Shown here one piece after another: positions 1 through 64,000 of a stretch of 64,000 nt of DNA; the first letter of the stretch is position 1; every line of letters begins with the position of its first letter. The stretch is from Octopus vulgaris (Eukaryota). Both the position numbers and the translations under genes were made by a program. The notes under the pieces are model-generated. The model had not been told where the DNA came from. It saw nothing but the letters and a program-made list of their open reading frames with translations, and did not search any database. The stretch spans positions 3,658,001 through 3,722,000 of the forward strand of contig OX597818.1 of the NCBI GenBank assembly GCA_951406725.2. The letters run 5' to 3'.

Positions 1-881
1 CGCTTTCCTTTCAAAAACAACTTCATGGCTGGGAAGAGGTGAAAATCAGAGGTCAGGAGAGTAGGGAGTTGGGGGAGGAGTTCATAGCCGCACGCCTGTG
101 CTTCTGATCTGGCGACACGCGAGTTGTGGACCGGAGCGTTGTCCTGCAGGAGGAAGATGCCTTTGCTGATCTTGCCCCGCCTCTTGATTTTGATAGCTTC
201 TCTTAATTTCTTTAAAAGTGAAGCATAATAGGCTCCTGTAATTGTGGTACCCTTTGCCAGGAAATCTGTCATCACTACTCCGTCCTGGTCTCTGAAGATT
301 GTGAGCATGACCTTGCCAGCGGAGGGCTGCACCCTTGCCTTCTTTGGAATGGTGAGTCACGGTGCTTCCACTGCATTGACTGAGCTTTGGTTTCTGGATC
401 ATAGTGATGGACCCAGGTTTAATTCTGTGAAAAATTTTGATTCAACTTCTTGACACATCTCCAAATTCATCCTCGAGCACTCGACGCGTTCTATCTTCTG
501 GAAAGTTGTGAGCGACCTGGGAATCCATCTGGCAGACACCTTTTGCAGATGCAAATGGTCATGAATGATAGTTTCCACAGACCCGGTACTAATCCTGACC
601 TCATGGGCTATTTGGCGAATAGTTATGCGTCGCTCTTCCAAAATGGCGGCCTCAACTTGACGGACAGATGCCTCATCAATGGCAGAAGGGGGGCGACCAG
701 ATCTGGGAGCTGTTTCCACAGAGTTCCGACCATGTTTGAATTCACGATGCCAGCGTTTTACAAGGTCATATGATGGGGCATCATCACCATAAGTTACTTT
801 CATTTCATCAAAAGTCTCCCGTGGTGTGCATCCTTTCAAATACAAAAACCGGATCACTGCTCGACACTCAACAGGCTCCAT
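1..881 (-). mobile_element. Mariner-family (Tc1/mariner) transposase, frameshifted, running off the window start
   Basis: ORF 399-881 has a Mos1-like HTH N-terminus (RAVIRFL...WHREFKHGR...PRSGRP...SARWIP). Shifted frames continue with YDPETKAQSMQW, SAGKVMLTIF, LLQDNAPVH and a YSPDL-like motif near base 50-70. Confidence 0.92.
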
Positions 882-1225
882 TTCACACTTGACTCAGTTC
901 AAACACCTGTAAATCAGAAACCACAATTGGTTCAGAGCTGTAATTTGCCACTTAATCTATAGAGAGATATAAATAATTGCACATGCAATCAACCCCAGGA
1001 CTTAATGTTTGCAAGCCTAGTGCTTCTATCGGTCTCATTTGCCGTAACGCTAAGTTACGGGGACATAAACATAGCAGCATCGGTTGTCAGCTAGATCAAA
1101 CAACTACAAGTGGGTCAGGGGCATTGCTTATTGAACGTCCCTCGTATATATATATATATATACTAGCATCGGTTGACAAACGATGGCTAGGAGACAAAAA
1201 GAGACACACACGAATATATACGTAC

Positions 1226-1289
<64 letters not shown>

Positions 1290-1292
<3 letters not shown>

Positions 1293-1450
1293 TGGTTTCA
1301 TCCAGTTACTTCTAACAAATCCGCGCACAAGGCTTTGGTTGACCAGGGGCTATAGCATAAAATACATGCCCGAGGTGCCACACAGTGGGACTAAATCCGG
1401 AACCATATGGTAGGGAAGCAAGCTTCTTACGACACATTCACGCCTGCGCC
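1290..1450 (-). mobile_element. tRNA-derived CORE-like SINE head (local copy 1)
   Basis: Reverse complement of ATAGGCGCAGGCGTG...AAGAAGCTTGCTTCC...AGTCCCACTG...GGCACCTCGGGCA; same family as the copy at 17920. Confidence 0.8.
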
Positions 1451-1480
1451 TATATATATATATACACACACACACACACG

Positions 1481-1570
<90 letters not shown>

Positions 1571-1573
<3 letters not shown>

Positions 1574-1732
1574 GGCGCAGGCGTGACTGTGTCGTAAGAA
1601 GCTTGCTTCCCTAACACATGGTTCGGATTTAGTCCCACTGTGTGGAACCTCGGGCATGTATTTTATGCTATAGCCCTGGTCAACCAAAGCCTTGTGCGCG
1701 GATTTGGTAGAAGTAACTGGATGAAACCAATT
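1571..1732 (+). mobile_element. tRNA-derived CORE-like SINE head (local copy 2)
   Basis: ATAGGCGCAGGCGTGACTGTGTCGTAAGAAGCTTGC...; inverted relative to the 1290 copy across a (TA)/(CA) spacer. Confidence 0.8.
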
Positions 1733-1938
1733 ATATATATATATATATATATATACAAAATTAGAAAATGGAGAAACATACTTAAATCAATCAAACATCA
1801 ACCATCAGATGATACCCAATCAATACTTTATTACACCATTACATAACAGCAAAGGCATTATACAAAATATATTGTAAATATAATTAGACAAGGAAATAGA
1901 AATATAAAATATAAAATATAATATATAATTATATCATA

Positions 1939-2049
1939 TCTGACAGCTGTTTCGGCCGTAAGGACAAGTATGCCTCATTTAACCTATAAGCCATATAAGG
2001 CAGGTATAAATCAGACATTAACAAGGATGTCCCACGGCCTCTTCAGAGA
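1939..2049 (-). ncRNA. Hammerhead ribozyme (PLE-type, extended stem II)
   Basis: Reverse complement of the motif at 3716-3826. Confidence 0.8.
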
Positions 2050-3307
2050 ATTTAATTTATTATAAGTGTGAAAAAATCCAATATAGACTCTCATTTATTT
2101 ACTTATTTAAATGTAGATATATACATACATATCAATTATTTATTTTAATAATATATGGATACATGTATACTAGTTTGTACTTATACTCTGATTGTAATTT
2201 TAATTAATTCTTCTTATTTATTTTATCACATTTTAATCTTAAGTAATTACAATTATTAACTTATAATTAATTTAATTTTTGTTATTTACTTATATACCAT
2301 TGTATTGGTATGTCCTCCACTGATATTATTTAATGCCAAATCCTGTTAATTATTACATTTGTAATGCTTAAAAGTATATTTATATATAAGTACTATGAAT
2401 GTTTACTCGCAAGTCACATATGAAAATATACGGTGCGTATGTGTATGTCTGTTGTTATACATGAGTATTATTATGGGCATGTATATTTGAGTGTAATTCT
2501 ATTAGTTCGTAGGTTAGGTTCTTTGATGGATTAATATTAATATTATAATGGCATTGGATTTATTACGTAGAAATGATATATATTTATGCTATAAAGAATT
2601 TTTGTCTTGTCTTGTTTGTTTACATATCCCAGAATATTTGCTATTTTGACTTCTTACAATTAATCTCTTATAATTTAATTGCTATAAACCGATGTCAACT
2701 TAGTATATGTATGTTTCTATGTCTATTGATAGTCAGACAAAAATTTTTAATCTATACTTTATAACTTAGCGTACATTTGATTATAACAAATTACAGTGAA
2801 ATCAGTAAACGTTATGTCATGTAATACCATGACTACAGAAAAAACGATGCCATATGAATTGTGTACCTTATGAAAAATTACATTCTATGTCTTGATATAA
2901 ATATATGTATCTTTATAACAAATATTTTATGGAAATATGTGAGTTGATCTTCTTAGTTAATATAGCGGCATTGTTGTCGTTTTGGAGAGGCTTGATGGCT
3001 GCATAGTTACGATTATACCTCTTTTATTATTTATTTATTTATGTGTTTGGCTATGTTTGTGGATATGTATGGGTATGAGTGTATGTGTGTGTGTATACAT
3101 ATAATTATGTATGTATGTGCGATGGATCTGTGGATGTGCGTGTGCGTATGTGCGTCTCTTGACTAACTAACCGTAAAATTTCTTTTGTGATTCAAATTTA
3201 AAACTATAAGCCAATCGAATCAATCTAGAATAATCAATATCAAGCGGACAGAAGAATTAGACTTATAGATATGTAGATGTCCGATTGATGTACTTGGTAC
3301 AGTCATG

Positions 3308-3382
<75 letters not shown>

Positions 3383-3715
3383 ATTAATAGTAATTTTTAT
3401 TGACTTTTGTAGGGTTATAATTTTATGAACTGAACTGTGTGTTTTTTTTAATTATTTTTTATGTATATGTCTGATTTAAATTTAAATGTGAGTGTGCATA
3501 TATTTGCCTGTAGGTTAGTTATGGAACTAGAAGTCCAATATGTAGAATAACTGTGTTTGTTAATGTATATTGATATATTTTGTTTATTTTGTATTATTGT
3601 ATTAATGAGTATATATATATGTGTAGTATTATGAGTGTCTATGCACACGTTTTTATATTTTATATTTTTATATTTATATGTAAAAAAATTTTTTCACACT
3701 TATAATAAATTAAAT

Positions 3716-3826
3716 TCTCTGAAGAGGCCGTGGGACATCCTTGTTAATGTCTGATTTATACCTGCCTTATATGGCTTATAGGTTAAATGAGGCATACTTG
3801 TCCTTACGGCCGAAACAGCTGTCAGA
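3716..3826 (+). ncRNA. Hammerhead ribozyme (type I, PLE-type, palindromic stem III)
   Basis: tct-CTGAAGA-GGCCGTGGGACA...TGTCCTTACGGCC-GAAACAGCTGTC-aga: intact core, long stem II, ACAGCTGT palindrome, GUC cleavage triplet. Confidence 0.82.
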
Positions 3827-4030
3827 TATGATATAATTATATATTATATTTTATATTTTATATTTCTATTTCCTTGTCTAATTATATTTACAATATATTT
3901 TGTATAATGCCTTTGCTGTTATGTAATGGTGTAATAAAGTATTGATTGGGTATCATCTGATGGTTGATGTTTGATTGATTTAAGTATGTTTCTCCATTTT
4001 CTAATTTTGTATATATATATATATATATAC

Positions 4031-4237
4031 AATTGGTTTCATCCAGTTACTTCTACCAAATCCGCGCACAAGGCTTTGGTTGACCAGGGGCTATAGCATA
4101 AAATACATGCCCGAGGTTCCACACAGTGGGACTAAATCCGAACCATGTGTTAGGGAAGCAAGCTTCTTACGACACAGTCACGCCTGCGCCTATATATATA
4201 TATATACATACACACACACACACACACATACACACAC

Positions 4238-4286
<49 letters not shown>

Positions 4287-4446
4287 GGCGCAGGCGTGAC
4301 TGTGTCGTAAGAAGCTTGCTTCCCTACCATATGGTTCCGGATTTAGTCCCACTGTGTGGCACCTCGGGCATGTATTTTATGCTATAGCCCCTGATCAACC
4401 AAAGCCTTGTGCGCGGATTTGGTAGAAGTAACTGGATGAAACCAAT
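4031..4446. mobile_element. Head-to-head pair of CORE-like SINE heads (4031-4190 minus, 4284-4446 plus)
   Basis: Same sequence as the copies at 1290 and 1571. Confidence 0.8.
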
Positions 4447-4600
4447 GTGTGTGTGTGTTTGTGTCTGTGTCTGTGTGTGTTTACATACTTGTAATAATTT
4501 CATATTCGTAAAAATCTTACGCCAACGAAATATGAAGAATTTTTGTTAGAAATCGCCCTTTGGAACCTTCCAAAGTAAAGGATGAAATAAAACTCAACCT

Positions 4601-4705
<105 letters not shown>

Positions 4706-6199
4706 AACAAACATACATACATACAAGAGGTATGCGAGGTAAATATATATTTATTTAACCACGTGCATCCTTAGAGCTATAGCCGCTTCATAATCTTCTT
4801 TATCAAGTATTAATTCCAGTGTGGAAAAATATGCTTATATGTGTAGCGGGGATTCGAAACTGAATCGTGGTCAGACATCATGAGCAAACAACCATTGTAT
4901 CACATGATTAGTCTATTAACCGACTAATCAGCGTGAAGCGTTGGCGTAGACAGGTTTTCTCGAACATTCTACTATTTGATTTCCGCTCCACTATAAAAAC
5001 CGTAGGCACGCTTTGTTGCCAGCCAGACGCCTCAGGAAGATGGCTAAGACAGTTGGCGCAGATAAATGACAGGAACCTCCTTCGTCAGGAATATAGCACA
5101 ATTGTTTATTATGTTGGTCAAGCCGCGCGTTGTCGTATTAAGAATTTGCTGTAAACTCCAAGCAGTATCTCTCTCCCAGTATGTAATTGCTGTGGACATC
5201 TGTAAAAGGCTAATTCAGTTTGTCTTTATGGACGATAATAAAATCTTCTGTAAAATGTTCGCCGGAATTGTTCAGTTATTTCTATACGCAGCCCAAGAAG
5301 CATATTTTCATTCATCAACTCAACTAGTCATCACCACAGACGAGACCAATAGCCTGCAGACCGTGGCACATGTTTGCATTAATATGTATGCTTCACATTA
5401 CACAATACAATTATATTTTCATAAATCAATGGAAATACAGAACGCTAGCTCATGAGATCACCAGAATATCATGGTTACACCAACGATGGGCTCGATGTGT
5501 GTGTGTGTGTTTTACTATCTACTTGCCATGACGTCGGGTAGTAGTTTTAAGCGAGTGTCACTATCATGCAAGAGATGCTCTTTATTTCCCGTCTTCCAAG
5601 TAATCATGTCTGGGCATGGATGCCATTCCTGTCTTCAATTTATGTTCCGTTTTGTGTAGTATATTATTCATTTCCTTATTCATTTTCTCCCTATTTACTT
5701 TATTATGTGAGTGTCAACAATTTCGCGCCGAAATTTGTCATATGGTGGCTTCGTCTCCTGAAAATTACATTTGCAAACAATTTATTTTCTTAAATTCCAA
5801 GTTGTTCTAGCAATATGGTTTCCATTAAGCGGACAATTACGAGAGTTTATTCAATTACAAGTGCGTCTGGTGTGAATATTAAGATTATTTAATAGGCGTC
5901 ACGTATTAATGGGGCTAAAGTTTTGTAACACAGATACGCGACTTTAATTAGAATTTTATAATATCTGTGTTTCTTTCTAAAACAAAGAGATTAAAAATCT
6001 CCTTGCCCGTTTCTGTTAGAGGTAGCGAAAAGTAATATTATATTTCAAGCAAATAGTCTGACGTCATGCTATAAATAGTTTATGAGCAAATGAAAAATAT
6101 CCTGGTAATCAACCAATCAGCTCAGATTTAATGATCAAACGTTAATGTGGACATGCGCCTGTGTATGTCATGAAAGATAAGAATTTTAGAGCTGCATAT

Positions 6200-6760
6200 T
6201 CGACATTGCATGCTTTACGAATTTCGTAAGGGCAACAATGCAACACGTACAAGAGAAAACACACGTAATACATATCCTAATGGTTTGAATGTTCGGAAAT
6301 ACCAATGGCGGTTTAACAAATTCAAAAAACGGTGGTTTCGCTCTTTTGGGTGGATATCGATCAGGAAGACTAATGGTTCTCAATATTGATGCAGTGAAAA
6401 CAGCAACTGAAGACGATCAACATAAATTTCATTCATATACTACACAAAACGGAACATAAATTGAACATAAATCTTGATCACTGTGCAAAATGTAAAGAGA
6501 AAGCAAGTATATTCCTCATATGTTTTCTCCACCCAAGTGAGTGCAACAACTTGCAATCCTTTACACTAGGAAGCTCTAGCTCACCCTTCCTTCTCAACAG
6601 ATCTAGCAACAGAGATTTTCAGTTATTCATGTCACTTAAACACTTTACCAGTGGAAAGACATTCAGAAGCAGGGACGATGTCGAAACGGCGCTCTAGGAA
6701 TCAGAAAACTGGTTTCAAGGCAGGAAAATATTATTGCTTCCAGTAATTATTATATTTTGA
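6200..6760 (+). pseudogene. Highly degenerate mariner transposase remnant
   Basis: Fragments GGFALLGGYRSGRLMVLNIDAVKTATEDD (second HTH) and STDLA...DFQLFMSLKHFTSGKTFRSRDDVETAL (YSPDL..DFHLF region). Confidence 0.65.
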
Positions 6761-6775
6761 ATGAATAAATATATT

Positions 6776-6990
6776 TGGTTTCAAATTTTGGCAAGGCCAA
6801 CAATTTCGGGGGGCGGGTAAAGTCGATTACATCAACCCCAGTACTCAGCTGATACTTTTTTAATCGACTCCGAAAGGATGAAAGGCAAAGTCGATCTCGG
6901 CAGAATTTGAGCTCAGAGCATAAAAGACGGACGAAATTCCGCTAAGCGTTTTGCCTGGCATGCTAACGATTCTGCCAGTTCACCGCCTTA
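6776..6990 (-). mobile_element. Second tRNA-derived SINE family; further minus-strand copies at about 8688-8790, 9394-9525, 12775-12930, 31928-32065 and 34825-35020
   Basis: Minus strand reads AAGGCGGTGAACTGGCAGAATCGTTAGC (A-box-like)...GAGCTCAAATTC (B-box-like)...GCCTTTCATCCTTTCGGAGTCGAT; recurs six times in the window. Confidence 0.8.
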
Positions 6991-7399
6991 ATGAATAAAT
7001 ATATTTACGATATATTTTATGCTGATTTGAACTCATTACATAAATGTGGCATTACTTTTCAGTAAGTCTAATATTTCTACGTTGAGAGATTCAGGCTTGG
7101 ATATATATTCTGTCTTATCTAAAGGTCCTCTACGTCTAAACGTAGTTTTGCAAGTCAGCGACAACTTTATATAAAGTCGGTTTATATCTATTAACATCGG
7201 AAGCTAAATTGTTGTGATTTTGCGAATGATTAGAACTCTTATTAATGTAAAAGAATCTTTCATTAGGTTTATGATAAGTGTTTTAGCCTCTAAATTTAAT
7301 TCTATATCTTGAAAATTAACTTTTGCAATGCTACTCTGGACTGTATTTTTTAAATCTAATCCACAGAAGAATGAAATATCATTAATTTAATTATGGTCT

Positions 7400-8130
7400 G
7401 CCCAGGAATCAAAATATGCGTGAGGTACAATCTTCCATACATATGTATTAGCCAATCAAAAACGTTACATAGATGACCACCTTGTTTTGTGGATCCAAAC
7501 AATGATTTCAATAAGTATAAAGTTGATGCAAGTTCCGCAGTCGGGGCGACTACATTTCTTTCATATTTATTGATGAGGGATTTTATACATATTAATGAGA
7601 GATTTGATGCTGAAAAAAATTTTCTTTAGAGAGTTAATTGACGACATTTTATAAATTGAAATCAGGAACGTTTTCTTTGAAAAAAAATCACTTCACCTTA
7701 ATTTATGCTATCAAATGTGATGGATGCAATAAAAAGTGCGTAGGACAAACGAAACGTACTGTGAGAAAGAGATTCAAATTTACTGGCAGCGAATACGAAA
7801 TCAGATACCAGACAGATTCCACTAAGTGAGCATTTAGACTTATGTGCAGCAAACAAATCACTTAAATTACTGGTTCTCCTTATTATGACAAATTATAGGT
7901 CAAATACCGACGAATAAAAAAATTATGTTCATTAAAAATACAAACCACGAACGTATAAGTTATAACATCGTATTAGACGGGGACATTACATTATTGTACC
8001 TCATAACCTCACCCACAAACACATAGACAACAATATATATGAGCAATTAAGCTATCACTCTATTTTTAGTTATTCTGACAACTTGTTCGATGAATGTGTC
8101 ATGTTCATACTGAAACATGTCGCATTCATT
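7400..8130 (+). pseudogene. Degenerate Penelope-like (Neptune-type) GIY-YIG remnant with a decayed hammerhead-like motif at 8084-8124
   Basis: LIYAIKCDGCNKKCVGQTKRTVRKR...QIPLSEHL aligns with the 20630-21076 ORF. Downstream: tgt-TCGATGA...GAAACATGTC-gca. Confidence 0.65.
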
Positions 8131-8868
8131 GGATTAACACCGATTTGACATACTTATCTTCTATACTGTCACGACTTATTCTGCAAAGATAACATAATTG
8201 TTGTTTATACTGTCGCTTACACATTCACTGATCTAATACATCCAAAATTTAGGTGCAATTATCGTTCATACAATCATATGACATTCTGACCTTGTGACCA
8301 GTTTCAACCAACCAAATTCTATTGCAGTTGATGGCAGTTTGAGCCATAACTTCTCCATCACGAGCAGAAGTTGTGGGTGAGTATCATAGCCAGATGTTTA
8401 AAGGAATTCTTTGGGGTTTGGATAATTCACCTTTGGAAACATGGGTATTTCGTTCAACATCCTTAAACAACCTTTATTCAGGGACCTTGTGAGCGGGATG
8501 GGCTACTCGACCTGAAGAAAATTCTAACGGGGCCCCACCTGCAAGGTCATCGTCGCACACGTGTGGTTGTAATGCATGTGCCTGGTGTACCCTAATCAGA
8601 CGGGTATTCATGATGGCTTCGTATAGTTTACCCCAGTGTCACTTCGATGGCATGCACTGCTCTCACTCAATAATACTATTAATAATCATTTCAAATTTTT
8701 GCCACAAGAGCAGCTTGGGGAAGGGGATTAAGTTGATTACATCGACCCCAGTGCCTAACTGGTACTTATTTAATCAACCACGAAAGGGTGTAAAAAAAAA
8801 TAATAATAATAATAACAACAACAACAACAACAACAACAATAACAATAATAATAATAATAATAATAATA

Positions 8869-9358
8869 CATGTACATTGTTTTGTCTTGGTATAAAAGAT
8901 GGGCTACAGCAAATATTCTGCTCAATACCACAGATTTGCTTGTCAGTTGTTTGACCTTAACCAGTTGAGCATGTCCCTTAGTGGCTGACGATATGTGCAT
9001 CTCTGATCATGAGCAGAAGTAGTGGGGGAGCATCATAGCCATGTGTTGAGAGGGATTCTTTGGGGTTTGAATAGTTCACCTCTGGAAACATGGGTGGTTC
9101 TTTCAACATCCTTAAACAACCCTTATTCAGGGACCGTTTGAGCGGGATGGGCTACTCAACCTGAAGAAAATTCTAACTGGGCCCCACCTGCAAGGTCATG
9201 TGCTGTTTATCTTGATATGAGATCACCATGTCGCGCACATATGGTTGTGATGCATGTGCCTGGTGTACCTTTATCAGACAGGTAGTCATGATGGGTATAT
9301 TGGGCTTCGTATATTTTACCCCAGTGTCACTTTGATGGCATGAACTGCTCTCTCACTC

Positions 9359-9389
<31 letters not shown>

Positions 9390-9390
9390 G
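8869..9390 (+). mobile_element. About 0.5 kb (AAT)n-tailed interspersed repeat (SINE-like); other copies at 8330-8685 (degenerate), 19128-19420 (3' part) and 62346-62996
   Basis: Near-identical to 62411-62902. The intact copies end in CTCTCACTC(AAT)n and are preceded by AAT-type repeats. Confidence 0.85.
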
Positions 9391-9566
9391 TAAAGGTTTC
9401 GAATGTTGACACAAAGCCAACGATTTCGGGGAAGTGTGTAAAGTCGATTTCATCGAACCAGAGATCAACTGGTACTTATTTTATCGATCCCGAAAGGATG
9501 AAGGGTAAAGCCAACGTCTGTGGCATGATCAGGATCATGATAATAATAATAATAAGAATGATGATG

Positions 9567-9635
<69 letters not shown>

Positions 9636-9879
9636 GTGATGATGATGATGATGATGATTTTGTTATATTTGGTGATGGTCGTCTCTTACCAATTAAAAAC
9701 ACGCGCACTATTTATTTGATCTTTACTTTAGCTTTCTTAATATTAATATTACTCTATTTGTCAGAGTCATTCCGTCGCACATTTTGTAACTGCTTCAGTA
9801 ACCTTTTCTTCCAAGTATCTCCTCTTGTCCTGACTATTCCATTTAGATTAAGAATCTTGAAAAACAAATACATAAACGT

Positions 9880-12740
9880 AATAATGATTTTATTAACCAC
9901 AAAGGGTTTATATTAAGAAAACATTAAGGACAGCTCAGGACAAAACATTGAATGTATCTGTATGCATGTGCGTGTGTGTCGGTGTGTGGATTTTGCGTGT
10001 AAACGGTTTTAACAATAATAAAAAAGGGAGGTAACAAAAGAATATTAGCAACGAGAATTCTTCAATAGGGAAACGTTCGAAGGCTGCTCGGGAATAAAAT
10101 CTCATAAAATCACGGCTGCCTTGACTTTTGAGGTAAGTGCCAGCTCTCATTTCTTAATATCCGATTTACAGGCGTATACTCAGGACAGGCCTATTCACTC
10201 AGACCATGTCGCCACTTTCAACCAATTTTTAACAAAATGGCGGGAAAACAACTCTCCCCTCTTCATCTTTATTTTCCTCTTCAAGTGCAACTTAAAGAAC
10301 CCGATGAGGGATTAGCCAAAGTGGTAAGTATTTGTTTTCAGCCTCTTCTGGAGTATGGGATTCAAGCCTCTTCTCCTTATCTCCTCAAAGACATACAGCA
10401 TCTCGAAAGAGTCCAGAAGCTGGCTACCCGCATGGTTCATGGTCTCAAAAATTTGTCCTACGAAGAAAGGCTGAGGACGCTCGACCTTTATTCTCTTGAA
10501 AAACGCCGCCGCCGTGGTGATCTCATTCTCGCCCACAACATCATAAGCGGAAAGTGTAACCTCTCGAAAGAGCTGTTCTTCACTCCTGCTCCAGAGCGTC
10601 GGCTGCGGGGTCATTCCGAAAAGCTCTATCTTCGATGATTTCATCTCAATCGAAAGAGAGGAGCTTTCTCCGTCCGGGTTGCGGATCCGTGGAACAAGCT
10701 GCCAGACGAGATGGTGAAGATGCCGACGACCGCTTTGTTCAAAGCCTCCCTTGACCTCAAGTGGCCTGAACTCTTTACATGAACACCACCCTGTACTTAA
10801 TTCCATGTCCCCCTACATGGCCTTGCTATTTGCTTTTGAGCCAAATTAACTAACTAACTAACTAACTAACTAACTTCTTTCGGTGTGGCCATCAGCCTTA
10901 TAAAAATTGGCTGCCCTTCCCAGTAAAAAGCAGACGGCCAGGCGATCTTCATGATAAGCTCAGCTGATAGCCAGGTCCGTCTCACACATAACAGCAAGTA
11001 TTCGACATAAACCCACAGGTCAGCAATACTCGGGTACTGAACGAATGTGTATAGGAAGGTTTCGTCTCCCTGCACGCATCTCGGATATGCTCAGCTGATG
11101 GCACAACCATGTCTGTAGAGTTATTTTGAACCAGCAATGCTCCCCGGTAGCATTGTCAGGCCAGGGATTTCTGGAAGTCACCCATCGATTCAGGGCTGTA
11201 AGTTTTCTGGAAGAGAGTGGCTAGTTGATCAGCTTCGATGTCCAGGATCTCTCCAAGAACGTTGTCGATTTTACTCTTCTCTAATCCTCTATAGGTCGCT
11301 AAGGTGGATTTTTCACCTATCACAGTGCCTGTTTGGCTGGAGGCTGTGAGCGCTTGAAGATATTCCACTTTCCAAATATTCTCTCTAGTTTTTTGCTGAA
11401 TCCAGGGTTGCAACTCCGTCAAGAAGACGAGTTGGGGAAACGCGTGTTCGACGAAAGGCGATCACACCTGTTCACAGTCAAGGAAGCGCTGGAGAGGTCT
11501 TAGCCTTAGCACATGTTTGCGTTTCATCATCATACCCAGTCCACTACGCAGTGGACGTTGACAGCAGATGGCTCACTTGACTATCAGAATGCGTCCTTTC
11601 CACAACACAAAAGAGTAAACGCTCCAGTGCAGTCAGACGGAGACCGGGACAAAGCACGACGGTCAGGTGGCAGTAGAGGACGTGTTGTACGCGTGTTCCA
11701 CCACCTGACCCTTCAAAGATAACTTTCTCTCGTCCCAGTTTGAGTGAGCGTAGCAACGCTACTCGTTACTTCGTCGCAGTTTTTGTTCATGCGGAGGTCC
11801 GGACCGAACAAGAACTCGAACTATTTAATCGGTCCGACTGCCCATTGATACTGTTGGTCAGCGTGAACTTGCTTCTCCAGGTGCCGAACCGCAAACCCAC
11901 TGACTTTTCCTGGTTAATTTTCGCTCCTGTTTCTGCTTCGTATTCTCTGAGAGCAGTACCGATTATCTTAATGTGTTCGATATAACTACGGTGACGTCGT
12001 CGGCATATGCCGACATGCATCTTCCACGTTGCCCCTAAATGTCTCTGCTTTGTGTAGTAGTGGATCGCGGGTCAGTACGTACAACAGGGATGAGAGGAGA
12101 CAACCTTGACGGACGAGCGTATGATGTTAAACGGCTCCGAAAAGTGACCGTTCACTCTGACCACTGAACAGATGTCGTTGTGCATTGTAATGCTCCATCT
12201 CCTGAATACGAGCAGAAAACTGACTGCTAAGATAGATGATTGATTCTATCAAAAGCTTTCGAGTGATCTAAGTTGATCAGGGCCTCACCCACGCCAGGTT
12301 CTTTAGTCACCTTCTCTATGGTGCATTGCAGAAGGTCGTAGATGGATCTTTTTTTAGATGTCGCATGCTAGCGTTTCCCCTACCTGACTACTGATGACAA
12401 GCGCCAACTTCGTCGCTAACACCTTGGACAAAATTTTGAACTCTCCAGAGTTATGGACCTAAAATTATGAATATAGTCCCCTTTGTTCGGGTCCTTTCTC
12501 AGCAGCACCACCGTTCCTCGGCTCACAGAACTGGTAATTATCCCGTTCTGTTGCAACAAGTTCGACTTATGACTGTAAAGCACGCAGAGCAGACCATCTA
12601 AAGTAGGCGATTTATCCCCCCTACAGCTTTTCATTACACCCCTGATTTCAGCGGCTTTTCACAATACTCTGTCTGTTGAGGTAGGCACTGACGTCCACCA
12701 CTGCTTCTGAACAGCTGAACGATATGTTGATGAAAAGCCG
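9880..12740 (-). mobile_element. Degenerate 5'-truncated Tx1-clade LINE (ORF2 RT and C-terminus), interrupted by a CR1-type fragment
   Basis: Fragments homologous to ORF2 at 35995-39424 (KSPTLDGL, LLRKDPNKGD, GAKINQEKSVGL, DETFLYTFVQYPSIA). The 3' end TTTTATTAACCACAAAGGG resembles the other Tx1 copies. Confidence 0.88.
10335..10875 (+). mobile_element. CR1/L2-group LINE 3' fragment with (TAAC)n tail
   Basis: PLLEYGIQASSPYLLKDIQHLERVQKLATRMVHGLKNLSYEERLRTLDLYSLEKRRRRGDLI...RGHSEKL...FSVRVADPWNKLP, followed by a tandem TAAC tail. Confidence 0.9.
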
Positions 12741-13119
12741 AACATATCTGCTTGGGATCGAGTAGTCTACTAGAGGCACAAGACCTGAAATTTTGTGGGG
12801 AGAGGACAAATCGATTACATCCACCCAGAGCACAATTGGTATATATTTTATCAACCCCGAAAGTCCAAGTCGACCTCACCAGAATTTGAACTCAGAACAT
12901 AGAGACGGACAAAATGCATGCCAGCTCGCAGTCTAATAATAATAAAAATAATAATCTAGACGATGTAATGTAACCAAACACCTGACAGTGAGAAGAAGCA
13001 CAGATTAGGTAATGACAGACTAGGAAGAAGTGGTGTATTTAACTTCCTCTTACAACTGATTAAGGCTGCGCTACTACTGCCACTGTTGCCTAACTCCTAC
13101 TCATGACAACACTATCACT

Positions 13120-13260
13120 ACAACCATCACCAGCACCATCACCAGCACCAGCACCTCCAGCACCAGCACCAGCACCAGCACCAGCACCAGCATCACAGTT
13201 CCAGCACCACCAGCACCAGCACCAGAACTCCCATCCCACCACCACCACCACCACCACCAC
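13120..13260. repeat. (CCAGCA)n/(CAC)n simple repeat
   Basis: Directly visible; the PAPAP ORF here is an artefact of the repeat. Confidence 0.85.
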
Positions 13261-13517
13261 ATACAACTATATCTTTACTAAATGCATTTACTATGTTGTG
13301 TATACCTTATTAATGTTACATAAGCGAGTTACAAAAGTCTCATCCATTATACGCACATGTGCACAGTAATACTCACACACACATTTATACACAGAGTATT
13401 CCTAAATTATTTTTGCAATTTAATTCATCGTATTCTTTCATCTACATAGAAGTTTTGCGAATGTATGCATGTATATATACAAAACAATCAATCAATCCAA
13501 GCAATCTATCATGTATG

Positions 13518-13558
<41 letters not shown>

Positions 13559-13589
13559 TGTATATATACACACACATCTATATATATTC

Positions 13590-13667
<78 letters not shown>

Positions 13668-13700
13668 ATATATATATATATGTGTGTGTATGTATGTATG

Positions 13701-13740
<40 letters not shown>

Positions 13741-14199
13741 CACACACAACCATCACCATTACCACGCTATGCGCGTTTCCACAAATCACGGGTCCCTTAA
13801 GATCATAGTCCGTATCCCTGGGATGATTACAATACAGTCCGTAGTATCCATGGACATCAGGTAGATCATGTTCACGTATTCATTTCTTCCAGAGATATGA
13901 CATTAAACGGATGTTTAACAGAGGGTTGTTTATCAATTTTGATCAATGAACAGGTTCCGTAGCCAAAATTGGTCAACCCGTTCACTGGTCAAAATTCCCG
14001 ATATATTTCTGAATCTGAGTGTTGGGTGTGGTCACATCTCTGATGCAACTTTCGCTGCTCCGCTCCTATTGCTGTCATTGGCGCTGTTAACGGTGCTGTA
14101 ATTACGGGTTTGGCAATATCGCTGTTTCTGTCGTTGTTGTAGTAGTCATCCCTGGCCGTAGTGGTCAGCCAGAACTGCCTTCAAGCGGCGCCTGTACAA

Positions 14200-14810
14200 C
14201 CACAGATCCTTTTTCAGAATTCCGGAAATATGATTTGTCACGTCCCTGGCAAGCCACATGTGGCGCCTTAAAGATGAAGGGACCCAAAACTATATCAAGT
14301 GGAGTATCATAGATCTATATCAACGGGAGCGGACGCTGCTAGCTTTGCATAGCTGAGCGAGCAAGGATCTTCAGAGACTCCCTGGAACCAGAATTATCAA
14401 ATTCCCGACAAGAGATTTATATCTCCTGCCTCCATTTCAAACGCTACCTGCTGCAAGCACGGGATTCCCCATTCATCGATTAAATCTGAAAACGTCCTTA
14501 CAGGCTAGACGCAATCCAAGGGTGGAATTCTTTGTTTGCTATTTCAGCGTATATGGACAGCCAACTGAACTGGTCTAAGGGAAATAACTCGTCCTCGTCG
14601 ACACAAATTGTTTAGTCTTTGTTTACTGACCGTAAAGGAATTTTACTTCCACAGTTTGAAGAGGTATATGGCTTTCGCCATTGGAGTCTGACGAGTCGTC
14701 CATAAAGCTATGCGATTTATGGATGCGAAACCACTGGTCACTCTATGACCGGACATATATAGCTGCATATAACCTCATTACTGCTCTATGCCTTAGAGTG
14801 TGCTTCTTTT
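14200..14810 (+). mobile_element. Penelope-like element 3' remnant (endonuclease C-terminus plus pLTR)
   Basis: KDEGTQNYIKWSII...INGSGRC*LCIAERARIFRDSLEPELSNSRQEIYISCLHFKRYLL matches the C-terminus of ORF 16104-17561. Confidence 0.8.
14682..14746 (+). ncRNA. Hammerhead ribozyme (type I)
   Basis: tggagt-CTGACGA-G(t)CGTCCATAAA..TTTATGGATGC-GAAACCACTGGTC-actcta: canonical core with all three stems pairable. Confidence 0.88.
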
Positions 14811-15373
14811 ATGTATATATGATGATATATAAATTCACTCGCACGCACGTACACACACACGCACACACACACACATTTACATATATATATACTATACACT
14901 CACACACACATACACACGTACAAACACACACAAACTCACATACACACCGACAGATATACATACACAATATACACCTATCCGCGCACGCACACATACACAC
15001 AAACATATACAAACGCACACATACACGCACACACATACACGTACATACATACACTCTCACACAAATGAACCCACACATACATCCCTACACACACACACGC
15101 ACGTACAACCACACACGCACTAGGTTAAACAGTTACTCGCCACACACCCACACTCTACGCATACACACACGAACACACACATGCACACACACACACACAC
15201 ACACTACAAACAACACACACATGATACATATAGCCCTTTGTTTTTTTGACCCGGGTTTGACCTGGTTTGATACAAACAGCTAGTAGTCATTATGACAGCT
15301 GGCTTTGTCATTGCCTTTATTCACCAAAAATGCACACACACACACACGCACGCACAAACACACTTGTCATCTT

Positions 15374-15431
<58 letters not shown>

Positions 15432-15557
15432 GCATTCCTTTTTTGGAACTCTCTTGCCTTATAAAACCATGTTTCGACTACCTTCAACTTCTGTTCTTTC
15501 AACGTGATCTCTTGAGCACCACCAGCTCAAATATTTTCTCCTCTGTCTTCCCTCCTT

Positions 15558-15592
15558 GTTTCCGACGAAGAGCTCCGCTCGAAACATTAAAC
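15558..15592 (+). ncRNA. Minimal hammerhead-like motif (U4C variant) in a short non-coding repeat (about 15440-15700)
   Basis: gttt-CCGACGA-a-GAGC tcc GCTC-GAAACATTA-aac; related to the 22251 motif. Confidence 0.55.
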
Positions 15593-15715
15593 CCTCCTTC
15601 CCTTCTTTCCTGAGCGTCAATAATACTTTAATTGTTCCACGTCCTGCGTTGGTGTGTTTTTTTTCTCTTTTTTTTCTGTGTTTTCTTGTTTGGATTAACT
15701 ATATATATATATATA

Positions 15716-15980
15716 TTCTTTGTGGTCTTTAATAGTAATAAAGGCCTCTTTTTGGGGGAGGGTTTCTATTTTTTTATCTAATTTAAGTTTAGCGGCGATG
15801 ACGCTAGCTTCTTTATTAATTTCGTTATATGTCTGTGCCCTAGCCTTAGTATAATTATTAATGATGCTGTTGTGTAAGAGTTGTGTGTATTTGCTGTTAT
15901 CTACCAGGTATAAGTTCTTGGTTTTATCCGAAAAAAGTGCTTTTTTCTTGGAGCTTTTTATATGATCAATATCTTTTTTC
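15716..15980 (-). mobile_element. Inverted 5' segment of the Penelope-like element
   Basis: Minus strand encodes SDKTKNLYLVD...EAFITIKDHKE, which precedes KENFLSNPKCRLINPAKSELG starting at 15981 on the plus strand. Confidence 0.88.
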
Positions 15981-17561
15981 AAAGAAAACTTCCTTTCCAA
16001 CCCTAAATGTAGGCTTATCAACCCAGCCAAGTCAGAACTAGGGATTATTAGCAAAGAAATTTTAGATAAAATAAATACGAAAATTAAGACCGATACCAGG
16101 CTAGTGCAATGGTCCAATAGTATAGAAGTCGTAGACTGGTTTAAAGCTATTAAGAATAAGAAAAAAGCGAGGTTTACACAATTCGATATTGTTGATTTTT
16201 ATGCCTCTATCTCTAAAGAACTGCTAGATAAAGCCCTAATCTTCGCTAGTGACTTCATAGAAATTAGTATCAATGATAAGGATATAATCTTCCATGCTAG
16301 AAAGACATTACTTTTCAGTGAGAATGCAAAGTGGGTAAAAAACACCGACACGGAGGGCGCTTTCGATGTGAGCATGGGTTCATATGATGGGGCAGGCATC
16401 TGTGATCTAATTGGACTCTTTCTCCTAGATACCTTCGGTAAGACATTCCCTAACGTACATTTCGCCATCTACAAAGATGATGCCCTCGCCTTAACAGCTA
16501 ATACAAATGGACCAGCACAAGATCGTTTTAGGAAGGATATTATCCAGTTAATGAAACACTTCGGACTTAGTATAACTATAGACACTAACCTGACGGTTGT
16601 CAATTTCTTAGACGTTTCCTTAGATCTTAATAATAATATTTATAAGCCTTATAGGAAGCCCAATGATAGACTAAGTTATATTAATGTAGGTTCATGCCAT
16701 CCCCCTATAGTATTCAAAAATTTAGTTAAAAATATTAGTAAGAGGATTTCTAGCCTCTCATCTAATGAGGACATCTTCAATAGCGTTGCCCCAGTTTATA
16801 ATAAAGCTTTAAAAGATAGTGGTTTTAGCGAAAAAATAAAATATACACCTATCACCAGCCCAACAATAAGGAAAAGGAATAATAGAAATAGGAAGGTCAT
16901 CTGGTTTACGCCCCCTTACTCACCCGAGGTGGCCTTCAATATAGGTAAATATTTCCTAGCACTGATAGATAGACATTTTCCAGTTAACCATGCTTATAGG
17001 AAACTCTTCAATAGACACAATTTAAAAATTAGTTTTAGTTCAACTACCAATTTTAAAAACATAATCAATCATAACATACAAAAAACACAAGAAGAAAACA
17101 GCTGTTCATGCAGGAATAAAGAATTGTGCCCGCTAAATGGAGCTTGCATGTCCAAGACCATCATATATGAAGCTACCGTAAACTCTATAACCACTAAAGA
17201 CACCGTTTCGACGAAGAAATACGTGGGCCTGACAGAGGGTAATTTCAAGGCCAGGTTCAATAACCACACTTTGAGCTTTAGGCACTGGAACAAAAGAAAA
17301 GCGACACAATTATCCAATCATATTTGGTCTTTAAGAGATAAAGGTGTCGATTATAACATACAATGGAAGATTTTGGCCAGATGTAAGCCCTATACTAACG
17401 GCAGCGGAAGGTGCGGTTTATGCGACATGGAGAGATGGCTTATCTGGAAAAGCAGCTTAGACCCTACCACATGTCTAAATACAAGGAGAGAGCTTTTCGG
17501 ATCATGCCCACATGTGACTAAATTTCTGTTACGTTTTTGGTCCCCTAAAGAAAACGGATAG
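15981..17561 (+). CDS. Penelope-like retroelement ORF (reverse transcriptase + Cys linker + GIY-YIG endonuclease), 5'-truncated; possibly Naiad-type
   Basis: RT motifs QFDIVDFY, FDVSMGSYDGA, IYKDD, FLDVSLDL, YRKP; linker CSCRNKELCPLNGAC; GIY-YIG IIYEATV..KYVGLTEGNFKARFNNH; C-terminal CGLC..LNTRRELFGSCPH. The subclade is inferred. Confidence 0.93.
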   Translation, partial: KENFLSNPKCRLINPAKSELGIISKEILDKINTKIKTDTRLVQWSNSIEVVDWFKAIKNKKKARFTQFDIVDFYASISKELLDKALIFASDFIEISINDKDIIFHARKTLLFSENAKWVKNTDTEGAFDVSMGSYDGAGICDLIGLFLLDTFGKTFPNVHFAIYKDDALALTANTNGPAQDRFRKDIIQLMKHFGLSITIDTNLTVVNFLDVSLDLNNNIYKPYRKPNDRLSYINVGSCHPPIVFKNLVKNISKRISSLSSNEDIFNSVAPVYNKALKDSGFSEKIKYTPITSPTIRKRNNRNRKVIWFTPPYSPEVAFNIGKYFLALIDRHFPVNHAYRKLFNRHNLKISFSSTTNFKNIINHNIQKTQEENSCSCRNKELCPLNGACMSKTIIYEATVNSITTKDTVSTKKYVGLTEGNFKARFNNHTLSFRHWNKRKATQLSNHIWSLRDKGVDYNIQWKILARCKPYTNGSGRCGLCDMERWLIWKSSLDPTTCLNTRRELFGSCPHVTKFLLRFWSPKENG

Positions 17562-17755
17562 AACATGCTTTCTGTGTTATGTCCCAAGAAGATTTTATAT
17601 ATTTTTATATATTTTTATATATTTTTATGTATTTTTATATAATTTTTATGACGAAAAATGCGAGCGATGTATAAGTACGCAGGCAAAGCAGAGTTATAAC
17701 AGAGTAATTTCCCTTCATTTTTAACGGTATTTTTTCATAACGTTTTCAAATAGCC

Positions 17756-17817
17756 AGATAACCGAAGAGATGGTGTTGTGGATTTCCACTTCGGCATCTG
17801 AAACTCAGAGTTTTATC
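17756..17817 (+). ncRNA. Hammerhead ribozyme in the PLE pLTR (family shared with 27715 and 31175)
   Basis: agataa-CCGAAGA-GATG...CATCT-GAAACTCAGAGTT-ttatct, about 200 nt downstream of the PLE stop codon. Confidence 0.72.
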
Positions 17818-17919
17818 TTGACTACCGAGTAATGTAACATATTGTATAGATAAATTTCCTCTATTTACATAATATTGAGGTCTCTTTCTTTCTTTTGTTA
17901 TCTTACCGTTTTATCAATA

Positions 17920-18290
17920 TATAGGAGTGGCTGTGTGGTAAGTAGCTTGCTAACCAACCACACGGTTGCGGGTTCAGTCCCACTGCGTGGCATCTTGGGC
18001 AAGTGTCTTCTGCTATAGCCTCGGGCCGACCAATGCCTTGTGAGTGGATTTGGTAGACGGAAACTGGAAGAAGCCTGTCGTATATATGTATATATATGTA
18101 TATGTGTGTGTGTTTGTGTGTCTGTGTTTGTCCCCCTAGCATTGCTTGACAACCGATGCTGGTGTGTTTAGGTCCCCGTCACTTAGCGGTTCGGCAAAAA
18201 GAGACCGATAGAATAAGTACTAAAAGGTGGTGCTCCAGCATGGCCGCAGTCAAATGACTGAAACAAGTAAAAGAGAAAGAGTAAAAGAGA
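17920..18290 (+). mobile_element. Near full-length tRNA-derived CORE-like SINE (another copy at 26400-26555, minus)
   Basis: A-box TGGCTGTGTGG, B-box GGTTCAGTCC, CORE-like GGCATCTTGGGCAAGTGTCTT, internal (TA/TG)n, tail GAAACAAGTAAAAGAG. Confidence 0.85.
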
Positions 18291-18329
18291 GATATATATA
18301 TATGATGATATATATATATATATATATTT

Positions 18330-19030
18330 AATAAACACATGTTTTATGTGCTACTATTAGTTTCATGGGCTGAAAACATGCCAAACATTGTTTTTATAAC
18401 ACATATGGTGTCCCAGCACGGTCATCAGATACTGCCCACATGGCATTACGAATTAAAAATGGGACGAGAGAAAAAGCGAGAAAAGGCGAGAAGGAAGTAT
18501 ATATAAAAAGTGGAGAACGAAAAATAACGGATCCCCAAAAGATTAATCAAATAGTAACGGATCAAAAATAATGTAAGCTATGTGTGGCTGAAAGAGCTCA
18601 AATCCTTTACAGATGTATGATTTCTAACACACTGCTTAACTCTAAATCCGAAATGTTCAGCGGTTGTAAGCATATGCCTAAGTTCCTCTGGAAGATATGG
18701 AAAGTATTTCCCTCACCGGATTAAATCTGTACCATAAACTCTAAGCTAATATCTTTTCAGCTTTATAATTTACAGTATAAGGGGAAATAACTCCTTTTCT
18801 CCTTTTGCTTTTTTCTGATTACTTTTTTTCCAACTTTCCACTTTTTATATATACTTCCTCGCCTTTCTTCGTTTCTGCTTTCGTCCAATATTTAGTTCGT
18901 TATGCTATATGAACAGTGTCTGATGATTGTGCTTGGACACCAGACGTTATAAAACAATTGTTTGGCATGTTCTCAACACATAAAACTAATAGTAGCACAT
19001 AAAAACATATATTGGGCTTATTAAATAATA
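18330..19030. mobile_element. PLE 3' remnant flanked by inverted pLTRs, each with a hammerhead motif (18347-18433 minus; 18916-19000 plus, G12A)
   Basis: Central CKLCVAERAQILYRCMISNTLLNSKSEMFSGCKHMPKFLWKIW. The minus arm reads gtat-CTGATGA...GAAACTAATAGTA-gcac. Confidence 0.78.
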
Positions 19031-19328
19031 TCTATCTCTCACAAGATCGTGTACAGTTTTTAATTGATCTTACCATCACGGAACAGTACACAATATATAA
19101 TGGTGTTGATGATGATGATAATAATAGCGGGATGGGCTACTCGACCAGAAGAAAATTCTAACTGGGCCCCACTTGCAAGTTCATGCGCTGTTTATCTTGA
19201 TATGAGATCACCATGTCACGCACATATGGTTGTGATGTATGTGCCTAGTGTACCCTTATCAGACGAGTACTCATGATGGGTACACTGGCCCCAGTGTCAC
19301 TTTGATGGCATGCACTGCTCTCTCACTC

Positions 19329-19426
<98 letters not shown>

Positions 19427-19928
19427 GAGCACTCAAAGAGCGCAAACTTCCGCCAACGCAACACCAACGTCCTCTCAACGATTAATCGGAGATGATTTTT
19501 AAAATGAGAATGTCTGAAATATTCCTTTAGTAATCCTGTTGTCTTAGATCATTGTATAGAATTATGTATATATCTAAGTATACTGTAAAGTGTTAAAATG
19601 TATGTATAAACTCCTAATAATGAGCGTTCAAGTATATATAAAACTCATAATAATGATAAATGCGAAAACTAATTTCTATGTGTCAATGCGTCACACTTTG
19701 ACCCCCTCTCTCACTATTCAATGACACTTCCTCGTGCTGGGGTGAGAGGCACAGAGACGGTGAGTGTGGTGGCGAAGGCAGAGAGAGAGAGAGAGAGAGA
19801 AAGAGAGAGGGAAAGAGAGAGAGAGAGGAAGAAAGAAAAAAAGAAGGAGAGAAAGAGAGACTAATAAATGATGTTTTATTAAAAGTAGTAGTGCTGATTG
19901 TGGCAATGGGAGTAATAATAATAATAAT

Positions 19929-19970
<42 letters not shown>

Positions 19971-20101
19971 TATGAGAGAAAGAGGGAGATGATGTACAAC
20001 TTTCCTGGACAGAAATTCTTGTGGGTAGCATACTGAACCAACTACTGAACACTATCTTTTTGTTTCATTTTTGCTTTCTTTAATACACACACACGCACAC
20101 A

Positions 20102-20159
<58 letters not shown>

Positions 20160-20160
<1 letters not shown>

Positions 20161-21415
20161 TAGTAGCAACAGAAAAGAGGAATTTCGATTATCCCCACGT
20201 GGTGAGTTGTAATGTATATAAGAAATTAAAAAAGGAAAATACGCACACTTACATAGTTTTAATATAATTTTTAATATATCGACCGGTTTCGCTATCGCTA
20301 TTCATGATATTATGTTTTACTTATTTGAATATATATATTTTTTCTTAAGGTGAAATTTTGTCCATGTTGTGTGTGATGAAATGCACAAGTGAACGACTTC
20401 ACAAGTAGATAAAAAAGAGAGGTAATTGGTTATCATTATTATTGTTATTGTTGTGGGTAAGGGAGATAACTGTTCAGCTTTCGGTAATGGGAGGGGAATA
20501 TAAATATACAAAGACAACTTTCGAAACCCTTGTTTAGTGAGGGGATTTATGTACAGTGATGTAATCGTGAATTGAAATATGTAAAAAAAAAGTTGGTTAT
20601 TCGTATATATTAAGAACGTTCTGTATTTTTCAAACAGTTTCTTTATTTAAACGTTCTAGTGGAGAGATTGTGTCTTTGCATTGGTAGAAGGGAAAGACTG
20701 TAAAATTCGGTTTGATGTTACCTGCACATTTTTCTATATGTTCACTGAGAGGAATTTGTCTGTATTGCGGGAAATGGATTTGCTCTTTATGTAGAGTGGT
20801 TCTCTTTCTCAAGGTCATACTCGTTTGTCCAATATAGTTGTGTCCGCAACCCGAGCAGGTTATTACATAAATTAGGTTCTCAGAGGCACAAGTGAAACTA
20901 GTTTTAATTTTGAACCTCTGTCCTTGTTTGAAAAGGAAAACCGAACCTTCAAGCAGGTTGGGGCAGGTTCCACAGTTTGGGCGTCCACATTTTTCAACCG
21001 TTGGTTTCGTGGTTGTTTTGTAAAGCTTCGCATTTGTAAGTAGTCTCTTTAGCGATTTGCCTTGTTTTTTTTGCATTTGATGAGTTTGTGTGTTTTCAGG
21101 ATGTCGTTCATTTTTGGATCTCTAGTTAGTAAAAGAAGAGTTTGCACTGGTGTTGAATGCCGCGCTGTTTCTGGGGTTGTGTGTTGATATAAATAGTAAT
21201 GTTTTGAGTTGAGGTGTGGTGTTATGTTTTGTTGTTCTTAGTATTTTTGTGTCTAATTGTTTGGCACGTTTAATTCCCTCGTCGATAAGTGAGGGTGGAA
21301 ATTGTTTTTCAATAAGCGTTGTTTTGAGGTCTTGAAGACAAAGGTCCCGAGTTGTTCTATCAGACACTATTGTGCAAATCCTTTTTGCCAAATTGAAAGG
21401 GATGTTTATTTTGAT
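20160..21415 (-). mobile_element. Penelope-like (Neptune-type) element, 5'-truncated and frameshifted: RT thumb + CxxxxCxxC linker + GIY-YIG
   Basis: IPFNLAKRICTIVSD...; CGRPNCGTC; NLIYVITCSGCGHNYIGQTSMTLRKRTTLH...LSEH. Confidence 0.9.
20276..20310 (-). ncRNA. Minimal hammerhead ribozyme with an A3-U8 core pair
   Basis: atatc-ATGAATA-GC gata GC-GAAACCGGTC-gatat, downstream of the PLE ORF on the same strand. Confidence 0.72.
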
Positions 21416-22250
21416 TAATCTTCTCTCTTCGCTCTTTTACGCCATTTGGGCTCAACTCTCCCCTCTTTTCATCTAACCTCCCCCCGACTCCTACTTCTCT
21501 TCAGTCCTTCATCTTTTCACCCCTACTCTCTTTCCCTCCTCTTCCCTTCTTTCCCTTCTTCCCATTCTTCCCTCTTCTTCTCTCTTCTTCCCTCTTCCCC
21601 TTCTCTCTTTCTCTCTGCTCCCTCACTCCCCTTCTCCCCCCTCCTCCTCTCCCTCCCCTCTTTCTCCTCCTCCTCCTCCTCTCCCCCCTCATCTCCTCTC
21701 TCCCGTCCCCTTCCTCTCTCTTCTCTCCCCTCTCACTCTCCCCACAACCCCCACTCTATCCCAATCCCCAGCCGAACCCACACCCCACATGGGCTTTCCG
21801 CACTCTAGCACCCCCACCTCCCCACAACATCACACCACACTACACTACACCATACAACATTACACATCACATCACAACACGCCACCCACAGCACACCGCC
21901 CACACACCCATCCCCTACACATACATACACATACATACACATATCACATCACAACACACCACCCACACACCCATCTCCATATCTCCACACCCATACATAC
22001 ATACATACACACGTCCAGACCACCAGCCCTCTTTCACACGCACATACATACTCTCTTATACACACACGCACCTTTGTGTTGGGGCCACCTTCGTTTTGGA
22101 AGTCACTTGACCCTATTATCTCCCCTATTGTCCCTCTAGCGTCTAACGTCTGACCTCTGGCCTCTGACCTCTGTCTGAAGTCAGAACGCCATGATAGACC
22201 GTTAGCTCCTACACGCATTCTTTTCTCTCCTTGTTTTTTTTTTCTGTGTA

Positions 22251-22288
22251 TCTTTCTGTCGAAGAGCGTAGGCTCGAAACGTAAAAGA
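22251..22288 (+). ncRNA. Minimal hammerhead-like motif (A6U variant)
   Basis: tcttt-CTGTCGA-a-GAGC gtag GCTC-GAAACGTA-aaaga. Confidence 0.55.
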
Positions 22289-22373
22289 CTTGTTCCTGAG
22301 CGCCAAACTAATACATATGTTTGTTTGTACTCCACCTGCCTTCATCTTTTGTTTATTTTCGTAAACCTTCCCG

Positions 22374-22406
<33 letters not shown>

Positions 22407-22584
22407 TACACAGAGAAAGGGAGAGTATGTTAGTTATGGCCGGTTTATATCGTTACCCAACCTTTCTTCAAATTGGAAGGAGAAAAAGCCTCTTGGCTAG
22501 TTTTCGATCCGGCCATAACAGCCTCTAAATACTCTATTTTTCTATAACATAGAGTGTGGTTGTTTTTCAGATTTATGATTTACT

Positions 22585-22618
<34 letters not shown>

Positions 22619-22684
22619 TAGCTGAAGGTGACCCGCTCTACGCGCGGGTAAGAGTGTGGTAGTTACTTTCTGTTGCTTCCTTTC

Positions 22685-22895
22685 AGCACGTAAAAAGCAC
22701 CAACCGATCGTTGCCGCTGCGAGCCCCCCTGGCACCTCACAGAGTGGTTGGCGTTAGGAAGGTCATCCACCTGTAGAAACACTGCTAGATCACACTGGAG
22801 CCTGGTGCAGCCTCCTGGCTTCCCAGACCCCGGTCAAACTGTCCAACCCGTGCTAGCACGGAAAACGGACGTTAAACGATGATGATGATGATGAT
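22685..22895 (+). mobile_element. SINE/LINE 3' tail ending in (GAT)n (RTE-like)
   Basis: GAGTGGTTGGCGTTAGGAAGG...CAACCCGTGCTAGCACGGAAAACGGACGTTAAACGATGATGAT. Confidence 0.6.
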
Positions 22896-23718
22896 TCTCC
22901 CTCTTTGTTTCTCTCTCCTTTCTCTTTCACTTTCCCACTCTCTTACTTTTCTTTCTCTCGGACTCTCCCTCGCTTTCTCTTACTCTCTATCTTTATCTAT
23001 CTCTCTCCCATTTATAAACAACAAAAGATCTTGAGTAAGTTGAGAAATAAAATATTTAGAAAGATCAATCATAAATATCAGGCAGTGGCAACGGAAAGGT
23101 CTGCTTCAAGGCAGACAGCAAAACGCTAACATTTAAAAGGAACAGACGAACTTGCGAGCTGAATAAAAATAATAAAATATTGGAAACCAAAGTTTGAAGG
23201 GATAGAATGTGAGGATAGTAGAGTCACCATGGTTGGCATTTCTTAACGACGGACAGCAACGTATTGACAGTTTAACGGCTGGCGTAAAATTTTGAACTTG
23301 ATGTAAAAGAAAATTCGTAAATACCAAGTTTTGAAGTGATTCACCATGGCAAGCATTCAAAACTTCTTCATCATGGACGGCAACACATTGACGATTAAAA
23401 GGCTGGCGCAAATTTTTTAGCTTGATGTAACAGAGAATTCCTAAACACTCGCTGCTTTAAATTTTAATCCCCTTCCAGCCCCATTTAGACCCCGTTTCAC
23501 ATTTTGGTTAATATAACCCGATTTCATTCGGGTCTACTGGGGCGACATTTTATAAGATGAGGAATTTTGTCCTAGAGGTCACGTGTTTCATTTGAGGAAA
23601 AAAAATAGTTGTCATGCAAACTTGCCAGCATTTTCAGCTGAACCGACCGACCACATAATACACACATTATATATATATATATGTGTATATATATATATAT
23701 GTGTGTGTGTGTGCACGC

Positions 23719-23767
<49 letters not shown>

Positions 23768-24423
23768 AAATTAAATTAGAGATAAAATCACTAATTGGCA
23801 AATCAAACAGTGAAAAACCAAAAACAAAAACATAAAAATAAAAATATAATATAGAAAATATATAAAGTATAAAATTGAAAAATTTGAATTATTTAAATTT
23901 AAAAAAAAAATTATTAAATTATATTTATAATTTGTTTAAAAATATATATAACTATCAAAAACTATTAAAAAGTTTAATATACATAAATACAGATATATAC
24001 ACTTTGTATATATACATTATATATACATATTTATATATCGAACACACATATATATAAATGAACGTAATGAATATCTGATTCATAATATTTGTTCTCATGA
24101 TTGTGTGTTGGTGGTGGCGTGTGGCGATGATAATTCTCCCTATGAATGCAGACAGATACATCAAAGAACGCCGTCTGACGAACTTTACATTAAATAACGG
24201 GAGTGGAATTGTCAAAGTTATACATGAAAGGGAGTGAGAGGGGAATGGAGGAAATAGCATGAGTGAGGAAGATGGCCCCTAGCAACCACACCTTTTAAGA
24301 TAGGGATTTCTAAGGTAGCCCACGGGCATCGTCACTTCATTCTACATGTCCCTGTACATTTTGGAGCGAATCGGACGGGTGTAGTGGCATTGAAAGCGAT
24401 CCAAGCGGTAAAAACGCATTTCA

Positions 24424-24515
<92 letters not shown>

Positions 24516-25119
24516 CAGTGGAGGATTTTATACATATATATATATATACGCGCGCGCACACATACACTCAGGTACATATTCTTCAGGCAAATTAATTGAT
24601 TCTCTGTCTGAAAAATTTGTAATCGGGAATTTCTTACATGTTGATCTAACATGTAAAATTTTGTAATTCTTATTAGCAAATGAAACATGTCTATTGGTGA
24701 ATAAATAATACCAAAGATATTTTCCAACTCCATTATTTTGTAACATAATATCTCTGCAAACAATATTTCCTGAATTTTCAACACTAATATGCACCTCACA
24801 TCAATACAACAGGTACTACACACTGGATTGTAATACTGGAATAAGCAGATGTGCTTCAAGAGGACACAGCTTGGACTTTTTCCTACCTACATTATATATA
24901 AATTAGTTATAAGGTTCAATAGAATCTAGGCACAAACACGTAGGACGCCAGAAATGGGTAGGAACGATTCACAGTAAAGTAAACAAAAATGGTCTCAGGT
25001 GTTGGTAGGATACTGTAGATACATAAGTATCAAATCTGATTTAAACCGTAGATCCGACTTTGGGATTGGTTCTAGGTGTAGCGTAGGTATAAAAAGAGAA
25101 CACAAATGAAGTTTAAAAT

Positions 25120-25194
25120 TTACGACAGATGTTTCGGTAGAATTTTATTGATGTATTCATAGATTACATCATATAGTCCACCATCTTCAGATAA
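25120..25194 (-). ncRNA. Hammerhead ribozyme (extended stem II)
   Basis: ttat-CTGAAGA-t-GGTGGA...TCTACC-GAAACATCTGTC-gtaa. Confidence 0.72.
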
Positions 25195-25326
25195 GACATC
25201 AAACAGGTGAGATAATACATCGATCATGTCGAATCCAACCAACATTATTGGTTATATATATCATATTACATGTATTATGTTATGATATAATCTATGAATG
25301 TAAATTTTAAACTCCATTTTTGTTCT

Positions 25327-25366
<40 letters not shown>

Positions 25367-25415
25367 AAACAAGTCAAAAATAGAAAATGCTAAAATAATT
25401 TTATAGTGAACATTT

Positions 25416-25453
25416 CAGTACCGGTTTCGGTCATTTTGAGACCTTTTCAACTG
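25416..25453 (-). ncRNA. Minimal hammerhead ribozyme with a U3-A8 core pair
   Basis: cag-TTGAAAA-GGTC tcaaaat GACC-GAAACCGGTA-ctg. Confidence 0.72.
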
Positions 25454-25577
25454 TAACGATTAAATAATTAAATTTAGAAAAATTAGAAGAAAAGTTTTTT
25501 TAAAGGAATATTTCTATAGTAGTGTTCAGATATAAGTGGCATTCTGCCTTTCTCTGACTCCCTTGTTTGCACTTGTT

Positions 25578-25617
<40 letters not shown>

Positions 25618-25873
25618 CATACATACATACATACATACATACATACATACATACATACATACATACATACATACATACATACATAAACACACACATACAC
25701 ATATATACAGAAAGATAGATAGATAGACAACTATATATATAAATATTTATACATATATACAAATATATACGTATATAATATATATATGCGTATATTCATT
25801 CGTATATGTACATGCATCTATAGGTGTATATATATAATCTAGGTATGGTAGATAATTTATATACATACATACA

Positions 25874-25909
<36 letters not shown>

Positions 25910-26553
25910 TATATATCCTCCTCCCTTGCTCACGTGGCCCCCACGTGACCATCGGCCTTCTTTCTTCTAAATTGTGTTTCTTTCTTTCTCTCCGTTGTAG
26001 CTGGAACAAAGGAGACGTGTTCTTGTTTATCTCCTGTCCTAGCTTGATTTACGCGTTCGCCACCACTACCTCGTTTAGGCTTAGCAGCCCTTCCTGTTTG
26101 TTTTCACTGTCCTCTTTGTGTTACCAATTTTGAACCTCTGCAAAATCCCAAATTTTATTTAATTTGCTTTGCGGGAGCAACTGTTTTATCGAAAGCGTAT
26201 ATTGTTGTTAAATTCTCGAAATGCGAGAGGAGAGAAATAGCCAATAACTGATGACGGGTCGTTCTTTATGTTGGTTGTCTTGTTTTCCATTTGTGTCTTT
26301 CATTGTTCGAAAAATAGTTCATATTCCATGTACTCATACTTCGTATTTTTTGTTGTACACGCTTCATGACGTCCTGCATATATTCTTTTATTCTTTTATA
26401 TACGACGGGCTTCTTCCAGTTTCCGTCTACCAAATCCACTTACAAGGTTTTGGTCGACCCGAGGCTATAGTAGAAGACACTTGCCCAAGGTGTTATGCAG
26501 TGGGACTGAACACTAAGTAAGCAAGCTACTTACCACACAGCCACTCCTGTGCC

Positions 26554-26597
<44 letters not shown>

Positions 26598-26642
26598 TAT
26601 ATACATATATATATATACATATATATATACATATATATATAC

Positions 26643-26710
<68 letters not shown>

Positions 26711-26715
<5 letters not shown>

Positions 26716-27552
26716 CATCAGTATCACACCCTTCCCCCAGTGGCTAGCCACATTCAGACGGCTAATACCCCTTACGTTGTCGAGAGGTTACTGTTATATA
26801 TATATATATATATAACAATAACAAATCTCTGAACGAGATATAAACAGTAACCTCTCGACAACGTAAGGGGTATTAGCCGTCTGAATGTGGCTAGCCACTG
26901 GGGGAAGGGGGTGTTACTGATGCTTTTAGCCCCAGGCGATCAACGTCACCAGAAGGACTTTAGACACTATCTCAGTGCCCTTGTGTTATTTGCAAAGGGA
27001 GGTCATCCTCCCTCGAAGACCCGAGTACTACATACGGACTATAGTTTCAAGGTAATTGCCTCTCGTCAACGCATGGTAAGCACCGATCTTCGATGAAGGA
27101 GTCCCCTTGCAAATAATATATAACGTTTTTCACAGCAACCACTGTCACTGATGTAGAAAAACTGTCTGAAAACAATAATAAATCTCTGAACGAGATATAA
27201 ACAGTAACCGCTCGACAACGTAAGGGGTATTAGCCGTCTGAATGTGGCTAGCCACTGGGGTGGGTGGGTGGGGGGTGTTACTGATGCTTTTAGCCCCAGG
27301 CGATCAACGTCACCAGAAGGACTTTAGACACTATCTCAGTGCCCTTGTGTTATTTGCAAAGGGAGGTCATCCTCCCTCGAAGACCCGAGTACTACATACG
27401 GACGAGGGAGGATGACCTCCCTTTGCAAATAACACAAGGGCACTGAGATAGTGTCTAAAGTCCTTCTGGTGACGTTGATCACCTGGGGCTAAAAGCATCA
27501 GTAACCCCCCCCCCAGTGGCTAGCCACATTCAGATGGCTGATACCCCTTACG

Positions 27553-27555
<3 letters not shown>
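26711..27555. repeat. Composite of a ~225-bp unit in direct (26816-27040, 27172-27402) and inverted partial (26711-26797, 27403-27555) copies within (TA)n
   Basis: GGGGTATTAGCCGTCTGAATGTGGCTAGCCACTGGGG...TTTTAGCCCCAGG recurs in both orientations. Confidence 0.9.
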
Positions 27556-27596
<41 letters not shown>

Positions 27597-27600
27597 ATAC

Positions 27601-27644
<44 letters not shown>

Positions 27645-27700
27645 GTATAGACGTTAGTATGTATATATACGTATGTATGTGTATATATATATATATATAT

Positions 27701-27910
27701 CCGTAAATGTCCATGATAAAACTCCGAATTTCGGATGCCGAGGTGGAAATCCACGCCGCCATCTCTTCAGTTTCCACCTCGGCATCCGAAACTCGGAGTT
27801 TTATCATGGCCACTGAATAATTGTCACATATTACATTTACAGATAAATTCCTCTATTTACATAATATCGAAGTCTCTTTCATTCTTTTGTTGTCTTACCA
27901 TTTTTATCAA
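27701..27910. mobile_element. Fold-back solo pLTR of the 15981-17561 PLE family, with a hammerhead core at 27715-27771 (minus)
   Basis: Homologous to 17760-17915; inverted halves are joined at about 27771. Confidence 0.8.
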
Positions 27911-28197
27911 TATATATATATATATATATATATTATTCATATTATTATATGATTGAATGCCACGCATTTATCTTAATAATTCTGATGCGCACTCTATACG
28001 ATCTATACGAGAGTAGAAAAACATCCAACAGCAGCTGATGAAGGGTCGCTCTTTATGTTGTTTGCCTTGTTTTCCATTTGTGTATTTCGTTGTTCGAAAA
28101 AATAGTTCATATTCCATGTACTCGTACTTCGAATTTTTTTGTTGTACAGTTTCATGACGTCCTGTGCCCACATATGCATTCCAAGTAAGTTTTATCT

Positions 28198-28233
<36 letters not shown>

Positions 28234-28649
28234 GTATATACGTACACATGCATGTATGTATGTATGAATGTATGTATGTATGAATTATGTGTTTGTGTGT
28301 GTATACATATGTGTGGTGGTGTGTGACAGTGGTTAGTTTTTTGTGCTAATTGCTCGTAAGATTGTGGTTTTGATTCATGTTCTTTTGTAAAACAATTCAT
28401 TTCAAGTTGCCATAGTTCGCTTAACTGGCAAGTAAGTAATGAATGCTACGACTGACCGGTCTCCTGTCCAGGGGTGTGGGAACACAATACCCCACAAATT
28501 CCAGGAAACCAGCCTTGAGCCTGTGGCTCGAGAAGGGTCTTTGATTCTTTTGTTTTTGACACACACACACGCACATACACACATCTGTGTCTGTCTCTCT
28601 CTCTATTTGTCTGTTTGTCTCTCTATTTGTCTGTTTGTTTGTCTGTCTG

Positions 28650-28703
<54 letters not shown>

Positions 28704-30865
28704 AATCTATCTATCTGTCAGTCAGTCTGTCTGTCGATCTATCTCATTCTATATATACATAGCCATGCACATAAAGAGATTGTTATTTACATTATATGTA
28801 GATAGGAGTGTATGTGTGTGTGTGCATTTTTGTGTGTGCGTCTGTATATGCCCGCGAGTATTTGTGGATGTGTGCGCTCGCGCGCATGTGTGTGAATTGG
28901 TCCCCGTCGCTGAAGTTATTTATGGTTTAGAATTCTGTGCCAAACATGAGCCGCCGCAATTCCCCGAAGCCAAGTTGGGGTGGAGTTAGGCAACTTTTTA
29001 TCTCCGTATTTAGCAAGGCCACCCGAATATTAAATAACTCTGCCAGGTAGTAGTGCCCCACCCCTTACATTCCCATTACCCTTATTTCCTTCCTCGTTCT
29101 CTTATACGTTCCCAATGAGTGTGTCTAGAGAGAGAGAGAAAGACAGGAGAGAGCAGAAAGAAAGAAAGCTAGTGTGGGGGAGAGAGACAGTAGAGGGAGT
29201 ACGGAGAGAACAGTTAAGTGGGAGGAGAGAACATACACGCACGCACACCCACATGCACACACGCGCGCGCACGCACGCACACATACACAAAGACATAGAA
29301 ACATAATTACAAGCATACATTATTTATACAAACACACTTGTGCGTTTTGTGTCTATGTATATACATACATACATACACACACCCATATAGATAAATTGAT
29401 GTATATCTCCGCGCACATATATAGTTGATATGCACATACATGTAGCGTGTATGTGTGTGTATGAACATGTATGAATATTTGCAGGTGTGTGTGTGTGCGT
29501 GCGTGTGTGTGTGTGTGTATTTGTGCGTGTGTGCATCAGGCAGAAATAAGTGTGTTTAACATTTATCTATCCATCCATCCATTTATTCATCCACACACAT
29601 ATACATAGACGTACACACGCACACACACATACATATTTGCAATATACACATACGCAAACATACGCATACTCACATACATATACATACATTTACAGAGTTC
29701 TGAAAAGAAAGTGAGAGTAAAACACAGATAGGAAGAAAGAGAAGGCTGTGAAAAGAAGCGAATGGGTAGAGAGAGGGAGGTTGAATTATTTAGGAATTAA
29801 GAGGGAGAGAGGTAGGTGAAGGGAAAGGCTGAGGCCAGAGAATGAGAGACAAAGTAGGGAGTAGTGTGCGTAAAGGTTAATAAAGGAGAAGAGGAAAACA
29901 TGATAGAAAGACATGGAAAAAGGAAGACGAGCTGGAGGAATAAGGAAGAGGAAGATATTTGTGCGCGCGTGTGTGTGCGTGTATGTAAGAGATGTGTATA
30001 AGAGATATGTGTGCGTGAGTGTGTGTGAGAGAGAGAGAAAGAGAAAAAACAGAAAGATTTATGTGAAAGAGATAAAGTGATATGTGTTTGTGTGTATGAG
30101 AGGTATGTGTATAAGGGAAAGGTGTGTATGAGAGAAAGATAAAGAGATAGAGATGTATGCGAGAGGGATAGAAAGATTTGCGTGTAAGGGAGATAGTGTT
30201 GATGTGTGTATGAGAGCGGGAGGGAGGTGTGTTTGTGTGTATGAGAGAGTGAGTGAGATAGAGTGAGAGAGAGAGAGGGAGGGAGGGAGAGAGAAAGAGA
30301 AAGAAAGAGGGAAAGAGGGATGTGAGTGAAATGAAGAAAGGTGAGGTAAGAAGAGTATGCAAGCTGTCCTGTAGTTCATTTTATCCCTTCACTATTTATG
30401 GCGTTAACTGAGTGTTGGGTATCAAATTGTCGACATTGTTGTTGTTGTTGTCATGACTATAAGTGGAGAGATGGAGATTCTCAACAACAACAACAAAAAT
30501 AATAATGAAAGAAGCAGCAGACAACTTTTAATGTCTCAAGTAAACCTCATTGGTTCATCGTAAAGGTGTGGAACTATCTAACTCTTGCCCCCCCCCTCTC
30601 TCTCTTTCTGTCTCTCCCACGTTCTCTCCTCTTCTTTTTCAAATTCTCTCGCTCTGTCTCACTCCCTATACTCTTTCCTACTCTTTACCTCCTCCCTCTC
30701 CGCTAAATTCTTTATTTCACTCTCTCACTCTCTGTAGTATGGTATGGTTAGAAAGAATGTCTTTGCGTCTGTCATTGCTGTTTATGTATCTATAGCAATA
30801 TGTGTGTGTGTGCGTGCGCGCGCGTGCAAGTCTACGTATGTGTTTGTATATGTATGTGTATAAGC

Positions 30866-31378
<513 letters not shown>

Positions 31379-32421
31379 ATGTATGTATAAATCTTTGTGT
31401 GTGCGCGTATATACATACATACATACATACATACGAGTATGTTATATTCCTATTGCTGTATATATGTTTAAACGTGTGTGTAAATGACAGTTACAGAAGG
31501 TAGGACAGCAACATCTAGGTGTCAGTACTACTGGTAGTTCAGTCCACTAGTCAGTAAACGGGTACCATGTTTGACACAGTTGAGGTGGTTGAATCCTCCC
31601 AATATGCAACGCTAACATCATAACCTATTCCTTCTCACATAACCACCACCGCCGCGGCCGCCTTCTCCACCGCCACCGCCGTTATCACCGCCACCTCTGC
31701 TACAACCGCCACTGCTACCGTAGTCGCCACCGCAGTCGTCACCACTACCATCACCACCACCACCTTCGTTTCATTTATCGAAAATTATGAATCCTAGGGG
31801 ACAGGTTGGCCTATATCACGACTGGAGAGAATTCTGTGACTTATTTACATTTAGAAAAATTTAAAAAACGTCAATATGTAAATAAGTCATTTAATGATGG
31901 AATTGGAAGTGAATATAACTAAAGATACTGGTTTCAAATTTTGGCACAGTACTCAGCTAGTGCTTATTTTATCGACTCCGAAAGAATGAAGGGCAATGTC
32001 GACCCCGGCAGTATGAAGACGGACGAAGTGCCGCTAAGCATTTTGCCCGGTGTGCTTATGATTTTGAAAGGGGGAGGATAAAGGCTACCTCTGGGATTCG
32101 AACAACTAATCTTTTTCAGCTGTGACATGTTCTAACCTATATCATCAAAGTCTCCATCGGTCTCTTTTCAATCAAACTAAACCTCAAGTGAGTTGCCTGT
32201 ATAAACAGTATCGTTCGCTTTAATTTGGTCACTTTAAACTCCACCGTAATTCAAACTAGTGCTGGAAAGACATTATTTAAGAAATAAGAGGACTTGTATT
32301 TTTAACTAATTACAACGATAAAAGCTTGAATAGTTCCTGACTAGGATTCAATCGACAGGTTATCTTGTGTATGCTGTCGATCCCATAGATAGATCATAAA
32401 ACCGATACACACGTCCTAGAG

Positions 32422-32762
32422 CAGACCTTTCTGAGATTAAAGTGGCCCACACTATAGTGTGGGCCACTTTAATCTTAGAAAGTTTTTTTGAGTACCGCTT
32501 GTATACTTTATGCACTAATAGTTATATAATCAAATTACTGAATCAAGATTTTTTCATACTTTTCGTTTGTTTAAAATTATAAAATTGTAGGCTATTGCTT
32601 TATTGTCAGTTATAAATTTTAAATTTATTTTGAAACAAATGTTTTACTCAAACAATTTTATTTTGAAATTAAACATTATACTTCAAGAAAGTATCAAACG
32701 AGCCGCAAGATAAAAGTCTGCGGGCCGCATGCGACCCGCAGGCCTCGGGTTGGCCAGCCCTG
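32422..32762. mobile_element. hAT (Charlie/Buster-like) MITE
   Basis: CAG...CTG termini, subterminal CGGGCCGCATGCGACCCG, and an 8-bp TSD TCCTAGAG/TCCTAGAC. Confidence 0.7.
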
Positions 32763-33489
32763 TCCTAGACCAAGTTGGGCACCATGTCAGTCACATGAAA
32801 TTATCAACAAGATGGAATTTACATTATTTGGTCATATTTACTGTCAGCCCTTTTTACAGTCCCCTGTGAATCGTCATGTTATGTAAGATCTCAGTTGTTA
32901 GTGTGGGGGACTCTATTGGTAGTAAGTTCGATGTTGTAAAACAGTGGATGGGCAACCATCCTACATGCCACCTGCTGACAACTGCACAAAATTGACTCTA
33001 GTACTGAGCACTTGCCAAAGAAGTCACCACCGTTCATTAGCCGATGTTGTAAGAACAGTATTAAGCCACCATTTGTAATTCACCCTTCCTACTCACAATA
33101 ATGAGTTGTACATTTATATGGTATTTATACTTACAATTAAGTACATTAAATCTTTGAGACTTATATAACTTTTCCATGAGTTCTGTGCAACACCCAGTTA
33201 TGAATGTTTATTGAATCATCCAAAACATTGATCAAGCAGTCAAAACGGATAAAACAACGAACGAGTAGATCAACTTTCCATCCACCCGATGCGAGATCGA
33301 TGAAAACAAAAACTACGTTGGAATGTGTGTTTGTCTATGATAAAGTTGGAAACCGAGGTTTCAAGCGAGAGAACGCTGGGCGTTCGATGATCAATGTTTA
33401 AAGATGGAATGGGTCGGCGTTTAGTTTTTGTCGGGGAAGAAATACGGCGTGAACACTTGTAAACGTTAGGTATACGTCTTGTGAAGGAA

Positions 33490-33553
33490 ATGGAAGCGGG
33501 TAGGTTAGTGACAGTCATTACTGTTATTCCACTGGTATTCTTGGCCGACAATG
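33490..33553 (+). CDS. Candidate first coding exon (signal peptide) of an unidentified secreted or membrane host protein
   Basis: Non-repetitive island; Kozak-like GAAATGG; MEAGRLVTVITVIPLVFLADN-G followed by a perfect phase-1 donor G|GTAAGT. Confidence 0.5.
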
Positions 33554-33850
33554 GTAAGTCATTTGTAACATCATTTCTTTATTTCTCACCAAAATTCCAA
33601 ATACGAGTTATGAAGGGGGAAGCGATATGTTGAAGAAACAACTATCTTTTAACTAATTTGCAAACAGATATCAGAAATCTGTCTAGTTACTTGAAAATGA
33701 AATCTTGTATGTTTAGCTAATCCCATTAACGTATGTGCTGGACGGTTTTTCGTCAGTGTGAAAACATGAAGCTTGGATTGCGGTTGAAGAGTCGACACAT
33801 AAATTAACACTGAGATACATTGCACACACGTGTGCGTGTTTGTGTGTGTA

Positions 33851-33883
<33 letters not shown>

Positions 33884-33917
33884 ACTCGTGTGTATGCGTA
33901 TACATACATATAAATAT

Positions 33918-33955
<38 letters not shown>

Positions 33956-35325
33956 ATACACACACATGCACACACATACTCGCACACGCAAAGAATAAAC
34001 AAAGTTTCCTAATTTGGTATATTATTTTTTTACCAAAGAAAAAGAAATAAATATCCTTAAGAGATAAAATATGAAAAGAGAGAAAAATTAAAGAAAATCA
34101 TTTTGGTTTAATTCTTGTGGAATCGTTTTTAAAGAAGTGGAAGCAAAATCTATTTGAAATATCAAAAAACGGTTATTCATTAGTCATAAGAGCTGAGCTT
34201 TATTTTCTTGAAACGAGAAGTTGTGATGTACATGCCTACATTAAAGACACACGTGGTTATAACAATGAAGTTCCTAAGTAGTCGTTTGGTCCACGGTAAG
34301 AAAAAGCAGCTAAATCTCCCTCAAATTACACGCCATAGCCTTAAACTAGAACATACCGTATAGCGTAGTCCTAGTTGGATCATGTTTAAATAAAAGACAA
34401 GAAGGGCATGACGAGAATTCTGTGGTCACTGGTTTGCTTAATCCGGAATAACACAAGCCTAAACAACAACAACAACGACGACGACAGCATTAGTAGCATT
34501 AGTAGATGCTTACACTTGAGTCACCGACTCAGTTGAGTTTTAGAACCCTGTCTGTAATTATTCACTAAGTTGTTACCCGCGAGCAGACTCGGCTGTTTGA
34601 CTATTTGCCTCTCCACCAAGGTGACGCAAGGTATGAATTTAACAGTTGGTGTTGTTTAGCTCCGAGTCAGACTCGATCCAGCAGACTTGTAACTAAAGAT
34701 GTTCTAGCGGTGATCATTCTGTTATTTGCCGTGACATAGTATATCTTGAAGTACATTATATGTTCTTATTGTTGTTTAGTACCAGGTCAGACTTAAACTA
34801 GGAGAATAATAATAGTTATTATTTCTACTACAGGCACAAGGCCTGAAATGTTGGGAAAGAGGGCTAGTTCATTAAATCGACTCTAGTGCTGAGCTGGCAC
34901 TTATTTCACTGGCCCCGATAGGATGAATGGCAAAGTCGCCTCGCCAAATTTGAACTCAGAACGTAAAATCGAAGAAATGCTGCCAAGTATTTTGTTTGAC
35001 GAGTTAACGATTCTGCTGTCTAAATTATATTATTACTAGCTGACTCCGTACCGTAAAAAATGACGGCTAATTGTAGTATTTAATACATAAATATGGATGG
35101 TAAATAAAATTAATACACTTGTCAATGTTATCTAGCGGTTGTCTTCTGAGATGTGAGGTCGATCATCGTTTGAAAGAACGCTAGTTGACATATACAAACA
35201 TTCACATATTTCCCTTGCACACGCACACACATACACATATATACTCACACAGAGTTGAAACGCTGTTTCATTTTTCTTTTCAGCGTTGACTATTCACCAT
35301 CCTACTTCCATTGCACACACACACA

Positions 35326-35376
<51 letters not shown>

Positions 35377-35994
35377 CACACACACACACACACACACACA
35401 CACATTCACATACCTCCTTTTTATATATACACACATACTCACACAGAGCTGAAACGCTCCCACTGCCAGTTCACCATTACCCCTTCCTTCCTTATTCATC
35501 TATCACCCCTTTCTTTCTCATTCATATGTTGTGACGAAGAAAAGAAAGTTCTACTTCTCCTTGCGTTCCTGCCTGTTTCATCTGAGTGTTATTCTTACGT
35601 CATCGAATGTAGAAATTCGTGGAAAGAGACCCAGTTGGACCTTTGATAACAGAATTAACCGAAGCAAATACGATCGACAGTTCTGTGAAGTAAAATGTAA
35701 TAATAATAATAATAATTAATTCTTTTTTATTGGCCACAAGGGCTGACACGCATGATTTGAAACATGAAGGGACAAGACAGGACGAAAGGTTACAAAGGGT
35801 TTTGTCCGTTTTTGAAAAACATCGAGTAAAAACTTAATAACATTTAAAAACATTTAACAATGAAAAACTCCCAAAAGGGGGAGACGTTTCGAAAGGTTCC
35901 TGGTGGAAAAAACCCTACAAAAGCCAACGGGAGCCTGGTCAAAAAAGGGGTGTAGAGAGTCCCTTTTTTCTCCTTTTGTATTACTTTTTTGAAA

Positions 35995-38900
35995 TCACAG
36001 GCGAAACCTGAGAACTGGTCCATTTATACTGGCCAGTCTCGCACAATTCACCCACCTTTCATAAAACTTGCTATCGGACAGCACTTTCCTCTCTAACCTC
36101 ATCTTCCTTTTCAAGTGAAACTTGAAAAAGTTGATGAGGCCTTGACCAAAGAGGAAAGTGTCTGACTTTAGCCCTTTCAAACGAGTCCACCACACAACTT
36201 CTTTCGCCACAGCAACTAGACACAAGAAAACGGCCTCGCCATCCTTGTTAAAGGAGGTCGGCGGGGCAATCTTCACTATGGATTCGGCCGATAGTCGGAT
36301 CCGTCCTACACGTGACAGTAGCTGTTCGACATAAACCCATATTTCAGCAATACTCGGGCACTGGACGAGTGCGTGCAGAACGGTTTCGTCGTCCTGGCAA
36401 CACCTCGGGCAGGCCCGGCTGACGGCACTTCCGTGCCGGTAGAGTTTATCTCGAACAGGCAGAGCCCCTCGGTAGCACTGCCAGGCGAGCGACCTCTGGA
36501 AATTATCCATCGGCCCTGGCTCGAAAGTCCTTCCGAACAGACTGCTCAGTTCGTCGTCTTCAACGCCTAGAGTTTCCCCGAGAACGTCGTCGCATTTTTC
36601 CTCCACTAACCCTCTATAGAACGCTAGAGTGGAGCTGTAATCGATCGCATTGCCCGCCTGACGGAGGGCGGAGATAGCTTGACGGCACTCGAGGTGCCAA
36701 GTGCCCTTTCTCGGTCTACGTTTGATCCAGGTCTGCAGCTCCGTCAAAGAGACGAGCTGCGGAAAATTGCGTCTGACAAAAGACGACCACACCTGTTCAC
36801 CGTCTAGGAAGCGCTTGAGATGCCGCAGCCTTAGCGCATGTCTGCGCAACAGCAACCACGGCATTCCAAGGCCTCCGTTCAGCGGTCGTTGACAGCAGAT
36901 GGATCGCCTGACCTGTGGCACCTGACCCTTCCACAAAAAGTCGAAGAGCAGGCGTACCAGCTTGGCCAACCAGCGGTCGGGACAAGGGACGAAGGTCAAG
37001 CGGTAATAGATGACGGATGCGATGTACGCATTCGCCACCTCCGCTCGACCTTTCAGGGACAGCTTCCTCTCGGCCCATTTCTGGGTGAGACGTGCCACCC
37101 TGCTCGTCACCTCTTCCCAGTTCTTATCCACCTGGAAGTCCGGACCGAACCAGACCCCGAGCAGTTTAACGGGTCCGTCTGTCCAGCGACCTTCGACGCT
37201 GTTGGACGGCATGGGCTTGCCTTTCCAGGTGCCCAGTTGCAAGCCCACAGACTTTTCCGCGTTAATCTTTGCCCCTGTCACCGCTTCGTACTGGTTTAGT
37301 GTCTCGCCAATCAGGCCAATGTGTCTGTGGCTCGACACCACCACGGTGACGTCGTCGGCATAAGCAGACACGCTGTTTCCGCCTCCTAGATCGCGCGGGA
37401 TACCCCTCAAAGCCTCCAACTTGCGCAGTAATGGCTCGAGAGTCAAAATGTACAAGAGGGAGGAGAGAGGGCATCCTTGGCGGACAGATCGCGAGATGTC
37501 GAATGGTTCCGAAAGGTGACCGTTCACCCGTATCACCGAGCAGATGTTGCTGTATAAAGCAGCGATCCACCCGCGGAAGACTGGACCGAAGCCGGCTGCC
37601 TTGAGGACAGCTGCCAGGTACCGATGGTCGACCCTATCGAAGGCTTTACTCTGATCCAAGTTGATCAAAGCCCCACTCGCACCAGCGTCGTTACCCACCC
37701 TCTCTATGATGTAGCGCATGAGATGGAGGTTGTCGTGTATCGACCTGGTCGGCACGGCGCATGTCTGCGTCTTGCCGACCAGCTTGTCCACGACAAGCGC
37801 CAATCTCTTGGCTAGCACCTTGGCCAAAATCTTCAACTCTGCATTGAGCAGAGTGATGGGCCGGAAATTCCCTATAACGTCCCCCTTGTTTGGGTCCTTC
37901 TTCAGCAAAGCCACCACCCTTCGACAGACAAAAGCAGGAATTCTCCCGTTTTGCTGCCAGTTGCAGTAGACGTTTGCCAACAGGTCCGCAAACAAGTCTG
38001 GCATTGAAAAGTAAAGCTCGTAGGGCAGACCATCCACACCCGGCGAGATACCTCTCGTGCAACTCTTCATCGCTTCCTGTACTTCCCAGGCAGATATCGG
38101 TCCTTCGCAGCACTCTGCCTCGCTGTCCGAGAGTTGCGGCAGTCCGTCCAGGTACACACCGAAGTCTGTACCGTTGGTGTCCGTTCCACCGCTCGTCCCA
38201 AACAGTTGAGCAAAGTGCCGCTGAAGCACCGTACACATCTGCTTCGGTTGGGTAACCTCGCGCCCGTTCTGGTCCACCAAAGACCGAATGGTTGCTCTGT
38301 TGCCTCGCTTCGCCTCCGCCACGCGGGACCATCGAGCGGCTCTAGTCCCCTCCCCGCTTAGCGAACGTGCCTTAGCTCTGACAACGCAGCCTTCGTGTTT
38401 GGCGTCGAAGTGTTGGTCGAGGGCCAACCTTGCCGCCAACACGTCGGTCGCGATGCCAGTGTCAAGAGCCTCGTCTAGTTTCTTAACTAAATCCCGCTCT
38501 CTCTTCCTACGTTCAATAGCTAGAGTCTTACTATACCTAATCGACTCTACTCTAATTGCTCTCTTGAGGGCAAACCACCAGTTGTTGTTGATGATTGCCC
38601 CCGTGAGCGCCCGCTTAACTAGTAAACTAATCCGGTCTCTGTAAGCTTTGCACGCCGTTAACGACGCGTTCAGCTTCCAGTAGCCGGGTCCCTGTCTATG
38701 TAGCCTATCTAAGTCGACCGTACAGATCACTAATTTGTGGTCCGTATATTCGACTAGGTGGAATTGTGGACACCCTACGCTGTCCTTATCCGCTGGCCTA
38801 CAAAACACTCTATCTAAGTACGATCTAGACGACCCGATGCGGTTTGTCCAAGTCCACATTGGCACATTCGGGTTGTCTAGTCGAAACCTGTCGGACAGCT

Positions 38901-39424
38901 GAAAGCGGCCGAGTAGGTTGGCGAGGCTCTTGCACCCTCCCCCTCTCCTATCAGACGCTCCCCTGCCCACCCGATCGAAACGTTCGTCTAAGACAGCGTT
39001 CCAATCCCCAACTAGTACTAGAGTGCGTGACGTTCCCAGGAAAACTTCCAGACGTTTGAAATAATCCGACTGCCCTGCTCCTGTCGGAGCGTAGGCAGCC
39101 AGCAGTCTGAAAGCACCGCCGTCACTACCGTCGACGTCGAGGACCACCAACTTACCTTCCGGATCCAAGAAGACTGTCCTTATTTTCAGGTCCAGGCCCT
39201 TCCGAAACAACACCGCAGTACCACCACCGACACGGCCGACACGGAGATAGAAATATCTCGTATCCGCCGAAAAGGGCTGCGAGTTCCTGCGGGTCGGAGA
39301 GCCTGGTTTCACTGATGGCTGCTACATCCACATCATGAAACCTCAGGTCGTTTAACAGGTGACCCTGTTTCCAAGGTGACCCGAGGCCTCTCACATTCAA
39401 GCAACCGATTCTAAGATTTGCCAT
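35995..39424 (-). CDS. Tx1 ORF2 (APE endonuclease, reverse transcriptase, C-terminal zinc finger), one frameshift near 39235
   Basis: CLNVRG, SET, YAP, GDWN, SYLD, TDH (APE); GPGYWKLN; PGVDG, FRPITLLN, DQSKAFDRV, VRQGCPLS, YADD (RT); CPRC..HALVQC. Confidence 0.95.
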
Positions 39425-39463
39425 GTTTCAAAAGTTAGGGGGAAAAAAAGGAGAAAAAAGGCT

Positions 39464-40286
39464 CTACTTACTGTTGTTGGTGGTGGGGGTGGCTCCCTTG
39501 TGCTTTTGCACGGGTGCTTCAATAATATTTTTGTAAAGTTTCTGAGAGAAACTTTTCCCTAACGATCCCACATCGTTAGGGAATATTTGTTTTATTTCGT
39601 TGTAAACTGTTTTGTTTATTTTTATTGTGAGAATGTGTGCTGGTGGTGTGTTGTGTGTAGGTATTATGAAATCTGTAATGTTTGTGCTTGTTTTGTTTTT
39701 CAAATACTCAACCAGTTCCTGGTTTCTTGTATTCACTGCTGTAATCGTGTCTGTAATTGTGTCTGTGTTTGTTTGTGTCTGTGGTAGTGGCAGTAGTGGT
39801 GTCGAAAGTGTTGTTGTTGTTGTTTGTTGTCGTGAGTGTGTGTTGTTGTTGATGTTGTTGTTGATGTTGGGAAGTACTATTTGTTCGTGTTTCCCCTGTA
39901 AATCTTTTTGTTTTTTCCTCCTTTTCTTTTTTGGAGGCACTATGTTCCATTCTCCTTTGTTGGAATCAGAGCTCGCACAATCCGAGATCTCTTCATCCGG
40001 CAAAGGAATGGTTGAGGGGTCTGCTTCAGTAGCAGGACGAAAAGTTTTTGGTTCCGCCGGTATCGGTGGTGCCGCTGCTCCTGTTACTGTTGATGTCGCT
40101 GCTGTCGACCTTCGAGGTACTGGTGTCGGTGTTGGTTTGGTGGTGGTTGTCGGTGTTGGTTTGGTGGTGGTTGTTGTTGTTGGAGGTGGTGTTGTTCGTC
40201 TTGGTGCTGGTGTTGGTGATGGTGTTGGTGGTGTGGCAGCCTTTGGTGTTTCTTGCTGTTTTTGTTGTTTCTGTTGTTGTTGCTTG

Positions 40287-40317
<31 letters not shown>

Positions 40318-41352
40318 GCTGCTGCCTCTTGCTGAAAGCCTCCATCCTCTTTTTGTGAATGGGACAGTCCCTCTTTAAGTGGCTTTCGCTGCTGCAGAGA
40401 AAACATTTTGGCTTTCGCCCCTCCACAGCAACGTTTAGCCTGGTGCCGTCCGGCAAACTTACGAAATCAGGGACTTTACTTATATTCTCTTGCTGAATTT
40501 GCGCAAGAAGCAGCACTCCCATCCCCAACCAGTTTTTCGCCCTCACTCTCCTGACATCTAGAATGGTGGTAGTGTCCTCTATATCATAGAGGACAGCTGC
40601 CACCAGCCATGACATATCTAGCTCAGGGGGTGCGAGGTCGATTTTTATTTTTGTTACTCTTCGCCCGAGGTGGGTCGGAACTAGTAACAAATTCTCAGTT
40701 TGCAAGGGCGAAATGGCGTTCGCCCTTGCAAGCTCCTCTGTTGGGAAGCGAACCTCCACGGTTCCAAAACGCTTCCCCTTGGTTACGTAGCTCTTTTGGG
40801 CCCAAATGGGCTTTAGAGCTATCTCCAACTGTTGGGGTGTGGCATTTGTTATTCTTTTTAGTTTTCTGTCGAAAACTTTGTAAATTATTGTTTTCTTGTT
40901 GGTGCTTTCAATCACCTCTTGTGGAGTATTGAGGAAGATGCCATTGCCATCCTTCCTCAACAACTCCTTCGCTCTTTTCACATCTTCTAGAGTTATCTTA
41001 ACTTCCTCCGAAATTTGCTTCGCAGCAGAAGCAAAATTGTTGGAAGTTTTTTCTTTTTCTCCGTGTCAATGTTTGTGATGATTTTTGTAATTGTTTTTTC
41101 TTCCTCCTCCTTCCGTACCAAAGCATTGGGTGAAGGCAGAGGGGGAAAATCGAGAATTACGTCGAACGCGACGTCCTGGCTTGCATTCTCCTTTTGAACC
41201 GAGCGCGTGCTCTCCGGTTCGGAAGGAGGAGCTCTGTTGCCTTTTACGGCCTGAAATGGGTTGTTCGCAACCCGTGACGTTATTTTTTTTTGTTCTTGTG
41301 GGGGGGGTGTTGCAAGAAGGAGGGAAGAGCCAGCAGCTCGTTTCAATGCCAT
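39464..41352 (-). CDS. Tx1 ORF1 (RRM-like region, CCHC knuckle, poly-Q/PT-rich tail), one frameshift near 41050
   Basis: ATG at 41352 (MALKRAAG...); knuckle CFLCSSESHLKRDC; lies directly upstream of ORF2. Confidence 0.88.
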
Positions 41353-41589
41353 TTTGTAATGTGTGTGTGCAAAAAATGTCAATTTCAAAAGGATAAACAG
41401 TAATTTCACCCCGAATGGGGCAAAATTTCGCCCAACCGACGAGCTCCGCAAGAAGCCGGTCGGTTTGGCTACAAAAATATTAAAAAATATTCAAACCTAT
41501 CAAATGATTTCCAATGAAATTGGTGTCAAATTCACGGAGCTGATTCACGTACGTCCATCGGCGTCGGAAGGAATAATAATAATAATAAT

Positions 41590-49879
<8,290 letters not shown>

Positions 49880-49889
49880 GAAAGAAATA

Positions 49890-50432
49890 AAGAAATTATT
49901 CTTCTATTAGCCACAAGGGTTCACATGCAAAAACATTAAATGACAATCAACACCATAAAAGACAAAAACAGGACGATACAATGGGTTTTGCAGCATGTAA
50001 ACACTATAAATATCAATTAAAACAAATTAAAATTCCCAGATGGGGTGACGCTTTAAGGTCCTCGTGGAAAAATCCACAAAATTCACGGGAGCCTGGTCAA
50101 CAGAGCAAGAGCCTTTCTCCTTTAATTCCTTTTTCATAGGTGCACGCTCAGAACTGGTCCTTTCACACTGGCAATTCTTCCAGAATTCACCCACCTTTCA
50201 ACAAACTTGCTAGAAGACAACACTTCCCTCTCCACCCTCAATTTCCTTTACAAGTGAAACTTGAAAAAGTTGATGTGGGCTTGGCCAAAGAGGAAAGTGT
50301 CTGTCTTTAGCCCTTTCAAACGGGTCCACCATACTACTTCTTTCGCTACGGCCACTAGACAAGTAACAATTGCTTGTCCCTCCCTGACGAAAGAAGTCGG
50401 CGGGGAAATCTTCACAAATGATTCAGCTGATA
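49890..50432 (-). mobile_element. 3' fragment of a related Tx1 subfamily
   Basis: Homologous to 35717-36290 (KEVVWWTRLKGLKTDTFLFGQ region and 3' UTR). Confidence 0.88.
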
Positions 50433-50530
50433 TTAATTAGGTATGTAACAATTACTAAAAATACTAAAAGAAACCAATTATTAAATGGTTGACCTCTGAA
50501 AATATTTTTATAAATTCATGTTCTAAGAAA

Positions 50531-53500
50531 TTTGTTTCTTTATTGCCCACAAGGGGCCAACATAGTGAGGACAACACAGCCTGATCGGGGTCAGACACAT
50601 AGATGAGTATATAAAAGTTTACAATGAAATTGGATGTGAAACGAATGAAATACTACTACCGGCACCTTTCATTAAAACTTATGGTATGCTCATGAAGAGT
50701 ATTTCACACACAACATCCGTGCTACACGCATCCATCTTTGAACATAGTCTCCGATAGGAATCTTCTCTCTAGCCCCACTTTCCTTTTCAGGTGGAAGGTG
50801 AAGAACCTCTTCAACCCAAGACCAGAGATGAAGTTGCCTGTCGCTAATCCTTTCATTCTTGACTTCCATATCAGCTCTTTTGCAATTGCTACATCTACGA
50901 GAAAACAATTCTTACCTTCTTTCGTGAAGAAATTCGGTGGGTCTATTTTTAGAATTGACTCAGACGACAGCTCTACTCTTCTCGAATCCAACAACAGGTG
51001 TTCCGCATAAGTTCACACTTCTGACACATCCGGACACTGAACAATAGCGTGCAGGACGGTTTCCCTATCCGGCTCACATCTTGGACAGGCCAATGGATCG
51101 GGCTGGCCGTGTCTGGTGAGCTTATCCCGAACGGGTAAGGCTCCTCGCTAACATTGCCAGGTCAGAGATTTTTAGAAGTTATCTAGTGTCCTCGGCCCGA
51201 ATGTCCTTTGGAACAGACTGTCTAGCTGGTTATCATCGAGATCCAGGGTCGCCCCCAGAGCATCATCACATCTAGCCTCTACCAACCTGCTATAGAAAGA
51301 TACGGTGGTACCAAAACTACTGGCACTACTCGAGTGACGGAACAGCGGGAGGGTCTTACGGCACTCCGTAAACCATGTACCCAACCTCGATCTTCGACGA
51401 AACCAGCTTTCTCGCCCACCGAAACTAGTGAACCTAGGAGACATCCGTTTCGCAAGCGGAGACCACACTCGTTCACCATCCAGGAGAAGCCGGATGTGTC
51501 TTAACCTCAGCGCGTGCTTGCGCATCAACAGCCAAGGCATTCCTAGTCCTCCCTTCAACGGCTTCGGATAGCAGAAAGCCTCACAAGTGGAGTCGAGCCC
51601 TTCCACAAAAAGCGGAAGATTTGTCTCTCCAGCTTGCTCAACCACGAATCAAGACAGGGAACGACGGTTAGGCGATAAAAGATGACCGATGCGATAAACA
51701 CATTGGCCATCTCCGCCCTCCCTTTCAAGGATAGCCACCGCCAAGACTAGGTCTTGACTATGAGGGTGACCTTGCTCGATACCTCTGCTCAGTTCTTTTC
51801 TACCTGGAGGTCTGGGCCAAACCAGAATCCTAGCAACTTAACCGGACCCATCGTCCAACATCCCACGACGCTATTCGAAGGCATCGACCTGCCCCTCCAC
51901 GTGCCGAGTTGCAAGCCGACTAATTTTTTCCGGTTAATCTTTGCTCCTGCCACCGTCTCGTAAACCTTAATGGCTTCGCCTACCCCCTGTAGATGTTCCA
52001 TCTTGGTCACGATGATGGTGATGTCGTCCGTGTATGCTGAAACCGATCCTCCATCAACTGGTTCCTTCGGGATACCACTCAACTTTCGCAGTAACGGCTC
52101 CAGAGCCATCACATACAAAAGCGACGAGAGTGGACGTCTTTGGCAAACCGAGCGCTTGATACAGAACGGCTTTGAAAGAAAGCCGTTCACCCGAACGATC
52201 GAGACGATGTTGTCATATAACTGTATGATCCACCAGAGGAAGCCAAGACCCAGCCCGAACTGCACTAGAACGGACACCAGGTAGCGATAGTTAACCCTAT
52301 CGAATGCTTTAGATTGGTCTAAACAGATCAGAGCCCCGCCCTTGCCAGAATCGTTACCAAACCCTTCTAAGTCGTAACGTATAAGATTGAGATTATCCTA
52401 GATGCTTCTTTCGGGGACAGCACAAGTCTGTGCCTTGACGATCAGACCATACATGGTACGTGCCAATCTTTTTGCTAACACCTTGGCCAAAATCTTTAAT
52501 TCTGTATTATCTATTCTATCCCCCTTGTCCGGGTCCTTTCTGACCAGAATTACCACTCCCCGGCGCACAGTTCTGGGAATCATCCCGTTCTACTGCCAGT
52601 TCGCGTAAATCCAGGCCAGTAGGTGCCCGAGCAAGTCTGGCATACTTTTATACCATTCGTAAGGTAGACCATCAAGACCCGGCATCTTACCAACGCCGCA
52701 GTCTACTTTAGCCTCAATCAGCTCCTCAGGTGTGATCGACCCTTCACAGCACTCCGCATCCCGCGCCAATAGACGCGGCAGTCTGGCCATGAAAAGCTGG
52801 GCGAAGTGCTCTTGAAAAGTCTTACACTACTCCTTGAGTTCGCTTACCAACTCACCTTATAGGTTCTCCAAAGATCGAACTGTAGAATTATTTCCACGTT
52901 GGGCTTCCACCACTCGAGCCCACCCAGCGGTTCTGATCCCCTCCTCGCAACCCATTGCACGAAGTCTAGCTCTGACAATACACTCCATGTGCTTGGCTTG
53001 GAGATGCTGGTTTAGTTCCAGTCTCTTCGCCATCACCTGAGCTGTACTGCCAGTCACCATGGCTTCCTCTAGGGTCTTAACTAGCTCTTTCCTCCTACGT
53101 TCTCTAGCCACTAAACCTTTGCTATATCTAATAGACTCAAATTTAATGACTCTTTTGAGGGCGTACCACCATCTGTTGTTAATAATGGTACCTGTCAATG
53201 CCCTCTGTATCCCCTCCTCGCAACCCATTGCACGAAGTCTAGCTCTGACAATACACTCCATGTGCTTGGCTTGGAGATGCTGGTTTAGTTCCAGTCTCTT
53301 CGCCATCACCTGAGCTGTACTGCCAGTCACCATGGCTTCCTCTAGGGTCTTAACTAGCTCTTTCCTCCTACGTTCTCTAGCCACTAAACCTTTGCTATAT
53401 CTAATAGACTCAAATTTAATGGCTCTTTTGAGGGCGTACCACCATCTGTTGTTAATAATGGTACCTGTCAATGCCCTCTGTATCAACAATTTAATCCGGT

Positions 53501-54840
53501 TCCTATACTCTTCAATCGTCAAACGGGACTTATTGAGTTTCCAGTAGCCGGAGCCTTTACTATATAGCTTATTTAGGTTCAGCTTACAAGTGAAACACTT
53601 GTGATCACTTTAGTTGACCGGGTGAAACTTTGGACACTTAGCTATATCTTAGTCTATTTTTCTAATTAGGATCCTATCTATATAAGACCTTGAAGACCCG
53701 TCGCCTCTTAACCACGTCCACAATAGTCGGGAATTCTAGTCTGTATGGATCTACTAGCTGAAAGCCGGAAGCCAGGATTCGATCTCCTATTCGTACTCGG
53801 GCCAACACTATCCACGCGTGCATCGTGAATAGTGATAAAGTCTCCTAACAAAACTAACGGATGCGATGTATCAAGAAACTTCTCTAGGTCTCGAAAATAT
53901 TCAGTCTGACCAGAATTGTGGGCGTAAATTGCCATCAGTCAACGTCTTCACCGTTTGACCCGTCCAGTTCCTATCTTCTATAACTTCTGCTGATAACAGC
54001 GTTATTTTATCTTCTAACTCCAACATTACTGCTGCCACCAGCCATTCAGCATTGATCTCCGGCGAAATATTGCTAATTTTAACTCAAGAGGTATATGGGC
54101 AGGAGCACCACCTCGTCCGTTCTCAATGGTTTGACCGAGTGAAGTTTTGCTTTTTCGGCCGACTCCATCCTCACTTCTATGGTTGCATATTTTTTCTCCT
54201 CGTTAAGTATTGGATCTCGCCCCATATGGGCTTCAGGCATTTTTCAATATATTTTTCTTGAACATATTCTATTCTGTTTTTTCTCCACATTATATATTTT
54301 GTAAATAATCGTCCTTTGTAACACGTCTGTTGCAATATTTTGTGGAGAGGCCACATTAATTTTGGTCCCCTCCCTTGACAATAACTCACTGTTTTCTCAA
54401 ATTTTCAGTATTAATTTATTTGCTCTTACTCCCGGCAGCTGCCACGAAGTTAATCTCCATTGCGTTACTTTGAGCTTCACCAGTTGTAAGACTGGGTACT
54501 GCTATGTTTTTCTTTACATTTATCTTCGTTTTTTCTTCCTTTTTAGGGGATGTTTTAGGTGAGTTTTCACTTTGGCATTTCTTTGGAGAGTCACTCTCCG
54601 AAAACAATCGTTCTGGTGTATTGCTCCATTTCAAAATGGCAACACACCAAAGTTCGCGCAGAAAAATATTTTGAACAACAACAATTCCCCCTCGCACGGG
54701 GGAATTGACAACAATTTGCTTTACAAAAAAGCAACAAACAGTTCTTTTTTTAAAAAACCAACTATCAACAAGTTTAACAACAACAACAACAATTTTCTTA
54801 CCTTCAGCAAAACACAACCAAACAGTACAAATCCAAACGA
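50531..54840 (-). mobile_element. Degenerate Tx1-clade element (distinct family) with an internal deletion near 54000 and a 273-bp tandem duplication
   Basis: ORF2 fragments (YAHNSGQ, GDF, PGLDG, AYTDD, GGLGMPWLL) and ORF1 fragments (EKCLKPIWGEIQYLTR); flanked by ATGTTCTAAGAAA on both sides. Confidence 0.9.
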
Positions 54841-54853
54841 ATGTTCTAAGAAA

Positions 54854-55650
54854 CTCCTTTCTTCAACATACATGTGGGGACACATAACACGAAAAATAAA
54901 TAAAATGAAAAATAAAATTAAACGTATGATAACATGAATGACACAATGATAATGAAAATGTGCTACTTGCTCCACTTCAAACAGCATCACTTCCTTTTAT
55001 CTTTTGAACCACATCTATTTCCGGTGGAATTCCTTCCACCCTAATCCTGGAAGTCCTTCTTCCCAAATAAGTGGGTAGAAGGACCACTTTGTCTGATTTT
55101 ACTGTGTTTATCGCGTGTTCCTTTGCTTTGTCTTCCGTCTTTCAAGACGGAAAATAGTTCCGAATTTATTTCCTTTGGCCAGATACGTTATGTCTTGCCA
55201 GACTGAGTACAATGCCTTTTCTATGATTCCAGCTTCTACATGTTCTATTTTCTTTTCCTCCACTGAATACATCTTGTATACTACAGTCTTTTTGTCTATT
55301 TCTTCTGGAATGGTGACAGCTTAACGTCCCCACCTACTCTATATGCCATTTTTTTCATATTTTTTCAATATTTGAAAGGTCTATCTCCTTTTTTTAACTT
55401 CTGTTACTTCTGCAAAGCTTTTCTTCCTCAGACATTTATCTATCCTGTCGACTGCAAGAATTAGTTCCTCCTCCGAAGAGGACAATTCGGAATCACAAAG
55501 GTCCGAATAGAACATCCTTTTTGCCATGGCTTCTCTCGATAAAATCCAGAAAAAGCACAACTAGAAAACCGCTGTAAAGCAGCACAAAGCCAACAATTCA
55601 AACAACAGTAACTTCAAACAATAATCAAACTTCAGCTCACTAGAATGTTC
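54854..55650 (-). mobile_element. Short ORF1-only Tx1-related element (HAL1-like)
   Basis: MAKRMFYSDLCDSELSSSEEE...KKTVVYKMYS...KGNKFGTI...VLLPTYLGRRTSRIRVEGIPPEID; no ORF2 sequence. Confidence 0.7.
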
Positions 55651-55656
55651 GACGAA

Positions 55657-57126
55657 ATTTGTTTCTTTATTGCCCACAAGGGGTTAACGGAAAGGGGACA
55701 TTACAAGGACATGTGGGGACATAGGAAAAAAAAACAAGAAAAGAAACAAAATTTCAAAAACGTATGTTATAATGGATGAAAATTAAAAGTGAGAAATGGA
55801 ATGAAGCCCCAACTCTGAGTCACTTCTCTTATACCATTTTCACTTTTTATATTTGGTTCCTGCCAAGACATCAAACTTGTACTCCTTCAATAGATGTACG
55901 TAATCCAAATGCTATGGCAATTTTTCGATATCCAGATCAATTTGCCACATTTCAAGTCCACTTTTAAACTTTTTGATTTTTTCTTTTTGCTTCCCATTTA
56001 ATAACAGGCTTCAATGAAACCCTTGTACATTATCAAATTTATTCGTGTCCACTGATCTTATGTCTTTCCACTTCCTGATCTCCTCGCACAGTTTCTTGTT
56101 TGTATTATCATTTAGCATAGTTTTTCTTTCTTTTCTTCGGGAGGTAGGGAAGTTGAAAGGCTTGTGTCCGTATGTATTTGTTTGTGTGCCAGAGGGGGGG
56201 TAGGTTCAACGTCTGTAGGCGGTGGGTGGGAGGAAGAGAGATTGGGTGGGGTTCTGTGTTTGTTTTACCAGATTTCTTCCTTTTCCTTTTTCTTTTACCG
56301 ACTGCTTCCCATTCTCCTGATTCACCTTTTTCTTCTGATTCTACTGGTAGTGGTGGTGTTACTTCTGTTTTTCTTGCTTATTCTTCCTTCATTTTGTCTC
56401 TAAATGTGGCCGCACTTGTAGCATCGAGGGATCCTGCCCTCTACTCTGACCACCATTATTATGTCTTCAATTGCTATGATCTCCGGTATTTCCTCAATAA
56501 TCTCTTTCGGTCCTTACCTACTTTCTGTCCAAGTTGCCTGGAGAACCGATATCTCTTCTTTATTATCGAGTAAGACAGCAGCTGCTATCCAGGTTGCGTC
56601 AACCTCTGGTGGGATTCCTTCTACACTGACCTTTACCGAGTGTCTTCCATGGTACGTAGGCAATAGCACCACTTCGTCGCTCTTTAAAATAATTGCCGCA
56701 TTCATCCTTGCCAAGTCTGCATCTTTAAATCTTACTTCCATTGTTCCGTACTTGACCCTCATCATTTTTGTATCATCACGCCTCATAATTTTTGTATAAC
56801 TTTTTCATTCATCCCATTCTATTCGGTGCTCTTTAATCTTTGCAATCTCCGCAAAGCTTCTATCTTCTCTCGCCTGTTTTTCTCTTATTCAACGAAATAT
56901 CTGACTGTTCTGAAGAGGACAGTTCTGAGCAGCTGATATCTGAGTCGCTGATATCTTCTAACATTTTCACTTGGCTTACCGTCCTCTATGAGGAGGGAAA
57001 GTACAAACAAACTACCACAAGGCAACACAAACAATAGTGTTCAAAGAATACTACAACAATTAAACAACGGTAATTTTAACCCATAAAACACCAAATAATA
57101 TAACTTCAGCTCACCAGAATGTTCGA
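55657..57126 (-). mobile_element. ORF1-only Tx1-related element (HAL1-like)
   Basis: KYGTMEVRF...LLPTYHGRHSVKVSVEGIPPEVD...VEGRIPRCYKCGH, then a 3' end CCCCTTGTGGGCAATAAAGAAA with no ORF2. Confidence 0.75.
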
Positions 57127-57129
57127 CGA

Positions 57130-57725
57130 AGTTAATTTCTTTATTGCCCACAAGGGGCCAACAGAGAGGGGACAATACAACTACATGTGGGGACATATAA
57201 CACAAAACAACATGCATATATTCCACCCTATTTTGTCCTGATAATCATCTGCACTCACAAACTTTGCTGTTTTCCAACTCGTTACCATCCGGATTAGCTC
57301 TGTATTGTCCTCGTCCGTTATTATGCACGCGTAAGGGGAGGGGAATTTTTTGTGCTTTGTTATGTCTGCGATTCTTTTTTTCTTTTTAGCTTGTCTAGGA
57401 GGGAAATGGGTGGGTTCGATGTCTGTAGGGAGAGGGTCTCAGAGGGTATGGGTGGGGTGGGCAAGGTTTGAGGGTTCCACATTACACTTTTTCTCTTCTT
57501 CCCTTTTCCATCTGCTACTCTCCATTCTTCCTCTCTTTTCTCCTCTTTTCCTTTTTCCTCCTCTTCCTTCTTTTCCGGCGTTTCTACTGTTGTTCGTTTT
57601 TGTAGAGGGCAGTGTGTTTTAAAACAGCGAGGAGTCTTGCCCTCCACCCACACTTTCAATACTAGTTCACCAATTGACACTGTTTTCGCCAGATTTTCCA
57701 GTATCTCCACCGCAGCTTGTATGAT
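57130..57725 (-). mobile_element. 5'-truncated ORF1-only Tx1-related element
   Basis: VWVEGKTPRCFKTHCP...EEWRVADGKGKKRK followed by the same 3' end as the 55657 element. Confidence 0.7.
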
Positions 57726-57729
57726 CATT

Positions 57730-60700
57730 CCATTCACACAGGCCACTCTTCCTACATACACCCACCCTTCGACAAACTTATTGGAGGACAGCACTCCCTC
57801 TCCAGACTCACCTTCCTTTTCAGGTGGAACCTGAAAAAGTTAATGAGGCCTTGGCCAAAGAGGAAGGCACCAGTCTTCAACTCTTTCAATCGCGAACACC
57901 ACACAACCTCTTTCGTCATAACCACCAGAAAAATATTCCTTTCCTTCTCGGCCAAAGGAAGGAGGTGGGGCAATCTTCACGATAGACTCGGACGATAGCC
58001 GGATTCGTCCTTCACGTGACAATAACTGTTCGAATAAGCTCCATAAGTCAGCAATGAGCGGACACTGTAAAAGTGCATGCAAAACGGTTTCTTAGCTCAG
58101 CATTCACCTCAGAGAAGACCGTCTTATAGCACATCCGTGCATATAGAGCTTATCACGAACCGACAGCGCTCCCCCCGCCCCGATAGTGCTGCTAGGCCAG
58201 AGATTTCTGAAAATTACACAGTGGCCCCGACCCGAGAGTCCTCCGGAAGAGACCAGTCAGGTGATCCCTCTCGTCGCTCTTGCCCTCCACTAATCCCCTA
58301 TAGAACTCCAAGGTGGAACTTTCACTGACCGCATTGCTCGAATGGCCAAGGGCTGTGAGCGCTTGGAGACACTCTAGGTGCCAAGCGCCCTGTCTCGGTC
58401 TACGCCTGATCCAGGACTTTAGTTCCGTCAAGGGGACAAGCTGCGGAAAAACTTGCTCAGGTATCGCTGGAGATATCACAACCTCAGCGCATGTCTGTGC
58501 ATCATCAGTCACGGCATCCTCCACGCAACGGGTGCTGACAGCAAATGGACCGTCTGACAAGCGGTACCCTTCTCCTCCACAAGAAGCAGAAGAACAAGCG
58601 CACCAGGCTGTTTAGCCACGAAGTCAGGCAAGGGGCGACAGTCAAATGGTACTATATAACGGATGCGATGTACGCATTCCCCACCTCCACCTAACCTTTC
58701 GAGAACGGCTTTCTTTCGACCCATTCTTGGGTAAGACTGGCCACCCTGTCTGTCACTTCTCCCCAGTTCTTGTCCACTTGGTGGTCCAGACCAAACCAGA
58801 CCCCGAGCAATTTAACCAGTCCTTCCGCCCAGCGCCCCACAACGCAGTCTGCCGGCATGGACCTACCTCTCCAGGTGCCGAGCTACAGGCCCACAGATTT
58901 CTCCTGGTTGATCATTGCTCCTGTCACCGCTTTGTATTCCCTTAGGGTAGTGCCGACCATCTCTATTTTAACGATATCCGACACTATCACGGTGACATCG
59001 TCCGCATACGCTGACACACCTCTTCTGCATCCTAGCTCAGGTGGAATGCCCCTCGAAACATTCAGCTTCCGCAATCATGACTCGAATGCCAGTACGTAGA
59101 GAGGGGGTGAGAGTGGGCATCCTTGACGGACCGAACGGGCGATGCTAAACGATTCCGACAGGTGGCCATTTACTTTGACCACCGAACATATGTTGCTGTA
59201 CATTGCGCCTCGGCTATCCAGGCCCATCGAACGGCTTAGAGCATGTGCCCTAGCTCTGTCAATGCAACCATCATCTTAGTGTTGAAGAATTGGTTCAGAA
59301 CCAATCTCGCTGCCAGCACGCCGGTCGTTATGCCTCTTCTAATTTCCTAACTAGTTCTCCCTCTTCTAATTTCCTAACTAGTTCTCCCTCTACTCTAGTA
59401 TTTTCTATCGCTGATTCCTTGCTAAATCCTACCGCTTCTACTTAATTGTCCATTTTAGGGCTGCCCACATTCGGTTGTTGACGTCTCCGCCTGTCAATTT
59501 TCGATAGACTAACTTAATAATCCGGTCTCTGAAAGCTTGGCGCACCAGGAAAGATGTGTTTAACTTCCAGTATCCGGGGCCCTGTCTATGGAGCCCACTT
59601 TGGTCGACCATACAGATCACAAACTTGTGGTCCGTATAGCTGACAACTTCAAATTGTAGACAACCTATGCTATACTTATCTGTTGATCTACAAAATACCC
59701 TATCTAGATAAGATCTGGATGACCCAACGCTATTTGCCCATGTCCACATTGGAGCATTTGGGAAATCCAGTCTGAGCCTGTCAGCCAATTGGAAACGACT
59801 AAGCAGATTTGCGAGGTTTGCGCACCCCACTTTCCTGTTAGCTAACCCCACCCAATCCACACGTGCATCTTAAGACAGCGTTTCAGCCACCAACTAACAC
59901 TAAATAGCGAGATATCCCAAGAAAGACCCCCAAACTTCTAAAGAAATTCGGCTGTCCCGCTCCAGACGGTGCGTACATAGCGACCAGTCTAAAGGCACTG
60001 CCTTCGCTATCATTAACGCCCAAGACCACCATCCTATATTCCGGGTTCAGGAAGACCGACCGTATCTCGAGATCCAGGCCTTTTCTGAACAACACCGTCC
60101 TCCCCATTCCCGGTCGACTAAGAGATGCAAAGATTTCATGATCATCGAAAATGGGTGCTTAGGCGCGCGTGTCCGAGATCCTAGTTTCATTGGCAGTTAT
60201 TACGTCTAATTTTCGCAACTTGAGGTCATTGAACAAGCATCCTTACTTCCAGACGACCCCAGACCGTGTACATTTATACTGCCCATTCTAAGCAATACGA
60301 TGTTAAGCGATGGGAATGTGTGATAGTAGGAGAGAGCTACTTACCAAAGCTTTGTAGGGGAGTGGGAGTGTCTACACCGTCCCTCTCGTTGCATGTGGGT
60401 TTTTCCCCAGCAGTTCCTTGTAAAGTCTGATGTTGAGGTCATTTTGAAAGGACTCTCTTAGGAGATATCTAGATTTCAAAATTTTGTAGTCGCTTTGGGT
60501 AGCTTTGAATATATTTATGTGTGCCGATATATTTGTGGTTGGTGTGACATAATTGGATTCGTTAATATCCATGTGTTTGTGGATGTGTTCTATTCGTTTT
60601 TTTTTTGCGTATAGCCGTGAGATTTATAATGTCTGGCTTATGATCATTTGATGGAATGCAGTCCATTTATTGTGTATGTAGGCTATGTTATGTTTGTGAT

Positions 60701-62286
60701 GGTTGTGGAGGTTATGGTGGTAGTGGCGGGGATGATGTTATTACTGCCTGTATGTGTGTAGGTGAGTTTATGTATGGTGTGTTGTTCTTACTGTTCGTTT
60801 CCTCCTCAATTTTCTTTTTTTTTTTTGGTTATTGTTTGTGCTTTTCCGTCTTTTCCTTCTTTTCGTATGACTGTTTGCCATGCCTGTCCCTCCTTATTTT
60901 CGTCGTTTTCGTTATCCGAATAGGGGAGGGGTATTTCTTCCGCAGGTATTTGTTTTACTGTTGACGTTGTTAATGGTGTTGTTGCTGTTTCTGCTGCTGC
61001 TGCTGCTGCTGCTGCTGTCCTTGTTGTGGTGTCTGTTGTGGTTGTGGTGGTGTTAATGGTTGATGTGGCTCATTTCCCCCCTTTCCTTCTTTCCTTCGGG
61101 CAATAGATCCTGATGTGACCTGAATCGCCACAGAGGTACTATCGCGGCCTTCCTTCCACGATCACCTGCAGATGCTGTCCTCCAGGGATTTCTATTATGT
61201 CGGGGGATTTTCTCTACAGCTTCTGGTTTTACTTGCAGTAGAATTTCCAACCCTATCCCAACCTAGTTCTCCTGTTCGGATTTTTGGATTTCTTGGAGGA
61301 TCTTCCTGCACCACGACTTTCACTACCCGCTAGAAATTGATTTCTGGTGGTATGTTACTTATTTTTATTCGGATCACTCTCTGTCCCAGATAGATGGGAA
61401 TTTAAGTGAACGCCTCCGTTTTTAATGGGACAGTTGAATATTTTTGTGCTAGTGATTCCGATTGGAATATGACCTTGTAGCCGAACTTTGAGACGTAGCA
61501 GACAAAGCTGACATGCCTCCATATATTTTTCAGGCAGAGCTCGGCTTGGTCTGATGGTATTTTTTCCAGTCTTCTTCTTTTCATGGACAGACATCTGTAC
61601 ATGATTGCTTTTTTTTCGGGCACATTTAATGTGGCCTTCCTTTCTTCACGTCTTATAACCCTCTTAGCTTCCTTTAAATGTTCTCCCTTATCCTTTAACG
61701 ACATAATTTCAAACTTATTTGTAACTTTTGCGAAGGAAACGTTATTTCTATTTGAACCTCTCTTTGTTCGAAATGTTACTGATTTGTGTGATGTCGTAGT
61801 GGTTGTGGTGGTGGTGATATGTTCCTTGCACAATTGCCTGCTGCTAGTTATATTTCGTGCTTCCTTGATAGAATTCTCATCACTCCTGACATTTCCACTG
61901 TGGTTGTTGTTTTTTTTTTGTTGTCATTGCTGTTGCTACTCCTCCTGCAACTACCACTATCATTTACATCTAGAGCGGGTGAGGCAAGTGACAGCGGAAG
62001 ACAATTTCGCGTTCTACATCTCCTACCACTTCCCTCTCTTGTTGACTCGTTGACAAAAACGACGACACAATATTAAATTTTGCAAATTTTGAAAGGAAGA
62101 TTAATTTTCTTTTCGAGTGATTTTTGCCCCGCAAGTAAAAAAAATAACACTGTTAATCAGACTAATATGGTCTAGATTAACTTAGTCTCAAGTTATAACA
62201 ATAAAATGTAACAATAACAATCTTTCTTAGAGGTAAACAAGGCACACACTTACGGAGCTCCGAAATACACGTCCAGCTCTGGCGAC
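57730..62286 (-). mobile_element. Degenerate Tx1-clade element (ORF1 + ORF2 remnants, RT core deleted near 59205) with its 5' end abutting (AAT)n
   Basis: SAYADD, GPGYWKLN, SRSYLDRVF, YAPSGAGQ; ORF1 remnants at 60370-61900; plus-strand end CTCTGGCGAC|AATAAT. Confidence 0.9.
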
Positions 62287-62337
<51 letters not shown>

Positions 62338-62923
62338 TATAATAAATGCCCTGATGCAGTACCAGGCAGTGGCTCTCATGGCTTCTGATCTTAACTGATT
62401 GGAAGTGTTATCATGTACATTGTTTTGTCTTGGTATAAAAGATGGGCTACAGCAAATATTCTGCTCAATACCACAGATTTGCTTGTCAGTTGTTTGACCT
62501 TAACCAGTTGAGCATGTCCCTTAGTGGCTGACGATATGTGCATCTCTGATCACGAGCAGAAGTAGTGGGGGAGCATCATAGCCATGTGTTGAGAGGGATT
62601 CTTTGGGGTTTGAATAATTCACCTCTGGAAACACGGGTGGTTCTTTCAACATCCTTAAACAACCCTTATTCAGGGACCTTTTGAGCGGGATGGGCTACTC
62701 AACCTGAAGAAAATTCTAACTGGACCCCACCTGCAAGGTCATGTGCTGTTTATCTTGATATGAGATCACCATGTCGCGCACATATGGTTGTGATGCATGT
62801 GCCTGGTGTACCTTTATCAGACAGGTAGTCATGATGGGTATATTGGGCTTCGTATATTTTACCCCAGTGTCACTTTGATGGCATGCACTGCTCTCTCACT
62901 CAATAATAATAATAATAATAATG

Positions 62924-62996
<73 letters not shown>

Positions 62997-63785
62997 GGAT
63001 AATAAAGCATCGTGGGCATGGCTTGATCGAGGTGATTTGAAGCGTACCACCGAAAGCTTGACCGTTGCTGCACAAGACCAGGTTCTTGCTACCAAGTCAG
63101 TGAAGTATAACATCTATAAAACTTCTGACACCCAGAAATGCAGACTCTGCGGAAAGAGTGTGGAAAATGTGACCCCCTTGGTAAGTGGACGCGAGAGCCT
63201 TGCACAAAAACAATAAAAGCACCTCCACAATAAAGTGTGCGTGTATCTTATGCCGTAAATACCAATATGAAGTAACAGAAAACTGGTATGAGCATTACTA
63301 AGTAAAGTTATGCAGGAGGATAGAAAAGTAACGATACTCTGGGACTATGGTTTTTAGACGGATCGTGTAATCGAACACCGTCAGCAGGATATTGTCATAT
63401 TGACTAAAAGAGACAAATACTGTCAGATCATTGATATAGTCATACCAAATGACATGAATGTTGTGAGTAAAGAGGTTGAGAAAATCACCAAATACTCCAA
63501 ATTGAAAGTGGAAACGGCAAGACTATGGAATGCGAGAAGGTAATGTAAAAGTGATATCAGTGGTGATCGGAGCGTTGGGCATTGCTCGTTCGAGACAAAC
63601 TTCAAGACTGCTTAAGGCAACTGGAAATCCCACGCAAGATTGGTGTCTTGCAAAAAACAGCTCATACCCTCAACTAGCCCCCCTATAGAAAACATCTTAA
63701 GGAAAGTATTGTCTCTCTGAGGTGCTTGTTGTAACTTGACAGATGACTCCGGTGCATTTTTACCTACACTGTGTTACGAAGGAAT
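62997..63785 (+). mobile_element. R4/Dong-type RLE non-LTR retrotransposon 3' fragment, bounded by (AAT)n
   Basis: WLDRGDLKRTTESLTVAAQDQVLAT..CRLCGKSVEN..HNKVC..ILWD..TDRVIEHRQQDIV..IIDIVIP..EKITKY..VVIGALG (CCHC plus PD-D restriction-like endonuclease). Confidence 0.88.
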
Positions 63786-64000
63786 AATAATAACAATGTA
63801 CTCTCCCGTTGAAGACGAGGAGTGAGTGTTCAGCTTTTGCCGAATGTTCTGCACAAATTAGTTTATAGTGATTGAATGTATATATCGTACATTAGCTCAC
63901 TCTCTCCATCAAATGGACGTTGTCTGAACAGGTACACTGTATACCATGCTTCAAGTGTGGACGTGATCGCAGAGCAACGTGAGATGAAGTGTTTTACTCA

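Follow-up and report, generated by a model that had tools for sequence, protein, structure and literature searches.

Why does one short motif recur where successive LINEs meet in this part of the octopus genome? Within the window (the whole 64,000-nt stretch of DNA analysed), broken Tx1-like copies stand head-to-tail on the minus strand. The earlier note had described a chain of four; the joints in fact link five (E1–E5). These elements, the junction motifs (J1–J4) and the adjoining element EA are listed here, with the records of public-run contigs (X3, X5, X8) that bridge them.

49880..50517, minus strand: E1, short member of the (AAT)n-flanked lineage (AAT lineage), with a 3' UTR ending in (TTA)n
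50518..50530, minus strand: J1, the downstream one of the two 13-bp repeats that flank E2, motif TTTCTTAGAACAT
50531..54840, minus strand: E2, broken, once autonomous, with a T-rich 5' UTR, remnants of ORF1 and ORF2, and 3' end CCCCTTGTGGGCAATAAAGAAACAAA
54841..54853, minus strand: J2, the upstream one of the E2-flanking pair, motif TTTCTTAGAACAT; bridging contigs are X3 record 1 and X8 record 26
54854..55644, minus strand: E3, 0.8 kb, ORF1 remnants at 55010–55305, without ORF2, terminal block deleted
55645..55657, minus strand: J3, motif TTTCGTCGAACAT, which begins a 29-nt block; bridged by X5 record 19
55658..57118, minus strand: E4, 1.46 kb, broken ORF1 (match at 56412–56753), without ORF2, full 3' end
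57119..57131, minus strand: J4, motif CTTCGTCGAACAT; bridged by X5 record 22
57132..57720, minus strand: E5, 3' half of an ORF1-type frame, 3' UTR and full 3' end
57721..62287, minus strand: EA, broken ORF1+ORF2 element whose 5' end adjoins (TTA)n and whose own 3' UTR is missing

The junction motifs reported earlier are all present: ATGTTCTAAGAAA at 50518 and 54841, AATGTTCGACGAAA at 55644 and AATGTTCGACGAAG at 57118. The pattern ATGTTCNNNGAA occurs four times in the 64 kb, each time at a chain joint; shuffled sequence gave a mean of 0.69 matches and reached four in 1 of 100 shuffles, for a pattern that was defined post hoc. Compared in fixed register with the J1 13-mer, J2, J3 and J4 match at 13, 11 and 10 of 13 positions (P = 2e-8, 1.5e-5 and 1.7e-4, respectively, under local base composition), and the spacing from GGGCAATAAAG to the TTC of the motif is exactly 8 nt at J1, J3 and J4. 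The 13-bp repeat around E2 is perfect (J1 = J2, 13/13). A 29-nt block at J3 (55628–55656) is identical at 28 of 29 positions to 57102–57130, forming a repeat around E4. This is the arrangement of insertion at the same base with a TSD, in register at all four joints of this one locus, and it bears out the proposal that a fixed, non-microsatellite site was reused. On the two sides of E3 the motif versions differ (GTC versus TTA). The two substitutions mirror each other and both versions remain palindromic (TTCG-A-CGAA versus TTCT-A-AGAA), which by a post hoc estimate would happen by chance ∼2% of the time.

Three of the motifs had been described as directly followed by the next 3' end. A 3' end does adjoin, but four tail bases (TTTG or TTAA) separate the motif from TTTCTTTATTGCC; the further statement that two motifs are preceded by AACTTCAGCTCAC is true, of J3 and J4 only. 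J2 (54841) is also a 3' end: E3 retains the upstream CATGTGGGGACA block there and lacks the ∼35 nt that carried the terminal CCCCTTGTGGGCAATAAAG. The motif is not simply part of every element's 3' end, a reading ruled out by the many contigs in which likeness stops right after the tail. Nor does it fit a heat-shock element, the spacing being wrong (TTC-N3-GAA rather than the N2 of the consensus); it may resemble a STAT site. Rfam gave no match at the gathering threshold in the whole window, and thus no sign that the motif lies within a multicopy RNA gene.

Pieces of ORF2 in E2 span 50740–53938 and align with aa 73–1086 of the intact sister ORF2. The endonuclease and RT are broken, 273 bp are tandemly duplicated at 52932–53484, and a deletion has joined the ORF1 remnant (53940–54387) to the middle of the endonuclease. 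E3 and E4, with matches to ORF1 and none to ORF2, retain a LINE 3' end. E5 has no direct match to the AAT ORFs, agrees with the end of the E4 ORF1 and is ORF1-type by that route; it lacks the 5' half and has been joined to the ORF2 end of EA (a fusion bridged by X3 record 7). E3–E5, with ORF1 as their only coding sequence, were presumably mobilised by E2-like elements. The ORF1 pieces of E2, E3 and E4 show pairwise identities of 38–56%, and none of the E2–E5 bodies align as DNA. A 3' UTR is common to all four (local alignment, p ≤ 0.025 in 6/6 pairs), and the 5' UTRs of E3 and E4 are weakly related past the 29-nt block (p = 0.006). RNA folds of the five 3' ends revealed no common structure.

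Next to the chain lie copies of the sister lineage.

35710..47445, minus strand: two full-length AAT-lineage copies, head-to-tail with a short (TTA)n spacer, 98.5% identical
47446..49877, no strand assigned: AAT-derived array of 2.4 kb with a 15-bp unit, AATAATAATATTAAT; E1 ends into it

The RT of E2 is 62–64% identical to that of the AAT copies, whose RTs are 98% identical to one another, and the 3' tails differ, in agreement with the earlier suggestion of a second Tx1 lineage separate from the (AAT)n-flanked copies. The copy at 35.7–41.6 kb has an open ORF2 frame of 1108 aa. Pfam domains Exo_endo_phos, RVT_1 and zf-RVT were found in ORF2 of the intact sister copy, and RVT_1 in E2; judged by sequence, ORF2 has the features of a Tx1 clade non-LTR retrotransposon (APE endonuclease, RT and C-terminal zinc-binding domain). 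ORF1 likewise has a predicted RNA-binding domain and CCHC knuckle, as in the Tx1 clade: a CX2CX4HX4C knuckle is visible in the sister ORF1, and its Atlas neighbours are zf-CCHC and ZCCHC3 RNA-binding clusters (0.91–0.93, a lead only). A Pfam search of ORF1 returned no family. The best named match was a coral 'Transposon TX1 149 kDa protein' (311 bits), with human L1 ORF2p at 157 bits; the RT tree was drawn without curated Tx1 or L1 references. Scans for the 3'-end pattern gave 11 viral and 4 metagenome loci; blastn and tblastx showed no similarity of any of these to the window. Separately, ORF2 aligned with viral contigs at four loci, at 25–33% identity.

E1 carries an ORF2 C-terminal piece (50137–50433) that is 73% identical to the AAT copy. 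Its 5' 68 nt show a weak likeness to the AAT-lineage 5' UTR (p ∼0.01, one of 15 comparisons), and this alignment begins at the motif edge. When the E1 5' UTR was scored against 2542 tiles, AAT 5' UTRs ranked 2 and 3, an AT-rich low-complexity tile scoring above them. The 5' side of E1 is not (TTA)n, in contrast to three longer AAT-lineage 5' ends. E1 is likely the host of the chain, with the first site probably within its 5' UTR. Speaking against this, the motif is absent from the 5' UTRs of all three longer AAT-lineage copies in the window.

We somewhat favor the view that one lineage, consisting of E2-like elements and their ORF1-only derivatives, inserted repeatedly at TTC-N3-GAACAT and duplicated the site each time. 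By established TPRT, the endonuclease would nick immediately before TTTC, and reverse transcription would begin at the 3' end common to E2–E5. Second-strand cleavage 13–29 nt away would recreate the site at the 5' edge of the newly inserted element, where the next insertion would fall head-to-tail. E3 would have been first in, at the 5' UTR of E1, and its two site copies would later have diverged to GTC and TTA; the lower copy would have been used by E2 and the upper by E4 and E5. A later deletion would have fused E5 to EA, removing the outer flank. Serial duplication of this kind predicts the observed pattern, J1 = J2 and J3 similar to J4. The mismatch across E3 needs no special cause, since related copies in the runs are ∼78–89% identical to E2–E5 (∼11–22% divergent) and, at 8–16% divergence, at least two mismatches in a 13-bp duplication have a P of 0.28–0.64.

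J2, J3, J4 and the EA/E5 fusion are each spanned by single public-run contigs, J1 lying outside the compared stretch. Similar joints were also found in other contigs of the runs, which upholds the earlier description of head-to-tail chains. Two of them (57038>57145 and 57078>57135) connect an E4-like 5' UTR to a chain-type 3' end at single-locus depth in 4/4 runs, with no alignment over the 29-nt block, and likely represent other loci. Joint 55611>57102 puts an E3-like 5' UTR next to the block, of which 22 nt or more are present, up to AACATT. We set aside a reading of it as the empty allele of E4, as other letters lie between its sides and it has single-locus depth in 4/4 runs, where the filled form occurs as well. 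The terminal block is intact in E3-like contigs with joints 57174>54868 and 57205>54892, and X3 joint 54922>54240 links an E2-like ORF1 to an E3-like 3' UTR. None of the 15 joints listed of 151 is an empty site.

The earlier note had proposed the downstream flanks as a test of targeting. It went partly against the proposal, targeting not being strict for every carrier of this tail: 60 contigs in X3 (23 + 37) and 37 in X5 take the 3' end into unrelated flanks (agreement 0.42–0.43). The consensus of these loose flanks in X3 and X5 lacks the motif, in a sample (24 of ∼2670 rows listed) that is biased, as motif-bearing contigs would not be loose. What did hold is that the chain is no local tandem duplication. 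Depth over the 3' core reaches 226,178 at 57158 (X3) versus ∼60 for single-locus contigs, a thousands-fold excess, and 5' UTR depth reaches 179 for E3 and 737 for E4; most carriers of the tail therefore lie outside such chains. The very deep 3' core may belong to an abundant octopus tRNA-SINE; a motif search within the window found no close copy. The site preference is probably real, yet not strict for all carriers of the chain 3' tail.

Could the motif instead travel with the elements? It would then sit in each element's RNA 5' end, as its own promoter block or by host read-through, and full-length insertions would bring a fresh target. The different motif versions beside E3, their palindrome-preserving symmetry, and the 29 nt common to E3 and E4 despite divergent bodies (with 5' UTRs weakly related beyond the block) all fit, as does the E3-like contig that reaches at least AACATT; foreign 5' extensions on Tx1-Mar and SINEU-2B are described in the available part of PMC4494074. 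Yet the flank mismatch is explicable by ordinary decay, the block is not seen at two other E4-like joints, and the 13/13 match between E2 and E1 would need coincidence; we consider this explanation doubtful. It is likewise a tentative idea, with odds clearly against it, that the promoter region of the microsatellite-targeting sister LINE has become the special target of the lineage and its ORF1-only satellites, which would carry the palindromic TTC-N3-GAA in their own 5' ends as a self-propagating landing site.

It seems unlikely that the endonuclease prefers the short sequence anywhere, with the Tx1 host at J1 incidental and stacks arising from site rebuilding. The weak identity of the E1 5' UTR, the motif-free AAT-lineage 5' UTRs and the unrelated flanks at many 3' ends would agree with this, whereas all four motif matches in the 64 kb lie inside the Tx1 cluster, and the lack of (TTA)n at the 5' side of E1 is consistent with an internal deletion in an element that has a 5' UTR of its own. 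We give little credence to the idea that a single round of reverse transcription built the chain as a concatemer by end-to-end template jumping, in which case the motif would be a conserved 5' terminus and target duplications would not exist. Each joint does set a 3' end against an apparent 5' end, and the reference listing of PMC4494074, the part concerned here, cites end-to-end jumping by the R2 RT. But E1 and E2 have only the 13-mer in common, their 5' UTRs showing no alignment (p = 0.35); AAT-lineage copies begin with another 5' end than the chain elements; and each repeat pair encloses one element, as expected of target duplications. Local tandem duplication or assembly artefact has a negligible claim and is refuted for E2–E5, for despite true duplications nearby (the 273-bp repeat in E2 and a 98.5% pair at 35.7–47.4 kb), the bodies are unalignable, the ORF1 pieces are far diverged and public-run contigs bridge J2–J4.

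Serial insertion at a rebuilt site, the reading we prefer, has relatives elsewhere. The earlier comparison with Xenopus Tx1L, found in another transposon, is correct and makes the chain's behaviour one of a known kind: Tx1L in Tx1D of Xenopus laevis is also a Tx1-type element at a fixed site in a mobile element (PMC4494074 and PMC1950540, available sections). Its endonuclease specificity is strict and biochemically shown, whereas the octopus lineage is known from sequence and many of its 3' ends are otherwise flanked. As excerpts of PMC4494074 describe, tandem insertions of crocodilian SINEU-3 sandwich one TSD, a precedent for our explanation of the chain. In the Tx1-Mar/SINEU-3 system, Tx1 machinery likewise favors particular sites within another transposon; site preference of crocodilian Tx1 passengers runs from 13% to 90%, and a family counts as target-specific with one target type in >20% of flanks (same excerpts). 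Crocodilian insertions go into a Mariner DNA transposon or LTR elements, those in octopus likely into a sister LINE 5' UTR, and only the octopus passengers are ORF1-only elements. Zepp (Coccomyxa/Chlorella) and ZeppL (Chlamydomonas) also form tandem arrays by nested insertion into existing copies; according to the sections available of PMC8226300 and PMC3446292, Zepp arrays contain mostly 3' ends, occur once per chromosome and are probably centromeric. Unlike these, octopus E2–E4 retain their 5' ends, with insertion at the 5' edge. The geometry of J2–J4 is that of insertion into own-family copies but would look no different with a duplicated external site, and E1 is of the sister lineage. HAL1 (half-L1; PMC5753468, in part) has the same make-up of 5' UTR, ORF1 and 3' end without ORF2. 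It is mammalian and L1-derived, whereas E3–E5 are Tx1-like, low in copy number and decayed, and would have transposed independently. For the (AAT)n-flanked sister lineage, the microsatellite-specific Tx1 elements Kibi and Koshi are a model, although their targets in teleost fishes are (TC)n and (TTC)n, not (AAT)n (PMC4494074, same excerpts).

TSD-centred tandem stacks (SINEU-3/Tx1-Mar), nested self-targeting (Zepp) and ORF1-only LINE derivatives (HAL1) are already published; the target seen in the octopus chain may be new. In the openly available literature that we searched, Tx1 targets were not described for any cephalopod, and PMC13282606 names L1-Tx1 once, in a table; subscription journals, Repbase or supplements may list the family. 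If true, serial insertion would extend the site-preferring Tx1 elements by a new target, a 13-bp site that likely lies in a sister LINE 5' UTR, and by a new host group. Serial site rebuilding would account for dense one-strand LINE stacks in octopus. Closely related endonuclease lineages with (AAT)n and TTC-N3-GAACAT as targets would form a natural pair for APE specificity change. Should the elements both specialise on the sister LINE's promoter region and carry their target with them, the lineage would be a LINE-on-LINE parasite, in which each insertion makes the next target.

The window DNA is animal and rich in microsatellites. From 35.7 to 62.3 kb, related LINEs lie stacked, every one in minus-strand orientation. 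An intact frame at 35998–39321 contains endonuclease, RT and zf-RVT domains; a coral Tx1 protein is its best named match, and human L1 ORF2p scores far lower. ORF1 of one element matches a predicted Octopus vulgaris protein (100%, covering 19% of the query) as well as an O. bimaculoides protein, which marks the host as an octopus. In a tree of 23 proteins, the four window elements and P0001 formed a 100/100 clade, within which E2, second of five head-to-tail elements (E1–E5), was basal with weaker support (88/73). The RT identity of E2 is 62–64% with the AAT-flanked copies and 54% with EA, a broken element fused to E5. The window elements likely belong to the Tx1 clade. The (AAT)n-flanked sister lineage includes one near-identical pair:

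35710–47445, minus strand: two full-length Tx1-like copies, 98.5% identical, head-to-tail, short (TTA)n spacer

One of these has an open ORF2 frame of 1108 aa and, given this and the identity of the pair, the lineage is young. (TTA)n adjoins 5' ends at 41571, 47445 and 62287. Between two AAT-lineage elements lies a 2.4-kb satellite (47446–49877; 15-bp unit AATAATAATATTAAT) that grades into GAT, TAT and CAA variants. In an older, heavily broken Tx1-like copy (9889–12655, minus strand), short ATT repeats come after a related 3' end, and another insertion interrupts the copy near 10350–10870. A roughly 500-bp repeat with an (AAT)n end occurs in several copies (8357–9358, 19126–19328, 62414–62922), one pair being 98.8% identical over 488 bp.

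The anatomy of the chain can be read directly, as can its register. E1 is a fragment, 0.64 kb long, from the AAT-flanked lineage. Over its 5' 68 nt it aligns to the AAT-lineage 5' UTR (one comparison among 15; shuffle p about 0.01), and in a ranking of 2542 tiles AAT-lineage 5' UTRs came 2 and 3, with a low-complexity tile ahead of them. In E2 (4.3 kb), the 5' UTR is T-rich, an ORF1 remnant is deletion-fused to mid-endonuclease and the RT is broken; the dead E2 ORF2 contains a 273-bp tandem duplication (52932–53484, 99% identical). E3 (0.8 kb) and E4 (1.46 kb) match ORF1 only, and E5 (0.6 kb), missing its 5' half, matches the ORF1 end of E4. All four motifs that the earlier note had placed between elements were recovered. 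In element sense, the joints read:

J1, 50518–50530 (palindromic core 50521–50529): ..GCAATAAAGAAACAAA / TTTCTTAGAACAT / GAATTT
J2, 54841–54853 (core 54844–54852): ..GAAGAAAGGAG / TTTCTTAGAACAT / TCGTTT
J3, 55645–55657 (core 55648–55656): ..GCAATAAAGAAACAAA / TTTCGTCGAACAT / TCTAGTGAGCTGAAGTT
J4, 57119–57131 (core 57122–57130): ..GCAATAAAGAAATTAA / CTTCGTCGAACAT / TCTGGTGAGCTGAAGTT

The 64 kb contain ATGTTCNNNGAA four times, each time at one of the joints (shuffles: mean 0.69, with 1 of 100 reaching 4). The terminal block stands 8 nt from the motif at J1, J3 and J4; J2 is likewise a 3' end with this block deleted, and E3-like contigs retaining it are present in the sequencing runs. A 13/13 repeat flanks E2 and a 28/29 repeat flanks E4. 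Both versions of the motif core, TTCT-A-AGAA and TTCG-A-CGAA, are perfect odd palindromes of 9 bp, and a symmetric double change separates them. In the EA 5' UTR (62250–62262, minus strand), a 10-bp palindrome, CGGAGCTCCG, follows TTT at about the position of the chain motif in E1; GGACGT..GCTCCGT is common to AAT-lineage 5' ends.

We lean towards serial target-primed insertion with site rebuilding as the origin of the chain. Reverse transcription would be primed at a preferred site, and the duplication would rebuild that site at the 5' edge of the new element. This would explain the fixed register and the repeats flanking E2 and E4 and, provided E3 inserted first, serial duplication would explain why J1 equals J2 and J3 resembles J4. 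We infer the nick position, insertion order, host site identity and trans mobilization of the ORF1-only elements. The two mismatches around E3 fit decay (P 0.28–0.64), but their palindromic symmetry is curious and keeps open a rival to pure target duplication, with the motif being part of every RNA. Local duplication is ruled out, since the ORF1 pieces of E2, E3 and E4 are only 38–56% identical and the element bodies show no alignment as DNA. In a coherent picture of the locus, four AAT-lineage elements would be stacked in one microsatellite, E2–E5 would lie inside the E1 5' UTR, and a later deletion would have fused EA to E5. The outer flank, on which a check of the outermost duplication would depend, would have been lost in that deletion.

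Contigs from 4 of 24 listed runs (four organism labels) were placed on 53500–58300, which takes in J2 to J4; the evidence came from 15 of 151 joints and, for loose ends, from 24 of about 2670. Single contigs bridge J2, J3, J4 and the EA/E5 fusion. Among the 15 joints, 57038>57145 and 57078>57135 connect an E4-like 5' UTR to the chain 3' end, with no alignment over the 29-nt block, and in 55611>57102 an E3-like 5' UTR adjoins 22 nt or more of that shared block. All three have single-locus depth in 4/4 runs and count for chaining as a family habit. In a further one, 56881>55726 (run X3), an E4-like 3' UTR meets a second E4-like ORF1 at its start. Among the 24 loose ends, the chain 3' end runs into unrelated sequence (23 and 37 contigs in X3, 37 in X5; agreement 0.42–0.43), which speaks against strict targeting. 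The earlier proposal that a fixed target is reused is partly supported.

In X3, depth was 226,178 at the 3' core versus about 60 for single-locus contigs, 179 for the E3 5' UTR and 737 for the E4 5' UTR; although depth does not equal copy number, the tail clearly belongs mostly to something other than chain elements. Across X3, X4, X5 and X8, the 40-nt core (57136–57180) is thousands of times deeper than element bodies, with one-base insertion variants at high depth at 57158–57160. The tail is thus likely shared with a very abundant repeat; an abundant octopus SINE with a tail like the chain 3' end is a candidate carrier. Three SINE-like repeats, each about 170 bp long (6800–6980, 12760–12930, 34820–35020), are related to one another (70–74% alike) and have tails that differ from the Tx1 3' end.

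Kojima 2015 (PMC4494074) gives Tx1 targets as Tx1D, U2, microsatellites, and Mariner, LTR and Harbinger elements. The paper also describes tandem SINEU-3 insertions that sandwich a TSD, and a target preference that ranges from 13% to 90%. Tx1L specificity has been shown biochemically (PMC4494074, PMC1950540), and HAL1 is an ORF1-only L1 derivative (PMC5753468). Nothing on octopus Tx1 turned up in the passages searched of PMC5786205 and PMC4758252. Genome-wide site specificity of the chain lineage is unproven and partly contradicted. The chain itself is a real, biologically made structure; it works like the Tx1-Mar/SINEU-3 stacks (PMC4494074) and resembles Zepp arrays, which arise by insertion into existing Zepp copies (PMC8226300, PMC3446292).
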